From contig CAVYGB010000008.1 of assembly GCA_963767925.1 (NCBI GenBank), forward strand, positions 1,888,001 to 1,952,000: a DNA stretch of 64,000 bases, read 5' to 3'. Source of the stretch: an uncultured delta proteobacterium. GTDB taxonomy: Bacteria > Myxococcota_A > Polyangia > Fen-1088. Below, in pieces: positions 1 to 64,000 of this stretch. The translations under genes were made by a program, and so were the position numbers. The notes under the pieces are model-generated. The model saw nothing but the letters and a program-made list of their open reading frames with translations. It was not told the origin of the DNA and did not search any database. Numbering within the stretch: position 1 is the first letter of the stretch; every line of letters begins with the position of its first letter.

Positions 1-52
1 GGGTCGCGACGCTGGAAGACCTGCGCCAGCGGGTCCGCGCGCTGGTGCGTCG

Positions 53-56
<4 letters not shown>
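1..56 (+). CDS. 3' end of an upstream gene (partial, ...VATLEDLRQRVRALVRR*)
   Basis: Open frame ending TGA at 54-56 with an ATGA overlap into the next gene. Confidence 0.5.
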
Positions 57-1045
<989 letters not shown>

Positions 1046-1053
1046 CTCAGCCG

Positions 1054-3447
1054 TCAGCCGCCCTGGTTCGGCGCGACCGCCGCCCGGACGCCGGGCGCGG
1101 CGCCCCCTTCGAGCGCGCGGTGCAGCTCCATCCGGAAGCTGCGGACCGAAGGCTCGTGCAGGCGGGCAGCGGGGGGCACCTCGATCCAGCGTTCAGCCGG
1201 GGCATAGCCGTCGGCGAAGACCCGGATTCGCCAGCGGCCTGGCAGCAGGCCACGAAGCTCGAACCCGGCCCCCTGCGTCCGGACGTCGACGGCCGAGCGG
1301 CCGTCCGGCCCCTGGGCCTCCAGCCGGTACCCCGAGAGGTACGACCCGGAGGAGCGATCCCGCACTTCACCCTCGATGCCACCGGGCCGGGGAAGCTCGA
1401 CGTAGAGCTCCTGGCCCGGGGTGGCCACCGCCGAGCGGGAGGGCCAGGCCGGGTGGCGGACCTCGACGACGAAGGGCTGGCGCGGGACGCCGGTCAGGCG
1501 GAACCGCCCGGACCGGTCGGTCGAAGAGGCTGCCAGCAGCGGAGCGCGGCCGACGGGACCGGCGGACGCCCCCGCGTCGGGGGTGCCCTGGGTCGAGCGC
1601 AGCGGATAGGCCAGCACACGCGCCGAAGCGGCCGCCCGGCCGTGGGGGTCGCGCACGACCCCGTTGAGGGCGGCGTCGGCGCGCTGGAGCCGCAGCTCGA
1701 TCTCGGCCGGCGGCTGCCCCGGCTCGACCGCGACGGCGTCCCGCACCTCGGGCGCGCGCCGGGAGGCGTGGGCGCTGACGGTGAAGCGCCCCTGGGGCAA
1801 GAACATCTTGAAGGTGCCATCCTCGGCGCTGAGGGTGGCGAACACTGCGTTCCCGGGGACGTCCATCGGTCGGGCCTCGATGCGGGCGCCCCCCAGGGGC
1901 GTGCCGTCCGGGTCCATCACGCGCCCCTGGGTCGGGATGCCCGCCTGCAAGACCAGCCTCCCCAGGTCGACCGTGCGGCCCGGCTCGATGGTGAGGGGGC
2001 TACGCCGGATGGGCAGCCGGGTCGGCGAGGTGAGGTCGAGGCGGAAGCTGCCCGCCGGCAGGTCGGGCAGGAGGAAGCGCCCGTTGCCATCGGTGGCGGT
2101 GGAGCGCAGGAGGCTCTGCCGGTTGAGGGCCTCGGCCGGCAGGTTGGCCGCATCGGCCGCCAGGGGCAGGCTGCCAGAGAGCACCGAGAGGTCCTGGTTG
2201 CCCACGCTCAGCAGGCCCACGCTCACCTCGGCGGCGGCGACCGGCAGCCCGCTCTCGGTGACGGCCTGACCGAGGACCTGCACCGCGCGGGGCAGCCGGA
2301 TCTGCAGGGGCGCGGGCTTGTCGAGACGGAGCTGCACCTCGGCCGGCGCGGTCATGGCGTGGCCCGCCAGCCGCGCCCAGACCTGGTAGCGGGCGGGGAC
2401 AAGGGGCCCAACCGTGAAGCGTCCGTCCTTGTCGGTCTTCACGTTCATGGGCGCGTCGTCACTCGGCGCGGCCACCGGCTCGACGTCGGCGCGAGCCAGG
2501 GGCCGGCCGGTGTCGTCGACAACCCGGCCGCTGAGGGTGACCCCGGGGCCCAGCACCAGCTTGACCGGGGGGATCCAGCCGGTCTCGGCGTCGATGACCA
2601 CGGTCTGAGGCTCCGAGACCCGCTGCCCGATCGAGGCGCGGACGACGAAGCGGCCGAAGCCGAGCCCCTCGAACAGGAAGATCCCCTTGTCGCTGGTGGT
2701 GGCCTCGCGAGGTGTGGAGAGGGCCGGTCCATAGAGCTGCACCCGCGACCCCTGGGTGAAGGCGCCGTCGGCGCCCGCCACGACCCCACCGAGCGTCCGC
2801 ACTTCCCCCTGCAGGCGCAGGACCAGCGGGCGGCTGGGGACGTCCACCCGCTCGAGACGCAGGGTTCCGAAGCCCGGGGCCTCCACCATCAGGGTCCAGG
2901 ATCCGGGCGACAGGCCGGCCAGCGCGAAGCGCCCATCCGACCCACTCGAAGACTCGACGACTCCCACCTGGGCGCCCCCCGCCGGCCAGGCAAAGAGGGC
3001 CGCTTGCGCCAGCGACCGCCCCTGCCCGTCCTGCACGACCCCTTCGAGGAGCTGGATGGAGGCCAGGCGCAGGACGGTGGTCACCGAATCGCTCGGCTGC
3101 AGGGTCACCGGCACGCTGGCCGAGGAGAAGCCCGGGTGCTCGGCCCGCAGCAGGAAGCGGCCCACCGGCAGATCCTCGACAACGAAGGTCCCGTCCCGTC
3201 CGGTCGACACTTCCCGGATCGCCGTCGAGATCCGATCGGGGGAAAGCAGCCGCACGGTCGCCTCGGCCAGTGGCCGACCGTTGGTGCTGACCACCCGGCC
3301 GCGAACACCCGCGCGGACCGGCGGCGCGTCCGATCTCCGGCAGCCGCCGGCGACCAAGGCGAACGACGCAAGCAACGCAAGCAACGCAAGTGAGACCGCT
3401 CCGGCCAGGGGGCCGATCAGGGGGGTGAATCTAGTTGCTCGCTGCAT
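1054..3447 (-). CDS. Lipoprotein with tandem carboxypeptidase regulatory-like (Cna/transthyretin-like) domains
   Basis: Lipobox-like VAGGC; repeated G-x-V-x-D-x-x-G-x-P...TD-x-x-G-x-F...L-x-x-G-x-Y/W units. Confidence 0.8.
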   Translation of the reverse strand: MQRATRFTPLIGPLAGAVSLALLALLASFALVAGGCRRSDAPPVRAGVRGRVVSTNGRPLAEATVRLLSPDRISTAIREVSTGRDGTFVVEDLPVGRFLLRAEHPGFSSASVPVTLQPSDSVTTVLRLASIQLLEGVVQDGQGRSLAQAALFAWPAGGAQVGVVESSSGSDGRFALAGLSPGSWTLMVEAPGFGTLRLERVDVPSRPLVLRLQGEVRTLGGVVAGADGAFTQGSRVQLYGPALSTPREATTSDKGIFLFEGLGFGRFVVRASIGQRVSEPQTVVIDAETGWIPPVKLVLGPGVTLSGRVVDDTGRPLARADVEPVAAPSDDAPMNVKTDKDGRFTVGPLVPARYQVWARLAGHAMTAPAEVQLRLDKPAPLQIRLPRAVQVLGQAVTESGLPVAAAEVSVGLLSVGNQDLSVLSGSLPLAADAANLPAEALNRQSLLRSTATDGNGRFLLPDLPAGSFRLDLTSPTRLPIRRSPLTIEPGRTVDLGRLVLQAGIPTQGRVMDPDGTPLGGARIEARPMDVPGNAVFATLSAEDGTFKMFLPQGRFTVSAHASRRAPEVRDAVAVEPGQPPAEIELRLQRADAALNGVVRDPHGRAAASARVLAYPLRSTQGTPDAGASAGPVGRAPLLAASSTDRSGRFRLTGVPRQPFVVEVRHPAWPSRSAVATPGQELYVELPRPGGIEGEVRDRSSGSYLSGYRLEAQGPDGRSAVDVRTQGAGFELRGLLPGRWRIRVFADGYAPAERWIEVPPAARLHEPSVRSFRMELHRALEGGAAPGVRAAVAPNQGG

Positions 3448-3484
3448 AGCGGGGTGTTAAAGCTACCGCCCTCGGGAGAGACTT

Positions 3485-3676
3485 ATGCCGGCGCAGTGTG
3501 CAATCTGTAGCAAGCATCGTATCGTTAAAAACAAAGTCAGCCATTCGAACCGCAAGACCAAGAGCATCCAGCGCCCGAATCTTCAACGGGTGCATGCGGT
3601 GATTGATGGGACGCGGACGCATGTGCGGGTTTGTACGCGTTGTATTCGGTCCGGCCGAATCGACAAGGTAGCATGA
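3485..3676 (+). CDS. rpmB: 50S ribosomal protein L28 (four-Cys type)
   Basis: CAIC...VSHSNRKTK...PNLQ...VCTRCIRSG signature; GGAGAG RBS. Confidence 0.95.
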   Translation: MPAQCAICSKHRIVKNKVSHSNRKTKSIQRPNLQRVHAVIDGTRTHVRVCTRCIRSGRIDKVA

Positions 3677-3698
3677 CCATCGGGTAGAACGTTGACCT

Positions 3699-4061
3699 GT
3701 GCCCGAACGAATCGGTCGGCGCCGGCGTCCGACCAACCCGGAGCCCCAGACCGCGGCGTCCCTGCTTCCGCAGGTTGTCGCGCGGCTGGGCGGTAGCGAC
3801 CGGGGCCTCGAGCAGCGGATCTCGCTCGCCTGGAAGGACGCCGTCGGCGAGTCGCTGGCGCGGCGGGCTCGTCCGGAAGCCGTCCGGGGCAAGACCCTCA
3901 TCGTGCGGGTCGAGAGCTCCTCGCTCGCCCACGAGCTCACGCTGCTCAAGCGGCGGGTGCTCGAGCGGCTGAGCGTGGCCCTCGGCGCTCCGCTCATCGA
4001 GGACATGCGCACGCGCACCGGCCCGCTACCGCTGCCCACGCCCCCGCCAGCTAACCGCTAG
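3699..4061 (+). CDS. DUF721/DciA family protein
   Basis: W-x-x-AVG-x-x-LA-x-x-ARP...L-x-V-x-VESS-x-x-AHEL motif. Confidence 0.8.
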   Translation: MPERIGRRRRPTNPEPQTAASLLPQVVARLGGSDRGLEQRISLAWKDAVGESLARRARPEAVRGKTLIVRVESSSLAHELTLLKRRVLERLSVALGAPLIEDMRTRTGPLPLPTPPPANR

Positions 4062-4106
4062 CGATCGGCTGGCGAGGCGGGTTGCTCCGGGGCCCCGCGG
4101 GCGCGG

Positions 4107-4919
4107 CTAACGCGAGCGGAGGGCGGCGGTAAGACCGCGAACGAAGGCCTCGAGGTCGGGGACCGGATCGCGACCGGCCTTCTGCGCCTCCTCGATGACC
4201 TTTACCGCGGCGGTCCCCACCACCACTCCGTCGGCAAAGGTGGCCACGGCCGCGGCGTCTTCGGGGGTGGAGATGCCGAAGCCGACCGCGATGGGGATGT
4301 TCCCCCCGGTCAGCTCGCGGATCTCCGCCACGTGGCGCCGGGGACCGTCGAGGTTGGCGAGCCGGGCCCCGGTGATGCCGGTGAGGGACATGTAATAGAG
4401 GAAGCCGCTGGCGCTGGCGGCCACCTTGCGCGCGCGGGCGGCGTCCGAGGTGGGGGCCAGCAAGGGGATGAAGTCGAGCCCGTTGCGACCGAGCTCGGAG
4501 ATCAGCTCGGAGCCCTCGTCGGGCGGCCAGTCGACGCACAGGACGCCGTCGGCGCCCGCGGCCGCCGCCGATCGCGCGAAGTCGGCGGGACCGCGGATGA
4601 AGACCGGGTTGGCGTAGCCGAACAGGACCAGCGGCACCCGGCTGTCCTCCGCCCGGACCTGGCGGCACAGCTCCAGCGTGGCCCGCAGCCCGCCCCCGCC
4701 GCGCAGAGCCCGCAACATCGCGGCCTGGATGGCGGGGCCATCGGCCGACGGATCGCTCCAGGGCACGCCGACCTCGAGCACGTCGGCCCCCGCCCGGACC
4801 GCCGCCAGCAACAGCCGGCGAGAGGTCTCGGCGTCGGGGTCGCCGGCGGTCAGGTAGAGGACCAGCGCCGTGCGGCCTTCGCTCCGGGCCCGGGCGAAGG
4901 CCTGAGCCAGGCGGCTCAT
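4107..4919 (-). CDS. trpA: Tryptophan synthase alpha chain
   Basis: [40 protein letters not shown] 4919 overlaps the trpB stop. Confidence 0.97.
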
Positions 4920-6133
4920 TTGGGCAGCTCCACGCCGAGCGCCCGGGCCACGCTCGTCATGTCCTTGTCGCCTCTGCCCGAGACGTTCACGACGATGATC
5001 CCGCCGGGATCGAGCGTGCGGGCCACTGCCGGCAGGGCGGCGATGGCGTGGGCGCTCTCGAGCGCCGGGAGGATGCCCTCGAGGCGGGCGAGCTGACCGA
5101 GGGCGGCCAGGGCCTCCTTGTCGGTGACCGAGATGTACTGGGCCCGGCCCGTATCTTTTAGGTGGGCGTGCTCGGGGCCGACGCCGGGGTAGTCCAGGCC
5201 TGCGGAGATGGAGTGGGCCTCGGCGATCTGCCCGTCCTCGTCGCACAGGACGTACGATCGCGCCCCGTGAAGGACGCCCACCCGCCCCTGCGCCAGGGTG
5301 GCGGCGTGGCGCCCGCTGGCGATCCCCTCACCGGCCGCCTCGACCCCGACGAGCCGGACGCCGGCGTCGGGGACGAAGGCGTGAAACAGCCCCATGGCGT
5401 TCGATCCCCCGCCCACGCAGGCGCAAAGCGCGTCGGGTAAGCGGCCAACGGCGGCCTGGATCTGCTCGCGCGCCTCGCGGCCGATCACGGCCTGCAGGTC
5501 GCGGACGAGCGTCGGATAGGGATGGGCGCCCGCGACCGATCCGATCACGTAGTGGGTGGAGCGAACGTTGGTGACCCAGTCCCGCATCGCCTCGTTCATC
5601 GCGTCCTTTAGGGTCGCGGTCCCGGTGCTGACCGCGTGGACCTCGGCGCCGAGCAGCTTCATCCGGAAGACGTTGAGCGCCTGACGCTCGACGTCGACGG
5701 CCCCCATGTACACCTCGCAGGGCAGCCCGAACAGGGCGCAGGCGCTCGCGGTGGCGACGCCGTGCTGGCCGGCTCCGGTCTCGGCGATGATGCGGGTCTT
5801 GCCCATCCGCCGGGCCAGCAACACCTGGCCGATGCAGTTGTTGATCTTGTGCGCCCCGGTATGGCAGAGGTCCTCGCGCTTGAGGAACACGCGAACCTCG
5901 CGCCCGGCCTCGCGGCTCACCTCGGCGCCGAGGCGCAGGGCCTCTCCCAGCGGCGTGGGCCGTCCCACGTAATCCCGTAAGAGCCGATCCAGCTCCTCGG
6001 TGAAGGCGGGGTCGACCGACGCCTCTTTCCAGGCGGCGGCGAGCTGATCGAGCGAGGGCATCAAGATTTCGGCGACGTAACGGCCGCCGAATTCGCCGAA
6101 GCGGCCGGGGCGCGCGGGAGCGGAGGCAGACAT
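4916..6133 (-). CDS. trpB: Tryptophan synthase beta chain
   Basis: [15 protein letters not shown] (PLP Lys), [32 protein letters not shown]. Confidence 0.98.
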
Positions 6134-6199
6134 GGAGGCGGGAGACTACACTGGCCGGGACCGAACGTCGCGCCACCTGTGCTATATCGGCCTCTGCCC

Positions 6200-6553
6200 A
6201 TGCCGGAGCTGGAGCCAGAATCCGAGGTGTTCGATCCCCGCAGCCGCCGTCTTTGTCCCGACGGAACCTGCATCGGCGTGATCGGCGCAGATGGTCGATG
6301 CAAGGCCTGCGGGCTGGCCGCTAGACCGGGCCTCGCCGGTGAGGCGTCGGGCGCAGCGCGGGATCTGGAGCGGGAAAAGGAAGAGGACCTGGCCACCGAC
6401 GATCTCGACGAGCCGGACGCCGGCCTGGCCGCCGAACCGATCGGCGGCAGCGGCTTCGATCCCACCCGGAAGCTGTGCGTCGACGGGAGCTGCATCGGGG
6501 TCATCGGGCCAGATGGCCGCTGCACCGAATGCGGCCAGGTGGCGGAGGCCTGA
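6200..6553 (+). CDS. Small protein with two copies of a C-x4-C-x9-C-x2-C putative metal-binding motif
   Basis: FDP-x-x-R-x-LCPDGTCIGVIGADGRCKACG and LCVDGSCIGVIGPDGRCTECG separated by an acidic linker. Confidence 0.75.
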   Translation: MPELEPESEVFDPRSRRLCPDGTCIGVIGADGRCKACGLAARPGLAGEASGAARDLEREKEEDLATDDLDEPDAGLAAEPIGGSGFDPTRKLCVDGSCIGVIGPDGRCTECGQVAEA

Positions 6554-6555
6554 AC

Positions 6556-6915
6556 ATGCCCTCGGTGGCCGTGATCGGCGCCTCCAACGTCCGGGAGAAG
6601 TTCGGCAACCGCGCGGTGCGGGCCTACCTGCGGCAGGGCTGGACCGTCTATCCGGTCAACCCGAACGAGACCACGGTCGAGGGCCTCGCGGTCTTCGCCA
6701 GCATCCTCGACATCCCCGGCGAGGTGGACCGCGCCTCGCTGTACGTGCCGCCGGCCGTCGGGGAGACCCTGCTGGCCGACATCCGGCGCAAGGGGGTCAA
6801 GGAGCTGTTCGTTAACCCCGGCGCCGAGAGCGACACCTTGCTGGAGCAGGCCGAGAAGCTCGGGCTCTCTCCCATCCAGGCCTGCAGCATCGTCGACATC
6901 GGCGAAAGGCCGTGA
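6556..6915 (+). CDS. CoA-binding protein (YccU-like)
   Basis: VAVIGAS-x-x-x-EKFGN, VYPVNP, NPGAES motifs. Confidence 0.85.
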   Translation: MPSVAVIGASNVREKFGNRAVRAYLRQGWTVYPVNPNETTVEGLAVFASILDIPGEVDRASLYVPPAVGETLLADIRRKGVKELFVNPGAESDTLLEQAEKLGLSPIQACSIVDIGERP

Positions 6916-7888
6916 GCAGCGGCGCCCCACCCTCCGAGCGCTCGGCCGTGGCTCCCGCGGTCAGCAACATGCTCGAGCTCATCGGCGGCACGCCCCTGGT
7001 TCGTCTGCGCCACCTGCCCGACCCGGAAGGCGCGGAGGTGTTCGTCAAGTGCGAGCAGTTCAATCCGGGGGGCTCGGTCAAGGACCGGGTCGCCCTGGCG
7101 ATGATCGCGCGTGGCGAGCGCGAGGGCAAGCTGGTCCCCGGCAAGTCGGTCATCGTCGAGCCCACCTCGGGAAACACCGGGGTGGGGCTGGCGCTGGTGG
7201 CGGCGGTGCGCGGCTACCGGCTGATGCTGACCATGCCCGACAACATGTCGATCGAGCGGCGCATGTTGCTGTCGGCCTACGGCGCCGAGGTGATCCTGAC
7301 CCCGGCCGCGCTGGTCATGCAAGGGGCGGTCGACAAGGCGGCCGAGCTCTGCGCCGGAAACCCCGACTACGTGAGCCCGCAGCAGTTCCAGAATCCGGCC
7401 AACGTCGAGGCCCACCTGCGCGCCACCGGCCCCGAGATCGTGGCCCAGCTCGCCGAGGCCGGGCGGCCCGGCTGCGACGCCTTCGTGGCGGGGGTGGGGA
7501 CCGGCGGCACCATCACCGGCGCCGGCCGGGTGCTCGGCGGGCCTTCCCCCAGGTGCGGATCGTCGCCATCGAGCCCAGCAAGAGCGCGGTCCTGTCCGGG
7601 CGAGCGGCCGGTGAACACCGGATCGACGGCATCGGGGCCGGCTTCGTCCCCGAGATCCTCGACCGGTCGATCATCTCGGAGGTGCGCACCATCAGCGAGG
7701 AGGAAGCCCAGGAGCACAAGCTGGCCCTGGCCCGGCGGGAAGGCCTGCTGGTCGGAATCTCGGCGGGGGCGGCGGTCAAGATCGCCCTGGACGTGGCGCG
7801 GGAGCTGGGTCGCGGGAAGACCGTCGTCACGGTGTTGCCCGACACCGGCGAGCGCTACTTCAGCAGCGACGAGTCGTTCGAGCGGTGA
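6912..7888 (+). CDS. cysK: Cysteine synthase A-like PLP enzyme (frameshift near 7535, probably a sequencing error)
   Basis: NPGGSVKDR, EPTSGNTG, GVGTGGTITG; C-terminal GIGAGFVP, GISAGA, PDTGERYFS in another frame. Confidence 0.85.
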
Positions 7889-8595
7889 GCGCGCCGGGCG
7901 TGCTGCTCATCGGTGCCGGCGGGCTGGGCTGCGGCGCCGCGATCGGGCTGGCCGGCGGCGGGGTCTCCACCCTCGGGGTGGTGGACGACGACACCGTCGA
8001 TCTCAGCAACCTGCACCGCCAGATCCTCCACCGCCCCGAGCGGGTGGGCGCGCGCAAGACCGAGTCGTTCCGGCAGGAGCTGGCGATCCGCTACCCGGGC
8101 CTGCGGGTGACGGTCCACGACGGCCGACTCACCGGGGCCAACGCCGCGGCGCTGTTCGCCGGCTACCAGGTCGTCATCGACGGCTCGGACAACCTGGCCA
8201 CCAAGTTCCTGGCCAACGACGCCGCCGTGCTGACGGGCAAGGCGCTCGTCCATGCGGCGGCGGTGGGCACCGGCGGCCAGCTCATCACGGTGCTGCCGGG
8301 AGGCCGCCCCTGTTACCGCTGCCTGTTCGAGGAGCTCCCCCCGCCCGAGGCCGATGCGCCGTCGTGCGCAGAGGCCGGGGTGCTGGGCCCGGTGCCGGGC
8401 GTGCTGGGCGCGCTGGCCGCCTCCGAAGCGGTGCGGCTGCTGCGGGGCGAGGCGCCCGCCTTCGCCGGCTGGGTCCTGCGCTACGAGGGCTCGCTCCTGT
8501 CGATGCGGGCCTCCCGGTTCCGGCGCAACCCGCTGTGCCGGGTCTGCGGCGACCGGCCGACGATTGACGGCTCGTCCCTCCGGCTCGACCCGTGA
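7885..8595 (+). CDS. MoeB/ThiF (E1-like) adenylyltransferase, catalytic motifs intact but lacking the N-terminal RxxRQ segment
   Basis: GAGGLG, DDDTVDLSNLHRQ, DGSDN, CYRC, SCAEAGV, CRVC. Confidence 0.9.
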   Translation: MSAPGVLLIGAGGLGCGAAIGLAGGGVSTLGVVDDDTVDLSNLHRQILHRPERVGARKTESFRQELAIRYPGLRVTVHDGRLTGANAAALFAGYQVVIDGSDNLATKFLANDAAVLTGKALVHAAAVGTGGQLITVLPGGRPCYRCLFEELPPPEADAPSCAEAGVLGPVPGVLGALAASEAVRLLRGEAPAFAGWVLRYEGSLLSMRASRFRRNPLCRVCGDRPTIDGSSLRLDP

Positions 8596-8652
8596 GGCCA
8601 ACCCCACCCCGAGAAACGCGCTACAGTACCCGCGAACAAAGGAGACAGCGAC

Positions 8653-8925
8653 ATGGCCAGTGTTCGGATCCCCACGCCTCTGCGCAAGCTGACCAACGGT
8701 CAGGAAGAGGTCAAGGCGGCCGGCGGCAGCGTGGCCGCGATCATCGCCGACCTCGACAAGCAGTACCCCGGGCTGCGCGAGCGCATTTGCGACGACCAGG
8801 GGAAGGTCCGCCGCTTCGTGAACATCTTCAAGAACGACGAGGATATCCGCTTCCTGCAGAGCCTCGAGACCCCGGTCGCCGACGCCGACGAGCTCTCGAT
8901 CGTCCCGGCGATCGCAGGGGGTTGA
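8653..8925 (+). CDS. Ubiquitin-like sulfur carrier (MoaD/ThiS/CysO family)
   Basis: VRIPTPLR...RFVNIF-x-N-x-EDIR...IVPAIAGG C-terminal GG; AAGGAG RBS. Confidence 0.93.
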   Translation: MASVRIPTPLRKLTNGQEEVKAAGGSVAAIIADLDKQYPGLRERICDDQGKVRRFVNIFKNDEDIRFLQSLETPVADADELSIVPAIAGG

Positions 8926-8936
8926 CGGAAGCGGCC

Positions 8937-9590
8937 GTGAGCCTGTCGCTCGAGCAGACCCGCCGGTTCGCCCGGCAGATCGCCCTGCCCGAGGTCGGCC
9001 CCGGCGGCCAGCTCCGCCTGGCCGAGGCCGGGGTGGCGCTCGTGCGCGCGGCCCCCGATCGGGACCCGTCTGGCGACGTCGCCGCCGAATACCTGGCGGC
9101 GGCTGGCGTCGGTCGGATCGTGCCGCTGGCACCTCCGGCGGAAGGGGGCGAGGCCTGGGTGGCGGCCCTGGCCGGGTTCACCGCCGTCGTGCGCTTCGGC
9201 TTCGAAGACGACGCGCTCCTGCGGGCGGCGGTTCGACGGGGGCTACCGGCCATCTTCGCCCGGGCCCTGACTGACCAGGTCGACGTCCTGTCTTTCCGGC
9301 GGCACGGGCCCTGCCCCCACGTGGCCCTCGACGTGCCGGTCCGCAGCGCGACCGGCCCCGGGGCCGAGGCGGGCGCCGGCGCCTCGGTGGCCGGCACCCT
9401 GGTGGCGACCGAGCTGCTGGGGATCCTGGTGGCCCCCGAGGCGGGCCCCCGGGCGAGGCTGCTGCGGCTGTCCCTGGCCGGCGGCGATCGGGCCCGACCT
9501 CCCCAGGCCTCGGAGATGCCCTGGGCCCCCGAGTGTTTCATCTGCGGCGGGCAGAGCCAGGAAGCGGCCTTCACCGGAGCCCGCTCATGA
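8937..9590 (+). CDS. Degenerate ThiF/MoeB-like protein (no GxGxxG; keeps N-terminal RFARQ and C-terminal CxxC)
   Basis: LSLEQTRRFARQIALPEVGPGGQLRL, YLAAAGVGRI, ECFICG; GTG start 8937. Confidence 0.75.
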   Translation: MSLSLEQTRRFARQIALPEVGPGGQLRLAEAGVALVRAAPDRDPSGDVAAEYLAAAGVGRIVPLAPPAEGGEAWVAALAGFTAVVRFGFEDDALLRAAVRRGLPAIFARALTDQVDVLSFRRHGPCPHVALDVPVRSATGPGAEAGAGASVAGTLVATELLGILVAPEAGPRARLLRLSLAGGDRARPPQASEMPWAPECFICGGQSQEAAFTGARS

Positions 9591-10589
9591 GCGATTCGCC
9601 GGCCGTCCCCCTCCCGGTCGACAGCGAGGCGGTGGCCCGGGCCCGCGCCCGGGTGGCCGAGAGCATCACCGACCTCATCGGCAACACGCCGATCGTGCGG
9701 CTGCGCTCGATCGATCGCGACTTCCCCGGGATCGAGATCTGGGCCAAGTGCGAGTTCATGAACCCCGGTGGCTCGGTCAAGGATCGGGCTGCCTTCCAGA
9801 TGATCCGCGACGCCATCGACAGCGGGGCCCTGACCCCGGACAAGGAGATCATCGACTCGTCGAGCGGCAACACCGGGATCGCCTACTCCCTCATCGGCGG
9901 CGCCCTCGGTTACCGGGTCACCCTGGTGCTGCCGGGCAACGTCTCCTGGGCCCGGCGCCAGATCAGCGAGGCCTTCGGCACCAAGCTGGTCTTCTCGAGC
10001 CCCCTCGAGGGCTCGGACGGGGCCATCGTCCTGGTTCGCAAGCTGGTGGACGCGGATCCCGAGCGCTACTTCTATCCGAATCAGTACGGCAACGACTCCA
10101 ACCCGGGCGGCCACTACCGGACGACCGGCCGCGAGATCTGGGAGCAGACCGGAGGCCGGGTCACCCACTTCGTGACCGGCATCGGCACCAGCGGCACCGT
10201 GATGGGGACCGGCCGGCGGCTCAAGAGCTACCGGCGCGAGATCGAGGTCTATGCGGTGGAGCCCGACGATGCCCTGCACGGTCTCGAGGGCCTCAAGCAC
10301 ATGGAGAGCTCGATCGTGCCGGAGATTTACCACCCCGAAGAGCTGGACGGGGTGCTGCCGATCTCGACCGAAGACGGCCTGGGACATCTGCGAGCGGCTC
10401 TCGCGCGACGAGGGCATCCTGGTGGGCCACTCCTCGGGAGCGGCGGTGGCGGGGGCGGTGCGCCTGGCCCGGGAGCTGGCCGCCGCGGGCAAGCCCGGCG
10501 TCATCGTGACGGTCTTTCCCGATCGGGCCGACCGCTACTTCGAAGCCCCTCTTCAGACCCAGACCACCCCGTCCAAGGAGAAGCCGTGA
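9587..10589 (+). CDS. cysM: Cysteine synthase B/CysM-like PLP enzyme (frameshift near 10378)
   Basis: NPGGSVKDR, DSSSGNTG, GIGTSGT, LEGLKH; C-terminal GHSSGA...FPDRADRYF in another frame. Confidence 0.8.
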
Positions 10590-11061
10590 CGAAGGGACCT
10601 CATCCCCGGTTGACCCCGGCGGCGCTGGAGCGAGATCTACGCCCACGCCCGCCGCGACTATCCCAGCGAGTGCTGCGGGATCGTGTTCGGACCCAAGGGG
10701 CAGCCCCTGGCCGAGCGGGTGAAGGCCTGCCGCAACATCCAGGACCAGCTCCACGCCGACGATCCCGATCTGCATCCCCGCACCTCGCGCAACGCCTACA
10801 ACCTCGAGCCGACCGACATCTTCGCTCTGCGAGAAGAGCCTGCGGGGCGAGCAGCCGGCCAAGATCGTCTACCACTCGCACATCGACGTGGGCGCCTACT
10901 TCAGCGAGACCGACCAGGCCGCCGCCCGCTTCGGGGACGAGCCCGCTTACCCGGTCGAATACGTTGTCGTCGACGTCAAGCGGGACGGCACCCACGGGGC
11001 CCGCCAGTTCGCCTGGGACGAGGCGGCCACCAAATACGTCGAAGTCGATCAGTACGACTGA
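10586..11061 (+). CDS. JAB/MPN+ (M67, Mec-like) metallopeptidase (two frameshifts, ~10632 and ~10832)
   Basis: Joined frames give YP-x-ECCG...YHSH-x-D-x-GAYFSETD, the JAMM motif. Confidence 0.85.
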
Positions 11062-11079
11062 CGGGGGGACCTGGGGGCG

Positions 11080-11739
11080 ATGAAGCTCTACGGCTACTGG
11101 CGCAGCTCCTCGGCCTGGCGGGTGCGCATCGCCCTGCTGCACAAGGGCCTGCCCTTCGAATACCAGCCGGTGCACCTCGTCCGCGACGGCGGCGAGCAGC
11201 ACGGCGCCGGCTACCGGGCGCTCAACCCCATGGCCGAGGTCCCGACCCTCGAGATCGAGGACGCAGGGAAGATCCGGCACCTGGGGCAGTCGCTGGCCAT
11301 CCTGGCCTACCTCGAGCGGATGGCGCCGAGCCCCCCCTTGCTCCCGGCCGACCCCTTCGCGGCGGCCCGGGCCTGGCAGCTTGCCGAGGTGGTGAACGCC
11401 GGGACGCAGCCGCTGCAGAACAGCGCCGTTCTCCTGCGCGTCAAGAACGAGCTCCGCGGGGACGAGCAGGCCTGGGCCCGCCACTTCATCGCCCGCGGCC
11501 TGACCGCCCTCGAGGCGCTGGCCCGCGACAGCGCCGGCCGATTCCTGGTGGGCGAGGCGGTCAGCGTCGCCGATGTGTGCCTGGTTCCCCAGCTCTACAA
11601 CGCCCGTCGCTACGGGGTCGAGGTGGGTGCCTATCCAACCTTGCTCGCGGTGGAGGGGAGCTGCCTGGCGCTCCCCGCCTTCGTGGACAGCCACCCCGAC
11701 CGCCAGCCGGATGCCCCCGCCCCGCCGGCCCGCGGCTAG
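11080..11739 (+). CDS. maiA: Maleylacetoacetate isomerase (GST zeta)
   Basis: LYGYWRSSSAWRVRIAL-x-x-KG, QPLQN, ADVCLVPQLYNARR, HP-x-x-QPDAP. Confidence 0.93.
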   Translation: MKLYGYWRSSSAWRVRIALLHKGLPFEYQPVHLVRDGGEQHGAGYRALNPMAEVPTLEIEDAGKIRHLGQSLAILAYLERMAPSPPLLPADPFAAARAWQLAEVVNAGTQPLQNSAVLLRVKNELRGDEQAWARHFIARGLTALEALARDSAGRFLVGEAVSVADVCLVPQLYNARRYGVEVGAYPTLLAVEGSCLALPAFVDSHPDRQPDAPAPPARG

Positions 11740-11781
11740 GGCTGTGCACCAGCTGTCAACGCGCTGGCGGCTTCCGCCGAT

Positions 11782-13062
11782 GTGCGGAGGGTGCCGACCA
11801 CGACGGCCCCTTCGGCCGACGAATCCCGGGCCCAAGAGGACGGCCCCCAGGAGATCACCCGCCGGATAACCATCCCGGGCTTCGTCCTGGGGCAAGCGCC
11901 CGAGCTCGACCGGCGCATCTGGATGCTGGCCGCCACCCGCTTCGTCGTCACCGCCGGGTTCGCGGCGGTCATGCCCTTCCTGGCGCTGCACCTGGTCGTC
12001 GAGCGGAACTTCCCCATCCTGCGCATCGGCCTCCTGTGGACGGTGGTCGGCCTGATCAGCGCCTCCATGCAATGGGTCGCCGGCCAGATCACCGACCGGC
12101 TGGGTCGGCGGCGGGTGCTCCTGTGGGCCATGGTGATCCGCTCGCTGAACCTCGCCCTGCTCGGCTGGGCCATCGGCGCGCGCGCCTCGTTCGCGACCAT
12201 CGGCGCCCTGTGCGTCCTCAACGGGGCCATGCGCGCGTTCTACGACCCGGCTGCCTCCGCCCTCGTAGCGGCCCTTTGCTCGCGGGACAAGCGGGTCGCC
12301 GCCTTCTCCCTGCACCGGGTGGGATCCAGCCTGGGCTGGGCCGCGGGCCCGCTGGCCATCACCTTCGCGCCCGAGACGGCCTACGCCACCATCTTCTACG
12401 TCGCCGCGCCCATCACCTTCATCGCCGCCGGGGCGGTGGCGATGTTGCCCGACTCGGGCAGCATGTTGAGCCCCTCCCGCCTGCGCTGGTCGCAGATCGC
12501 CGCGTTCCGCCGGGATCGCAAGTTCATGCGCTTCCTGCTGGCGACGCTGCCGTTTTTCGTCCTGCAGACGCAGATGTACCACATGCTCCCGATCTTCGCG
12601 GCCAAGTACCTGGGTCTGGATCGGACGCAGGTTGGCTCGCTCTTCGTGGTCAACGGCATCCTGGTGGTGCTCGTGCAGCTCCCCGCGGTGACGCTGATCC
12701 GCCGGATGGGGACGGCGGGCGCGCTCGTCCTGGGATCGCTCGGGTACGTGGTGGCCTACTTCGGGGTGGGCCTGGCCACCGGCTACCTGAGCCTCCTGTT
12801 CTGCGTGGTGCTGGCCACCCTCTGCGAGATCGCGGCGGTCCCGGCCCACCAGGCCCGGGTCACCGCCCTCGCCCCCATCGACAACGTGGCCGGCTACGTG
12901 GGCCTGGGCGGCCTCGTGCAGGGCATCGCCCAGACCAGCGGGCCGATCGTCGGGAGCTGCCTCATCGAGCTGACCAGCCCCAGCGTCGGCTGGATGGTGC
13001 TGGCGCTGCTGGGGGTGGCGGCTGCGGCCGGCTTCCGCCGGCGTCGCCCCGTGAAGCCCTGA
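11782..13062 (+). CDS. MFS transporter (start uncertain)
   Basis: Motif A GQITDRLGRR; about 12 hydrophobic segments. Confidence 0.88.
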   Translation: MRRVPTTTAPSADESRAQEDGPQEITRRITIPGFVLGQAPELDRRIWMLAATRFVVTAGFAAVMPFLALHLVVERNFPILRIGLLWTVVGLISASMQWVAGQITDRLGRRRVLLWAMVIRSLNLALLGWAIGARASFATIGALCVLNGAMRAFYDPAASALVAALCSRDKRVAAFSLHRVGSSLGWAAGPLAITFAPETAYATIFYVAAPITFIAAGAVAMLPDSGSMLSPSRLRWSQIAAFRRDRKFMRFLLATLPFFVLQTQMYHMLPIFAAKYLGLDRTQVGSLFVVNGILVVLVQLPAVTLIRRMGTAGALVLGSLGYVVAYFGVGLATGYLSLLFCVVLATLCEIAAVPAHQARVTALAPIDNVAGYVGLGGLVQGIAQTSGPIVGSCLIELTSPSVGWMVLALLGVAAAAGFRRRRPVKP

Positions 13063-13069
13063 CCGCCGC

Positions 13070-14053
13070 TCAGGCCTTGCCGATCTCGAAGACGGTCGAG
13101 CCGGTGGTCCGACGCCCCTCGAGGGCGCGATGGGCCTCGGCCGCCTCCGCCAGGGGGAAGGTCTGGTCCACCCGGATCTTCACCTCGCCCGAACGGGTCA
13201 CCGCGAACAGATCGCCGGCGGTGGCCAGCAGCTCGGCCCGGCTCGCGGTGTAGGCGAACAGGACCGGGCGGGTCAGGTAGAGCGACCCCTTGGCCGCCAG
13301 GAGGAGCGGATCCAGGGGCGGCACCGGGCCGGAGGACTGGCCGAACAGGACCAGCATGCCCCGGGGCCGGAGGCAGTCGAGCGACTGCGCGAAGGTGTCC
13401 TTGCCGACGCTGTCGTAGACCACCCGGACCCCCCGGCCGCCGGTGATCTCGCGAACCCGGTCGACAACCGACTCCCGCGAATAGACGACCACGTGGTCAC
13501 AGCCGTTTTCCCGGGCCAGCCGGGCCTTATCGTCGTTGCCCACCGTCCCGATCACGGTGGCCCCCAGCTTCCTGGCCCACTGGCAGGCGATCAGGCCGAC
13601 GCCGCCGGCCGCGGCGTGAAACAGGATTGTGTCGCCCGCCTGGACCTGGATGGTCTGGCGCAGGAGGAACTGGGCGGTCATCCCCTTGAGCATCATGGCC
13701 GCGGCCGTCCGGTCGTCGATCTCTGGCGGCAGGGGGACCACGCGGTCGGCCGGCAGGACGCGTTCCTCGCTGTAGCCGCCGGGGGTTCCACCGGCGTAGG
13801 CCACCCGGTCGCCGACCCGCAGGTCGCCGACCCCCTCGCCGACCTCGGTCACCACGCCGGAGGCTTCCATGCCGGGCGTGAAGGGGAGCGGCTGCTTGTA
13901 GAGCCCGGTCCGATGGTAGACGTCGATGAAGTTCAGGCCGGCGAAGCGGTGCCGGATGCGGACGTCGCCCCGGCCGAGCGGCGCATCGGGGAGATCTTCC
14001 CAGCGAAGCACCTCGGGGCCCCCCACCTCGTGAACGCGGATCGCTCTGGGCAT
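13070..14053 (-). CDS. qor: NADPH:quinone oxidoreductase (zeta-crystallin family)
   Basis: GLNFIDVYHRTGLY, HAAAGGVG, YDSVGKDTF, GSLYLTRP. Confidence 0.92.
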   Translation of the reverse strand: MPRAIRVHEVGGPEVLRWEDLPDAPLGRGDVRIRHRFAGLNFIDVYHRTGLYKQPLPFTPGMEASGVVTEVGEGVGDLRVGDRVAYAGGTPGGYSEERVLPADRVVPLPPEIDDRTAAAMMLKGMTAQFLLRQTIQVQAGDTILFHAAAGGVGLIACQWARKLGATVIGTVGNDDKARLARENGCDHVVVYSRESVVDRVREITGGRGVRVVYDSVGKDTFAQSLDCLRPRGMLVLFGQSSGPVPPLDPLLLAAKGSLYLTRPVLFAYTASRAELLATAGDLFAVTRSGEVKIRVDQTFPLAEAAEAHRALEGRRTTGSTVFEIGKA

Positions 14054-14121
14054 GTCGGTGCCTGACCTCTTAACACGGCCGGGCCGCTGGGCGCAGGAGG
14101 CGGGTTGAGGTAGAAAGCCAT

Positions 14122-15144
14122 GTGTCCTCGCTCTTCCTCGACGCCTGCCGCGGGCAGGCAACCCCCCGCCCTCCCCTCTGGCTCATGCGGCAGGCCGGCC
14201 GCTACTTGCCGGAGTACCGGGAGATACGCAGCCGGGTCTCCTTCCTGGAGCTGTGCAAGAACCCCGGGCTGGCCGCCGAGGTCACCCTGCAGCCGATCCG
14301 GCGTTTCGGGTTCGACGCCGCCATCCTGTTTTCGGATCTGCTGATCCCGCTCGAGGCCATGGGCCTCCCGGTGGTCTTCACCGACGAGGGGCCGACCATC
14401 CCCAGCCCGGTGCGTGCCGACGCCGACCTGGTCCGGCTGCAGCCCTTCGACCCCGCCCAGGCCACCTCCTTCGTGCTCGAGACCATCGGACGGGTGCGCA
14501 GCGCGCTCGGCGAGACGCCCCTCATCGGCTTCGCCGGGGCGCCCTTCACGGTGGCCACCTACGCCATCGAGGGGAAGACCTCCAAGCGGTTCATCGAGAC
14601 CAAGAAGCTGTTCTATCGGGATCCCCCCGCGGCCCGCCGGCTGCTCGACCTCATCGCCGAGTCCACCGAGAAGTACCTGCTGGCTCAGGTGGCGGCGGGC
14701 GCGCAGGCCATCCAGATCTTCGACTCCTGGCTGGGGGTGGTCTCGGTGGAGGACTGGCAAGAGCTGGTGGCGCCGCCCACCGCCCGGCTGGTGGCGGCGG
14801 TGCGCGCCAGCGGCGTGCCGGTGATCTATTTCCCCAACGGCGCCACCACCTTGCTCGAGCGGATCGCGGCGGTGGGGGCCGACGTGTACGGGATCGACTG
14901 GCGCCTGCCGATCGACGAGGCCCGGGCCCGCCTGTTCCACGGGGGGGCCACCGAGGCGGCGGTGCAGGGCAACCTGGATCCCGCCGTCCTGCTGGGACCG
15001 CCCGACCAGATCGAACGGGTGGCGGCGGACATCGTCACCCGGGGGGGCCGTCGCGGACACATCTTCAACCTCGGGCACGGGATCTATCCCGAGACCCCGA
15101 TCCAGAGCGTCGAGACGCTGGTGCGCGCGGTCCGCGGCGCCTGA
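14122..15144 (+). CDS. hemE: Uroporphyrinogen decarboxylase
   Basis: WLMRQAGRYLPEY, DAAILFSD, GFAGAPFT, QGNLDP, IFNLGHGI. Confidence 0.97.
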   Translation: MSSLFLDACRGQATPRPPLWLMRQAGRYLPEYREIRSRVSFLELCKNPGLAAEVTLQPIRRFGFDAAILFSDLLIPLEAMGLPVVFTDEGPTIPSPVRADADLVRLQPFDPAQATSFVLETIGRVRSALGETPLIGFAGAPFTVATYAIEGKTSKRFIETKKLFYRDPPAARRLLDLIAESTEKYLLAQVAAGAQAIQIFDSWLGVVSVEDWQELVAPPTARLVAAVRASGVPVIYFPNGATTLLERIAAVGADVYGIDWRLPIDEARARLFHGGATEAAVQGNLDPAVLLGPPDQIERVAADIVTRGGRRGHIFNLGHGIYPETPIQSVETLVRAVRGA

Positions 15145-15154
15145 CGAGCCGCCG

Positions 15155-15805
15155 TCAGAACTCGGCGCCGACGCTGACGGCGAAGCCCCAGCCGGCCATG
15201 TCGGCGCCCCCGAACATGTCGTCGCCGGCCGCCAGGCGGTAATTGAAGCGGGCATCGAAGATGAACCCCCGGTAGCCGGCCGCCAGGCCGAGGCCGAGCG
15301 GGACCACGAGCTGGTTGTCGCTCGAGCGCATGAAGGACACGCCGGGGCTCGCGTTCAGGAGCGCGTACCGGCTCCAGCCCAGGCCGATCAGGCCGAACGG
15401 CTCGATCAGGCCCGAGCCGCGGACGATTGGCAGATTGAGCCGCAGGGCGGCCTCGATGCCGCTGCGGAGCACGTAGTCGTCCTCCGTGATGCCGGGGCCG
15501 GTGATGTCATGGGCGTCGCCGAAGTAGCCCACTTCGAAGCCGACCGGCAGCCGGGTGCCCGACACGAGTCGCAGGTTCCAGGCCCCGCCGAGGCCCGTGA
15601 TGCGGTCGATGCCGTCGTCCACGAAGTTCTCGATGCCGCCGCCGATCTGGACGGCGGTCCCGAACCCGGTGCGGGGCCGCCAGGGTTCGGGCTGCGTGCG
15701 CACCTCGGGTGGCGTCGACTGGGCGCCGGCCGCGCCTGGCGCCAGCAGCGCGAACCACCCCAGCAGACCTCCACAAAGCAGACCCTCGAGCCGTCTCGCG
15801 TTCAT
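15155..15805 (-). CDS. Outer-membrane beta-barrel protein
   Basis: Signal peptide, alternating amphipathic strands, C-terminal Phe (VGAEF). Confidence 0.7.
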   Translation of the reverse strand: MNARRLEGLLCGGLLGWFALLAPGAAGAQSTPPEVRTQPEPWRPRTGFGTAVQIGGGIENFVDDGIDRITGLGGAWNLRLVSGTRLPVGFEVGYFGDAHDITGPGITEDDYVLRSGIEAALRLNLPIVRGSGLIEPFGLIGLGWSRYALLNASPGVSFMRSSDNQLVVPLGLGLAAGYRGFIFDARFNYRLAAGDDMFGGADMAGWGFAVSVGAEF

Positions 15806-15931
15806 GTGCCCTCCATCGACCAGCGACCTGGAAGAAGATGGGCCGCCCACCCGCGGGAACAAGCGACGCTCCCCCTGTCGCGGCTGCGCCCGACAGCCCC
15901 CGCCGGTCCTGGCCGGCCGGGCGGCTGAGGG

Positions 15932-16168
15932 TCAAGCGCGGTCGCGCATCTCGGGGACGCCGGCCTGCTTCGCGCAGTGGGCGCAGCAGAAGACCGCTCC
16001 GTCCTTCTCGGTCCCGTGCCCGACGACCCGACACCCGCAGTGTTTACAGGTTGGGGCCAGCCTCTGGATGGCACACTCGAAGCTGTCAAAGCTATAACTT
16101 GCCCCCTGGCTGGTGACCACCCGGAAGATCTTGTCGTAGCTGTTGCCGCACACCACGCACTGGTCCAT
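15932..16168 (-). CDS. Small Cys-rich metallothionein-like/TRASH-like metal-binding protein
   Basis: CVVCGN-x-YDK, FDSFECAI, CKHCGC, FCCAHCA; AAGGAG RBS. Confidence 0.8.
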   Translation of the reverse strand: MDQCVVCGNSYDKIFRVVTSQGASYSFDSFECAIQRLAPTCKHCGCRVVGHGTEKDGAVFCCAHCAKQAGVPEMRDRA

Positions 16169-16294
16169 CGATTCTCTCCTTGCTGATGTCGACGCCGGAG
16201 CACGCCCGACCGGGACACAGCCAAGTTGCTTCCTGGCGACGAAAAGTCCACCAGGGGGTGCCCCCTGGCGGGGATGCCTTAAGCTTGTGAGATC

Positions 16295-17200
16295 GTGACC
16301 GACCACCTCATCACCGCGCTGTTGCCCCTCCAGAACGTTCGCGTGGTCGCGGCGTCGACCTCCCTGCTCGCCCGCGACGTCGCGCGCCGCCACGGCGCCG
16401 TCGGTGGCGCGGCGGCGGCCATGGGCCGGGCGGCCACCGCCGGGTTGCTCCTCGCCACCCTCACCAAGAACCGCGAGCGGGTCACCGCCGAGCTGTCCGG
16501 CGGTGGACCGCTCGGCAAGTTGATGGTGGACGCCTCGGGCGCGGGCGACGTGCGGGTCCGGATCACCAACCCCGACGTCCCGGTGGCGGCCTCGCCGGGC
16601 GTTCATGTCAGGCTCGGGACGGCGCTAGGATCGACGGGGCTGGTGCGGGTCGCCCGCGACCTCGGGCTCCGGGAGACCGTGAGCGGCCAGACGCCGCTGG
16701 TCGACGGCGAGATCGACACCGACCTCGAGCAGTACCTCCTCAAGAGCGAGCAGGTCCCGAGCGCCCTCGGCTGCGAGACGCTGCTCGACGACACGCTCGA
16801 CCCGGGACCGAGCGGCGGGATCCTCCTGCAGACCTTGCCGGGCAGCGAGGCCATCCCGCTCATCGAGCAACTGCGGAGCGACCTGCGAGGCGGCGCCCTC
16901 GCCCGGGCCTTGCTCCGCGATCCCGTGCCCGACGGGGAGGCGCTGGTCCGCATCCTCCTAGGGGATGAGGCCCAGGACCTGCTGCTGCTGTCGAGCCGCC
17001 CCTTGCGGTTCTTCTGCCCCTGCACCAAGGAGCGGGCAGCCCAGGCCCTGTCGACCTTCGGACCCCGGGAGCTGGCGGCGATGGTGGAAGAGGATCAGGG
17101 CGCGCAGGTGACCTGCGAGTTCTGCCGGACCAACCACCGCTTCAGCCGCCAGGAGCTGCAGCGGGTGCTGGTCGAGGTCCGGCGCTCGGCTCCGAGCTAG
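16295..17200 (+). CDS. hslO: Hsp33 redox-regulated chaperone
   Basis: SEQVPS, GG-x-LLQ-x-LPG, C-x-C...C-x-x-C (FFCPC...TCEFC) zinc switch. Confidence 0.92.
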   Translation: MTDHLITALLPLQNVRVVAASTSLLARDVARRHGAVGGAAAAMGRAATAGLLLATLTKNRERVTAELSGGGPLGKLMVDASGAGDVRVRITNPDVPVAASPGVHVRLGTALGSTGLVRVARDLGLRETVSGQTPLVDGEIDTDLEQYLLKSEQVPSALGCETLLDDTLDPGPSGGILLQTLPGSEAIPLIEQLRSDLRGGALARALLRDPVPDGEALVRILLGDEAQDLLLLSSRPLRFFCPCTKERAAQALSTFGPRELAAMVEEDQGAQVTCEFCRTNHRFSRQELQRVLVEVRRSAPS

Positions 17201-17323
17201 CTCGCGAGCGGGGCTGTGGCCGCTGTCACCGGGGTTGATCCCGGTTCCGGCTGCCCCCTCGCGCCGACCCTGCTCCCGGGCCACGGGTGGGCCATACTGG
17301 GCGCCCACCGGGAGGGCAAGACC

Positions 17324-19285
17324 ATGGATATCCTCGTGAGTCTACTGATCGCGCTGGCCGATGTCGCCCCTGACGTCCCCCCGCCCGCCGACGGGGCACG
17401 CATCGCCGAGCTGAGCGAGAAGGCCCGGGCCATCGTCGAGGCCCACGGCGACAGCGAGGCGAGCTTCACGCCCGACGGCAAGCAGGTCGTCTTCGTCTCC
17501 AACCGCGATGGATTGCCCCAGCTCTACCGGGCCGACCGGTCGCGAGCCGCCGCGCCGCCGGTCCGGCTCACCCGGACGACCGAGCGGGTGACAACGCCCC
17601 TCGCCCTGCCAGACGGATCGGTGCTCTTTCGATCCGACAAGGGCGCCGACGAGAACTGGTCCTTCTTCAAGGTCGGTCTCGACGGTCAGAACCTCGTCGA
17701 GCTGACGCCGGGGGAGAAGCTGCAACGGGACAAGCCGGCCCTGGCCACGGCCGGGGGAGGAACCCTCTTTTACTCCGCCCGGAAGGCGTCGGAGCCCGCC
17801 AGCTCGCTCCTGGCGCTGAGCCTCGCGGGCGAGGGCAAGCCCCGGCGCCTGTTCGGGGAGCCCGCGCCGGGGTTCCTGCTCGACGTCACGGCCGACGGGA
17901 CCTGGGCCCTCTGGTTGCGCTTTCTCTCCTTCAGCGAGAGCTACGCCCTGCTCGTCGATCTCGCTTCGGGAGAGGCGCGGGTCCTGTTCCCCGCCGGGGA
18001 GGGCAAGAAGGCCCGGGTGACCTCGGCCGCCTTCTCGAGTGACGGGAAGAAGGTCTTCGTGGCCGGCGACGATGCCGGTGGCACCCAGAACGTCGTCGTC
18101 GCGCTCGATGTGGCCTCGGGCAAGGAACTCGCCCGCCACGTCGAGAAGCGGCCGGCGACCGGCCTGCTGCTGGGTCTCTGCCCTTCGCCCCGGGGCGACC
18201 GGCTCGTCACCACGGTGGCGACCGGCGATCGCTACGAGATCCGCCTGCTGGCCAGCGGCTCCTTGAAACCGACCGCGACCGCCCGACTCCCGGCCGGGTC
18301 CGGCTCGGTCGGCTCCTGCCCGTCGGCCTACAGCCCCGACGGCAAGCAAGTGCTCGTCTCCTGGTCGACCCCCCAGGCCCCCGCCGAGCTCCTGGCGGTC
18401 GACACGACGACCGGCCGGGTGTCGCCCGTGCTCGAGCAGCGCCGCGCCGCTCTCACGGGGTTGCCCGCCATCCAGACGTCGGTGGTGCAGACCCGGGCCT
18501 TCGACGGCGGGCGCATCCCCATGCTCGTGTATCGCCCGCGGGGCGTCCCGGGAAAGCTGCCGGTCATCGTGAGCTACCACGGGGGCCCGGCCGGCGTGTC
18601 GACCGCCCGCTGGAGCGCGCAGATCCGCTTCTTCACCGCGCTGGGGTACGCCTACGTGGAGCCGAACGTGCGCGGCTCGACCGGATACGGGCGGGCCTAC
18701 GAGGAGGGCGACAACGGCCCCCGGCGGCTGGATGCCTTCAAGGACATCGAGAGCTCGGCCCGCTGGGTGGCGGCGCAGCCCTGGGCCGACAAAGATCGGC
18801 TCGTGGTCTTCGGAGGGAGCTACGGGGGCTACACCACCCTGGTCGGGCTGACCCGCCAGCCCGACCTGTGGCGGGCCGGCGTGAATCTGTTCGGCGTGGC
18901 GGACGTGCGGACCTTGCTGAAGACGACAACCGGGGTGATCCGCGACCTGTTCAAGCTCGAGTTCGGCGAGCTCGGCAAGGACGACGCGTTCCTGGCCTCC
19001 ATCTCGCCGATCCAGGACGCCGACAAGATCATCGATCCGCTGTTCGTCTACGCCGGCGCCAACGATCCCCGGGTGCCCCGCTCCGAGTCGGACATGATCG
19101 TGGCGGCCGTCCGCAAGAAGGGCGTCCCGGTCGAATACATGGTCAAGGACAACGAGGGGCACTCGCTGGCCCGCAAGGAGAACCAGCTCGAGTTTTACGC
19201 GCGGTCGGCCCGCTTCCTCGAGAAGCACCTCGCCCTGCCGCCCAAGCAGGCCGCCGAGAAGCCCGGGTCCCCCAAAGGGTCGTGA
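17324..19285 (+). CDS. S9 family (prolyl oligopeptidase/acylaminoacyl peptidase) serine peptidase
   Basis: Beta-propeller repeats; HGGP, NVRGSTGYG, GGSYGG nucleophile, NDPRVP, EGH. Confidence 0.93.
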   Translation: MDILVSLLIALADVAPDVPPPADGARIAELSEKARAIVEAHGDSEASFTPDGKQVVFVSNRDGLPQLYRADRSRAAAPPVRLTRTTERVTTPLALPDGSVLFRSDKGADENWSFFKVGLDGQNLVELTPGEKLQRDKPALATAGGGTLFYSARKASEPASSLLALSLAGEGKPRRLFGEPAPGFLLDVTADGTWALWLRFLSFSESYALLVDLASGEARVLFPAGEGKKARVTSAAFSSDGKKVFVAGDDAGGTQNVVVALDVASGKELARHVEKRPATGLLLGLCPSPRGDRLVTTVATGDRYEIRLLASGSLKPTATARLPAGSGSVGSCPSAYSPDGKQVLVSWSTPQAPAELLAVDTTTGRVSPVLEQRRAALTGLPAIQTSVVQTRAFDGGRIPMLVYRPRGVPGKLPVIVSYHGGPAGVSTARWSAQIRFFTALGYAYVEPNVRGSTGYGRAYEEGDNGPRRLDAFKDIESSARWVAAQPWADKDRLVVFGGSYGGYTTLVGLTRQPDLWRAGVNLFGVADVRTLLKTTTGVIRDLFKLEFGELGKDDAFLASISPIQDADKIIDPLFVYAGANDPRVPRSESDMIVAAVRKKGVPVEYMVKDNEGHSLARKENQLEFYARSARFLEKHLALPPKQAAEKPGSPKGS

Positions 19286-19402
19286 GGGGGGACGACCGGC
19301 GACCGGAAGACGCTCGTCGCGCGCCGCACCAGGTCGAGCCCATCATTCTCGTTCGGTCCGGGTTGCCGTTGGGGCACAATGGACGTTCGAGGAGGTTTGC
19401 CC

Positions 19403-19867
19403 ATGCGTGGTTTGCTGGTCGGGCTGGTGGGGGTGGCGCTGGGTGCGGCGGCTTGCGCGTCCGAGAGTGCGGACGAGCTGCCCGAGGGCTGGGCGGGTGC
19501 AGAGCGCCTGAGCCTGGAACAGTCCTCCTGCCCCAGCGGGTTCGCGCCCGTGCGGGGCAACCCTCGGCTGGAGGTCAGCAAGACCGATCTCGGCTTGCAC
19601 GGCCTCTACCGGGACGCCCAGTTCCGCTGCAACGACCAGAAGGTCTGTGGGTACGTCTTCGAGTCGGACGTGGCCACCCGGGTCCTGGTCCAGCCTTGCG
19701 ACATGCACCCGGCCGAGGTGCCCCGCTGTAGCTGCCACTACGAGGTCACCTTCACCCTGCCCCCCCGGGCCGGCCGGACGACCCTCGAGCTCTACCGCCG
19801 CCTCGACCTTCACGGGACCCAGGGTCCAGTGGCCGCCGGGCTGGTCGACACCGAACGCGTGCCCTGA
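19403..19867 (+). CDS. Cys-containing hypothetical lipoprotein
   Basis: AGGAGG RBS, signal peptide ending AAAC, several mature-region Cys. Confidence 0.7.
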   Translation: MRGLLVGLVGVALGAAACASESADELPEGWAGAERLSLEQSSCPSGFAPVRGNPRLEVSKTDLGLHGLYRDAQFRCNDQKVCGYVFESDVATRVLVQPCDMHPAEVPRCSCHYEVTFTLPPRAGRTTLELYRRLDLHGTQGPVAAGLVDTERVP

Positions 19868-19874
19868 GGCCCGC

Positions 19875-21635
19875 TCAGAAGGCGACCGCGACGCCGGTGC
19901 CGAGCTCGACAACGGCGGCCAGGGAGGGAAGACCGGCCAGGACGCGGGCCTCGAGCGGCCAGGCGATGCGCCGGCTGAAGTGATAGACGAGACCGGCTCC
20001 CCCGCCGATCAGGAAGGGCCCGCCCCGGACGGTGTCGCTGCGAGGCAGCTCCATCTCCCGGCTGGCCGGGACGACGAGACGGAAGCCCCCTCCGGGCGCA
20101 CCACCCACGCAGGCGCTGGCGAAGGTGTGCAGCGGCCCTTCGCCCAGGTTGAGGGTGCCGCGCAGCAGGTAGGCGGTCGCGCTCTGGCGGGGGTTGCCGG
20201 GCAGCGGGTCGCCGGAGCCCTCGACCGGGGCGTACTGGAACCGGCCCTGGATCGAGAGCGCGAGGTCATCGGTGACCTGGTATCCGATCTCGGGCAAGGC
20301 GTGCGCCAGGCCGGCGGCCAGCGGCCCCGAGTCGATGCGCCGGTTGGGACGGAACTCGAGATCCGATCCCGGCTGCCAGCCGTAGCCCGAGCCGATCCCC
20401 AGGGCCACCCAGAGCTTGCCACCGGGCCGCCGGCGGACCAGGGCGAGCTCGCGCTTGAGCTCGGAGGCGGCGAGCGGGTCTTCGTCCTCCCGCCGGATGC
20501 GCTCGGCCTCCGCAGCGGCTTCGTCCTCGGCCACCTTCGCCTCGCCCACCGGATCCTCGGGCGCGCGCTGGCCGACCGGGGTGGCCCCCTCCCGGATCAG
20601 CAGGATGTTCGGGCTGTCGGCGCTGCCGGCGTTGATCCTGGTGGGACCGCCGGCCTCGACGAAGAACTGCAACGACTTCCCGGCGGTCGCGTCGGCCGGG
20701 ACGATGCCCTGGAAGTGGCCGCGGCGGGCACGGGGCATGGCCACGGTCGTGAACTGCTCGGTCCCGGCCGGCCGGTAGTGGAGCATGAGCCGCCCAGGGC
20801 GGAGATCCGGCCGCACGGCACACCGGAGCACCACCTCGTGGGAAGGCGGCGCCTCCAGGGGGATCGGACAATACAGCGGATCGGACTGCCCCTCGGGGAA
20901 GGTGGGCGGCGGCAAGGCGGCCGGCTTCGCGGCGACGGCCGGGGCGGCAGGTGGTGGTGAGGCGGGCGGAGGAGCGGTGGCGGCCGGCGGATGGGAAGGC
21001 GGCGGAGCTGGCGCGGCGACCACCGGAGGAGGCGCAGGGACCACGGGCGCCACCGGAGCCCCGGCCCGGCGGCCACGTCCGCGGGTCCGGCTGGCGACGG
21101 CCCGCGGCTCGCCAGGCGGAGGCGGAGCGGCGGGGTGAGCCGCCGTCGCCGCGGGCGGCGGGGTGGGCGGTGGGCGGGGTGGGGCCGGCTGGGCCTTGGC
21201 CCGGGGCGGATCGGGCGGGCCCTTCGCCACCCGCGCCCTAGCGGTCGCGAGGGCCCGGCGGGAACGGGGCGCGGCGAGCGCCGCCGGCAGCTTGAGCTCC
21301 GGGGTGGTTGTAAGCGCCCGGGTCATGTAGGCCACCGCCCGCCGATCGTCCCGGAAGCCCTGCGCATAGAGGGCGCCCAGCGCCATCTGGGCCCGCGCCA
21401 TCGCGGGGTCGTATTCCAGGCCGGCCTCTTGCCCCACCCGGGTGGCCGCGAGGAGGCGACGGCGGGCGCCCGCGGTCTGGCCGTTCTTCGCGTCGGCCAG
21501 CGCCAGCCGCTGCAGCTCCTGCATCTGCTCTCGCGCCGCGTCCTGCCGGCCGGCGCAGCTCACCAGCACGAACAGCACCGTCAACCAGCCGGGCAAGAAG
21601 AAGGTAGGAGAGCGCAGAGGTCGGCGCATCGGCAT
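19875..21635 (-). CDS. Secreted/lipoprotein with TPR-like N-terminus, Pro-rich linker and C-terminal beta-barrel-like region
   Basis: LVSC lipobox, helical repeats, long Pro/Ala tract, terminal VAVAF. Confidence 0.7.
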   Translation of the reverse strand: MPMRRPLRSPTFFLPGWLTVLFVLVSCAGRQDAAREQMQELQRLALADAKNGQTAGARRRLLAATRVGQEAGLEYDPAMARAQMALGALYAQGFRDDRRAVAYMTRALTTTPELKLPAALAAPRSRRALATARARVAKGPPDPPRAKAQPAPPRPPPTPPPAATAAHPAAPPPPGEPRAVASRTRGRGRRAGAPVAPVVPAPPPVVAAPAPPPSHPPAATAPPPASPPPAAPAVAAKPAALPPPTFPEGQSDPLYCPIPLEAPPSHEVVLRCAVRPDLRPGRLMLHYRPAGTEQFTTVAMPRARRGHFQGIVPADATAGKSLQFFVEAGGPTRINAGSADSPNILLIREGATPVGQRAPEDPVGEAKVAEDEAAAEAERIRREDEDPLAASELKRELALVRRRPGGKLWVALGIGSGYGWQPGSDLEFRPNRRIDSGPLAAGLAHALPEIGYQVTDDLALSIQGRFQYAPVEGSGDPLPGNPRQSATAYLLRGTLNLGEGPLHTFASACVGGAPGGGFRLVVPASREMELPRSDTVRGGPFLIGGGAGLVYHFSRRIAWPLEARVLAGLPSLAAVVELGTGVAVAF

Positions 21636-22247
21636 CCGGAGTTTACCGTCCGGCGGCCTCGATGGATCGCGTCGAAGCTCCCCGGCCGGCAATTCGAGCC
21701 GACTCCCGAAATTTCAGCGCTGCGGCCGGAGGTTTCCCGTCCCCCGGCAAGAAGCTACGGCGGGCGCCACCGGCTCAGGACCGCCGGCCGCCGGTCCGGA
21801 CGAAGAAGCGCCAGGTCGCGCGCCGTCCCAGCGATCGCGCGGGCCAGCCGGCGATCGCCACCGGCACGGCGGGGCCATCGCGCGCGTCCATCTGTCGATC
21901 GACCTCGCTCTCGGGCAGGGCTTCCGGCGTTTCGAGGTCTTCCGTGGGCCGGTCGGAGACGTCGTTCATGTACCGCGACGTTGCACCTTCGGTGCCAGGG
22001 ACAAGGCCGCCCGCCCCGCGCTTGCGCGGCGCTGGCGCACCGGCGCGCTCTGCAAAACGCAACCGCCGGCGTGCATCCCGCCTGCGTGATCCCGCCGGCC
22101 GCCAGCCGTGTACGAGCGTCGCCCACAGGCCAGGCGGGCCGGCGCGGTCCCCCGCACGACGCTCTCGCTGCGCCGGCGCTCCGGGCGCCGCGGCCGGTCC
22201 CGGGAATTGCAGTCATACTGAAAGAGAGAGGAGCGGCAGACAGCGTG

Positions 22248-22766
22248 ATGGACATTGCAGGGAGGGCTCTCGCGATCGCATCCCTGGCCGCCACCGCGGC
22301 CAACTTGACGGCCTGTCGTTCGGCGCCGATTCTGATCACGCCTCAGCAGGCCCAGGACCGGGTCTACAACCACCGGAGCCGGGCCGAGGCCGCCCGGATG
22401 TTCGGGAACCGGGGAGCGGCCCGGGAGCACCGGGCGGCGGCGAGACGCTACAAGAGCCTGATGGAGGAAGGAAAGACGACCCAGCCCAAGCAGGCCCTCG
22501 AGCGAGAGGCCTGGCACCGGCGTCGTGCGGAGGCCTATCAGGAGAGCGGCTACACCCGATTCGTCGGGGCCGAGCTCGAGGCCGCCGCCCAGTACGAGGA
22601 CTTCGCCGCCGCCGCGGGCGGCATCCCGCCCGATCTCGCCGAGCAACGGGTGCAGGAGTACCGGCAGCGGGCCGACGCCTACCGGCGCAAGGGGCTGCGA
22701 CCATTTGCCGAGCACTACCGGGGACAGGCGGCCAAGCTGCAGTCGCTGGCCACCATCTCGCGCTGA
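22248..22766 (+). CDS. Hypothetical lipoprotein with three internal helical repeats
   Basis: LTAC lipobox; repeats H/Y-R-x-R-A-E/D-A-x-x-x-x-G; GAGGAG upstream. Confidence 0.65.
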   Translation: MDIAGRALAIASLAATAANLTACRSAPILITPQQAQDRVYNHRSRAEAARMFGNRGAAREHRAAARRYKSLMEEGKTTQPKQALEREAWHRRRAEAYQESGYTRFVGAELEAAAQYEDFAAAAGGIPPDLAEQRVQEYRQRADAYRRKGLRPFAEHYRGQAAKLQSLATISR

Positions 22767-22771
22767 TCGCT

Positions 22772-24124
22772 TCAGCCCCGGCCGCGCACCTCTCGACGAT
22801 ACAGCGTCGAGGGATCGATCCCCAGGATCTCCGCCGCCCGGGTCTTGTTGCCGCCGGTGCGCTCGAGCACCCAGGTGATGTATTCCTGCTCGAGATCGCG
22901 CAGGGGCATCAGCTCCCGGCGGGCCCGCTCGAGGGGGTGGCGCGACACCCCCGCGAGCGATGACTCGAGATCCGGGGCCCCGATTGCCGCCGAGCTCCCG
23001 GTGACAACCGCGCTCTCGATGACGTGCTCGAGCTCGCGGACGTTGCCGGGCCAGCTATGTTCCTCGAGGGCCCGCAGGGCTTCGGGTGTCAGAGTCTGCA
23101 CGACCGACGTCGGAACGCGGGCCCGCACCCGAGCGACGAAGTGTTCGGCCAGCAGGGAGATGTCCTCGCGCCGCTCGCGCAGGGGCGGCAGGCGCAGGGT
23201 GACCACCTTGAGTCGGTAGTAGAGGTCCTCGCGGAAGCGGTTGTCCACCACGAGGTCCTCCAGGACCCGGTGGGTGGCTGCCAGGATGCGCACGTCGCAG
23301 CGGCGGACGGTGTCGCTGCCGACGGCGCGGATCTCCCCCGACTCCAGGACCCGCAGCAGCTTGGCCTGCAAGGTCATGGGCATGTCGCCGATCTCGTCGA
23401 GCAGGAGGGTGCCGCCATCCGCCTCGGCGAACAGGCCCTTGCGCAGCTGGGTCGCGCCGGTGAACGCGCCCCGCGCATGTCCGAACAGCTCGCTCTCCAG
23501 CAGGGCCTCGGGCAGGGCCGCGCAGTTCACCGCCACGAAGGCGTGCCGGGCCCGGGGGCCCTGGTGATGGATGGCCCGGGCCACCAGCTCCTTGCCCGTC
23601 CCGGTCTCCCCGATGATGAGCGCGGGGCTGGGCACGGCCGCCAGCCGTTCGATCAGGTCGTAGACCTGCTGGATCTCCCGGCTCTTGCCGACCAGGCTGG
23701 CAAAGGCGTAGCGCTCCTGCACCTCCTTGCGCAGGCGCTGGTTCTCCGAGCGGAGGGAACGTTCGGCACAGGCCCGCTCCAGCAGCAAGCGCACCACCGC
23801 CATCTGGAAGGGCTTCGTCACGTAGTGGTAAGCGCCCCGGCGGATGGCCTCCACGGCGCTCTCGATCCCGCCAAAGGCCGTCATGATCACCACCGCGGCG
23901 TCGGGCTCGATCCGCCGGATGGCGTCGAGCACGTCGAGCCCATCGACGTCTTTCATCCGCAGATCGGTCAGGACCGCGTCGGCCGACGCGGCGGAGAACC
24001 GGGCCACGCCCTCGGCGCCTCCCGACGCCGTCTCGACCTCGAAGCCGTGGGTCCCCAGGAACTCGGCGACCGTGCTCGCCATCTCGGCGTTGTCGTCGAT
24101 GACCAGCACCCGGGGTCTACGCAT
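22772..24124 (-). CDS. Sigma-54-dependent response regulator (REC-AAA+-HTH)
   Basis: VIDD/TDLRM receiver, GETGTGKE, GAFTGA, LDEIGD, WPGNVREL, Fis-type HTH. Confidence 0.95.
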   Translation of the reverse strand: MRRPRVLVIDDNAEMASTVAEFLGTHGFEVETASGGAEGVARFSAASADAVLTDLRMKDVDGLDVLDAIRRIEPDAAVVIMTAFGGIESAVEAIRRGAYHYVTKPFQMAVVRLLLERACAERSLRSENQRLRKEVQERYAFASLVGKSREIQQVYDLIERLAAVPSPALIIGETGTGKELVARAIHHQGPRARHAFVAVNCAALPEALLESELFGHARGAFTGATQLRKGLFAEADGGTLLLDEIGDMPMTLQAKLLRVLESGEIRAVGSDTVRRCDVRILAATHRVLEDLVVDNRFREDLYYRLKVVTLRLPPLRERREDISLLAEHFVARVRARVPTSVVQTLTPEALRALEEHSWPGNVRELEHVIESAVVTGSSAAIGAPDLESSLAGVSRHPLERARRELMPLRDLEQEYITWVLERTGGNKTRAAEILGIDPSTLYRREVRGRG

Positions 24125-26237
24125 GGGCGCTGACCTCCTCCAGGGCGACCGGCCAGGTGACGGCCACCGTGCTGCCGTTGCCCTTCTGACTCCGCAAGGC
24201 GATCTCCCCCTGATGGTTGCGAACGATGCTGGCCGCGACCGGCAAACCGAGGCCGGTCCCTTCGCCGCGCTTCTTCGTCGTGTAATAAGGGTCGAAGACC
24301 GCGTTGAGATCCTCGGCCGCGATCCCGCAGCCATCGTCCTGGATCTCGATCTCGACCTGCGCGGATCCGCGGCCCGCCCGGACCCGGACGGTGATCGACC
24401 CGCCGCTGTCGCAGGCATCGCAGGCGTTGAGCAGCAGGTTGACCAGCACCTGCTGGAGCTGGTCGGGATCGGCCGAGATGCGCGGCACCTTCGGCTCCAT
24501 GTCCACCCGGACGAACAGGGCCTTCTGGCGCAGGCGCCAGTCCAGCATGGACAGCGCCGAGTCGACCGCCCGGTTGACGTCGACCGGCTGGCGCTCGACC
24601 GGCTGGGTCCGGGCGAAATCGAGGACCCGGCGGATGGTGGAGCTGATCTGGTCGATTTGCCGGATGACCGACTCGATGTCCCGGGCCACCGCCGGATCTT
24701 TCACCTTGCCGAGCAGGATCTCGGCCCGCCCCCGGATGATCCCGAGCGGCGTGCCGATCTCGTGGGCCAGACCCGCCGTCAGCACCCCCACCGTGATCAG
24801 CTTCTCCGCGCGCACGAGCTGCTTTTCCAGGCTCTTGAGCTCCGAGAGGTCCTCGATCAGCAGCAGCGCGCTCACATCCTGGGCGGGGCGGTTGAGCGGG
24901 ATCACCCGGATGTCGAAGTGGCCGGGTCGCCAGGCGAACAGGCCCAGCTCGTCGGCGGCAATGGTGCGCGTGCGCTGGGCCCGCAGGGCCTCGTCGAGGG
25001 TGCGCTCGAGCTGGTTGGCCGCCACGGCGTCGCCCCCGCTGAGCGCCTCCCCCACGGCCGCGCCAATCGGCACCTTGGCCACCCGCTCGGTGAGAAAGCG
25101 ATTTGTCAGCGCCACCCGTCCGTCGGCGGTGATCCCGATCAGCCCGGCCGAGACGTTCTCCACGAGCTTCTCGGTGCGCTCGCGGAGGTCGGCCACCTCC
25201 TCGGCATGCCGGAGCCGTTCGCCCATGACGACCGAACGCCGCTGGTGGCCCACGATGACCCCTCCCACGGCAGTCAACACCCCCGCCAGGGCCAGCGAGG
25301 TGAGGACCAGCCACACCAGCAGAGAGCGCTCCCGAGCCTGGATCGACTCGGCGGACGCGATGGCCGCCAGCGTCCAGCGTCCTCCTCGACGCTGGCTGCT
25401 CTGCCAGGCGATCGCCGCCGGACGACCGGGCAGGCCCACGGCGGCGGGCACCAGGTCGCTGTTCCAGGTCTGGCCACTCGGCCCCTGCAAGATCCCCATC
25501 AGCGCCGCCAGCCCGGGGATCGCGAGCCATTCGTTCCGGCTGAAGGCCCGGCAGGTCGCCGGTTGACGGCATCCAACCCAGAGGGAGGCGCCCGGGTCCA
25601 CGAGCAGGTAGTGGACCGAGGAGGAGCGGGACCGCAGCACCGGCTGCATCAGATAGCGCGCCTCCGACACGAGGACCACCGCCTCCGAAGTGCCGGCGGG
25701 GAGGGCATACACGAAGAACTGGCGGCCGTCCGGGCCCTCCCTCGGGCCACCGAACACCGGCTCTCCCGAGGTGATGGCCTCGCGCGCGGCGGGGACACTC
25801 CAGCCCAGGAACGCCTCCCCGACCGCCCCCGATTCGCCCGGATCGATCGCCCGCACGGCCACCGCCTGCTCGCGAAAAAGGTAGATCGCCCGGTAGTGGC
25901 GCACGACGGTCGCGAGGGCCTGGAACCCCGCCACCAGGAAGCTGTCCTCCTCGGCGGCGTCCAGGCTCGGCCGGGTGCGCGCCCGGCTCAGCAAGGTGGC
26001 CACCAGGCGGCCGTCGTCGTCGAGGCTGGCGAGCTCCCGCTCGAGATCCGCCACCAGCTGGCGCGCGGTCTCCTCCTGCGCGCGCCCGAAGTCGGTCATG
26101 AGCCGATTCCGCTCGTAGCGGAGGCCGGCCACGGCGAGGGCAAGCACCGCAGCCACCATGAGCCCTCCGAGGGGGACGATGTTCCTCGGACCCATCCGTG
26201 CCACAGGAGCAAAAGTGGTGCCCGCCGCGTTCTTCAT
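24117..26237 (-). CDS. Membrane sensor histidine kinase with PAS domain (start uncertain, alternative 26195)
   Basis: Two TM segments; AHEIGTPL H-box, NLLLNACDA, DDGCGI, GTGLGL. Confidence 0.93.
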   Translation of the reverse strand: MKNAAGTTFAPVARMGPRNIVPLGGLMVAAVLALAVAGLRYERNRLMTDFGRAQEETARQLVADLERELASLDDDGRLVATLLSRARTRPSLDAAEEDSFLVAGFQALATVVRHYRAIYLFREQAVAVRAIDPGESGAVGEAFLGWSVPAAREAITSGEPVFGGPREGPDGRQFFVYALPAGTSEAVVLVSEARYLMQPVLRSRSSSVHYLLVDPGASLWVGCRQPATCRAFSRNEWLAIPGLAALMGILQGPSGQTWNSDLVPAAVGLPGRPAAIAWQSSQRRGGRWTLAAIASAESIQARERSLLVWLVLTSLALAGVLTAVGGVIVGHQRRSVVMGERLRHAEEVADLRERTEKLVENVSAGLIGITADGRVALTNRFLTERVAKVPIGAAVGEALSGGDAVAANQLERTLDEALRAQRTRTIAADELGLFAWRPGHFDIRVIPLNRPAQDVSALLLIEDLSELKSLEKQLVRAEKLITVGVLTAGLAHEIGTPLGIIRGRAEILLGKVKDPAVARDIESVIRQIDQISSTIRRVLDFARTQPVERQPVDVNRAVDSALSMLDWRLRQKALFVRVDMEPKVPRISADPDQLQQVLVNLLLNACDACDSGGSITVRVRAGRGSAQVEIEIQDDGCGIAAEDLNAVFDPYYTTKKRGEGTGLGLPVAASIVRNHQGEIALRSQKGNGSTVAVTWPVALEEVSAHA

Positions 26238-26274
26238 GACCAGGGATCTGCGCGCACCTCCGGTGGTGCCGCTG

Positions 26275-26291
26275 GGCGGGCAAAGTGCCAA
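26275..26291 (-). promoter_or_regulatory. Putative sigma-54 promoter for the HK/RR operon
   Basis: Minus strand TTGGCACTTTGCCCGC = GG-N10-GC, good -24 and weak -12. Confidence 0.45.
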
Positions 26292-26420
26292 GGCGGTCAT
26301 GCCAGATGCAAGGTTACGAGGACGCGCGCTGCAGCCCGGCAGCGGCAGCGCGAGTAGAGCCACCCGGAGTGCACACAACGGCGGCTGACCTCGAAACGCG
26401 CCCGCCCGGAACGTTCCGGC

Positions 26421-26453
26421 GTGGCGGAGTGCCACGCCGAGGCGAATTGCCTC
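26421..26453. promoter_or_regulatory. Tandem palindromic enhancer sites (putative EBP binding)
   Basis: GTGGCGGAGTGCCAC and GAGGCGAATTGCCTC, 18 bp apart; same motif at 29755. Confidence 0.6.
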
Positions 26454-26527
26454 GCACGTCCCGCGAGGCGCCCCAACTTCGAATTGGGCGTTGACGTACC
26501 CGGAACCGAACTTCAGCCTACAGGATC

Positions 26528-27925
26528 ATGAAGCGTCGCGTGCTCATCGTGGAGGACGACCGCGCCATGTGCGAGCTGCTCGAGACGCAGCTCCGCCGGC
26601 GCGGGTTCGAGGCGCTCTCGCGTCATTCTGCCGATCAGGCGCTGGCCCTGCTCCGGACCGAGGACTTCCAGGTGGTGGTCGCCGACCACAACATGCCGGG
26701 CGCCAGCGGCATCTCCCTGTGCGACGAGCTCAGCTCCAACCGCCCCGATCTCCCCGTCGTTGTCATCACCGCCTTCGGGAGCATGGAGACCGCGATCGCG
26801 GCCATCCGCGCGGGAGCCTACGACTTTCTGCCCAAGCCGTTCGAGACCGAGCAGCTCGTGCTGGCGCTCGAGCGGGCCATCGCCCATCGGGCCCTCGAGG
26901 AGGAGGTCAAGCGCCTGCGCCGGGCCGTGTCGGAGTCGGCCCGCTTCGACGAGATCCTCGGGGAAAGCGCGAGCATTCGCGGCACGTGCGACCTGATCGC
27001 CCGCGCCGCCGGCTCCGACGCCACCGTCCTCATCACGGGGGAGAGCGGCACCGGCAAGGACCTGGTGGCCAAGGCGCTGCACGGTCGGTCCGACCGGGCG
27101 GGGGGGCCGTTCGTGGCCCTGAACTGCGCTGCGGTGACCGAATCGCTCCTCGAGAGCGAGCTGTTCGGGCACAAGCGAGGCGCGTTCACCGACGCGCGGG
27201 AGAACCGCTCGGGGCTGCTGGTGCAGGCCCGGGGCGGAACCGTTTTCCTCGACGAGATCGGGGACATGCCCCTCCCCATGCAGGCGAAGTTCCTGCGGAC
27301 GATCGAGTCGCGCACGGTGCGGCCGGTCGGCAGCGACAGCGAGGCCCCCATCGACGTCCGCTTCATCGCCGCCACCAACCGCGACCTGGAGAGCGACGCC
27401 GACGAGGGCCGCTTCCGCCGGGATCTCTTCTTCCGCATCAACGTCATCCAGATCCCGGTGCCGGCCCTGCGGGCCCGGGGCAACGACATCTTGCTCCTGG
27501 CCCAGCACTTCGTGGAACGGGCCGCCGCCCGCGGCAGCAAGGCCGTGCTGGGCTTCTCCTCGGGGGCGGCGGAGCGGCTGCTGGCTTACCCCTGGCCGGG
27601 CAACGTGCGGGAGCTGCAGAACGCCATCGAGCGGGCGGTGGCCCTCTGCACCTTCGAGCGGATAACCCCCGAGGACCTGCCCGAGCGGATCCGCTCGCAC
27701 CGCCGCTCGCAGCTCGTGCTCGGCGGAGAGGACCCCAGCGCCCTCCTTCCCATGCACGAGGTCGAGCGCCGCTACATCCTGCACGTCCTCGACACGGTGG
27801 GGGGCAACAAGACCCTGGCTGCCCGGGTTCTCGGCTTCGATCGCCGCACCATGTACCGCAAGCTCGAGCGGTTCGACGACCGGGCCTCGGAGCGCAGCTC
27901 CTCCGATGGCACGGGCGGCGCCTGA
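26528..27925 (+). CDS. Sigma-54-dependent response regulator
   Basis: VEDD/DHNMP receiver, GESGTGKD, GAFTDA, LDEIGD, WPGNVREL, HTH. Confidence 0.95.
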   Translation: MKRRVLIVEDDRAMCELLETQLRRRGFEALSRHSADQALALLRTEDFQVVVADHNMPGASGISLCDELSSNRPDLPVVVITAFGSMETAIAAIRAGAYDFLPKPFETEQLVLALERAIAHRALEEEVKRLRRAVSESARFDEILGESASIRGTCDLIARAAGSDATVLITGESGTGKDLVAKALHGRSDRAGGPFVALNCAAVTESLLESELFGHKRGAFTDARENRSGLLVQARGGTVFLDEIGDMPLPMQAKFLRTIESRTVRPVGSDSEAPIDVRFIAATNRDLESDADEGRFRRDLFFRINVIQIPVPALRARGNDILLLAQHFVERAAARGSKAVLGFSSGAAERLLAYPWPGNVRELQNAIERAVALCTFERITPEDLPERIRSHRRSQLVLGGEDPSALLPMHEVERRYILHVLDTVGGNKTLAARVLGFDRRTMYRKLERFDDRASERSSSDGTGGA

Positions 27926-27958
27926 ACGGATCGATGTTTGCACCTGTTTCGCGATCGG

Positions 27959-28104
27959 CGCGATCCCGGAACCCGTTCGCAAGCTCATCGCGGAGCACAT
28001 CGACCCGTCGAGCAGCTCGAGGTGCTCATCCTCCTACGCGCCAAAGCAGGAGCGCACCTTCACAGCCGACGAGATCAACGACCACGTCCGGAGCAGCACC
28101 TCCT

Positions 28105-28107
<3 letters not shown>
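27959..28107 (+). pseudogene. 5' fragment of a hypothetical gene (IPEPVRKLIAEHID...EQLEVLILLR...TADEINDHVRSS)
   Basis: Joined frames give a coherent winged-helix-like N-terminus that runs straight into antisense otsB sequence. Confidence 0.5.
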
Positions 28108-29604
<1,497 letters not shown>

Positions 29605-29647
29605 GGTTGGGACCTCCGGAGGCGCCGCGCTCTCCGGGCTCCCCGGA

Positions 29648-29664
29648 GGCAAGCCCCGTGCCTC
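29648..29664 (-). promoter_or_regulatory. Sigma-54 promoter of otsAB
   Basis: Minus strand AGGCACGGGGCTTGC, near-consensus GG-N10-GC. Confidence 0.75.
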
Positions 29665-29754
29665 GACGAATCCCCGACCTCCCGCGCAGCACCGACCGTC
29701 GCCACCGTCGCGGTCGGGCAGGACGCCCGGGCTAGCCGGGCGTTTTCCCGGAGC

Positions 29755-29787
29755 GTGGCAGTCTGCCTCGGCGAGGCCAAAGCGCAC
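29755..29787. promoter_or_regulatory. Tandem enhancer sites between divergent sigma-54 promoters
   Basis: GTGGCAGTCTGCCTC and degenerate GAGGCCAAAGCGCAC, 18 bp apart. Confidence 0.55.
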
Positions 29788-29851
29788 GCCTCACCGACGC
29801 GTCGCCCGCGCCGGCCGGGGCCTTTCCTGGCGCCTCGCCGCGCTCACGGGC

Positions 29852-29867
29852 CGGCACATCGGCTGCA
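29852..29867 (+). promoter_or_regulatory. Sigma-54 promoter of the response regulator
   Basis: CGGCACATCGGCTGCA = GG-N10-GC. Confidence 0.7.
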
Positions 29868-29906
29868 GGCGTCTCCCCGGGAGGCCCGACAGCAATGCGA
29901 GGCGAG

Positions 29907-30356
29907 ATGGCGAACCAGACCGATCCGGAGAGACGTGAGACCGCGACCGTTCGCGTGTTCCTGGCCGAGGACGACGCCGAGATGCGTCGCCTCATCGCCA
30001 GCGCGCTTCGCCGCGACGGCCACTTCGTCCTAGAGGCCCACGACGGGGCGGGCCTGCTGCTCGAGCTGGGCCACGCCTACTGGGGCGATCTCCCCGACGT
30101 CACACCAACCGTCGTCATCTCGGATCTGCGCATGCCCGGGCGGGACGGGCTGGCCATCCTGCGCGGCCTGCGGCGGTTCGCCTGGTGTCCCCCGTTCATC
30201 CTGATCACCGGCTTCGGCGACGACTCCATCCACCAGGAGGCGGCCCGGCTCGGGGCCGGAGCGGTGTTCGACAAGCCCTTCGACATCGACAAGCTCCGCG
30301 CCGCCGTGGCCCGCCTGGGCCTCGCCGCCGCCGCCTCGCAGATGGACCGGGAATAA
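29907..30356 (+). CDS. Single-domain response regulator
   Basis: LAEDD, SDLRMPGRDG, ITGFG, FDKPF. Confidence 0.9.
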   Translation: MANQTDPERRETATVRVFLAEDDAEMRRLIASALRRDGHFVLEAHDGAGLLLELGHAYWGDLPDVTPTVVISDLRMPGRDGLAILRGLRRFAWCPPFILITGFGDDSIHQEAARLGAGAVFDKPFDIDKLRAAVARLGLAAAASQMDRE

Positions 30357-30431
30357 TCCAGCGACGGGTCGTCCACCTGCTGGGAGCCGGCGCCTGCTCG
30401 CTCCGCAGCCAATCTCCTGCAAGGAGTCGTC

Positions 30432-31958
30432 ATGGCGGAGCCGACCCTGGTCCACCCCCGCTGGCACGGGCTCGGCGCGCGTGGCGCCACCCTGGCCCGG
30501 GAATCCGTGCTGTTCGAAGGTCCCTACGGGCGCCTGTTCCGGTCTCTGCCGCCGGCCGACTTCGGCGAGAGCGAGACGCAGAACCTGGAGGCGCTCGGCC
30601 GGCTGGCCAATCGAATGACCGCGGGGGCCGAGCTGCCCAAGGATGGGCCCCACCCGGAAGAGGGCGGGATCCCCGCGGCCTTCACCTACTTTGGCCAGTT
30701 CGTCGACCACGATCTCACCTTCGACCCGGCCAGCAGCCTGCAGCGCCACAACGACGTCGAGGCCCTCCGGAACTTTCGCTCGCCTCGCTTCGACCTCGAT
30801 AGCGTCTACGGTCGGGGACCCGCCGATCAGCCTTACCTCTACCAGGACGGACGCAGCTTCCTCCTGGGAGCGCCGCTGCACGGGGCGAAGCTCAACCCCG
30901 GGGCGTGCGACCTGCCCCGCAGCCGGGCGGCGGCGCCGCGCGCGATCATCGGCGATCCCCGGAACGACGAGAACGTCATCGTCTCGCAGCTCCACGGTCT
31001 GCTTCTTCGCTTTCACAACCGCCTGGCCCGCGAGCGGCCCTGGCCGTTCGATCGCCTGCAGCGGGAGGTGCGCCACCACTATCAGTGGGTGGTCCTGCAC
31101 GACCTGCTTCCCCGCATCGTGTCGGCCGCCGTGCTCGACGAGCTCCTGCCCAACCGCCGGGAGGCAGCCCGCACCGATCGGAGGGACCTGCTCCAGGCCC
31201 GGCACCCCCTGCTGCGCTGGCGGAACGATCCATTCATTCCCCTCGAGTTCTCGGCGGCGGCCTATCGCTTCGGCCATTCGATGGTGCGCGCCGGCTACCG
31301 CCTGAACGAGACCGTGCCGCCGCTGCCGATCTTCTCGAGCGATCCCGAGTTTTCTCTCGCCGGGTTGCGCCCCCTCCCCGCCGACTGGGCCATCGACTGG
31401 AACCTCTTCCTCGACCTCGTGCCCCGCAGCCCCCTCGACGCCACCCGGATGCAGCTCGCCTTCCAGATCGACACCTCGCTCATCAACGGGCTCGGGCACC
31501 TGCCTGCCGCCCTGGGCCCTCCCTCGCTGGCCCGACGCAACCTCACGCGGGGCTGGCGGATGCGCCTGCCCTCCGGTCAAGCGGTGGCCCGCGCCCTGGG
31601 GCTCGCCCCGCTCGCCGACGGCAACCTCCGGATCGGACGCCCCGGCCGCGACGGGGAGGGCGTCCCACCCATCGCCGAGATCCATCCGGCCTTCGCCGAC
31701 AACTGCCCCCTGTGGGCCTACGTGCTCGCCGAGGCGGCCAGCGAGCAGGCGCTGGTCCGGACCACCGCCGGCGAGGATCCGAGGCCCACCCGGCGCCTCG
31801 GCCCGGTCGGAGGCCGCATCGTCGCCGAGACCTTCATCGGGCTGCTGATGGGGGACAGCCACGCGTTCCTCACGCTCGACCCGCGCTGGAAGCCGGCCAC
31901 CCTTGCCAGCAAAGACCAGTTCGGCCTCCGCGAGCTGATCGCGTTCGCGCTCGATTGA
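30432..31958 (+). CDS. Heme peroxidase (peroxidase-cyclooxygenase superfamily)
   Basis: YFGQFVDHD (distal), DPRNDEN, AAYRFGHSMVR (proximal His), PLWAYVLAEA, LGPVGGRIVAE. Confidence 0.9.
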   Translation: MAEPTLVHPRWHGLGARGATLARESVLFEGPYGRLFRSLPPADFGESETQNLEALGRLANRMTAGAELPKDGPHPEEGGIPAAFTYFGQFVDHDLTFDPASSLQRHNDVEALRNFRSPRFDLDSVYGRGPADQPYLYQDGRSFLLGAPLHGAKLNPGACDLPRSRAAAPRAIIGDPRNDENVIVSQLHGLLLRFHNRLARERPWPFDRLQREVRHHYQWVVLHDLLPRIVSAAVLDELLPNRREAARTDRRDLLQARHPLLRWRNDPFIPLEFSAAAYRFGHSMVRAGYRLNETVPPLPIFSSDPEFSLAGLRPLPADWAIDWNLFLDLVPRSPLDATRMQLAFQIDTSLINGLGHLPAALGPPSLARRNLTRGWRMRLPSGQAVARALGLAPLADGNLRIGRPGRDGEGVPPIAEIHPAFADNCPLWAYVLAEAASEQALVRTTAGEDPRPTRRLGPVGGRIVAETFIGLLMGDSHAFLTLDPRWKPATLASKDQFGLRELIAFALD

Positions 31959-32035
31959 CGAGCGTCGCGACGGCTGTTTATAGCGCAACGGGTCGCAAAC
32001 TAGGCACCGCGGGGGGTTTTGTGTAGTTTCCCGTC

Positions 32036-32968
32036 ATGGGGCGTCTGGAACGACGTCGGGACGGAACGCGCGTGCTCCTCGCGGCGGAGCACGTGGTGGG
32101 CCGCCTCGTGCGCAGCCACCTGGCCCTGCAAGCGTCTTTCATCTCCACGGCCCACGCGCTGCTGCGCTGGACCGGTGAATTCTGGGAGCTCCGGGATCTG
32201 GGGAGCAAGAACGGAACCTACGTCGACGACCAGCGGGTGGCGGTCGGCACGTCGGTGCGGCTCGGGCCAGGGGTGGAGATCGTCTTCGGCGAGGCCAGCG
32301 AGACCTGGCAGATGGTCGATGACCGGGGTCCGGCGCCGGCGGCGGTTCCCCTCGACGGCGGCGACGCCAGCCTGATGAAGTCGGGCACCATCCTCGTCCC
32401 CACGGGCGCCGACCCGCTGGCCAGCATCCACGCCGAGGGCGAAGGCTGGGTGCTCGAGATGGACGAGCGGACGAGGCCGCTCGAGCCCGGGCAGGAGTTC
32501 GAGGTCGCCGGACGGCAGTGGCGCTTCGACTGCGCCACCGGAGCGGCCCAGACCCGGGCCAGCGAGATCCCCTGGAAGCGGCTCTCGGAGGTCGAGCTCG
32601 TGTTCGGGGTCTCCCGCAACGAGGAGCACGTCGCCCTGAAGGTGCGCACCGGCCTGATCGAGCAGGACCTGGGCGAGCGCGGCGCCTTTTATCTGGCGCT
32701 GGTCCTGGTCGAGCACCGCCTGAAGGAGCGGGACGAGGGCCTCAACGAGCCCGGCTGGCTGGAGGTCCACGAGCTGCTGGAGATGGTGCCGGAGTACACC
32801 AGCTCCTCCCATGTCAACGTCGCGGTCTGCCGCCTGCGCCAGCTCCTGCACGCCGCCGGGGTCCAGGACGCGCCCCGGGTCATCGAGCGCCGGCGGGGGC
32901 AGCTCCGCTTCGGGACCGACCGGGTGCAGATCCTGCGAGAGTCGGTCGGGGCGGAGCCTCTCCCGTGA
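32036..32968 (+). CDS. FHA domain protein with C-terminal winged-helix-like domain
   Basis: GR...S-x-x-H...DLGSKNGT FHA; VNVAVCRLRQ...IERRRGQLRFG OmpR-like wHTH. Confidence 0.85.
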   Translation: MGRLERRRDGTRVLLAAEHVVGRLVRSHLALQASFISTAHALLRWTGEFWELRDLGSKNGTYVDDQRVAVGTSVRLGPGVEIVFGEASETWQMVDDRGPAPAAVPLDGGDASLMKSGTILVPTGADPLASIHAEGEGWVLEMDERTRPLEPGQEFEVAGRQWRFDCATGAAQTRASEIPWKRLSEVELVFGVSRNEEHVALKVRTGLIEQDLGERGAFYLALVLVEHRLKERDEGLNEPGWLEVHELLEMVPEYTSSSHVNVAVCRLRQLLHAAGVQDAPRVIERRRGQLRFGTDRVQILRESVGAEPLP

Positions 32969-35900
32969 AGCCGCTGGCCATCGACAGGGACGAGCTGCGC
33001 GCCGCCCTGGGCGACGGATACGAACCCCTCGAGCTGCTGGGCCAGGGCACCTACGGCGCGGTCTTTCGCGCGACCCAGACCCGCACCGGTCAGGTCGTGG
33101 CGATCAAGGTCCAGCGCCTGAGCGCCGATCTCAGCCTCGAGCAGAGGGCGGCCCGGGTGGCGCGCTTCGAGCGCGAGACCCGCCTGTGCGCAACCCTCAA
33201 CCACCCGAACATCGTCCGGATCATCGACACGGGCCGGGCCGACGACGGCCTCTACATGGTGTTCGAGCTCGTGCCCGGCGAGACGCTGACCGAGCTGCTG
33301 GCCCGGCGGCGGGCGCTGCCCCCGGCCGAGGCGGTCGAGCTGCTGGGGCAGGTCCTCGAGGCGCTCGAGACGGCCCACGGACAGGGCATCGTCCACCGCG
33401 ACCTCAAGCCGGAAAACATCATGGTGGTCACCGGCGGAGGCCTCCCCTACGTCAAAGTGCTGGACTTCGGCATCGGAGCCTACGTCACCGACGCGGGCGC
33501 CGGGCTCCCCACCCTCACGCGCAGCCACGAGTTCGTCGGCACCCCCTCGTACAGCGCCCCCGAGCAGCTCCGGGGCGAGCCGGCCACGCCTCGCTCGGAC
33601 ATCTACGCCTGGGGGCTGGTGCTGCTGGAGTGCTTGACCGGGCGCCGCCTGATGGACGGCGCGACGGTGGCCCAGGTCTTCTACAAGCAGCTCAGCCCCG
33701 AGGAGGTGCCCCTGCCAGCGTCGGTGGTGATGCACCCGCTGGGCGCGTTGCTGCGCCGGGCGCTGGCCAAGCAGTCCCGCGAGCGGGCCAGCAGCGCCGG
33801 CCGGCTCGCGCGCGAGCTGCGGGAGCTGCGGGTCTCCGACCTGGTGGGCCCGCTGGCCCAGCCGGAGACGGCCCCGCCCGCCCGGACAGTAGCGCTGGAG
33901 GGGGTGGCCTTCGGCGGCGAGCGCCGTCAAGCCACGGTGGTGAGCTGCAGCCTCGCCGTGGTCCCGGCCTGCCCCAACCCGCCCGACCTCGAGACCTTCG
34001 ACGCCATCGCCCGCGACCAGCTCAACACCTGCGTGGACATCGCCACCCGCTTCGGCGGCCACGTGGTGGGCCGGCTGGCCAATCGGATCGTGGCGCTGTT
34101 CGGCTTCCCCCAGGCCAGCGACAGCGACGCCCGCCGCGCCTGTCGCGCCGCCCTGGAGCTGTCGTCCCGGATCCACGCCCGGCGGAGCATCCTCGCCGCC
34201 CAGCAGGGCGTCGACCTGGAGCTGAGGATCGGCATCCACACCGGGATGGTGCTGGTGGCCTCCGACGGGACGCCGGGGGGGCCGGCGTTCAGCGCGGCCA
34301 CCCGGCTCGAGGGTATGGCGCCGGTGGGGGCCACCCTGGCCAGCGCGGCCACCCGGGGCCTGCTGCGCCGCCAGCTCGGTTTCCGGCCGTTCGAGGCGGC
34401 CGGCGAAGCTGGCCCGGGCGCCGACCAGCCGGCATATCTCCTGGTCTCGGAGGGCCCCTCCGGCGGCGGCGATCCCGGACTGGAGCGGGGGCCCGGTCCG
34501 CCGCTGGTGGGCCGGGACCAGGAGCTCGAGACGTTGCTCGAGCACTGGGAGAAGGCCCGGGGCGGCGCCGGACGCACGGTGCTCCTGCGCGGGGAGGCGG
34601 GGGTGGGCAAGTCCCGGCTGGTGCAAGAGATCCGCCAGCGCGCGCTGGCGGAGGACGCCTCTTGCTACGAGTGCCGCTGCTTTCCCGAGGAGATCAACAA
34701 CGCGCTCGACCCGGTGCTGGGGTTCCTCCGGCAGCAGCTCGAGCTGGCGGGGGTCAAACCCGAGGCCCAGGCGGCGGCGCTCGAAGCCGCGCTGGCGGCG
34801 TGCGGGCTCGAGCCCGCCCGGTCGATGCCGGTGGTGGCGTCCTGGCTGTCCCTGCCGACGGGCCATCCTCCCTTGCCGCTCTCGGGGGAGCGACAGCGCG
34901 AGGTCCTCCTGGACGCGCTCGTCCGGCTGTTCGGCGTCACCCGCTCCGGCGAGCCGCGCCTGATCGTCGTCGAGGATCTGCACTGGTCCGATCCCACCAC
35001 CCGTCAGTTCGTCTCCCGGCTGGCCGAGCTGGCCACCGGTCAGGCGGTGCTCATGCTGCTGACGGCCCGGCCCGAGCTCGAGCAGGCGCCGGAGGGGGCC
35101 CACCCCCTCGAGCTGGCCGGGCTCGACCGGGCCTCGGTCGAGCGGCTGATCGAGGCCAGCGCCGGGCCCCTGGCGCTCGATCGGGCGGTGGTCGAGGGCA
35201 TCGTCGCCCGGACCGACGGGATTCCGCTGTTCGTCGAGGAGCTGACCCGCAGCTTGCTGGGGTCCGGGCGGGGCGAGATCCCGGCGTCGCTCCTCGATCT
35301 GCTCAACAGCCGGCTCGACCGCCTGGGCCCCGCCAAGGAGACCGCCCAGGTCGCGGCCGCCCTGGGGCGGGAGTTCGAGCTGGACCTGCTCGACGTGGCC
35401 TCCACCCGCGGCTCCGAGGCGCTCAAGGCGCACCTCGAGGTCCTGGTGGAGGCGAACATGCTGCGCCAGCGGTTGCAGGCCTCGGGGGCGCGCTACCAGT
35501 TCCGCCACGCCCTCATCCAGGAGGCGGCCTGGCAGAGCATGCTCAGCGGCCAGCGCCGGACCGTCCACGGCCGCATCGCCCAGGCGCTCGAGGACCGGGC
35601 CGGCCAGGGCGGCGGGCGCGACGCGGCCCGCCTGGCCCGCCACCACGAGCTGGCCGGCGCCATCGCTCGAGCCGTCGGTTACCGCCTCCAGGCCGGGACC
35701 GAGGCGGCCCAGGCCTCGGCCTCGCAGGAGGCCCTCGCCCACCTGCGGGCGGGGCTGGCCCTGCTCGAGCAGGTGCCGCCGGGCCCCCGCGCGTCTCTGG
35801 AGATCGATCTGCTCAACGCCCTGGGCGGGGTCCTCATCGCCACCCGGGGGCTGGCCGCTCCGGAGGTCGTCGAGACCTACACCCGCTCGTGGGAGCTGGT

Positions 35901-36981
35901 GCGCGGCGGCGGCCCGAGCCCCATCCAGGGCTTCCGCACCTTGCGGGGGCTGTGGACCTTCCACAACGCCCGGGCCGACTACCCCAGCGCCGGGGAGATC
36001 GTCGAGCGGATGCTCGACCTGGCCGCGCGCGAGCAGGGCTCCGAGTTTCAGCTGGCGGCCCACGAATGCGCCGGGCAGACCGCCTTGCTGACCGGTCGGT
36101 TCCAGGCCACCGTCCAGCACAGCCAGGCCTGCGCGCGCTATTTCGACCCCGCGCTCCAGCGCGAGCAGATCGTCCGCTACGCCTCCGACCTGCGCCTCAA
36201 CGCCCTCTCCTTCGGGTGCATCGCCCAGGCCCTCCTGGGTCAGGTCGACCGCACCCGCGAGGGGCTGGTCATCGTGCTCGAGGAGTCCGAGCGGCTCGGC
36301 CTCCCCGGCCTGCGGGCGCTGATGCTGGGACAGGCCGCCTGGATCGATCTGCTGTGGAGCGGATGTTTGCTCCGCAGCAACCCGGCGCGGGCCCAGGCCC
36401 AGGCCCGGGCCCAGGAGGTGGTGCGCCTGGCCGACGAGGTCGGCTTCCAGTTCGGGCAAGCTTACGGGCGGCTGCTGGCGTCGGCCGCCGGCGCGCTCGA
36501 CGGCCAGGCCGAGGCGGTGGCCGGGCTCGAGCAGCTCACGCACCTCTGGCGCCTGTCCGGGACCTCGGCCCTGCTGAGCTGGCAGCTCGCCTTCCTGGCG
36601 CAAGGCAAGCTGGCCCTCGGCGACCATGCCGGGGCCCGGGCGGCGGCGGACGCCGCGGTGGAGCACTGCGAGCGCACCGGCGAGGCCTACGGCGCGTCCG
36701 AGGCCCAGCGCGTGCTCGGGCTGGTGCTGAGCGCGCCCGGCAACCCCGCCCGCGATCCCGGGCGGGCGGCGCAGGCCTTCGGCCGGGCGCTCGAGATCGC
36801 CGAGCGGCAAGAGGCGCGCTGGCTGACCCTGCGGGCGGCCTTCAGCTTTGCCGGGGCGGCCTCGCCGGAGCTGGCCGGGCCGGCCCGGGACCGGCTGGCT
36901 GAAGAGCTGGGCTGGTTCAGGGAACAGAGACAGGGACTCGAGACACCGCTGGTCGCCGACTGTCGGGAGCTGCTGGCTTGA
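32965..36981 (+). CDS. Ser/Thr kinase - class III cyclase-like - STAND ATPase - TPR protein (TOMM-system kinase/cyclase fusion type)
   Basis: GQGTYG, VAIK, HRDLKPEN, DFG, APE; ERRQATV...FGFP...RIGIHTG; GEAGVGKS, VEDLHW, GIPLFVEE; helical repeats. Confidence 0.9.
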   Translation: MKPLAIDRDELRAALGDGYEPLELLGQGTYGAVFRATQTRTGQVVAIKVQRLSADLSLEQRAARVARFERETRLCATLNHPNIVRIIDTGRADDGLYMVFELVPGETLTELLARRRALPPAEAVELLGQVLEALETAHGQGIVHRDLKPENIMVVTGGGLPYVKVLDFGIGAYVTDAGAGLPTLTRSHEFVGTPSYSAPEQLRGEPATPRSDIYAWGLVLLECLTGRRLMDGATVAQVFYKQLSPEEVPLPASVVMHPLGALLRRALAKQSRERASSAGRLARELRELRVSDLVGPLAQPETAPPARTVALEGVAFGGERRQATVVSCSLAVVPACPNPPDLETFDAIARDQLNTCVDIATRFGGHVVGRLANRIVALFGFPQASDSDARRACRAALELSSRIHARRSILAAQQGVDLELRIGIHTGMVLVASDGTPGGPAFSAATRLEGMAPVGATLASAATRGLLRRQLGFRPFEAAGEAGPGADQPAYLLVSEGPSGGGDPGLERGPGPPLVGRDQELETLLEHWEKARGGAGRTVLLRGEAGVGKSRLVQEIRQRALAEDASCYECRCFPEEINNALDPVLGFLRQQLELAGVKPEAQAAALEAALAACGLEPARSMPVVASWLSLPTGHPPLPLSGERQREVLLDALVRLFGVTRSGEPRLIVVEDLHWSDPTTRQFVSRLAELATGQAVLMLLTARPELEQAPEGAHPLELAGLDRASVERLIEASAGPLALDRAVVEGIVARTDGIPLFVEELTRSLLGSGRGEIPASLLDLLNSRLDRLGPAKETAQVAAALGREFELDLLDVASTRGSEALKAHLEVLVEANMLRQRLQASGARYQFRHALIQEAAWQSMLSGQRRTVHGRIAQALEDRAGQGGGRDAARLARHHELAGAIARAVGYRLQAGTEAAQASASQEALAHLRAGLALLEQVPPGPRASLEIDLLNALGGVLIATRGLAAPEVVETYTRSWELVRGGGPSPIQGFRTLRGLWTFHNARADYPSAGEIVERMLDLAAREQGSEFQLAAHECAGQTALLTGRFQATVQHSQACARYFDPALQREQIVRYASDLRLNALSFGCIAQALLGQVDRTREGLVIVLEESERLGLPGLRALMLGQAAWIDLLWSGCLLRSNPARAQAQARAQEVVRLADEVGFQFGQAYGRLLASAAGALDGQAEAVAGLEQLTHLWRLSGTSALLSWQLAFLAQGKLALGDHAGARAAADAAVEHCERTGEAYGASEAQRVLGLVLSAPGNPARDPGRAAQAFGRALEIAERQEARWLTLRAAFSFAGAASPELAGPARDRLAEELGWFREQRQGLETPLVADCRELLA

Positions 36982-38062
36982 AGGGACCGGGAGCCAGCGC
37001 CCGGGCCGCGAACCCCAGGTAGGCCTTGCAGAGGAGGGGACGCCCCGGGGTCTGGGCGAGCTTGAGGTCGAACCAGCGGTCGATCCGGTCGCCGTCGACC
37101 TCGGCGCGCGCCGGCCAGCCCAGGAGGACGTCGCGCTCGGCGGCGGCGCACAGCCCCTCTGCCACCATCTGCTCGAGGAGGGCCCGCCGGGAAGGGTCCC
37201 GCTCGCGGGCGAGGCTCAGCTGCTGCTGGGCGAACACGATGCCCAGGCCGGCGCTCCCGGGCTCGAGCATCCCCGTGACCGGCAGGTCGACGTAGACCAT
37301 GCCGCCCGTGCGCTCCGGGGGACAGGTTCGTTCGAGGAGCCTGGCGATGGCGCCTGGGTCTCCCGCCCAGCCAACCTCCTTCAGGTAGGGAACGACGGTC
37401 TCGGTCGGAAAGGCGCCGTATAGCTTCAGCTCGATGGGCGCGCGGGCGGCCATCACCGACAGGTGGATCCAGCGGGCGCCGGGCGGCAGCCGCTCGATGC
37501 AACGCTGAAAGCAGGTGCGCTCGCTGGCATCGACCTCCTCCCCGCGAATCACCCGCACCGCCTCGAGCACGGTGGCGATCACCTCCGCGGCGGGCTGGCT
37601 CGGCAGGGTGGCGGCCGGATCCAGATAGGCCGGCGCGACACAGACCCCGACGTTGGCGATTGGCTGGAGCTCGTGCTCCATGTGATCGAACTCCAGCCAG
37701 GTCACCGGCACCGACCCGTACAGGGCGGAGGCGGGCGAGGCCCATGCCTCGACGAGCCGGGCGATCGGCCAGAGCTCTGGCCGCGACAGGCCAGCCAGCA
37801 GGGCCTGCAAGCGCGCGCGTTCGAGGGTCGTGGCGGCCGACACGAGGAGGTCGATCTGCGAAGGCCCTCCCGCCTGGCCCAGGCGACATTCGAGGTACTG
37901 GGTCTGGCCCAGGTCGGGCAGCCCGCGGGTGAAGGCCAGCAACCGGTTCAAGGTGGGCTCGGGCACCAGGGCGGCGCCCAGGCCGTCGGAGACGGCCTGG
38001 AGCGCCCGGTACGCGGAGCGGTAGACCGGTGAAATCCCCTGCTCCGACATCTCGCTCACCAC
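36917..38062 (-). CDS. Hypothetical protein, possible ABBA-fold prenyltransferase-like
   Basis: YLECRL, IDLLV, WLEFD, ELKLY, C-terminal CKAYLGF (K-x-Y pairs); function inferred. Confidence 0.55.
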   Translation of the reverse strand: MVSEMSEQGISPVYRSAYRALQAVSDGLGAALVPEPTLNRLLAFTRGLPDLGQTQYLECRLGQAGGPSQIDLLVSAATTLERARLQALLAGLSRPELWPIARLVEAWASPASALYGSVPVTWLEFDHMEHELQPIANVGVCVAPAYLDPAATLPSQPAAEVIATVLEAVRVIRGEEVDASERTCFQRCIERLPPGARWIHLSVMAARAPIELKLYGAFPTETVVPYLKEVGWAGDPGAIARLLERTCPPERTGGMVYVDLPVTGMLEPGSAGLGIVFAQQQLSLARERDPSRRALLEQMVAEGLCAAAERDVLLGWPARAEVDGDRIDRWFDLKLAQTPGRPLLCKAYLGFAARALAPGPFKPAAPDSRRPAVSRVPVSVP

Positions 38063-38580
38063 ATCGGCAAGGGAGGAACTCGGGAATCGCGCTTCATGAG
38101 CTCGGCCTTGATCAGGCTCAAGATGCCGTCGATCTGCGCCTCCTGGGGCAGGACCGCCTCCTGATCGGCGGGGTCCCGGCTGGTCATGACCTCCCGCCGC
38201 ACCTGCAGCGTCCCCACCAGGGCGGTCACCTTGCCCGCCAGGTCGGCGGCCGCGGCCCGGGCGGCGGCCACGTCGGCCTCCACCTTCTGGCGAACGGCGG
38301 TCACCACGTGTTCGCTCTGGCCGAGCACCGCCGCCACCGTGGCCTCGCCGCGCGCCCGGGCCGCGTCGACCACCGCGTCCACCAGGTAGGCCCGGGCGAA
38401 GGGGCCCCCGTGATCACAATAGAGGGTGTGCTCGCCGCCGGCGTAGACCGCGTAGAGCAACGAGAGCACCGGGTAGTCACCGTTGGTGAACCGCAGCTTG
38501 TAACAGGAGAGCGGGCGCGCGACGTTGATGGCGGCCTGGATCGCTGGATGCAGCGGCGCCTTTTCTACGGGCAATGACAT
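38056..38580 (-). CDS. Hypothetical helical protein ending ...RVPPLPMW
   Basis: High-GC3 ORF whose stop overlaps the start of the downstream gene. Confidence 0.7.
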   Translation of the reverse strand: MSLPVEKAPLHPAIQAAINVARPLSCYKLRFTNGDYPVLSLLYAVYAGGEHTLYCDHGGPFARAYLVDAVVDAARARGEATVAAVLGQSEHVVTAVRQKVEADVAAARAAAADLAGKVTALVGTLQVRREVMTSRDPADQEAVLPQEAQIDGILSLIKAELMKRDSRVPPLPMW

Positions 38581-39383
38581 GGAACGGCCTTTCCAGGGTT
38601 GTTCACGGCTCTCGTTGGCGGCGACGCCAGCCGACCCACCCCCAGATGATCGGAAGGAACCATCGAAGACCCTGCCGAAACCGGCCGCGGGCCTTTGCGA
38701 CTCGAGCCACCAACGCCAGGAAGACGCGCCGGCGGGGACTTATTTCCGGCCTCATTTGCGGCTTTCTCTCCGGTTTCGTCGCCCGCGTCGTCTCCGCCGT
38801 CGTCTTCGACGTCTTCTTCGCCCCTTTCGATCGCGCCTTCCAGGAGCGGCGTGAGCATCCTGCGCAAGTGGCGCTTGGCCCGCAGCAAGCGGGTCCCCAC
38901 CGTCCCCGCCGGCAACCGGAGCTGCCGGCTCATCTCCGCGTAAGACCAGCCCTTGAGCTGCAACTCGATGATCGTGCGGAAGGGGCCCGGGAGCCGGGCG
39001 ATGCAGGCGTGCAGCCGCTCATCGTCGATCCGGCGCCAGAGCGCCAGGGGAGCCTCCTCGCGTGCCAGCCGCTGCTCGAGCTGGGGGTCGAGGGGAATCC
39101 ACCGGCGCACGGCCCGCGCCCGGCAGACGTCGAGGTGAGCGTTGTGCATGATGGTGAACAGCCAGCGCAGCCCGGCCCCGCCCCCCACCGGTCGACCCGG
39201 TCGGCGAAGCGCCCGGGCCACCGTATCCTGGACGAGGTCTCCGGCGTCGCTCGGGTTCCGGGTCAACCAGAGGGCGCGTGTCTGGAGGGTCCGGCGGTGG
39301 AACCGGATCAGCTCCGGGAGCCACGCCGCGGCGGGCGCCTCCTCCTGCGCCGCAAGCGACTCGCTGGACGAAGAATCCCTCAT
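38565..39383 (-). CDS. ECF RNA polymerase sigma factor
   Basis: DAGDLVQDT, WLFTIMHN, SYAEMS...GTVGTRLLRA; acidic C-terminal extension. Confidence 0.9.
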   Translation of the reverse strand: MRDSSSSESLAAQEEAPAAAWLPELIRFHRRTLQTRALWLTRNPSDAGDLVQDTVARALRRPGRPVGGGAGLRWLFTIMHNAHLDVCRARAVRRWIPLDPQLEQRLAREEAPLALWRRIDDERLHACIARLPGPFRTIIELQLKGWSYAEMSRQLRLPAGTVGTRLLRAKRHLRRMLTPLLEGAIERGEEDVEDDGGDDAGDETGEKAANEAGNKSPPARLPGVGGSSRKGPRPVSAGSSMVPSDHLGVGRLASPPTRAVNNPGKAVPCHCP

Positions 39384-39428
39384 CACCCCCCTTTACCGAC
39401 TCCGTCCGTCACGATCGATTACGGGGCA

Positions 39429-40421
39429 TTACCGCGCCGGCGTCCGACCGAGGAGGGCGATCTCCGCGGCCTCGAGGGGACGATCATAGATCCGAAGGTC
39501 GTCTATCTGCCCGGCGCACAGCTCGTTGGGCGGCGTGTATGTTCCGACGTAGAGGATGCTGGGCGGGCCGGCCTGCGAGGCGGCGGTCGAGCTGTCGACC
39601 GGCGCGCCGTCGAGGTAGAGGCGGTGGATGGACCCGTCGAAGGTGTAGGCCAGGTGGTGGACGCCGGTCCCGAGCGGCGCTCCGGCGATGACGAGGCCCT
39701 GGTTCTCGGCCCAGCCCCAGGCCGCCGGACGGTCGCGATCGACTCCCACCTGGATGCCGGACGACAACGTGGGGTTCACCAGCGCCACGCAGGTACGCTG
39801 CCCGGTGACGCCGCTCGAAGGGGGCGCCGCGGGATCGGCCGCGAACCAGAAGCCGATCGTCTTGGCCCCTTCTATCCGGGGGACCCGCGCCCCCACGGTG
39901 GCCGCCAGGTAGTCGTCCTGTCCGTCGAGCCGCACGGCGAAGTCGGCGGGGGCCCGGGCGACCCGGCTCCGCTCCCAGCGGGCGCCGTTGTTGAGCTGCG
40001 CATGGTTTCCATTTCCCGTGGCGTCGCCGGCGCGCGTCCCTTCGCCCTCGTCGAAGGGCCAGTGCGCGACGAGGCCCCGTTCGGGAATCGCCGGCAGCAG
40101 ATCGATCGCCCGATCCGGCGGGCGCAGGTCGGCGGGGCGGTCGGGCAGAGGCTCCCGATCGAGCCCGAAGTCGGCCGCGCCGCCCACCCGGTCGGAGGGA
40201 CCATCGGGGGCAGCGTCGCCGTCATGTCGGGGCGCCAAATCGGTCCCCGCGGCGGCGGGATCCGCTCCGCCCGGGAGCGAGGGCGGCCCATCGAGCAGGG
40301 TGCGGCGGGGGCGCGCATCGGGCGCCTCTGGCACCACCCGTGGCACGACCAGCTCGCGGCGACACGCCGCACCGGATGCCACGAGCAAGATGAGGCAATT
40401 GCACGCGAGCGGACCCCTCAT
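39429..40421 (-). CDS. LamG/concanavalin-like jellyroll domain lipoprotein
   Basis: GAAC lipobox, Asp/Pro linker, LVAHWPFDEG, HHLAYTFDG, IDDLRIYDRPL. Confidence 0.85.
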   Translation of the reverse strand: MRGPLACNCLILLVASGAACRRELVVPRVVPEAPDARPRRTLLDGPPSLPGGADPAAAGTDLAPRHDGDAAPDGPSDRVGGAADFGLDREPLPDRPADLRPPDRAIDLLPAIPERGLVAHWPFDEGEGTRAGDATGNGNHAQLNNGARWERSRVARAPADFAVRLDGQDDYLAATVGARVPRIEGAKTIGFWFAADPAAPPSSGVTGQRTCVALVNPTLSSGIQVGVDRDRPAAWGWAENQGLVIAGAPLGTGVHHLAYTFDGSIHRLYLDGAPVDSSTAASQAGPPSILYVGTYTPPNELCAGQIDDLRIYDRPLEAAEIALLGRTPAR

Positions 40422-40625
40422 CAATCGCCTCCCTTCCGGGCCCCTCCCAGGGGGTCCCGACAAGGAGACGCCCACTACCGCCGTTTCATGCGGGCCTTTC
40501 TGCGCCCCTTCCGCTCCGAAACGGCTCCAGCGGCGTCCTTCGACCGGTCGATCGTGGCACCTCCGCGCGGGCGGCCGACACGGCTCGCAAGAGACCTCTG
40601 CGCGACCGCGTCGGAGCGCGGACCT

Positions 40626-41441
40626 TCAGGCGGCGCCGGTCACCTCATCGGTCCACACCCGGAAGCCCTCGAGCGTGTTGGGGCCGAAGGTCGTGGCGAT
40701 GGCCACGTCCGAAGCGTCTCGGCCCCGGGCGATCAGGATGCGGCCGATGCGCGGCACGTTGTTGCGCGCATCGAAGGTATGCCAGCGCCCGCCCACGAAG
40801 GCCTCGAACCAGCCCGCGAAGTCCATCGGAGCGGCGGAGAGGGGCACGCCGATGTCACCGAGATAGCCGGTGCAATAGCGAGCGGGGATGTTCATGCACC
40901 GGCAGAGCGCGATCGCCAGGTGGGCGAAGTCCCGGCAGACGCCCCGGCGCTCGTTGAACACCTCCCAGGCGGTCTTGGTGGAGCTGGCGAATTCGTACCC
41001 GAAGGTGATGTGGCGGTGAACGAAGTCGCAGATGGCCTGCACGCGGGCCCAGCCCTGGGGGGCGTTCGCGAAAATCGCCCAGGCGGTCTCCGACAGGCGA
41101 TCGGTCTCGCAGTAGCGGCTCCCCAGCAGGAAAACCAGGGTCTCTTCCGGCAGCGCCTGGACCGGGTGCTGCTGGGCGAAGGCGTCGACTTCGTCGGGCT
41201 TCCCCGAGTCGTTGACGATGCCGTCGGCCGAGATCTGCACCGGACCGGCGGGCGCGACAAGCCGGGTGCACCAGTTGCCGAAACCATCCCGGTAGGCCGC
41301 GATCGGGACCGAGGGTCGGATGGTCATGTGATCGGGACGGACGATGTCCGAGACGCGTGAGTAGTGAACGTTCAGGGTCACGATCATGGGCGTGGGCTGC
41401 GGGAACCGGTACGTGAGCTCGTATCCAACTCGGATCAACAT
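40626..41441 (-). CDS. Transglutaminase-like family protein
   Basis: GSRYCETD, GVCRDFAHL, PARYCTGYLGD, WFEA...TFDARNN. Confidence 0.92.
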   Translation of the reverse strand: MLIRVGYELTYRFPQPTPMIVTLNVHYSRVSDIVRPDHMTIRPSVPIAAYRDGFGNWCTRLVAPAGPVQISADGIVNDSGKPDEVDAFAQQHPVQALPEETLVFLLGSRYCETDRLSETAWAIFANAPQGWARVQAICDFVHRHITFGYEFASSTKTAWEVFNERRGVCRDFAHLAIALCRCMNIPARYCTGYLGDIGVPLSAAPMDFAGWFEAFVGGRWHTFDARNNVPRIGRILIARGRDASDVAIATTFGPNTLEGFRVWTDEVTGAA

Positions 41442-41710
41442 GGCGCTCCCTTCGGTCGAGATCTCCCCAGCGCCGCAGGCTAGCAGGTGGGAGCCACGAT
41501 CCGGAGCGCGGGCGAAAACGTACTCCGCCCGGCAACCGGCCCGAAGCCTGCCGGAGGACCTGGGCGAAACCTGAGCGGGCTCGCCCTCGCGGTCGGCGCC
41601 TGCTCCCTGCAAGGTGGAGCGCCGCCGCTCCCGAGGGCCCCGCTCCCGCGAGGCGCGGGAGGGGCCGCCGGGCGGGCCGCCCGGGCCTGCAGGCCCGGGG
41701 TGTGGGGGGA

Positions 41711-42706
41711 TCAGGGTTCGCGCGAGACGGCGGTCCGGGGCCGGGCCTTGCTGGCGGCGGGCGACGACACGCCCGCGTTGGCCGAGCGCAGGTAGCGATA
41801 GACCTCGTCGTCGGTCGAGAGCACCAGCGAGGTCTGCTTGTCGACCGTGTCGCGGTACATGGTGAGGGTGCGGACGAAGCGGTAGAGTTCTCCATCGCGA
41901 CCATAGGCCGCCGAATAGATGCCCGCCGCCTCGGCGTCGGCCCGGCCCATGATCTCCTGACCCTTGCGGTAGGCCTCGGAGTCGATGCGCTTGAGCTCCC
42001 GCTCCTTCTTGCCCCGGATCTCGGCGCTCTTGCCCTGCCCCTCCGAGCGGTGGCGGTCGGCGATCCGCTTGCGCTCGGAGATCATGCGCTCGAAGACCTT
42101 GGTCTGGACGCTATCGACGTAGTTGATCCGCTGGATCTGCACGTCGACCAGCTCGACCCCGAACTCGGGCATCACGGTCGAGGACCGCTGCAGGATCATG
42201 CGGGTGATGCGATCACGGCCGTGAGCCACCTCCTGCCGGGCCTCCTCTTCGAGGATGTCCTGGGCTTCTTCCCCCTGCTCGAACGTCCGGTTCGAGCTCC
42301 GCACCACCTCGATGAGGTTGTGGCTGGCGATCACGTTCCGGGTCTCGCCGTCGATGATGTCGTCGAGGCGGGACTGCGCGCCCCGCTCGTCGCGCAGCCG
42401 CTGAAAGAAGCGCAGGGGATCGGCGATGCGCCAGCGGGCGTAGGTGTCCACCCAGATGTACTTCTTGTCCCGGGTGGGGACCTGGTTGGCGTCGCCGTCC
42501 CATTCCAGCCAGCGCTTGTCGAACACGTTGACGTCCTGGACGAACGGCAGCTTGACGTGGAGACCGGGAGCGACGACTGCCTGGCCGATCGGTCGCCCGA
42601 ACTGGGTGATGACCACCTGTTCGGTCTCCGAGACGGTGTAGAGGCCGGACCAGACCGTCACCAGCATCACCAGCGCGGCCAGGGAGATCGTGATGGCGCG
42701 ATTCAT
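41711..42706 (-). CDS. hflC: FtsH protease modulator HflC
   Basis: ITQFGRP, PGLH-x-KLPF, W-RI-x-DP, RMISER, SPFH domain; follows hflK. Confidence 0.92.
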   Translation of the reverse strand: MNRAITISLAALVMLVTVWSGLYTVSETEQVVITQFGRPIGQAVVAPGLHVKLPFVQDVNVFDKRWLEWDGDANQVPTRDKKYIWVDTYARWRIADPLRFFQRLRDERGAQSRLDDIIDGETRNVIASHNLIEVVRSSNRTFEQGEEAQDILEEEARQEVAHGRDRITRMILQRSSTVMPEFGVELVDVQIQRINYVDSVQTKVFERMISERKRIADRHRSEGQGKSAEIRGKKERELKRIDSEAYRKGQEIMGRADAEAAGIYSAAYGRDGELYRFVRTLTMYRDTVDKQTSLVLSTDDEVYRYLRSANAGVSSPAASKARPRTAVSREP

Positions 42707-43731
42707 GGCTTCACCTCCGCGGTCTCCGTCGCCTTGCCCAGGGAAAACAGGGGCAGCAGACCTTTTGTCTGCTCGTCGAGCACCAGCTTGTGACCGGCCT
42801 TGGGCAACACCACCGACATGGTCTCGAGGTGCAAGCGGGTGCGGGTCACCTCGGGAGCCTTGCGGTACTCCTCCTGCAGCGCCAGGAACCGCTGGGCGTC
42901 GCCCTTGGCCCGGTTGACCCGGTCGATGGCGTAGCCCTCGGCGCCCTCGAGGAGCTGCTCGGCGCTGCCCCGGGCTCGCGGGATCTCCTGGTTGTACTCC
43001 GACCAGGCCTCGTTGATGGCCCGTTCGCGCTCCTGGATGGCCTGGTTGACCTCGTTGAAGGAGGCCTTCACCGCCTCGGGCGGATCCACGTCCTGCAACA
43101 CGAGCTGTTGCACGGTGATGCCGTTGTCGTAGAGCTTGCACATCTCGGCCAGCATCTCCTTGGCCCGGGTGGCGATCGCCTCCCGGCCCACCGTCAACAG
43201 CTCGGTCACGCTGTGGTCGCCGACCACCCGCCGCATGGCCGCCTCGGTCATCATGCGGAAGGTGGCTTCCACGTCGCGCAGCTTGAACAGGTATTTGTAG
43301 GGATCGGAGATCTTGTACTGGACGATCCACTCGACGGTGGCGACGTTGAGATCGCCGGTCAACATCAGCGCCTCGGCCGACGTCTTCTCGTCCTTGCGGA
43401 ACTCAGCCTCCACGCCCGAGCGGATGGTGCGAAAGCCGAACTCCTGCTTGAGCTGGCGCTGCACCGGCACCTTCTGCACCCGCTCGATCCCCAGGGGCAG
43501 CCGCAAGTGCGGTCCGGGGTTGGTGGTGCGGACGAAGCGCGAGAAGCGGGTCACGACCCCGACCTCGTCGGGCTCGACCTGGTAAAAGGTCGTCGCCAGC
43601 ACGAGCAGGAGCAACAGCACGAGCCCGCCCTTCCAGACCAGCGATCGGCGAAGCAGGACCTGCTCCCGCACCTGGAGCATCATCCGTCGCAGATCATCCG
43701 GCGAGCTCCAATCGAACTCATTTCCCGACAT
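42703..43731 (-). CDS. hflK: FtsH protease modulator HflK
   Basis: MLTGDLN, VQYKI-x-DP, PP-x-x-VK-x-SF-x-EV, IPRARG, EY-x-KAPEVTR-x-RL. Confidence 0.92.
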   Translation of the reverse strand: MSGNEFDWSSPDDLRRMMLQVREQVLLRRSLVWKGGLVLLLLLVLATTFYQVEPDEVGVVTRFSRFVRTTNPGPHLRLPLGIERVQKVPVQRQLKQEFGFRTIRSGVEAEFRKDEKTSAEALMLTGDLNVATVEWIVQYKISDPYKYLFKLRDVEATFRMMTEAAMRRVVGDHSVTELLTVGREAIATRAKEMLAEMCKLYDNGITVQQLVLQDVDPPEAVKASFNEVNQAIQERERAINEAWSEYNQEIPRARGSAEQLLEGAEGYAIDRVNRAKGDAQRFLALQEEYRKAPEVTRTRLHLETMSVVLPKAGHKLVLDEQTKGLLPLFSLGKATETAEVKP

Positions 43732-43882
43732 GCGCGCAGGCTCCCACGGTTACCCCGCCGAAGCCATGGCAATCGTCCGCGCGCGGCACGCGTGCCTCGG
43801 AGCGCGCCTGAGCGGGAAGAATGTCTGTTCGTTCGGTACTCGGTGGTTGACGGGACCGCCCGCGTAACGAAGTGTTGCCACC

Positions 43883-44167
43883 ATGACAAACGAGGAGTCG
43901 GGGACGAAGATGATGCAGGAGGACTGGATACCCTCCGGGCAAGAGATGTGGCAGTTCCAGACCGCCGACGGCTACGTCGGAAATGCCTACTGGAAGGCAG
44001 CCGGCGCGGCCATCGCGGTCACCCGACCGGACGGCAGCGACCTGGTCAAGAAGGTCTGGCGGGCGCGGGAGATCTTCCCTGCGGCCTGGCCGGGCATGTT
44101 CGCCTGGCTCAAGGTGCACGTCCGCGAGCAAATCTCCGCGGACCGGGCCAAGCGCGAGCAGAGCTAG
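43883..44167 (+). CDS. Small hypothetical protein
   Basis: Clean intergenic ORF with high GC3, Trp-rich. Confidence 0.55.
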   Translation: MTNEESGTKMMQEDWIPSGQEMWQFQTADGYVGNAYWKAAGAAIAVTRPDGSDLVKKVWRAREIFPAAWPGMFAWLKVHVREQISADRAKREQS

Positions 44168-44200
44168 GACCGTCGGTCGGCGAACCGGCCGGCGGCTGTC

Positions 44201-45574
44201 TCAGCCGAGGCGACGGAGGCGGAGGGACTTGCCCTTGATCTTTCCGCCACGCAGCTTCTCGATGGCGGCGTCGGCGAGCTCCCTCTTGATGGCGACGTAG
44301 GTGCGGGCCGGGAGGACGTCGATCTTCCCCACCGCCTCCCCGGGCAAGCCCACATCGCCGGTCAACGCGCCCAGCACATCCCCCGGGCGCAGCTTGTCCT
44401 GCTTGCCCCGCTCGATGAGGACGGTGACCATGGGTGGCGGGCGCGGAGGCTCGGAGCCCGCCTTGGAATCGAGCTTTCCCCAGCGAAGGGGCCCCTTGCT
44501 TCGACCTTCGATGGCGCTCCAGCGATCGCGCTCCCGGCGGGCGCAGAGACTGAGGGCCAGGCCCTTGCTCCCCGCTCGCCCGGTCCGGCCGATCCGGTGC
44601 ACGTGCACGTCGGGGTCGACCGGCAGCTCCCAGGAAATCACGACGGAGAGGTCCTTGATGTCCAGGCCCCGGGCGGCGATGTCGGTGGCCACCAGCACCG
44701 CGCAGCTCCGGTGGGCGAAGCGCAGGAGGACCTCGTCGCGCTCCCGCTGGTCGAGCTCGCCATGCAGGGCGAGGGCGGAGAAGCCCGCCGCTTGCAGCCC
44801 GGCTGCCACCTCGCGCGTGTCGTTCCGGGTGTGGCAGAAGACCAGCGCCGACTCGGGCGCCCGATCGCGCAGCAAGGTGGTCAGGGCGGCCAGCTTGGCG
44901 GCCGGCTCCACCTCGTAAAAGACCTGCTCGCGCTCGACCTCGCCCGCTTCGAGGTCGACGGTGACCTCGACCGGCTGCCGCTGGAACGTCCGGCTGAGGG
45001 TGCGGACGTCGGCCGGAAAGGTCGCCGAGAACAGGACGGTCTGCCGGTCAGGGGGGGTGTGCGCGGCGACGGCGGCGATGGCGTCGACGAACCCCATGTC
45101 GAGCATCCGATCCGCCTCGTCGAGGACCAGCACCCCCAGCCCATCGAGCTTGACCGTCTCGCGGCGCAGGTGGTCCTGGATGCGGCCCGGGGTGCCCACC
45201 ACCACCTGGGGCGTGCGTTGCAGGGCCGGCCGCTGCGTCCGCAGCGGCACGCCCCCACAGAGGGTGACGACGCGCAGGTTGGGGATGAAGCGCGCCAGCC
45301 GGCGAAGCTCGCTGCTCACCTGGTCGGCCAGCTCCCTGGTGGGGCAGAGCACCAGCGCTTGCACCCGATCCGCGTCGACGTCCAGTCGCGACAGCAGCGC
45401 CAGGCCGAAGGCGAGGGTCTTGCCGCTGCCGGCGCGGGCCTGGGCGATGACGTCTTTGCCCGCGAGCAACGGCGGCAGGGCCTGCTCCTGCACGGGCGTC
45501 ATCTCCGCGAAGCCCAGCACCTCGATCGCCTTCGCCAGCGACGCACTCAGTCCGAAAGCGGTGAAGGCAGTCAT
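44201..45574 (-). CDS. dbpA: ATP-dependent RNA helicase DbpA
   Basis: GSGKT, PTRELADQ, DEAD, SAT, HRIGRTGRAG, C-terminal KLRPGD-x-LGAL. Confidence 0.93.
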   Translation of the reverse strand: MTAFTAFGLSASLAKAIEVLGFAEMTPVQEQALPPLLAGKDVIAQARAGSGKTLAFGLALLSRLDVDADRVQALVLCPTRELADQVSSELRRLARFIPNLRVVTLCGGVPLRTQRPALQRTPQVVVGTPGRIQDHLRRETVKLDGLGVLVLDEADRMLDMGFVDAIAAVAAHTPPDRQTVLFSATFPADVRTLSRTFQRQPVEVTVDLEAGEVEREQVFYEVEPAAKLAALTTLLRDRAPESALVFCHTRNDTREVAAGLQAAGFSALALHGELDQRERDEVLLRFAHRSCAVLVATDIAARGLDIKDLSVVISWELPVDPDVHVHRIGRTGRAGSKGLALSLCARRERDRWSAIEGRSKGPLRWGKLDSKAGSEPPRPPPMVTVLIERGKQDKLRPGDVLGALTGDVGLPGEAVGKIDVLPARTYVAIKRELADAAIEKLRGGKIKGKSLRLRRLG

Positions 45575-45645
45575 GTGCGCACACGTATCACACCCCTCCG
45601 GGGAGCGGGGAACCGCCCCCGGAGGGGTTCCAGCCTCGAACGGGG

Positions 45646-46098
45646 CTAGACGCGGGCGGCACCTACCGGCTGGGCCCCGGGCTCGCGCCGGGTCATTCCG
45701 TCGAGGGAGGCGAGCCCCCCGCCCCGGGCGGCGATGTACAGGAAGACGAAGCAATAGATGGCGGCCAGCTCACCCCGGTTCAGCGTGGGGATCCACATCG
45801 CCCCGGCGAGGGCAAACTTCCAGTGGAACTGGATGTAGGCAACCGCCATCGTCCCCGAGACGAGGAAGGCGGCCGGACGGGTGAAGAGGCCGAGCGCGGC
45901 GAGCGCGCCTCCCAGGAGCTCGATCATCCCCCCGAACCAGAGCTGCGAGCCCACCGCCGGCACGAAGCCGGCGGCTTGCCAGCCGACGACCTTCTGCACG
46001 CCATGGAAGGCCAGCATGGCGCCGGCGACGATCCGCATGGCCGCATAGATGAACGGTTCGGCCCGAGCGGCGAGGGACTTGATGCTTGTGTTGGTCAC
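45646..46098 (-). CDS. DoxX family membrane protein
   Basis: HG-x-QK, GLFTRPAAF-x-x-SG-x-MAVAY, N-x-GE motif. Confidence 0.88.
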   Translation of the reverse strand: MTNTSIKSLAARAEPFIYAAMRIVAGAMLAFHGVQKVVGWQAAGFVPAVGSQLWFGGMIELLGGALAALGLFTRPAAFLVSGTMAVAYIQFHWKFALAGAMWIPTLNRGELAAIYCFVFLYIAARGGGLASLDGMTRREPGAQPVGAARV

Positions 46099-46115
46099 GG
46101 GGGGTTTCCTTTTTC

Positions 46116-46990
46116 TCAATACCGGCGAAAGGTGCCGGCCCGGTAGCGATCGAATGCCTGAACGATGTCCTGGAGGCTGTCCCCGATGAACGGCCCGTGA
46201 GAGACGATGGGGACGTTCTGGCGCTGGCCCGAATAGAAGAGCGCCCGCAGCGGCTCCGGGCCGGCGTTTGCGATCAGCAGGGTGCCCTCGCCGTCTTCGT
46301 CGCCACCTTGCCCGGGGCGATCGAGCCAGCCGACCTGTCCCGTGCGAAGGGGCGTGGCCTCGGCGCCGATGCGGGCCTCTCCTCGCAACGGGTACAGGAA
46401 CCCGTTGTGTGACGGCGATACTGCCTGATCGATGGCGGCGCCAGGTTGAAGGCTGATGTCGGCGAGGGTGATCGGCACCCGGTTCCGGGTCGGTGAACGA
46501 AGCGTGCCGCTCTGACCGCTGTAGAGGCGGACCTCCGCGCCGGGCGCCTGCCGCAGGGGTGCTCCCGCGGCGGGGACGAGCTGATTGTCCGGGTCGGTCC
46601 AGCGGTCGGACGAGGCAAGGTCACCCAGAGCTGCAGGACGCGTAGCCGACCTTCGACCGGTGCGGTCGAGCCGTGCACGATGCCGCTGCCGGTGGTGGTC
46701 CACTCGACATCTCCCGGGGCCAGACGGCCGGAGCCCCCTTCTGCATGGAGCTGACCGTCCACCGGGAAGGCGACGGTCTCGAAGCCGGCGTGGGGGTGGG
46801 GTCCGCCGATCAACTTGCCGTCGATCCGATCGTCCATCAGCAAGATGAAGGGATCGGCGCGGGGCCACTGATCGGGGGTGATCACCTCGACAACCCGATG
46901 GTCGGGGCCGAACTGCCCCGGTTTGGGGGGCGGCTGCGTGACCACCCGCGCGAGCTTGCAGCACTTGATGTCTTGCGTTATTTCCCTCAT
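46116..46990 (-). CDS. Pirin family protein (frameshift near 46615)
   Basis: DPFILL, HPHAGFETV, G-x-GIVH, QLWV-x-LP; C-terminal HGPFI in another frame. Confidence 0.85.
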
Positions 46991-47045
46991 CCTGATTCGC
47001 CGGTCTGGACGTGTCAGACTATGAGGGACTCCTGCTGGACGTTCC

Positions 47046-48104
47046 ATGCCTTCCAGTCCAAAGAATTTGCCTGATCGTCCAGGTCCGCTGGAGGATCCGG
47101 CAACAGACATCCTCGCCGATCTGCTCAGCAGCCTGCGCCTGACGACCCTCGTCTACGGCCGGATGGAGCTGGGCGCCCCGTGGGGCCTGCGCTTCCCCGA
47201 TCAGGTCGACGCCGTCAGCCTGTACGTCATCGCCCGGGGAGGCGCGCAGCTCGTCCTCGAACATCCCCGTCGGGAACAGGCGCCGGCCACGGTGCTGGCG
47301 GCGGGCGACGTCGCCCTCTTGCCCGACGGCGGCAGCCACGTCCTGCGCGACGGCGAGGGCAGTCCCGTGCACGTTCTCGGGGAAGGGGCCTGCCGCCGAT
47401 CCTCGCCGCTGGCAGCGCGACCGATCCACCTGGGGGGCGAGGGTGCGCCCACCACGCTGGTGGCTGGCGCCTTTCACGTGGGGGCCTCCCGGCGAACCCT
47501 CCTGCTGCAATCGTTGCCCCCGATCATCCACATCTCCGCCTCGGATCCGCAGGCCTCGCCCTGGCTGGCGTCGACCGTCCAGCTCCTCATCGGGGAGAGC
47601 GGCGCGCGTTCGCCGGGAGGCACGGTGGTGGTGAGCCGCCTGGTGGACGTGTTGCTGATCCAGGCCCTGCGCACCTTCGTCACGGGCGCCCCGAGCCAGG
47701 ATCACGGCGGGCACCGGCTGTGTGCACTGGCCGATCCCCAGATCGGGCGGGCCCTGCAACAGATTCACGCCCGGCCCGCCGAGGCCTGGACCGTCGAGGG
47801 CCTCGCCGGGGCGGTGGGCCTGTCGCGATCGGGCTTCGCCGCGCGCTTCTCCGAGCTTGTCGGCGAGCCTCCCCTCGAATACGTGGCCCGCTGGCGCATG
47901 ACGAAGGCCGCCGAGCTCCTGCGCGAGAGCGACCTGTCGATGGGCCAGGTCGCCGAGCAGGTCGGCTACCACAGCGAGACCGCCTTCAACCGGGCCTTCA
48001 AGCGCTGGGAAGGGACCGCGCCGGCCAGCTACCGCCGCCAGCAGAGCACGGCCCCGGTCCGGGGCGGGCGGGCCGCGCGAGCTCCTGCCGACCCACCGCG
48101 ATGA
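47046..48104 (+). CDS. AraC family regulator with cupin domain
   Basis: APWGL, GLSRSGFAARF, GY-x-SETAFNRAFKR; divergent from pirin. Confidence 0.93.
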   Translation: MPSSPKNLPDRPGPLEDPATDILADLLSSLRLTTLVYGRMELGAPWGLRFPDQVDAVSLYVIARGGAQLVLEHPRREQAPATVLAAGDVALLPDGGSHVLRDGEGSPVHVLGEGACRRSSPLAARPIHLGGEGAPTTLVAGAFHVGASRRTLLLQSLPPIIHISASDPQASPWLASTVQLLIGESGARSPGGTVVVSRLVDVLLIQALRTFVTGAPSQDHGGHRLCALADPQIGRALQQIHARPAEAWTVEGLAGAVGLSRSGFAARFSELVGEPPLEYVARWRMTKAAELLRESDLSMGQVAEQVGYHSETAFNRAFKRWEGTAPASYRRQQSTAPVRGGRAARAPADPPR

Positions 48105-48201
48105 CCCGGCCACCGGACGGTCGGCAGCGGGATGGCACGGCCAGAGCGGTCGCCCGAAACGGCGCGCGGGCATTGCCCCGGCGACGTGGTACACCGACGG
48201 C

Positions 48202-48990
48202 GTGAGACGCCGCGAAGGCGAGAGCAAGATCTACGGGGTCCACGCCTGCCGGGCGCTGTTCGCCCGGCGGCCGCAGGACATCCTCAAGCTGTTCCTCACC
48301 GAGGAGCGCGCGCGGGAGATGGGCGACCAGCTCCGGTACTGCGCCCAGCAGCGGCGGCCCTACCGCGTCGTCCCCGAGGGGGATCTGGAGAAGCTCACCG
48401 AGAGCCGCCACCACGAGGGGATCTGCATCCTGGCCCGCGACCCCGCGATCCCCGACCTGGCGGAGGTCTTCGGCGATCCGGGGGCGGGCTGCGTGCTGGC
48501 GCTGGTGGACGTCGGTAACCCCCACAACGTGGGGGCCATCCTGCGCAGCGCCGCCCACTTCGGAGCCCGGGCGGTACTGCTGCCGGGTGCGCAGACCCGT
48601 CTGCCGGCGGCCGCCGCCCGCACTGCCCAGGGCGGCGCGGAGTGGCTGGACATCGTCCACGAGCCCGACCTGCAGCGGATCCTCGTGGCGGCGCGGGCCG
48701 GCGGCTTCGCCATCGCCGCCACCGGCAGCCGGGGTGGCCGGGACCTGTACGCCACCGCCCTGCCCCCCCGGCTGTTGCTCCTGATGGGGTCCGAAGAGCG
48801 CGGCCTTCCTCCCGAGATCTTCGCGGCCGCCGAGGAGGTCCTGAGCGTACCCGGCACCGGCAACGTGGAGAGCCTCAACGTCGCCGCGGCCACCGCGGTG
48901 CTGCTCGGCGAGTTCTGGCGGCAGCACCGACGCGCCGGGGCCCCGGCCCGCCCGAAGGCCGGCGGCCGGCGGCCGGTGGCGAGGCGGTGA
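48202..48990 (+). CDS. TrmH/SpoU family RNA methyltransferase
   Basis: NPHNVGAILRS, MGSEERG, ESLNVA SPOUT motifs. Confidence 0.92.
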   Translation: MRRREGESKIYGVHACRALFARRPQDILKLFLTEERAREMGDQLRYCAQQRRPYRVVPEGDLEKLTESRHHEGICILARDPAIPDLAEVFGDPGAGCVLALVDVGNPHNVGAILRSAAHFGARAVLLPGAQTRLPAAAARTAQGGAEWLDIVHEPDLQRILVAARAGGFAIAATGSRGGRDLYATALPPRLLLLMGSEERGLPPEIFAAAEEVLSVPGTGNVESLNVAAATAVLLGEFWRQHRRAGAPARPKAGGRRPVARR

Positions 48991-48997
48991 GCTCCGG

Positions 48998-49696
48998 ATG
49001 ACCCGTCCGGCCCACCACGAACACCATCGTTCCGGCAGGGTCGGCTGGCTGCGGGCCGCCGTGCTCGGCGCCAACGACGGGACCGTCTCCACCGCCGCCC
49101 TCCTCGTCGGCGTCGCCGCCAGCGGCGCCGAGCCCGGCATGGTGCTCACCAGCGGCATCGCCGGCGCGGTGGCCGGTGCCATGTCGATGGCCGCCGGAGA
49201 ATACGTGTCCGTGAAGTCGCAGGCCGACGCGGAGCGAGCCGACCTCGCCATCGAGCGGCGCGAGCTCGCCGAGAGCGCCGACCTGGAGCTGCAGGAGCTG
49301 GCGGCCATCTACCGGCGTCGTGGGCTGTCACAGGAGCTCGCCCAGCGGGTCGCCGAGGAGCTCACGGCGAAAAATGCCCTCGACGCCCACGCCCGGGACG
49401 AGCTGGGCATCACGGAGTCCCGGGCGGCCCGCCCGATCCAGGCAGCCCTGGCGTCGGCGACGTCCTTCGCCGTGGGTTCCCTCCTTCCCCTGGCCGGCGC
49501 GCTGCTGGCCCCGCAGGCCTTGCTGAGAGCGACCGTCATCCTCCTCACGCTGGTCAGCCTCCTCATCACCGGGGGCCTGGCCGCCCGCACCGGAGGCGCT
49601 CCCATCCTCCGCGGCGCCATCCGCCTCGCCTTCTGGGGCTCCCTGGCGATGCTGGCCACCAACCTCGTCGGCCGCCTCTTCAACGCCCCGATCTAG
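48998..49696 (+). CDS. VIT1/CCC1 family Fe/Mn transporter
   Basis: LRAAVLGANDG, SMAAGEYVSV, HARDELG. Confidence 0.93.
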   Translation: MTRPAHHEHHRSGRVGWLRAAVLGANDGTVSTAALLVGVAASGAEPGMVLTSGIAGAVAGAMSMAAGEYVSVKSQADAERADLAIERRELAESADLELQELAAIYRRRGLSQELAQRVAEELTAKNALDAHARDELGITESRAARPIQAALASATSFAVGSLLPLAGALLAPQALLRATVILLTLVSLLITGGLAARTGGAPILRGAIRLAFWGSLAMLATNLVGRLFNAPI

Positions 49697-50000
49697 TGCA
49701 CCGGCTTCGAATCAGCGTCGAAGACGGCGCACGAGCACCTGCGCTGTCGCCAGGGCCGCGGCGCATTGTGAAGGAGCGGAGAGCCGCCTGCTCGAACCGC
49801 TTCGGCCGAGACTTCGCCTCCGAGAGGGCGGTTTTCTTCGAGCAATCCAGGCAAGTATCGCGCCGACGCGTCGCCCTGGGATCCGCGTTCTGGACCGTTG
49901 AGGCTGCCGGCGCCGGTTATCGGAGCCGAAATCGGCGCTCGCCGCTGTACGATTTGTCGTGCCCCGAGGGTCGCGACCGCTCAGGGTTGGCCCCGTGAAC

Positions 50001-50282
50001 ATGGAACCAGGCATCGGTGGGACAGAGTTCATCGACGACCAGAAGCGCTCCCGGGGCATGGCCAGCCTCGTGACCAAGCGCAGCCGTGCTCAGTCGGATC
50101 TGACGGTCATCGATGTGGTGGGCGCCGACGCGCGGCTGACCGCCTTTCTGTCCCAGCTCGTCCGGAGCAGCCTCGTGGTCCAGGAACCAGATGGCGGCAG
50201 CACCCTGTTCAGCTTCCAGTGGGCGTCGGGCTTCGTGAACGGGCCCGACATCCGCATCCAGGGCCTCCTCGAGCGAACCTGA
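50001..50282 (+). CDS. Small hypothetical protein
   Basis: High-GC3 ORF; start uncertain. Confidence 0.4.
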   Translation: MEPGIGGTEFIDDQKRSRGMASLVTKRSRAQSDLTVIDVVGADARLTAFLSQLVRSSLVVQEPDGGSTLFSFQWASGFVNGPDIRIQGLLERT

Positions 50283-50474
50283 TTCACGGGCCGCCGGGCG
50301 CACGACAAGCGAGCTGCTCGCCCCTTGCGCCGGAGTTGGCCGCTGCTGGCTGGACGCTTCGGACGTCCAAGCGCGAAGCTGGCCTTCTCGCCTTCGCCGC
50401 CCACGGTTGGGTAGGTCTTGGCTGGCGTGCGACAGATAACCGGTGACGGAGACCGGGTCAGCCTCACTAACTGA

Positions 50475-51443
50475 GTGATGATCACACGACCGTTGACCGG
50501 GAAGGGCCGCGCCGCGTACGCCTGCATCGTTCTGCTCTGTGGGGCCACGGCGGTCGGTTGCGGGATGGATTCAGACAACGCCGCAGAGGGGCCGCCGCCG
50601 GCCGCAAGCGCCCCCGGCGCGCCCGCGCCCACTGAAGGCGGAGGACGGCCGCCCGCCCCGGAGACAGGGGCCGGTGGTGCGGTCGTGCCGCCTCCCGCAC
50701 CGTCGCCTGCGCCCAGCCCGCCCACGCCGCCCGAGCCCGCGCCTCCAGGGATGGCGCCGCCCAATCCGACCACCCCGCCAACCGGGATCGATCCAGGCAC
50801 GCCGCCGGCGCCGCCCGCCGTCGCCCCGCCACTGACCGGCGCTGCGCCCTACGGCTGCACCGGGTGCACGCGGCTGTTCAACGGCGTGGATCTCGAGGGG
50901 TGGGAGACGGCCCCCGGCGCCTGGGTGGTCCAGAACGGTGTCCTGGCCAGCACCGGCAAGGTGCCCGGCGAGCTCTACACGAAGGAAGATCTCGGCAGCT
51001 ACCGCATCTTCTTCCAGGTTCGCCACGTCAAGGCGATGGGCGGCAAGGACCATCAATCTTGCACCACCCTGTTCGGCAAGCGGCCGGCTGACCCAGCGAG
51101 CGCCCGGTCCGGGATCAGCGGGGCGCAATTTCAGCCCCCCAGCGGCTACTCCTGGGACTACGGCGCCGGCGGCAGCTTCAAGGGGGCTTCGCCCCGTCCG
51201 AAGTTCGACAACAAGCAGTGGCACCAGTGCGAAGTGCTGGTGAAGGAGGCGGGCTCATTCCGCGCGGCCTGCTGCACGATGGGAGAGACGGCCTGCAAGA
51301 CCGTCGAGGTCCTGAGCTGGACGGGCACCGGCCGCAAGCACCCCTTCAACATCCAGATGCACAACGGCGGCCTGTTCGACGAGTACAAGGAGCTCTGGAT
51401 CGAACGCGATCCGACCGTCGACGACCTGCTCTCGAACAAGTAA
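50475..51443 (+). CDS. DUF1080 (3-keto-disaccharide hydrolase-like) lipoprotein with Pro-rich linker
   Basis: AVGC lipobox, LFNG-x-DL-x-GW, W-x-V-x-NG, QMH...YKELWI. Confidence 0.75.
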   Translation: MMITRPLTGKGRAAYACIVLLCGATAVGCGMDSDNAAEGPPPAASAPGAPAPTEGGGRPPAPETGAGGAVVPPPAPSPAPSPPTPPEPAPPGMAPPNPTTPPTGIDPGTPPAPPAVAPPLTGAAPYGCTGCTRLFNGVDLEGWETAPGAWVVQNGVLASTGKVPGELYTKEDLGSYRIFFQVRHVKAMGGKDHQSCTTLFGKRPADPASARSGISGAQFQPPSGYSWDYGAGGSFKGASPRPKFDNKQWHQCEVLVKEAGSFRAACCTMGETACKTVEVLSWTGTGRKHPFNIQMHNGGLFDEYKELWIERDPTVDDLLSNK

Positions 51444-51491
51444 CTGCGGCGGTGGACGGACCACCCTGACCCCGCCTACGCTCCGGCGGGC

Positions 51492-52196
51492 ATGCCCGAA
51501 TCGTTGACCCTGGCCCCGACGCCGTCCCCCCGCACCTTCCGCGCTCCCGACGGATCCCTGCTGACGCCGCCCGCCGACTGGGCCTGTCTTCCCCCCGGGG
51601 ACGCCGGGCTCACCCGGCGGGTGAAGGCGGCCGGGCCGTCCTGGGTCGTGGTGGAGAAGCGCGGACGCAAGATCTTCTCACAGGGTCTCTGGGCCCCGGC
51701 GGTCAACATCGCACAGGCGCGCGCGATCCTGGTCGCCGAACGCGCGACAGACAGCTACGCCAGGCGCCGCGAACAGGACCTGCGCCGGCGTGAAACCCAG
51801 CAGTCCGCCTACGTGGAGCGCTTCGAATCCGAGGTGCTCGCCTTCCTCGACTTCTCCCCCCGCTGGCGCAGCCTGGCCGCCAGCCTGGCCGCGCAGGTCA
51901 CCGCCCTGGCCACGCCCGTGGGCAGCGGCACGGTCGCCCGGACCACACGGATCCCCGTCGACCAGCGGGCCGAAGCCGCCTTGGTGGCCTGGATGCGCCA
52001 CCAGACCACCCTCTACGACCGCCTGAAGATCCCGCGCATCAAAGGCATGCGCCGCCAGGTGCGCCGCGAGCTGGCCTCGATCTCGCGCGTCGTCCTGGAT
52101 CGCCACCGCCTCGACGATGGCCACGACGCCGCCCCCGCCGGCCCCTGCCCCCTCTGCGCGGCCCTGGCCCCGGGAACCCCGGCCCCGGAGCGCTGA
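51492..52196 (+). CDS. DUF2293 domain protein
   Basis: LPPGDAGLTRRVK, PVGSGTVART, AWMRHQTT-x-YD. Confidence 0.8.
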   Translation: MPESLTLAPTPSPRTFRAPDGSLLTPPADWACLPPGDAGLTRRVKAAGPSWVVVEKRGRKIFSQGLWAPAVNIAQARAILVAERATDSYARRREQDLRRRETQQSAYVERFESEVLAFLDFSPRWRSLAASLAAQVTALATPVGSGTVARTTRIPVDQRAEAALVAWMRHQTTLYDRLKIPRIKGMRRQVRRELASISRVVLDRHRLDDGHDAAPAGPCPLCAALAPGTPAPER

Positions 52197-52254
52197 GGTT
52201 CCGGACCTCCTCCGCGCCCGGCCCGCCCTCCGCCAGCGATCGAAATGAGCGGCC

Positions 52255-52908
52255 TCAGCCTTTGTTCGCCCGGACGAACTTCAGGTGCGTGACCCTGGGC
52301 GCGGCCACCGTGCGCACCAGCTCCAGCCCATGCAGATCGCCGCCCAGCCCCGCGAACAGGCGCTCGCCTCCTCCCAGCAGAATGGGCACCAGATTGATCT
52401 CCATCTCGTCGACAAGGCCAGCCGCCAGGTACTGGTTCGCGACGCTGGCGCCGCCCGCCAGCGCGACATCTTTGCCCCCGGCCGCGCGGCGTGCCTGCTC
52501 CAGCACGGACTGGATGCCCTCGCTGACGAAGTGAAAGGTCGTGTCCCCTTCGCAGGTCAGGGGTGCCCGCGCGTGGTGGGTGATCACGAACACCGGGTGG
52601 TGAAACGGCGGGCTGGCTCCCCACCAGCCCGTCCAGGGTTGCTTCACGTCCCAGCCGCCAGGATGCCCGCCGAACATGTTGCGCCCCATGATCGTCGCCC
52701 CGATGTTGGCCGACGACTCGTCGACCACCCCGCTGCTCTCGTTGGTCTCGCCCCCCTCCAGGCCGTGCACGCTGCGCCACTGTTTCAACGGGACCACCCA
52801 CTCGTGCAGGCCTTCGCCCCCCTTCCCCAGCGGATCTTTCACGCTCTGTTCGGGCCCCGCGACAAACCCATCGAGCGACATCGAGATTCGAAACCGCAGC
52901 CTGGACAT
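52255..52908 (-). CDS. Dihydrofolate reductase/RibD C-terminal family protein
   Basis: SMSLDGFVAGP, IMGRNMF, GGA-x-VA-x-QYL-x-AGLVDE, LLGGGERLF. Confidence 0.9.
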   Translation of the reverse strand: MSRLRFRISMSLDGFVAGPEQSVKDPLGKGGEGLHEWVVPLKQWRSVHGLEGGETNESSGVVDESSANIGATIMGRNMFGGHPGGWDVKQPWTGWWGASPPFHHPVFVITHHARAPLTCEGDTTFHFVSEGIQSVLEQARRAAGGKDVALAGGASVANQYLAAGLVDEMEINLVPILLGGGERLFAGLGGDLHGLELVRTVAAPRVTHLKFVRANKG

Positions 52909-52999
52909 GGTCAGCCTCCCTGGCGCCGAAGTGTCTTCCGGCGCTCCTGACCAGGCGACGATCCAACCCGTCCCGGATCGACATGCCAGCGAGGTTTTT

Positions 53000-53348
53000 C
53001 AGACCTCGTGCGCGCCCGGCCCCCCGCTTGGCCGCCGCTCACCGCCTTCCGGAGCTCGAGCGCGCCCTCCTGGGAACGGTCGAGCGCGCGCGGCCCGGGA
53101 GAAGCTTGCCGCCCTGCGGGAGGCCCTCGGGAAGGACCGCGAGGCGTTCGCCAGGTCTTCCAGGCATCTTCTCCGGCGAGCTGCGCCTTGCCCCCACCGC
53201 AGCGGGCGACCGTAAGCGCTCGGCGATGGCCGGGAGCGCACGGCTCGACCAGCTCACCAATTCGAGTGACCCCACCGGGTCTTTTGAGTTGGTGAACCCG
53301 GTGATGCCGGTGGCGGTGGTGGCGCCACGACGGCGGATGGCGGTGTAG
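53000..53348 (+). pseudogene. C-terminal remnant of a large serine recombinase, with a tRNA-like att core
   Basis: Frameshifted coiled-coil ...ELERALLGTVER...REKLAALREAL...IFSGELRLAPT...SDPTG; GTGACCCCACCGGG at 53266-53279. Confidence 0.5.
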
Positions 53349-53490
53349 TACGGCGGTTGAATGCCTGAGGCAGGGGTCCGTGCGGCGATTGCCGAGCATG
53401 GTGGCCGCGTCTTCCGGGGCACCGAGCGCAGTGTGCCAAACGTAAGGCCCGGAACCGGACACCGGGCCGACAGACGGGTATCGTGTTCAC

Positions 53491-53709
53491 ATGGCGGTCG
53501 TTCTGAACTGGGACGGGAAGGAGGTTCCCGAGGAGTTGCGCACGCTCCCCAAGGGGCGCTACGTCATCGCACCGGTGGACGCCGTACCTGCGCTCACGGC
53601 CGATGAGGAGCAGGGATTGGAGGAGGCGCTCGACGCCCTGGACCGCGGCGAGGGCGTGGACCTCGACCAGGTCCGATCTGAACTCGACGAGCTCGTGCGG
53701 CGCCGTTGA
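53491..53709 (+). CDS. Putative antitoxin
   Basis: Small acidic protein (LTADEEQGLEEAL...RGEGV) overlapping the toxin start. Confidence 0.7.
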   Translation: MAVVLNWDGKEVPEELRTLPKGRYVIAPVDAVPALTADEEQGLEEALDALDRGEGVDLDQVRSELDELVRRR

Positions 53710-53992
53710 GGTTCACGCTCGCCCCCCAGGCGCGGCAGGACCTCCACTCGGCCGTCTCGTACTTGCTGGACAGGAATCCGGCTGCCGCCGTCGCCCTCAA
53801 GGACCAGTTGATCGGGACCATCGAGCAACTCGCCCGCGGCGACTTCGACGGTCCGGAGGTGCAGCTCCGGTCCGGCGGTGGGTCCGGAGTTGGCCGGTCC
53901 CACCGTACCGGATCTATTACCAGCGCACCGCCGACGTGCTGAGGGTCGTCCGCGTCTACCATCAAGCGCGCCGGCCAATCGTCCGGAGGTAG
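53706..53992 (+). CDS. RelE/ParE family toxin (frameshift near 53875)
   Basis: A-x-QDL...Y...NP-x-AA; PPYRIYY...VVRVYHQAR. Confidence 0.8.
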
Positions 53993-53997
53993 CCCGG

Positions 53998-54955
53998 TCA
54001 ACCACGTCGGCGGCTACCTTCGCCACCGCCGCTTCGACCTGTCGGACCAGGTCGCCCGGGCCGACCTGCGCCCCGGATCATGTCCGAGAAGGAGCGGCAG
54101 ACGAACCGGGGGTAATGCCTCTTCGTTACCAGCGGCGAGGAGTGGTTTACCGCCGCAGAGACCTCATCGAGGGGGACACCGGCTTCCAGGTTGTGACTGA
54201 TGAACGAGTGCCGGGTCGCCTCGTAGAAGGTCATGTCGGGCACCTCGCAGACAATCCGGGCGGCCTCCCAGCAACTCTGCACGAACTCCCTCCGGCCCCT
54301 GCCAGCTTGACGCACGCGGACGGTCACCCGGCTTTGTCGGCGTGAAGACCAGGTCCTCGCGCCCCGCCCCTTCCGCCCTCCGGCGCTGCAGCCATGGGCC
54401 GATCACCTTCTTCGTGTCCACGTGTGCGGGCACCATCTTGGCCTTGCTGTGGCCCCGCCAGTCTTCCTTCAGAGGTCCGATTCCGTCCTCCGCGGCACTC
54501 CCCCGCACCACGATGAGTCCCTCATCCACGAACGCGAAGTCGTGCATGCGCAGCGCCCGTGTCTCGGATGGTCGCAGTCCTGACCGGTTGCCGAGCCAGA
54601 AGACGTAGTTGACCGGCTCCGGCAGCGCGGTGAACAGCTTCTGGAATGTCTTCTCGTCCCGAATCCACGGCCGGTCCCTGTCCGGCGCCGGATGCGGTCG
54701 GCGCCCCGGGGGCACCGACCGGCAGGGATTCACCTCGGCGTGCCCCATCCCGATGGCCCAACTCCAGAATCGGGAAAGCAAGTTGAAGGCGTGCCGCTGT
54801 GACTGGCCACTACCTCCACTGCCCTTCAGGACTTGTAGCCATCTCATGACTGCGGCTACCGTCTGGCCGTCGCCCAGCGTGACGTCCCTCCAGACGGGGA
54901 CCACGTGCGCCTCGGCGCGCTTCCGGTCGTTCTTCGCGTTCCGGTTGGACATGCT
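53998..54955 (-). pseudogene. Tyrosine recombinase/integrase, N-terminus removed at the IS boundary, frameshift near 54297
   Basis: NPC, SGLRPSE, YEATRHSF, VNHSS-x-x-VTKRHY. Confidence 0.82.
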
Positions 54956-55068
54956 TGTCGACGGCAGCCTGAATCCGCATCGATCTGACGGTCGAGGTCG
55001 GACCGGCAGGAAAGTCGCGGAGACAGTGCCCGCGGTGTAGACGCACGCGCGCGGGAGCGGAAAGAGGT

Positions 55069-55098
55069 GGGGGACCGGGTCTTGCCACCCGGTCCCCC
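55069..55098 (+). other. Perfect 12-bp hairpin in the element 1 leader
   Basis: GGGGGACCGGGT-CTTGCC-ACCCGGTCCCCC. Confidence 0.8.
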
Positions 55099-55173
55099 GT
55101 GCGCGGATGGACGCGCGCTGGGAAGATCGCCCAGCTCGCGCCCGCCGTCCAGTTCCTCCGCTGCCGCGGGCGG

Positions 55174-55845
55174 ATGGACGAGCTCGAGTTCCTGGACCTG
55201 CGATGCGCGTGGTGCCTGCGGACCTTTCAGGTCTGCGTCCCCTGTTTCCGCGGGCAGCGGTATTGCACTGAGGACTGCCGCAAGCACGGCGACCTGCGAG
55301 CCCGGCGAGCGGCGAATGCCCGGCACCAATGTTCGGCTGAAGGCCGCGAGGATCACCGGGACCGCATGCGGGACCTGCGCGCTCGGCGGCGATGCCGCGT
55401 GACGGATACGGGTATCGAGAAATTTGCGTTCCTGGCTCCCTTGGTGCCGCCGGGTGCTCCGGCCTCCGCCATGCCGGCGGGATCCGCGGGCGACGGCCAA
55501 GGAGAGTCCGACGAGCCGATACACCGTGATGCTGTCGACGAGCATGAGCCGGACGCGCCTGCTCTTGCTGGATGGCCAGGACGAGCTGATGAGGGCGGTC
55601 CTGCCGCCCGGGCACCTGCTCCGTCAGCGCAGGGCAGCCAAGAGCCTGCTCGAGGGGATCTCGCTGTGGCTGGACGCCCAGGTCTCCGTTGTGCTGTCTG
55701 CGGACGAGGCGGAGGCCTCGTACTACCTGGACCTCGTCGACGAGCTCGGCACGCCAACCCGAAGCGTGTACTTCGACGTGCGGCTGGTCGACAAGGCCGG
55801 GCGCCGCCGGCCGCGACGTCTGCGCGGCGTGTGCGATTTCACTGA
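55174..55845 (+). CDS. IS-associated Cys-rich (Zn-finger-like) protein
   Basis: CAWC...CVPCFRGQRYC-x-x-x-CR; distal RCAVCGR; homologous to 61806-62261. Confidence 0.7.
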   Translation: MDELEFLDLRCAWCLRTFQVCVPCFRGQRYCTEDCRKHGDLRARRAANARHQCSAEGREDHRDRMRDLRARRRCRVTDTGIEKFAFLAPLVPPGAPASAMPAGSAGDGQGESDEPIHRDAVDEHEPDAPALAGWPGRADEGGPAARAPAPSAQGSQEPARGDLAVAGRPGLRCAVCGRGGGLVLPGPRRRARHANPKRVLRRAAGRQGRAPPAATSARRVRFH

Positions 55846-55888
55846 CCTGCGCCAACTGTCGCTCCTGGCCGACGGTGGTGCCCGATGA
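55511..55888 (+). CDS. IS-associated hypothetical protein (in-frame ACG at 55511 after RBS, or ATG 55529)
   Basis: AAGGAGAG RBS; stop overlaps the istA start (ATGA). Confidence 0.65.
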   Translation, partial: TSRYTVMLSTSMSRTRLLLLDGQDELMRAVLPPGHLLRQRRAAKSLLEGISLWLDAQVSVVLSADEAEASYYLDLVDELGTPTRSVYFDVRLVDKAGRRRPRRLRGVCDFTDLRQLSLLADGGAR

Positions 55889-57363
55889 CACTCGACCCCG
55901 AGCGTGAAGCCGAGATTCGCCGGCTCCATTACGCCGAGCATTGGCCGGTCGGCACGGTGGCGTCACAGCTGGGCGTGCACCCAGAGGCGGTCAAGCGCGT
56001 GCTGGGCCTGCTCGAGGCGCGCGCACCAGGCCCGCCACGACCGCGCATCGTCGATCCCTTCCGGTCCTTCGTGGAGCAGACCTTGTCCAAGTACCCCCGT
56101 CTGCGCTCGACGCGCCTGCACGACATGCTCGTCGCCCGGGGCTTCAAAGGCAGCGTCCGCACCCTGCGAGACTTCGTCGCCGGTGTGCGGCCCCGGCCAG
56201 CGCGAGAGGCGTACCTCCGCACCGACCCGCTCATCGGCGAGCAGGCCCAGGTGGACTGGGCGCACGTGGGGGATGTCGATGTCCGTGGTGGACGCCGCAC
56301 GCTCTGGCTCTTCGTCATGGTCCTCTCCTGGTCGCGCGCGCTCTGGGGCGAATTCGTCTTCGACCTCACCGTCTACTCCCTGCTTCGCTCGATGCTCCGC
56401 GCAGCCATCCACTTCGGTGGCAACTGCCGGCAGTGGCTCTTCGACAATCCCAAGACCGTCGTCCTCGGTCGGGTCGGCGAGGCCGTCCGCTTCCACCCGC
56501 TGCTGCTCGACTTCGCCGGCAAGATGTACGTCCAACCGCGCGCCTGCGCGGTCCGCAAGGCCAACCAGAAAGGTCGCGTCGAGAGGGCGATCCGTTTCAG
56601 CCGTGACCGCTTCCTCGCCGGTCGCGAAATCACGAGCATCGAGCAGGGCAACCGCGAATTCGCCGATTTCATGGCCGGCATCGCCCTCGATCGGCCCCAT
56701 CCCACCATCCCCAACCGCACCGTGCGCGATTGCTTCGAGGAGGAGAGGCACCGGCTGCTCGCACTTCCGCCGGCCCTGCCCGAGACCGACCTGGTCACGC
56801 CTGCGCGCGTGGACAAGACCGCGTTCATCCGCTTCGACGTCAACTCCTACTCCGTCCCCCCGCGCCACGTCCTCGAGACGCTCACCATCGCCGCAGACGA
56901 TCGCTGGCTCCGCGTCCTCGATGCCTTCGGCGCGACCGTCGCCAGGCACGCTCGCTGCTGGGGCCGGCGCCAGACCATCGAGCTGCCCGAACATCGTGAG
57001 GCCATTCTCGAGCAGAAGCGCGGCGCCCGCGAGCACAGGGGCCGCGACCGCCTGCGCGCCGCGGTCCCCGCGATCGACCGCCTCTTCGACCGTTGGCTGG
57101 AGATGGGCTGCAACGTCGGCAGCATGACGTCCCGAACCCTCGTCCTCCTGGACCTGTACGGCCGTGACCTATTCGCCGCTGCCGTGACCGACGTCCCGGC
57201 CCGCGGCACCTGGGACGTCGGCGCAATTTCGCAATTGTGCGAGCTGAGGCGCGTGGCCGCCACCCGCCCCGTGCCCGTCCCCGTTGCGCTCGGAGCCCAT
57301 GTGCCAGAGCGAGACGTGATCCCCCACGCCCTGGAGGGCTACGATGCCATTCGACGTCGTTGA
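55885..57363 (+). CDS. istA: IS21 family transposase
   Basis: GEQAQVDW, LFDNPK, KGRVER DDE triad; N-terminal HTH. Confidence 0.95.
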   Translation: MTLDPEREAEIRRLHYAEHWPVGTVASQLGVHPEAVKRVLGLLEARAPGPPRPRIVDPFRSFVEQTLSKYPRLRSTRLHDMLVARGFKGSVRTLRDFVAGVRPRPAREAYLRTDPLIGEQAQVDWAHVGDVDVRGGRRTLWLFVMVLSWSRALWGEFVFDLTVYSLLRSMLRAAIHFGGNCRQWLFDNPKTVVLGRVGEAVRFHPLLLDFAGKMYVQPRACAVRKANQKGRVERAIRFSRDRFLAGREITSIEQGNREFADFMAGIALDRPHPTIPNRTVRDCFEEERHRLLALPPALPETDLVTPARVDKTAFIRFDVNSYSVPPRHVLETLTIAADDRWLRVLDAFGATVARHARCWGRRQTIELPEHREAILEQKRGAREHRGRDRLRAAVPAIDRLFDRWLEMGCNVGSMTSRTLVLLDLYGRDLFAAAVTDVPARGTWDVGAISQLCELRRVAATRPVPVPVALGAHVPERDVIPHALEGYDAIRRR

Positions 57364-57959
57364 AGCTCTCCGCGACCTCGGATTCCGCTGCCCGACGGCC
57401 AGCATCACGGCCATGCTCGAGGAGGCCACCAAAGCCAAGCTTTCCCCGATCCAGGTCTGTGAGCGTCTCGCCAAGCTCGAGCGTCGCGAGCGCGACGCGC
57501 GTAATCTCGCCCGCCGCACACGCGCCGCCACCCTCGGTCCATTCGCCGCGCTCGACACCTTCGATTGGAATCACCCCGCAGCATCGACCGCGCGCTCTAC
57601 GAGCACCTGCTCGGCCTCGACTTCGTCGAAGCCGGTGAGAACGTCCTGCTCCGTGGCCAGAGCGGCGTCGGCAAGACCACGCTTGCCCAGAACCTCGCGC
57701 TTGCGGCGCTCAACGCCGGCCACCGCGTCCGCTTCTGCACCTTGGCCTCGGCCCTCACCGACCTGCTCAAGCAGGAGTCCTTGCCTGCCCTCGACCGCCG
57801 CCTGCGGCGCTACGTCCAACCCACCGTCCTCGTCCTCGACGAGCTTGGCTACTTGCCCTGCGACTCGCGATCGGCTGACCTGCTTTACACAATCCTCAGC
57901 CGCAGGCACCTCGTCCGGCCGACCGTGATCACGACGAACCTGGCCTTCAAGGAATGGGG
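57344..57959 (+). pseudogene. istB: IS21 helper ATPase IstB, frameshift near 57578, cut by element 2
   Basis: FDWNHP, GQSGVGKT, LDELGY, ITTNL-x-F-x-EWG, then an abrupt IR. Confidence 0.88.
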
Positions 57960-58274
57960 TGCTGGTGGCAGTGAAATCCTCCCCCGGCACGGCGGCCGAA
58001 ATCGCCTCGGGTGACGGAGAGGCGGATCGCGCGGTGACGCCGATTTCGGGCCCGACAGGGAATCGCTTTGGGTGCCCGGCGCGACCTGATTGGGCCGGAA
58101 GTTGCCTGGTAGGTCCGTGGCGAGGCGAAAGCCTGTAGTGGGGCCGCGAGGGCGCCAGGGCGATCTCAAGGGGGGCACGCGGATGGCGGAGGGTCGGCCG
58201 GGGAGGCGTGCCCCCCCTCCCGGGGCGCGGCTCGAGGCGGATCCCGAGACAGACGGCGCCCGCTCGGCGGTCGA

Positions 58275-58505
58275 TCAGAAGAGCGAGTCGTCCGGATCGT
58301 ACGACGGGGGATCGCTGTTCGAGGCGGGATCCTCAGCGACGTCGGGATCGGGCTCGGGCTGGAGGATCGCCTCGCGGTAGACCTGCCACAGCTCACCCTG
58401 GAGCTGCTCGAGGCAGTCGATGAGCGCCCCGGCCTCGCGCGGGCCGAGCGCGGGCAGCACGAGGGTGACGATGCGTGGTGGAGGCGCGGCTGGACGACTG
58501 CTCAC
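58275..58505 (-). CDS. Small IS-associated protein with acidic tail ending DPDDSLF
   Basis: GTG start overlaps the istB stop; helical core then acidic tail. Confidence 0.6.
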   Translation of the reverse strand: MSSRPAAPPPRIVTLVLPALGPREAGALIDCLEQLQGELWQVYREAILQPEPDPDVAEDPASNSDPPSYDPDDSLF

Positions 58506-59345
58506 GATCGCTCCGGGCGCTTCCGGTCGGCGTCTCGGTGGCCGCGATGGCCGGAGGGACGTCGACCTCGCTTCGGCGGCAGTGGGCCGGGGGACGAGTC
58601 TCGATCGACGCGGAAGCTCTTGGCGTCTTTGGGGAAGGTGAAGATGTGCGCGCCCTCGATGAGGCGGTCGAGGGCGGGTGTGACCTGGGAGGGACTGCCG
58701 AGCGCCTGTGGCCACTCCTCGAAGCCGAGGTTGGTGGCGAGGATGATCGAATCCGCGACGGTATCGGCGGGCGACGAGCTCGAAGAAGACGCCGGCGAAG
58801 TCGTGCTCGCGCTTGCGGGGACTGTTTCCTAGCTCGTCCACAATCAATAGATCCGGCTTGCACATCTCGTCGAGGATCTGGTCGAGCGTGTCGTCGGCGA
58901 GCGAGGCGTAGAGGCGGGTCAACAGCTCGTAGGCGCGGCAGAAGCGCACGCGGTAGCCAGCCTGACACGCGCGCACACCGAGGCTCACCGCCAGATGGGT
59001 CTTGCCCACGCCGCTCGGGCCGATCCACAGAACGGCCTGACGGCGGTCGACAAAGCCCAGCTCGGCGAGGTCGAGCACCTGCTTGCGGTCGAGGCTCGGC
59101 TGCTTCTTGAAATCGTAGTCTTCCAGCCGACAAATCTCGGGGAAGTCGGCCTGGCTGATCCGTTTTTGTGTGCCCGTCTCCTTGCGTGCCAACACCTCCG
59201 CCTCGGCGATGCGTGCAATGAACGCGAGGTGCCCGAGCTTGAGCGCGGCGGCCTGTCGAATGTGCTCGTCCAGATTCTGGGCGGCGTGGCGCAGCCCGAT
59301 CCTGCGCAGGTGCTCGTACAGGCGATCCATTTCTTCGCTAGCCAT
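58502..59345 (-). CDS. istB: IS21 helper ATPase IstB (frameshift near 58751)
   Basis: YDFKKQP, GPSGVGKTHLA, IVDELG; SIILATN...EEW...LDRL in another frame. Confidence 0.9.
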
Positions 59346-60915
59346 GCGCTCCTCCGTCTTCGTCGTCGGGATCCCCGCGCCGCTTGGGCGGCGGGGGCTC
59401 GGTGGATGGATGGCTCGCACGATCGCGGGCCAATCGCTCGTACGCGGCCAGGCTCCGCTGGAAAGATCCCGCGCCCTTGAGGAAGTCAGCCACGTGAGCG
59501 GGCACCGGGTCCGACGCTGGTACAACCGGACCGGGCGCTCCGGGCGGGCGCGGCGGATGACGGCCGGTCACGATCCGCGCGACCGCATTGTGATCGAAGG
59601 CGCCGTAGCGGGTCGCATGGCGCAAGGCCTCGGCCACGCGGATGACGCCGACTCTGTCGGCGAGCTGCAAGATTTTGCTCATGTGGTAGCCGGCCGCGCC
59701 CCCGCGCGCCTCGCGCAGGCCGGCGGCGAAATCCTCCGCGCCGCTGCCGAGCCGCAAGAATTGCTGGGCCAGCACGTGCCGGCTCGTGCTCCGCTGCCGA
59801 AACTCCGCCTCGTGCTCGGGCAAGATGACCCGCGGTCCGTCGGTACCGATGGCGTGCTCGGCGACGATCTGGCCATCGACATGCACCTCCATTCGCCCCT
59901 CGAGCACGTGCAGCCACGCGTCTTTGCCGGTCAGGCGCGGCGGCACCGAATAGCGGACGCTCTGCCAGGCGACACAGAAATCGTCGCCGACGAGCCGCGG
60001 GACCACCTCTGCCGCGACGAAGGCCTTGGGCGGCAAAGGCACCAGCTGCGGCCGCTCCTCGGCGAGAAGATGCGCGGGCTGCTGCCCCGTCGTACGGTGG
60101 TCGCGCACGTTTGCCCGGGCCAACCAGGCCACTGCCTGGTCGTTGAGATCGCCGAGATCGCGAAAGCGACGGCCCGCCAAGAAATTCTCCTCGGTGAAGC
60201 GAAAGGGCTCCTCCACCTTGCCCTTGCCCTCCTTGTACCCGGGGGCCAGCGGCACCGCCGTGAAGCCGTAGTGCTGCACCATCTTCTCGAACAGCGGGTG
60301 ATAGAGCACGCCGTCGCGGTAGCTCTCGAGCACGACTTGCTTCATCCGGTCGTAGAGGATCTCGTGCGGTACCCCGCCCGCTGCCTCGAAGGCCAGCACG
60401 TGACTGTGGCAGACGCTGTGCACTTCCGCCGACAGCGTGAAGCGCATGAACCGCCACCGGCTGAATCCCAGAACGAGAGAGAAGCACACGACCTTGGTGG
60501 GCACCTCGCCGAAGAGCACTGTGTATGGAGAGAGATCTACCTGTCCTTGCACGCCAGGCCCGGTCTCGAAGCGCAGGTGCGGACGTCGCCGGGTCTTGGG
60601 CCGAAAGCCGCGGATGTGCTTCTTGAGGATCGTGTAGCCGCCCTTGTACCCGACGGCCTCGATCTCCTCGTACACGCGGACCGCCGTCAGCTCCTGGTCG
60701 AGCACGAGCGACCGGATGAGCGGCCGGAATGGATCGAGCATCGACGGCCGTGGCTTCCTTTGCCGCACCTTTCGTCGCACCACCGCGCGCACCGTCTTCG
60801 GATCCACACCGAGCTCGCGCGCGATCGCGCGGATCGACTGACCCTCTGTCTTTAGCCGCTCGATGAGGACGTTGCGGCGGTCGCGTCGCTCGCGCCGGCG
60901 CTTGGTCGTTTCAAC
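59338..60915 (-). CDS. istA: IS21 family transposase (start codon unclear)
   Basis: SIRAIARELGV-x-x-KTVR HTH, RFET-x-PG-x-QGQVD, LYDRMK, KGKVE. Confidence 0.92.
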   Translation of the reverse strand, partial: VETTKRRRERRDRRNVLIERLKTEGQSIRAIARELGVDPKTVRAVVRRKVRQRKPRPSMLDPFRPLIRSLVLDQELTAVRVYEEIEAVGYKGGYTILKKHIRGFRPKTRRRPHLRFETGPGVQGQVDLSPYTVLFGEVPTKVVCFSLVLGFSRWRFMRFTLSAEVHSVCHSHVLAFEAAGGVPHEILYDRMKQVVLESYRDGVLYHPLFEKMVQHYGFTAVPLAPGYKEGKGKVEEPFRFTEENFLAGRRFRDLGDLNDQAVAWLARANVRDHRTTGQQPAHLLAEERPQLVPLPPKAFVAAEVVPRLVGDDFCVAWQSVRYSVPPRLTGKDAWLHVLEGRMEVHVDGQIVAEHAIGTDGPRVILPEHEAEFRQRSTSRHVLAQQFLRLGSGAEDFAAGLREARGGAAGYHMSKILQLADRVGVIRVAEALRHATRYGAFDHNAVARIVTGRHPPRPPGAPGPVVPASDPVPAHVADFLKGAGSFQRSLAAYERLARDRASHPSTEPPPPKRRGDPDDEDGGAHG

Positions 60916-61787
60916 GCGGACCCAAGCGCGGTCAGAAGTGTCGAGACCGCCGCCTTCGTCTGCCCCAGATCCTTGGCCAGCAGCCGATGATCTGCCTCCG
61001 GCGGTGGTGGATCCAGAAGCCCTGCCGTCCGCGGCGCCACTCCCTGCAGCAGGCGCAGCAGGCGCACCAGCTTCTGGCTCTGCGACGACAGCCGCGGATC
61101 CTGCGGCGGCTGCGACAGCTCCGGGTGCGCCTTGCTCAGCGCCGCCCTCGGCTCGCGCAGTAGGTACCGCCGCGCCTCCGGATCCGTCGCTCGCTGCCAC
61201 AGGCTCACCAGGATCTCGGTGTCCCGTGGCCCGAGCCCCGCGCTCTGAGCCGCCGCCGCGACCTCGAGTTGGTTGCCCGCGGGCAACGGCAGAAGCCGCC
61301 GCGCCACTCCCGGGTGCATCACCCCCACCTTGATCCCCTCCACCAACTCCGGGTGCAGCCGCTCCACCAGCCCGATCCGCCGCGACACCCAGCTCTTGTG
61401 TCGCTGTAGCATCTGGGCGATCTGAACCTGCGTCAGCCCCGTCGCCGCCAGCTCCCGCAGCACCAACGCCTCCTCCAGCTCTGTCATCGAGTGCGGGCCG
61501 CGATTGAGCGCCAGCATCGTCACCCACTGCCCCGCCTCGTCGAGCGGCATCACCCGCACCATCAGCGTCGGCCACCCAAGCGCCGTCGCCGCCTCCCTCC
61601 GCTTGAAGCCGTCCACCAACTCCAGCTTCCCCTCGCGGTCCACCGCCACCATCGGTTGCAGCTGCCCCTGCGCCGACAAGCTCTGCCGCATCCGCTCGAC
61701 CAGCGCTGGCCGCTGGCAACGCGCACGCCCGAGCGTCGTCCCCAGCATCGCGATCGGGCGCTGCTCGGCCGGGCTCGGCGCTACCAT
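60852..61787 (-). CDS. ParB/Srx-like N-terminal domain protein with HTH
   Basis: GQLQP, LVDGFKR, LTQVQIAQMLQRHKSWVSRR HTH. Confidence 0.85.
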   Translation of the reverse strand: MVAPSPAEQRPIAMLGTTLGRARCQRPALVERMRQSLSAQGQLQPMVAVDREGKLELVDGFKRREAATALGWPTLMVRVMPLDEAGQWVTMLALNRGPHSMTELEEALVLRELAATGLTQVQIAQMLQRHKSWVSRRIGLVERLHPELVEGIKVGVMHPGVARRLLPLPAGNQLEVAAAAQSAGLGPRDTEILVSLWQRATDPEARRYLLREPRAALSKAHPELSQPPQDPRLSSQSQKLVRLLRLLQGVAPRTAGLLDPPPPEADHRLLAKDLGQTKAAVSTLLTALGSALKRPSAGASDATAATSSSSG

Positions 61788-61805
61788 TGTCTCGCTCTCC
61801 TCTCG

Positions 61806-62261
61806 TCATGGGGGGCAGTGATCGGACGGGGGCCATCGTCGCGGCGGTCTCTGCGCCCATCCCACCCGCCCGCACCGCATGCAATGCCCCCGTCGCGGCC
61901 ATGGAGCCACGTCGACAACCCGCGCGGCTACAGCCTGATCTATGTCGATCTTCGGGTCCGGTACCGCCGTGGCCGTGCTCGACGCCGGTGACGGCGCCGA
62001 GATGGCGGCCGCCGCGGGCAGCTCCGCCGCTGGGCGCCTCTGTCGCAAGCCGCTGCGGTAGGCCTCGCACGCTGCCGCTCGACGGAGTCGCCCCCCGGGT
62101 GTCGACATGTACTGGGCCTGCGCTCGCCGGCACTGCTCCCGACGTGCACGCTCCCGGCAGCCACCGCCGCAGTAGCGCTGTCCGCAATAGCAGCGGCGGC
62201 ACATGAAAAACGGCCGACCGCACTCCGGCCGGGCGCACTCGAGAACACGTAGAGGAGCCAC
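61806..62261 (-). CDS. IS-associated Cys-rich (Zn-finger-like) protein
   Basis: CARPEC...CRRCYCGQRYC-x-x-x-CR; C-terminal HCMRCGR. Confidence 0.7.
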   Translation of the reverse strand: MAPLRVLECARPECGRPFFMCRRCYCGQRYCGGGCRERARREQCRRAQAQYMSTPGGRLRRAAACEAYRSGLRQRRPAAELPAAAAISAPSPASSTATAVPDPKIDIDQAVAARVVDVAPWPRRGHCMRCGRVGWAQRPPRRWPPSDHCPP

Positions 62262-62343
62262 TCGTCCCTGCGACAGGCGCTGGACGAGACGCAGGGACTG
62301 TGCGAAATCGGACCTACCGGATCGCGTCCCTGCGTTTCGGCCC

Positions 62344-62374
62344 GAGGGCTCGGAGCTACCAACTCCGGGCCCTC
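62344..62374 (-). other. 12-bp hairpin in the element 2 leader
   Basis: Plus strand GAGGGCTCGGAG-CTACCAA-CTCCGGGCCCTC (one G-T pair). Confidence 0.75.
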
Positions 62375-62794
62375 ACCTTTTCGGTCACCTGCTCAGAGCC
62401 GATCTACCCCGACACGACGCTCCGTAGCCAGAAAGGCCGCCTGGCCGGCGTGGCCGTCAGCCGTCCCCCCCCGAGGGCCTTTTCACCGCCACGGTGGGGG
62501 AGAATTACGCCGCCACTCGCAATTGTTCGCCCACGACGGGCCGGGGCCGTGAACCAGAACCCTCTCCTCAAGCTGTCCAGTTACGTGGCAACCCGCCCCG
62601 CCGCGACACTCTGCCACGGCGACCAGCATAGGCCCTCACGCCCCTGCTCGATTATCAACCATCTTCGGCGCCCGGCTTGCTTGGAAGGTGCTCGCGGCCC
62701 ATCGTGTGTCGGTGTTCATGGCCACGAAAACCACCCCCCATCACGCCGCCCTTCGGGCCGGCGCTCTGGCGTCGTACCTCTCCGTGAGATCTGA

Positions 62795-63199
62795 ATGGAA
62801 GCATCTCGGACGCCCGTATCGGCCCCGGCTTCACCGCCACTGGTGCTGGTCGTCGACGATGACGCGGACATCCGGGAGGCACTGCGGGACGTGCTCGAAG
62901 CGGCTGGATACGCCGTCGCCGAGGCGGCCAACGGCCTGGAGGCATTCACTTATCTCGAGCGGAATCCAAGGCCGGGGGCGATCCTCCTCGATCTCTTCAT
63001 GCCGGTCATGGATGGGTGGCAACTCGCCAGACGAATCGAATCGGTTCCAGCGCTGGCCAGCGTTCCGCTGGTCGTGGTGACGGCCAGCGGGTCTCACTGG
63101 GGGTATCCCAGCAAACGCGTGCTGCTAAAGCCGATCGACCTGCCCCGCCTGTTGCAGGAGCTCCATGACCTGGCCCCGGTACCCGAAGCGGGCCGCTGA
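62795..63199 (+). CDS. Single-domain response regulator
   Basis: VVDDD, LLDLFMPVMDG, VTA, LKP. Confidence 0.9.
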   Translation: MEASRTPVSAPASPPLVLVVDDDADIREALRDVLEAAGYAVAEAANGLEAFTYLERNPRPGAILLDLFMPVMDGWQLARRIESVPALASVPLVVVTASGSHWGYPSKRVLLKPIDLPRLLQELHDLAPVPEAGR

Positions 63200-63285
63200 C
63201 GACTCGAATTGCCAATAGCACGAGGCGTATCCGCAGTCGTCCGATAGCAGCCCGTTTGCCTGGTGAGGTGCCGCCAGCCGGCCCG

Positions 63286-64000
63286 TCAGTATTCGGGAAG
63301 CTCGATCTCGTCGGTAAGCTGGCGACCGATCGCCAGGTCGGCCACCAAGGGGAGGTTGAGCAAGCGAGTCGTCTGGCGTTGCAGGAACAGGCGCAACCTC
63401 GAAGAGGGGGCAAAGAACCGGGCGAACCGCTCCGCGGCCTGCTGTTTTCGGGCGATGAACGCGCCCAGCCGCTCCTGATATCGATTGAACGCGCGTGTGT
63501 GGTCTCCGCCCGCAACCTTCAACTCCCCGGCCAGTACGTACGCGGAGACCATCGCGAGCGCGGCGCCCTGCCCGGCGAGCAGCGAGGGGCAAAAGGCCGC
63601 ATCACCCACCAGGCCGAGACGTCCTTTCGTCCAGCGCTCCATGCGGATCTGACTGACCCGATCGAAATAGAGATCCTGCACCGTCTCCATCGCGGCCAGG
63701 ATCTGGTCGCACTCCCAGCCTGCACCTGCGAACCGCCGGCGCAGCCTGGCCTTGGCCGCGGACACATCGTTCAGCTGTTCTCCGCCGGTCTCCTTCTGGG
63801 CGTACACGAACAGGAACATGGTCCTATCATCGCGAAGGCTGAACCGCGCCGCCTGGCCCCCAACTTGGTGATACATGACATAGACGTCGGGATCTCGCGG
63901 GCGGTAGTGCGCGATCTCGAAGGCAGCCACCTGGCAACCGAGGTATCTCTCGAATCGGTCCTCTCCGAAACCGAGCCGTCGGACGTTCGAATGCAGCCCG
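63286..64000 (-). CDS. FAD-dependent monooxygenase/oxidoreductase (partial, continues beyond the window)
   Basis: GLHS-x-VR at the window edge; LVGDAAFCPSLLAGQG. Confidence 0.88.
   Translation of the reverse strand, partial: GLHSNVRRLGFGEDRFERYLGCQVAAFEIAHYRPRDPDVYVMYHQVGGQAARFSLRDDRTMFLFVYAQKETGGEQLNDVSAAKARLRRRFAGAGWECDQILAAMETVQDLYFDRVSQIRMERWTKGRLGLVGDAAFCPSLLAGQGAALAMVSAYVLAGELKVAGGDHTRAFNRYQERLGAFIARKQQAAERFARFFAPSSRLRLFLQRQTTRLLNLPLVADLAIGRQLTDEIELPEY

Follow-up and report, generated by a model that had tools for sequence, protein, structure and literature searches.

Two genes encoding E1-like proteins of the ThiF/MoeB type, ThiF-1 and ThiF-2, flank the gene for a CysO-like sulfur carrier (Ubl) in the 64,000-nucleotide stretch of Polyangia DNA analysed here (the window), and the best reading of the data is that their products probably form a heterodimer with one active site. 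ThiF and MoeB work as dimers in which a finger residue is given in trans. In the arrangement proposed here, ThiF-1 would be the catalytic and ThiF-2 the non-catalytic subunit of a single asymmetric E1-like dimer, which would adenylate the C-terminal Gly-Gly of the carrier encoded between both genes. ThiF-1 would bring the complete ATP/Mg site as well as the loop cysteine and the zinc site, and ThiF-2 would replace the second protomer of the usual homodimer, supplying the N-terminal helices missing from ThiF-1. These helices include R13, the predicted counterpart of the trans finger formed by MoeB Arg14 or ThiF Arg11, which would enter the ThiF-1 site. Since the ATP site lies in ThiF-1 and ThiF-2 would only take the place of the second protomer, one active site per complex is expected. 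At the level of sequence and fold, the pair has the features of an asymmetric E1: two adenylation folds, one ATP site, and the finger arginine on the inactive fold.

Both genes lie in a CysO-type operon with the order cysK, thiF-1, Ubl, thiF-2, cysM and JAMM (Table 1). Coupling within the operon is tight: the GTG start of thiF-1 (7885-7887) overlaps the TGA stop of cysK (7886-7888), and the TGA stop of thiF-2 (9588-9590) overlaps the ATG of cysM (9587-9589). The Ubl ATG is preceded by AAGGAG, and an in-frame alternative start of thiF-2 (TTG 8922, the annotated start being GTG 8937) overlaps the Ubl stop. No terminator-like sites were found between positions 6000 and 12000, and no rhodanese domain is encoded in the operon. 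Unlike cysK, cysM and the JAMM gene, each of which contains one frame change in this assembly, thiF-1, Ubl and thiF-2 have unbroken frames that align co-linearly with those of their orthologues. In the case of cysK, a tblastn alignment of the same-genus orthologue runs on in the second frame, and cysM and the JAMM gene are each found in a single frame in the same-genus and G001 orthologues, respectively. Regarding sequencing runs for positions 6900-11100, no RNA run was listed, and two soil-metagenome DNA runs contained only a fraction of 0.05-0.07 of the words.

Table 1. Features of the CysO-type operon, with positions in the window.
Feature	Position	Strand	Description	Evidence or remark
cysK	6912..7888	+	cysK-type cysteine synthase	Pfam PALP on both pieces; one frame change at about 7547-7610 in this assembly
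ThiF-1	7885..8595	+	active-type E1-like adenylyltransferase without N-terminal RxxRQ...GxxGQ segment	PF00899, invariant residues, no upstream motif
Ubl	8653..8925	+	CysO-like sulfur carrier, 90 aa, GG end	PF02597 ThiS, 58.7 bits
ThiF-2	8937..9590	+	degenerate ThiF-fold protein; finger segment R13 and Cys/His/Cys/Cys site kept	profile, alignment, AF2
cysM	9587..10589	+	cysM-type PLP enzyme	Pfam PALP on both pieces; one frame change at about 10326-10372
JAMM	10614..11061	+	JAMM/Mec+-like peptidase gene	two frames, shift near 10840 (stop-to-stop frames)

The gene content suggests the pathway served by the pair. The best solved match of the Ubl is CysO of M. tuberculosis (3dwg_C/3dwm, E 8.1e-24), the best NCBIfam families for the cysM product are cysM and cysKM (both under cut-off), and the JAMM assignment draws on gene order as well as on a weak NCBIfam 'desampylase' match (E 4.2e-11, under cut-off). 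A GG-ended CysO-like carrier beside a CysM-type enzyme and a JAMM peptidase points to a pathway of the CysO-CysM-Mec+ type, whose chemistry is established. Thus, the activated carrier would be thiocarboxylated and then used by CysM, and the JAMM peptidase would free cysteine, as in the mycobacterial CysO pathway; the use of the thiocarboxylate with O-phosphoserine and the release of cysteine by the peptidase are predicted from homology.

ThiF-1, a product of 236 aa, carries a complete set of catalytic motifs. It matches the Pfam ThiF family PF00899 at 195.1 bits (cut-off 28.1) and aligns with E. coli ThiF (1zud/1zfn, E about 4e-42) and MoeB (1jw9, E 4.7e-41). Residues invariant among 20 orthologues comprise GAGGxGC, R45 and Q46 of SNLHRQ, K58, and D99, D102 and N103 of DGSDN, together with two CxxC motifs (C143/C146 and C218/C221) and the loop cysteine C161. 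The protein begins at the first Rossmann strand: the Pfam match joins residues 6-220 to profile positions 23-238 of 238, positions 1-22 being missing, and no RxxRQ...GxxGQ motif was found in the in-frame upstream sequence, either in the window or at 18 further assessable loci of the same Polyangia family. Indeed, the motif RxxR[QHN]...GxxGQ ahead of the P-loop was present at 0/19 assessable loci of this family (21 were examined and two are cut by contig ends) and in 0/8 operon-type ThiF-1 from other Polyangia families, as against 9/9 rhodanese-ThiF paralogues; the operon ThiFs of genomes G026 and G039 carry it as well. These counts place the truncation in the ancestor of the clade and show that it is no assembly artefact. 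A compensating conserved basic residue was not found in ThiF-1, as none of its seven class-specific positions adds one. The 236 residues contain no insertion, catalytic cysteine domain or ubiquitin-fold domain, and the operon has no E2-like gene; judged by its sequence, ThiF-1 is not a member of the canonical ubiquitin-type E1 family.

ThiF-2 shows the complementary pattern. Its N-terminus, VSLSLEQTRRFARQIALPEVGPGGQ, holds the segment that ThiF-1 lacks, and GxGxxG and SNLxRQ are missing: in alignments of 15 and of 76 sequences, the P-loop, the SNLxRQ arginine, the lysine and the DxxDN aspartate are all absent. Pfam covers only the first ~60 residues, at 24.5 bits, under the cut-off of 28.1. 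However, when 15 orthologues were combined into a profile, it could be aligned over its whole length with E. coli ThiF (1zfn; profile positions 1-221, chain residues 2-251; E 2.8e-15) and with MoeB (1jw9, E 1.4e-12), with weak matches to the N-terminus of SAE1 (E about 0.003-0.004), and an AF2 model (pLDDT 88.3) has Uba4, ThiF and MoeB as its best Foldseek matches. Profile and model together indicate that ThiF-2 is a true ThiF fold, a ThiF/MoeB homologue for which enzyme activity is not expected. The finger arginine and GxxGQ are retained in 23/23 ThiF-2-like sequences of any length, and R13 is found in 99% of 76 long-form sequences, in which segment 9-27 (0.79) ranks with the zinc-site segments (0.81 and 0.85) among those of highest conservation and the invariant columns include G21, G24, Q25, C126, H128, C200 and C203. 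According to the tree, ThiF-2 arose within the operon-linked ThiF lineage, separately from the rhodanese-ThiF paralogues (SH-aLRT 100), on a very long stem branch of 3.2 substitutions per site; a sister relationship with the family ThiF-1 was not rejected (p-AU 0.56).

These results bear out much of the initial annotation, which had described ThiF-1 as carrying the ATP-binding and catalytic motifs, with its GTG on the cysK stop and no N-terminal segment, and ThiF-2 as holding the RxxRQ...GQ segment without GxGxxG or SNLxRQ. The GG-ending ubiquitin-like gene that it placed between them is confirmed as a CysO-like member of the ThiS family, and the view of both proteins as complementary halves of one ThiF motif set is strengthened by the conservation of each half and by the contrast in upstream motifs between family loci and paralogues.

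ThiF-1 and ThiF-2 also occur together across Polyangia, in counts taken from related genomes that do not represent independent events. Within the same family, 21/24 genomes encode both, 20 of them on one contig, and the other three (G008, G016 and G023) encode neither; the Ubl, too, is missing from G016 and G023. Outside this family, a ThiF-2 relative was found in seven of the eight genomes with a truncated ThiF-1. It is a separate gene of 136-159 aa in five of them (G028, G030, G031, G033 and G037), it is known in G032 solely from an N-terminal match within an open frame of 152 aa on another contig, and in G040 it is fused to the C-terminus of ThiF-1, with the motif after the ThiF core. Conversely, G026 and G039, whose operon ThiF has its own RxxRQ, have no ThiF-2. 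The initial annotation had proposed examining whether truncated ThiF-1 always co-occurs with ThiF-2 and had named ThiF-1 without ThiF-2 as an observation that would count against it. Of 30 genomes that encode either a ThiF-1 orthologue or an operon-type ThiF-1, one showed this: in G034 (95% complete), the ThiF-1 of the same operon is truncated and sits on a long branch (1.46), and a search of the genome did not detect ThiF-2. In a phylum-wide sample of 301 genomes, the long-form ThiF-2 profile (E<=1e-18) retrieved only G000 itself among the best 10 candidates per genome, plus one further N-terminal-only match in a 425-aa frame.

The fingers MoeB Arg14 and ThiF Arg11 are described as not essential in PMC13139853 (2026), where the R59A substitution costs yeast Tcd1 just 26% of its activity; a homodimer of ThiF-1 could, therefore, still work after losing the segment. 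Likewise, UBA3 alone activates NEDD8, as stated in PMC6031683. These reports make it doubtful that the heterodimer is obligate, as had been claimed at the outset. It is thus possible, if unlikely, that ThiF-1 works as a fingerless homodimer and that ThiF-2 is an accessory protein with another role, for instance as a chaperone or scaffold holding the carrier or passing it to CysM, or in regulating the pathway. The reportedly dispensable finger of MoeB and ThiF and the existence of G034 would fit such a homodimer, and the long form of ThiF-2 retains a C-terminal Cys/His/Cys/Cys subdomain that, in ThiF and MoeB, lies close to the bound carrier. Nevertheless, the short forms have no such subdomain and consist mainly of the finger segment and the first Rossmann elements, so that the part universally kept is the part acting in trans in homodimers, and the absence of ThiF-2 where the operon ThiF has its own segment (G026 and G039) also speaks against an accessory role.

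A partnership with a different protein has also been considered, namely that ThiF-2 pairs with a rhodanese-ThiF (MoeZ-like) paralogue, or connects this paralogue to ThiF-1, and that persulfide sulfur is delivered to the carrier in this way. The operon has no rhodanese domain of its own and most of the 41 genomes searched also encode a rhodanese-ThiF of ~400 aa (44-47% identity to ThiF-1; its gene is broken into three frames in G000), which would favor this idea. Yet all nine paralogues keep their own finger segment and, therefore, need no donor, and ThiF-2 follows ThiF-1 and the operon rather than the paralogue, which is also present in genomes without ThiF-2, including G034; we regard such a partnership as very improbable. 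That ThiF-2 is simply a functionless duplicate in decay is harder still to believe. Its long stem branch, the loss of all ATP-site residues and its shortening in several lineages could be taken as signs of decay, but its frame is intact in 21/24 family genomes and in six other families (in G032 as an open frame only), at least seven of its columns are invariant across 76 sequences, and it is translationally coupled to cysM.

Compared with known systems, the ThiF-1:ThiF-2 pair combines familiar elements in a different way. E. coli MoeB and ThiF share fold and catalytic residues with ThiF-1, align with ThiF-2 over its full length and act on a Gly-Gly-ended carrier. However, each of their protomers has active site and finger together, whereas here these are on separate polypeptides and, therefore, one active site per dimer is predicted. 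With the mycobacterial CysO-CysM-Mec+ system (PMC3227635; operon types 4c/4d in PMC1779556), the operon shares a CysO-like carrier, a CysM-type enzyme and a JAMM peptidase in one operon. The mycobacterial activator, in contrast, is the rhodanese-fused MoeZ, encoded elsewhere, while the operon described here encodes a truncated and a degenerate ThiF without rhodanese.

Two-polypeptide pairs of an inactive and an active adenylation subunit are also represented by the eukaryotic E1s NAE1(APPBP1)-UBA3 and SAE1-SAE2, in which the inactive subunit likewise keeps the N-terminal arginine. The Polyangia pair differs from them in having no catalytic cysteine domain, ubiquitin-fold domain or E2, in belonging to what appears to be a sulfur-carrier pathway without protein conjugation, and in having apparently arisen independently and recently within a single bacterial class. 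The yeast ct6A synthase Tcd1-Tcd2 is, according to the available text of PMC13139853, a ThiF-family pair whose only active site lies in one paralogue and receives its finger from the other, inactive one. It differs in being eukaryotic, in its tRNA substrate, and in that Tcd1 lost one ATP-site arginine and not the whole site; Tcd2 is described there as lacking a finger residue at the corresponding position, Lys70/Asn71 being too far from the nucleotide, and that text makes no mention of an entire N-terminal segment being lost. Among bacteria, the E1 of the Bil antiviral system, BilD, has an inactive and an active adenylation domain, and Arg9 of the inactive domain completes the only active site, but BilD is a single chain that contains both domains, has a catalytic Cys domain and works with an E2 partner. 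The same source (PMC10557695) states that every other bacterial E1-like protein known is a homodimer. Our search of the literature accessible without subscription did not turn up any account of a bacterial ThiF/MoeB that is split or heterodimeric.

Eukaryotic E1s pair an active with a dead adenylation domain, an asymmetry commonly attributed to their descent from a homodimer of the MoeB/ThiF kind, and intermediates between homodimeric and asymmetric E1s are, to our knowledge, scarce. On balance, we lean toward the view that Polyangia evolved a two-polypeptide E1, composed of a catalytic and a non-catalytic subunit, independently of eukaryotes, and that the latter exists in a graded series. This series extends from a complete but degenerate ThiF fold (~210-260 aa, in one family) to a module of ~136-159 aa in others, a fused C-terminal tail in one genome and nothing in another. 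If this view is right, the conserved pair encoded in this operon would add to the BilD type a second bacterial case of E1 asymmetry, one that is simple and tractable, and the series would offer a ready-made dissection of the role of the inactive E1 half. The active subunit is physically without the finger segment, the dead subunit is in some lineages little beyond that segment, the pathway would be one of ordinary biosynthesis, and there are natural variants with which to compare the pair.

Outside a CysO operon, a fusion with the same logic was found at L059:2766-3827, represented at full coverage by only one 99%-identical cluster. In an unrelated single-chain protein (P0179, with two clusters, and L056:4968-6317), a degenerate domain is followed by a truncated active ThiF; the AF2 model of L056:4968-6314, built from an alignment of three sequences, was unusable (mean pLDDT 43.4). 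The L059 and P0179 fusions are near-singletons. The pair also raises an annotation issue, as neither ThiF-1 nor ThiF-2 scores above the cut-off of any NCBIfam model and relatives of ThiF-2 are named only 'hypothetical protein' or, generically, 'ThiF family adenylyltransferase' in databases. Finally, look-alike clusters in the ESM Atlas (scores 0.91-0.94) are mostly labeled Candidatus Binatota or Myxococcota, and the degenerate form may thus occur outside Myxococcota.

ThiF-1 and ThiF-2, the E1-like proteins encoded on either side of a CysO-like, Gly-Gly-ended carrier (Ubl), are conserved as a complementary active/inactive pair, and the two probably form a heterodimer. The source assembly (G000), in which the window is C8:1888001-1952000, comprises 9.3 Mb in 13 contigs, with about 71% G+C and a completeness of 83.8%; the named close protein relatives belong to metagenome bins of Polyangia or Myxococcales. 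The genes of the operon are tightly coupled: the GTG at 7885 that opens ThiF-1 shares bases with the stop codon of cysK, as does the stop codon of ThiF-2 with the ATG of cysM. No terminator-like sites were found in window positions 6000-12000. The closest solved relative of the Ubl is Mycobacterium tuberculosis CysO (3dwg_C/3dwm, E 8.1e-24), and the operon is therefore of the CysO/CysM/Mec+ type. Its general type is 4c/4d in the available text of Iyer et al., 2006 (PMC1779556); in mycobacteria, activation is carried out by MoeZ, which is fused to a rhodanese domain (PMC3227635).

Genes of the operon region (window coordinates)
Feature	Position	Strand
CoA-binding protein	6475-6915	+
cysK-type cysteine synthase	6912-7888	+
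ThiF-1	7885-8595	+
ThiS-family protein, 90 aa, Gly-Gly end (Ubl)	8653-8925	+
ThiF-2	8937-9590	+
cysM-type PLP enzyme	9587-10589	+
JAMM peptidase	10614-11061	+
GST	11080-11739	+

ThiF-1 scored 195.1 bits against Pfam ThiF, but the match was limited to profile positions 23-238. The P-loop, R45/Q46, K58, D99/D102/N103, both CxxC pairs and the loop cysteine C161 are invariant in 20 orthologues. The segment that carries the N-terminal arginine finger, RxxR[QHN]...GxxGQ, preceded the P-loop in 0/19 readable in-frame upstream sequences; 21 family loci, including that of G000, were examined, and two are cut by contig ends, hence outside this count. The same motif is carried by 9/9 of the rhodanese-ThiF paralogues fetched. 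For ThiF-2, the Pfam match covers the first 60 residues or so and lies below the cut-off (24.5 bits); a profile of 15 orthologues gave end-to-end alignments with both MoeB (E 1.4e-12) and ThiF (E 2.8e-15) of E. coli, and the nearest folds to its AF2 model (pLDDT 88.3, pTM 0.84) are Uba4, ThiF and MoeB. ThiF-2 lacks the P-loop, the SNLxRQ arginine, the lysine and the DxxDN aspartate, retains RFARQ...GPGGQ, and has a Cys126/His128/Cys200/Cys203 set matching the family zinc site. Thus, profile limits, invariant residues and orthologue alignments bear out the initial annotation, which had described ThiF-1 as starting at the Rossmann strand with ATP-binding and catalytic motifs and without RxxRQ, and ThiF-2 as keeping RxxRQ...GQ without GxGxxG and SNLxRQ. 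All forms of ThiF-2 considered, 23/23 sequences have GxxGQ and the motif's second arginine; among 76 long-form proteins, R13 is conserved in 99%, and the finger segment ranks among the three stretches with the highest conservation. According to alignment with ThiF/MoeB-type N-termini and the residue numbers in PMC13139853, it is the counterpart of MoeB Arg14 and ThiF Arg11. The proteins are annotated as hypothetical or generic ThiF family, and no NCBIfam model reached its cut-off for either ThiF-1 or ThiF-2.

The genome search covered G000 and 40 relatives, among them 24 genomes of the same family (f1) and 16 that represent 13 further families within the class. ThiF-1 orthologues (56-75% identity) were detected in 21/24 family genomes and ThiF-2 orthologues in the same 21, counts that reflect few independent events since the genomes are relatives. 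Both genes lie on one contig in 20/21 and on separate contigs in G022, a 70% complete genome; in G013, ThiF-2 has a 149-aa form. Neither gene was found in G008, where Ubl and ThiF occur in another arrangement, nor in G016 and G023, which have no Ubl either. The family gene order is cysK, thiF-1, a ThrC-like gene (most genera), Ubl, thiF-2, cysM and JAMM; G011, G018 and the window's genus lack the ThrC-like gene. This gene (L029:2196-3455 in one relative, same position in most others) encodes a 419-aa threonine-synthase-like protein with an N-terminal Cys-rich motif. By analogy to MetM/MetO, it may draw on the same carrier to serve a homocysteine or methionine branch.

Outside the family, an operon-type ThiF-1 starting at the Rossmann strand was found in 8/16 genomes. 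Five of them (G028, G030, G031, G033 and G037) have a 136-159 aa gene 3' of the carrier that retains the finger segment and the first Rossmann elements, with a terminal helix in most. The operon contig of G032 stops short, and an N-terminal ThiF-2 match (a match only) lies in a 152-aa open frame on a separate contig. In G040, the finger segment (90 aa) forms the C-terminus of a truncated ThiF-1-like enzyme in a single 353-aa frame (L059:2766-3827), outside any CysO operon; this fusion is common to one 99%-identical cluster only, so that it may stem from faulty assembly or from the loss of a stop codon. The G034 operon consists of cysK, truncated ThiF-1, Ubl, cysM and JAMM, and no ThiF-2 was found in this 95% complete genome, whose sole finger-bearing match is a rhodanese-ThiF. 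This case shows that truncated ThiF-1 can persist without ThiF-2; the expectation that the two always co-occur held in the 21 family genomes but failed in G034. The G034 ThiF-1 (L067:2025-2732) is fast-evolving (end branch 1.46), and its second CxxC has become CRC. In G026 and G039, the operon ThiF has its own motif (RYARQ and RYKRH, respectively), and no ThiF-2 was found between carrier and cysM. Operon-type ThiF-1 was not seen with this query in the remaining 6/16 genomes. In G028, ThiF-1 and Ubl are encoded in a single open frame uninterrupted by a stop (L057:3323-4291; Pfam ThiF + ThiS); the Ubl part ends in GG-RS, so trimming by the JAMM peptidase would be required. Similar ThiS+ThiF proteins (P0331, P0347) were among the search matches.

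Long-form ThiF-2 is a small clade (of 1.84 billion representative clusters, 45 match at E<=1e-30) and was not found outside the family in an even sample of 301 phylum genomes (10 candidates per genome scored). In a tree of 51 sequences, it forms a single clade with a very long stem, nested among the operon-linked ThiFs and separated from the rhodanese-ThiF paralogues (SH-aLRT 100); a topology with it as sister of the family's own ThiF-1 was not rejected (p-AU 0.56). The simplest history is that the full-length ThiF of the operon, which G026 still has, was duplicated and that the two copies then underwent complementary losses. The same arrangement arose elsewhere as a fusion, as shown by a rare and unrelated 449-aa protein (P0179 / L056:4968-6317, MAG contig CAZGCA010000003.1), in which a degenerate finger-bearing ThiF domain (RYSRQ...GEAGQ) precedes a truncated active ThiF without its own finger segment. 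This single-chain architecture, also noted for P0387, is shared by two protein clusters only; the L056 gene adjoins a ThiI-like PP-loop/NFACT-R_2 gene.

In ThiF/MoeB dimers, an N-terminal arginine extends from one protomer to the ATP bound by its partner, and in asymmetric E1s such as Tcd1-Tcd2 it lies on the inactive half (available text of PMC13139853); the same residue is Arg57 in human UBA1 (PMC12355090) and Arg9 in BilD (accessible part of PMC10557695). The data fit a dimer of ThiF-1 and ThiF-2 that has one active site only, because ThiF-1 has all but the finger segment and ThiF-2 little universally conserved beyond it, because family genomes have either both genes or neither and no ThiF-2 accompanies an operon ThiF that retains the segment, and because no conserved new basic residue able to replace the finger was found in ThiF-1. 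The initial annotation had proposed an obligate heterodimeric E1. Its core, the conserved pair and its probable heterodimer, is supported, but "obligate" is not, and published work weakens it: according to PMC13139853, MoeB and ThiF can do without their fingers and the R59A change in Tcd1 costs only 26% of activity, although Tcd2 solubility and function still depend on Tcd1; NEDD8 is activated by UBA3 alone, APPBP1 merely speeding the reaction (PMC6031683, accessible part). ThiF-2 may therefore matter for ThiF-1 stability as much as for catalysis, standing in at the dimer interface for the N-terminal helices that ThiF-1 has lost. No description of a split ThiF/MoeB of this kind was found in the searchable literature.

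In G000, cysK (7547-7610), cysM (10326-10372) and the JAMM gene (about 10840) contain one frame change each, and the distant rhodanese-ThiF paralogue (G000:C8:2897980-2898686) is split over three frames; ThiF-1, Ubl and ThiF-2 are intact. In G001, of the same genus, cysK, cysM and JAMM are each in a single frame. The frame changes are probably assembly indel errors rather than signs of pseudogenes. Directly 5' of the CoA-binding gene, a 124-aa ORF (6179-6553, +) contains two copies of the motif C-x-DG-x-C-IGVIG-x-DGRC-xxCG, a pair that resembles a duplicated zinc ribbon.

What the first reader, a model, noticed from the sequence alone, without database searches (positions are those of the whole stretch)
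54956..62628. Two divergent IS21-family elements share a multi-gene plan with a leading Zn-finger-like gene
Seen: both elements place a homologous Cys-rich ORF first inside the end (C..C...F..C..C..GQRYC...CR...R.A......GR, plus a distal C-x-x-CGR), followed by an unrelated second gene (hypothetical versus ParB), then istA-istB. Established: canonical IS21 has only istA and istB. Inference: keeping the same gene at the same position in two elements with dissimilar transposases points to a core regulatory or targeting component rather than cargo, i.e. a distinct subgroup of complex IS21 transposons.
Basis: partly seen in the sequence, partly recalled or inferred. Interest (0 to 1): 0.72.

Follow-up and report, generated by a model that had tools for sequence, protein, structure and literature searches.

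The report
Zinc-ribbon first gene of IS21 clade
Two broken jumping genes of the IS21 type in this window both begin with a small zinc-binding protein gene that turns out to be a conserved, unnamed third component of a large and widespread branch of this otherwise two-gene transposon family.

Summary
Window 54956-57959 (+) is an IS21-family element (E1) cut off inside istB by a second one, E2 (57960-62521, -). Each starts, about 220-260 bp inside its left end, with a Cys-rich ORF, followed by ORF2 (E1) or a ParB-like gene (E2), then istA and istB. Both window copies are defective, with istB frameshifts; intact sister copies exist in the genome.

The Cys ORF belongs to a large unnamed family: 3493 representative clusters, no Pfam or NCBIfam model, and "hypothetical protein" as the only name. 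It has eight conserved metal-ligand positions, a basic helical hairpin, a free-evolving linker and a C-terminal CxxCGR knuckle.

- In 77 of 80 loci from other genomes it sits directly upstream of istA. The same holds in 24 of 29 loci from the window's own phylum.
- The exceptions are truncated or interrupted copies.
- It co-diverges with IstA (r = 0.92).
- Its N-domain is under purifying selection (dN/dS 0.18, against 0.14 for IstA).
- All Cys-bearing IstAs fall in one clade of the IstA tree.

So it is a core gene of a distinct IS21 subgroup, not cargo. Its function is untested. A nucleic-acid-binding regulator or cofactor of transposition is the most likely reading. I found no description in print.

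The parts
54956..57959 (+). E1: IS21-family element, truncated at its right side inside istB by the insertion of E2
   Evidence: A 98%-identical copy at C8:2077894-2074886 starts at the same base. In that copy and in a 66%-identical relative on C4, istB runs on past the 57959 junction. The intact copy has TG..CA inverted repeats and the duplication TATTGG.
54956..55005 (+). E1 left inverted repeat (about 50 bp, starts TGTCGACGGC...)
   Evidence: Aligns with the reverse complement of the right end of the intact copy.
55174..55845 (+). Cys1: leading zinc-ribbon gene of E1 (223 aa counted from the ATG)
   Evidence: Family HMM E = 6.8e-43. Eight ligand positions are conserved. 48% identical to the C4 copy over 214 aligned aa.
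55529..55888 (+). ORF2 of E1 (about 120 aa; start uncertain), in the +1 frame inside the Cys1 linker and C-terminus; its stop overlaps the istA start
   Evidence: 55% identical to the C4 copy and 32% to E3. The family has 65 clusters called as genes. The overlap is kept in at least 11 elements. Predicted RNase H-like topology.
55885..57363 (+). istA of E1 (492 aa)
   Evidence: NF033546 IS21 transposase 201.1 bits (cut-off 160). Pfam rve and Mu-transpos_C_2.
57344..57959 (+). istB of E1: frameshifted near 57575 and cut at 57959
   Evidence: PF01695 matches lie in two frames. The intact 98% copy reads through both places.
57960..62521 (-). E2: five-ORF IS21-family element (4562 bp) inserted in E1's istB
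   Evidence: Both ends are shared with partial copies (C8:884846, C2:496951, C13:119579). Imperfect TG..CA terminal repeats. No target duplication: the sequence after 62521 is not the rest of E1.
58275..58520 (-). Small ORF after istB of E2 (about 80 aa; start uncertain)
   Evidence: Open frame. Conserved only in the two other partial E2 copies. No Pfam, NCBIfam or PHROGs match.
58502..59345 (-). istB of E2, broken by a 1-nt insertion at 58750 (coordinates approximate at the 3' end)
   Evidence: PF01695 143.8 bits. The C8:883305-884846 copy lacks the extra base and has an intact 280-aa IstB.
59338..60921 (-). istA of E2 (start uncertain, probably a GTG overlapping the end of the ParB gene)
   Evidence: NF033546 253.8 bits. 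Pfam rve, Mu-transpos_C_2 and HTH_38.
60852..61787 (-). ParB-like gene of E2 (311 aa)
   Evidence: PF17762 HTH_ParB 35.3 bits (cut-off 22.6). ParB_N is only 17.6 bits, below its cut-off of 26.3. PHROG ParB-like families match. The same Cys-ParB-IstA order is seen in L112, L125 and L133.
61806..62261 (-). Cys2: leading zinc-ribbon gene of E2 (151 aa)
   Evidence: Family HMM E = 4.7e-30. AlphaFold2 model has mean pLDDT 82.3.
62476..62521 (-). E2 left inverted repeat with two GTGGCGG(C/T)G(T/A)AA sub-repeats
   Evidence: Read from the sequence.

Best explanation
The Cys-rich ORF is a real gene. It encodes a basic protein of about 140-225 aa, made of:
- an N-terminal domain with six metal ligands (C-x2-4-C, C-x2-C/D/H, YC-x3-C) followed by an arginine-rich helical hairpin;
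- a linker that evolves almost freely;
- a C-terminal CxxCGR knuckle that most likely completes a second zinc site.

It is the first gene inside the left end of a large clade of IS21-family insertion sequences. It lies within a few bases of istA, or of an intervening ORF2 or ParB gene, and is inherited together with IstA. This makes it an element-encoded core factor of a distinct IS21 subgroup. E1 and E2 are two diverged, now defective members of that subgroup.

Shown here: the gene is real, it is linked to IS21, it co-diverges with IstA, it is under selection, and it is restricted to one IstA clade.

Inferred, about 40% likely: the protein binds nucleic acid, probably the element's own ends or the istA leader, and so regulates or assists transposition. 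This would resemble the small zinc-finger protein InsA of IS1, which is also encoded first inside its element's left end.
For: Family size and annotation:
- Profile search: 3493 representative clusters at E <= 1e-3 and 1853 at E <= 1e-10.
- No Pfam or NCBIfam family and no name in any source.

Metal-ligand positions in 126 sequences:
- C9 126, C14 125, C21 126, C31 126, C35 125 plus 1 H, C127 121, C130 123.
- Position 24 is C in 113, D in 7 and H in 6, so it is replaced only by other metal ligands.

Structure:
- AlphaFold2 mean pLDDT 82.3.
- N-terminal strands, two helices (33-52, 55-75), a disordered stretch at 76-120, and a confident C-terminal hairpin.
- The hairpin carries a net charge of +0.22 per residue.

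Linkage to IS21:
- istA lies directly downstream in 77 of 80 loci and in 24 of 29 loci.
- The median gap between the Cys stop and the IstA start is -1 nt over 55 elements.
- The gene lies inside bona fide 3.3-kb elements with 45-bp inverted repeats and 5-7-bp duplications.

Evolution:
- Cys versus IstA pairwise distances: r = 0.92, with 0 of 2000 permutations as high, over 70 elements.
- dN/dS medians: Cys N-domain 0.18, IstA 0.14, IstB 0.10, linker 0.88, C-terminus 0.32.
- IstA tree of 48 rows: all 33 Cys-bearing rows sit in one 39-row clade (SH-aLRT 96). E1 and the compact relatives form an all-Cys clade of 29 rows (support 99).
- The 6 'Cys-less' rows inside the 39-row clade carry a 4-Cys leading ORF.
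Against: - No functional, binding or expression data exist.
- Fold searches gave only generic zinc-ribbon or helix matches: Foldseek best E = 1.8, VIA best Z = 3.3.
- The loci examined are the best-scoring ones from two searches, not a random sample of the 3493 clusters.
- Distance and dN/dS pairs are not independent.
- The tree used the 'quick' method, and the group holding E2, E3 and E4 is poorly resolved.
- Homology between the 4-Cys and 8-Cys forms is weak (hhalign probability 39.6%, E = 3e-4, 39 columns).
- Both window copies are dead, so nothing can be said about activity at this locus.
Confidence: 0.78

Rival explanations
1. The protein is a third subunit of the transposition machine. 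It would contact IstB or IstA to choose or capture targets, as TniQ/TnsD does for the related TnsB/TnsC pair in Tn7-like elements.
For: [quoted passage not shown]
- The gene is tightly coupled with istA, co-diverges with IstA and is kept throughout a clade.
- Several copies sit in or next to other mobile-element genes: E2 in E1's istB; E1 next to an integrase start codon; L045 at the start of another istA; P0131 inside another istA.
Against: - Target duplications of 12 elements share no sequence, so there is no fixed attachment site.
- No sequence match to TniQ in Pfam.
- No structural match to anything.
- Nesting in other mobile DNA is also what selection against harmful insertions produces.
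- No interaction test could be run.
Confidence: 0.2
2. The gene is cargo. It would benefit the element or its host in a way unrelated to transposition, for example anti-defence or a host regulator, and merely rides in IS21 elements.
For: - Other extra genes differ between lineages: ORF2, ParB and a tail ORF. This shows that these elements do pick up genes.
- The function is unknown.
Against: - Cargo is normally patchy and exchangeable. Here the gene is present in all 29 rows of the E1/compact clade.
- Its position is fixed, and it diverges in step with IstA.
- It is never seen as a free-standing cellular gene in the 118 places examined.
Confidence: 0.1
3. The ORF is a chance open frame of a 70% G+C genome, and the shared Cys pattern is coincidence.
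For: - High G+C gives many long spurious ORFs.
- In E1 the distal motif lies in a frame that overlaps ORF2.
Against: - 3493 clusters.
- dN/dS of 0.18.
- Conserved ligand positions.
- A confident fold.
- The same protein occurs without any overlap in E2 and in the compact elements.
Confidence: 0.01

Closest known systems
Canonical IS21-family insertion sequences (IS21, IS5376): istA + istB
   Same: - IstA passes NCBIfam NF033546 and IstB matches PF01695.
- Terminal inverted repeats are TG..CA with sub-repeats.
- Target duplications are 5-7 bp.
   Different: - These elements have three to five genes instead of two.
- They are 3.2-4.6 kb long; the roughly 2-2.6 kb of canonical members is recalled.
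- A zinc-ribbon gene always comes first.
- Lineages differ in further genes: ORF2, ParB, tail ORF.
IS1 InsA (small zinc-finger DNA-binding inhibitor encoded first inside the left end of IS1) - recalled, functional analogy only
   Same: A small basic protein with a Cys4-type zinc motif, encoded as the first gene just inside the left end and upstream of the transposase frame.
   Different: - No detectable sequence or fold relationship.
- InsA is joined to the transposase by frameshifting; here the genes are separate.
- Binding to the element's ends was not tested.
TniQ/TnsD target selectors of Tn7-like and Tn5053-type transposons
   Same: A third, zinc-binding protein encoded beside a DDE transposase and an AAA+ regulator that are related to IstA and IstB (PMC10293859, passage read).
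   Different: - No Pfam TniQ match.
- Much smaller.
- No fixed target site.
ParB-plus-zinc-ribbon IS21 elements noted earlier in this scan (e1-363402, e1-2259158)
   Same: E2 and E4 have the same plan: zinc-ribbon gene, ParB-like gene, istA, istB and a trailing ORF, about 4.6 kb in all.
   Different: - Those notes concern other genomes and are unchecked AI notes.
- Here the zinc-ribbon gene is shown to extend to ParB-less three- and four-gene elements and to mark a whole IstA clade.

Membership tests
IS21 family insertion sequence | IstA DDE transposase of the IS21 type | tested here: met
   NF033546 scores 201.1 bits (E1) and 253.8 bits (E2) against a cut-off of 160.
IS21 family insertion sequence | IstB AAA+ helper gene immediately downstream of istA | tested here: met
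   PF01695 matches in both elements. Both window copies are frameshifted, and E1 is also truncated; intact versions exist in sister copies.
IS21 family insertion sequence | Terminal inverted repeats ending 5'-TG...CA-3' with internal sub-repeats | tested here: met
   E1 via its intact copy; E2; compact relatives.
IS21 family insertion sequence | Short target-site duplication (4-8 bp) | tested here: met
   TATTGG at the intact E1 copy, and 12 of 23 compact relatives have 5-7 bp duplications. The window copies themselves show none: E1 is truncated and E2's right flank is not E1.
IS21 family insertion sequence | Two-gene organisation (istA, istB only) | tested here: not met
   E1 has four ORFs and E2 has five. 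This is the point of difference that defines the subgroup.
TniQ/TnsD target selector | Match to the Pfam TniQ domain | tested here: not met
   No TniQ hit for Cys1 or Cys2, or for 44 family members at E <= 0.1.
TniQ/TnsD target selector | Structural likeness to solved TniQ/TnsD | tested here: inconclusive
   No match of any kind above noise.
ParB/Spo0J family (second gene of E2) | ParB HTH domain and ParB N-terminal domain | tested here: inconclusive
   HTH_ParB scores 35.3 bits, above its cut-off of 22.6. ParB_N scores 17.6 bits, below its cut-off of 26.3. Several PHROG ParB-like families match, best E = 4.8e-13.
IS1 InsA-like end-binding inhibitor | Binds the element's inverted repeats and represses transposase expression | not testable with these tools
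   Analogy from gene position, size, zinc motif and basic charge only.

The most novel reading that the evidence does not exclude
In this clade the IS21 machine has three parts, not two. The zinc-ribbon protein would be an obligatory subunit that loads or directs IstA/IstB, as a regulator of assembly or a target-capture factor comparable to TniQ. If so, the textbook two-protein model of IS21 transposition is only the reduced form. In addition, in the E1/E3 lineage a second gene (ORF2, RNase H-like fold) has been written in another frame across the linker of this protein, giving a conserved 317-nt dual-coding stretch inside a transposon.
Probability: 0.25. Interest if true: 0.78.

Novelty: new variant of a known kind. 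Interest (0 to 1): 0.64.

Why it matters
IS21 is a structural and mechanistic model for transposases that work with an AAA+ partner, as do Mu, Tn7 and CRISPR-associated transposons. It is treated as a two-protein system with no known third factor (PMC10293859, passage read).

A conserved, selected, unnamed zinc-binding protein heads a whole clade of IS21 elements. These elements are common in soil Acidobacteriota and in the window's own phylum, and also turn up in MAGs assigned to five other phyla. Finding this protein:
- gives a concrete candidate for a missing regulator or selector;
- gives annotators a marker for this subgroup, whose first gene is now labelled 'hypothetical';
- supplies a compact 3.3-kb, apparently active element to test it with.

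Tried and rejected
- Complex prediction (IstA + IstB + Cys protein, alignments A6, A7, A5) was not available. No interaction evidence either way.
- Foldseek against PDB and VIA wide on the Cys2 model gave no meaningful match.
- tblastn of one family member (P0011) against 72,556 plasmids gave no match.
- Rfam (53500-63500) and tRNA (48000-64000) scans found nothing.
- The sequencing-run search listed no RNA holder.
- A k-mer search for repeated site arrays in E1 and E2 found nothing beyond the terminal sub-repeats.
- Test of whether ORF2 equals the tail ORF of compact elements: hhalign probability 0.1%. Rejected.
- Natural Cys-IstA fusions as evidence of interaction: the 'longer' search gave 6 proteins, of which I read three. 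P0233 is a deletion derivative lacking the IstA N-terminus. P0236 is a frameshifted read-through. P0131 is an insertion into another istA. Rejected as evidence.
- A fixed target site was rejected because the duplications are heterogeneous.
- The first dN/dS script timed out and was redone on the stored alignments.
- Paracoccus mobilome paper (PMC3281130, passages read): its 'additional ORFs' in IS21 mean istB, so it is not relevant.
Full report
**Anatomy of the window**

The region is about 70% G+C.

E1:
- BLAST against the window's own genome shows that 54956-57959 is a repeat. It has a 98%-identical copy at C8:2077894-2074886 and a 66%-identical relative on contig C4.
- In both of those, istB continues past the point that corresponds to 57959. 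E1 is therefore cut inside istB.
- The intact copy is about 3.2 kb. It has ~50-bp imperfect inverted repeats that begin TG and end CA, and a 6-bp duplication TATTGG. It lies just upstream of a gene whose product I read, by eye only, as terminase-like.

E2:
- From 57960 a different repeat starts. It is shared with C8:884846-883305 and C2:496951-497726.
- The other end, 62521, is shared with C13:119579.
- The two ends are imperfect inverted repeats. E2 is thus 57960-62521, on the minus strand, inserted into E1's istB.
- The sequence beyond 62521 is not the rest of E1, so a rearrangement followed the insertion and there is no target duplication.

Damage to the window copies:
- E1's istB has a frameshift near 57575 in addition to the truncation.
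- E2's istB has one extra base at 58750 relative to the C8:883k copy, which encodes an intact 280-aa IstB.

Both IstA proteins pass NCBIfam's IS21 model, with 201.1 and 253.8 bits against a cut-off of 160. They are only about 28% identical to each other.

Gene orders:

| Element | Gene order |
|---|---|
| E1 | IRL, Cys1 (55174-55845), ORF2 (about 55529-55888, +1 frame, overlapping Cys1 by 317 nt), istA, istB |
| E2 | IRL, Cys2 (62261-61806), ParB-like (61787-60852), istA, istB, small ORF (58520-58275), IRR |

**The Cys ORF is a real and large family**

- Cys1 and Cys2 align at 34% identity over 58 aa (E = 1e-5).
- A profile of seven sequences found 3493 representative clusters at E <= 1e-3 among 1.84 billion, and 1853 at E <= 1e-10.
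- The consensus is LRQ..C....C...F..C..CDRGQRYCS..CR..ARR.Q.R.ANRRHQ.S.EGRLDHRDRQRAYR.R....VTD.GS, then a variable linker, then RC..CGR.G.
- The eight ligand positions are almost invariant in 126 sequences. Position 24 is replaced only by Asp or His.
- Neither Pfam, NCBIfam nor PHROGs has a model for it.
- Of 44 members scanned against Pfam, 14 gave weak hits to the Cys-rich Rhodanese_C (best E = 5.5e-4) and none gave a convincing family.
- Cluster members are unnamed or called 'hypothetical protein'. The 30 nearest ESM-Atlas clusters are all 'hypothetical protein' with no common Pfam family.
- AlphaFold2 on Cys2 with 126 sequences gives mean pLDDT 82.3. The model has two N-terminal strands, a helical hairpin (33-52, 55-75), a disordered stretch at 76-120 and a confident C-terminal hairpin at 124-137.
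- No solved structure resembles it beyond generic zinc ribbons or helices.

**Linkage to IS21**

Other genomes:
- A scan of 185,579 species' genomes found 561 relatives. The best 80 loci are mostly Acidobacteriota MAGs, with single MAGs of Xanthobacteraceae, Sphingosinicella, Dyella, Opitutaceae, Planctomycetota and Acidimicrobiia and two of Rhizomicrobium.
- In 77 of the 80, an IstA about 42% identical to E1's starts within a few bases downstream on the same strand. In 66 of the 80, IstB follows.
- The three exceptions are not free-standing genes. L075 has a serine-recombinase element inserted after the Cys ORF. L102 has an insertion inside istA. L086 is truncated.
- Multi-copy sets define clean 3.3-kb elements with 45-bp inverted repeats (TGTCATCGATCATCTGAA...). 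The Cys ORF starts about 256 bp inside them.
- 12 of 23 such elements have perfect 5-7-bp duplications of unrelated sequence.

The window's own genome:
- The family HMM finds nine ORFs: E1 three times, E3 twice on C10, E2 twice, and E4 twice at E about 1e-6.
- Eight precede an istA or an istA fragment. The ninth (C13) is a truncated E2 copy.

The window's own phylum:
- 38 of 301 genomes, G000 included, have the family.
- Of 29 loci from other genomes, 24 have istA downstream and 3 are at contig ends. The other 2 (L123, L132) are cut by other elements.

**Core gene rather than cargo**

- Pairwise distances of the Cys N-domain and of IstA over 70 non-identical elements correlate at r = 0.92, with 0 of 2000 permutations as high. 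The elements are related, so this shows co-inheritance and is not an independent-sample statistic.
- dN/dS (Nei-Gojobori, 363 non-independent pairs among 49 compact elements):

| Region | Median dN/dS |
|---|---|
| IstA | 0.14 |
| IstB | 0.10 |
| Cys N-domain | 0.18 |
| Cys linker | 0.88 |
| Cys C-terminus | 0.32 |

- A scan for IS21 IstA in 101 genomes of the phylum found it in 35, at 70 places outside G000. The 8-Cys HMM hits upstream of 9 of those 70, although many places lacked enough upstream sequence.
- I built an IstA tree of 48 rows. It holds 21 of the 70 places; 49 were dropped for partial IstA or less than 1.5 kb of upstream sequence, as listed. It also holds 25 Cys-linked rows (4 from the window's own genome, 21 from other genomes) and 2 Cys-less IstAs from the own genome.
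- In that tree all 33 Cys-bearing rows fall in one 39-row clade (SH-aLRT 96). E1 and the compact elements form an all-Cys clade of 29 rows (support 99).
- The tree needs 4 label changes at minimum (2 forced by starred branches), against a mean of 12.9 in shuffles.
- E2, E3 and E4 lie in a poorly resolved neighbouring group with six 'Cys-less' rows. On inspection those six carry a leading 4-Cys ORF (CxxC..F.P....RQ..CS...C plus a basic helix). Five of the six follow it with a ParB-like gene, as E4 does.
- The relation of this 4-Cys form to the 8-Cys family is only weakly supported: hhalign probability 39.6%, E = 3e-4. The 8-Cys HMM does hit E4's ORF at 1e-6.
- The nine outgroup IstA rows have no 8-Cys HMM hit. 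I looked at the upstream region by eye in three of them (L173, L168, L192) and saw no such ORF. L170, L213 and the two own-genome rows were not inspected by eye.

**Other genes in the plan**

ORF2:
- It is a real family of 65 clusters, called as genes by others and named 'hypothetical'.
- Its predicted topology is RNase H-like (pLDDT 80). Foldseek hits to uS11, PPX/GppA and RuvC are weak, at E = 4e-4 to 3e-3.
- It has no conserved acidic residue.
- It lies in the +1 frame across the linker and C-terminal knuckle of the Cys ORF. In the 13 segments examined the Cys frame stays open to the distal CxxC motif. This points to genuine dual coding.

Other lineages:
- The Cys-ParB-IstA order of E2 recurs in L112, L125 and L133.
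- Compact relatives have instead a conserved ~131-aa fourth gene after istB. Its last codons and stop are encoded by the right inverted repeat. It is unrelated to ORF2 and has no Pfam family.

**Mechanism**

Nothing was tested functionally. Several features point to a nucleic-acid-binding factor expressed together with the transposase:
- the gene's position first inside the left end;
- its tight coupling to istA (median gap -1 nt);
- the two predicted zinc sites;
- the strongly basic helical hairpin (+0.22 charge per residue; pI 10.1-10.5).

I favour regulation of, or assistance to, transposition at the element's own ends, at about 40%. This is the role recalled for IS1 InsA. A TniQ-like subunit acting through IstB is the main rival, at about 20%. 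Heterogeneous duplications argue against a fixed target site.

**Literature**

- Four full-text searches found no description of a Cys-rich or zinc-finger gene in IS21.
- In PMC3281130 I read passages only; they are not relevant.
- ISfinder and TnPedia are not in the library, so prior curation there cannot be excluded.
- Earlier unchecked notes of this scan (e1-363402, e1-2259158) describe ParB-plus-zinc-ribbon IS21 elements in other genomes. My E2 and E4 data agree with them. The present work adds that the zinc-ribbon gene is the common denominator of a wider clade that includes ParB-less elements.

**Verdict**

The function remains open.

Noticed in passing
window 55529-55845 (+): A 317-nt stretch codes in two frames. 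ORF2 (RNase H-like fold, no conserved acidic residues) lies in the +1 frame over the linker and C-terminal CxxCGR knuckle of the Cys ORF. The arrangement is kept in at least 11 diverged elements (E1, C4, E3, L108, L114, L116, L118, L119-L121, L123, L124).
   Followed up: partly
L045:9673-10065 and about 60 other loci of L024-L103: The compact 3.3-kb relatives carry a conserved fourth gene after istB (about 131 aa, no Pfam family). Its last codons (FSDDR) and TGA stop are encoded by the right inverted repeat. It is unrelated to ORF2.
   Followed up: partly
window 53998-54954 (-): A tyrosine-integrase gene split by a frameshift (only a sub-threshold Pfam Phage_integrase hit, 19.0 bits against a cut-off of 27.1, E = 0.0013, in the 53998-54327 piece; otherwise read by eye). 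A 76%-identical paralogue lies about 12 kb downstream of it, beyond the window's end (C8:1955096-1955983). E1's left end starts 1-2 nt from its start codon.
   Followed up: no
window 53491-53942 (+): Two small overlapping ORFs (72 and 78 aa) just upstream of the integrase look, by eye only, like an antitoxin and ParE/RelE-type toxin pair. No tool was run on them.
   Followed up: no
L019:2161-4338 (G000:C4): The 66%-identical E1 relative on contig C4 has about 1.4 kb of extra DNA between the end of istA and the conserved part of istB. The long ORF in it reads, by eye only, like an ISL3-type transposase. No family search was run on it.
   Followed up: no
L075:7460-9819; L102:1256-2932: In two relatives the Cys ORF is followed by an inserted recombinase unit instead of istA. 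L075 has a serine recombinase plus a ParB-like gene. L102 has an HTH protein plus a tyrosine recombinase inside istA.
   Followed up: no
G000:C2:496744-497726: A 115-bp fragment resembling E1's left region (77% identity) lies 93 bp from a copy of E2's right end. This is another nested or rearranged junction between the two element types.
   Followed up: no
L105:1396-3435: In one relative the Cys ORF and istA are in the same frame, separated by a single stop codon. The ORF directly upstream reads, by eye only, like a group II intron reverse transcriptase.
   Followed up: no
L167:1783-2355, L190:252-755, L200:2796-3311, L206:2798-3250, L220:123-560, L224:2682-3107, L017:1251-1706: A shorter 4-Cys leading ORF (CxxC..F.P....RQ..CS...C plus a basic helix) heads the IS21 elements nearest to E2 and E4, usually followed by ParB. 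It is possibly a reduced or ancestral form of the 8-Cys protein (hhalign probability 39.6%).
   Followed up: partly
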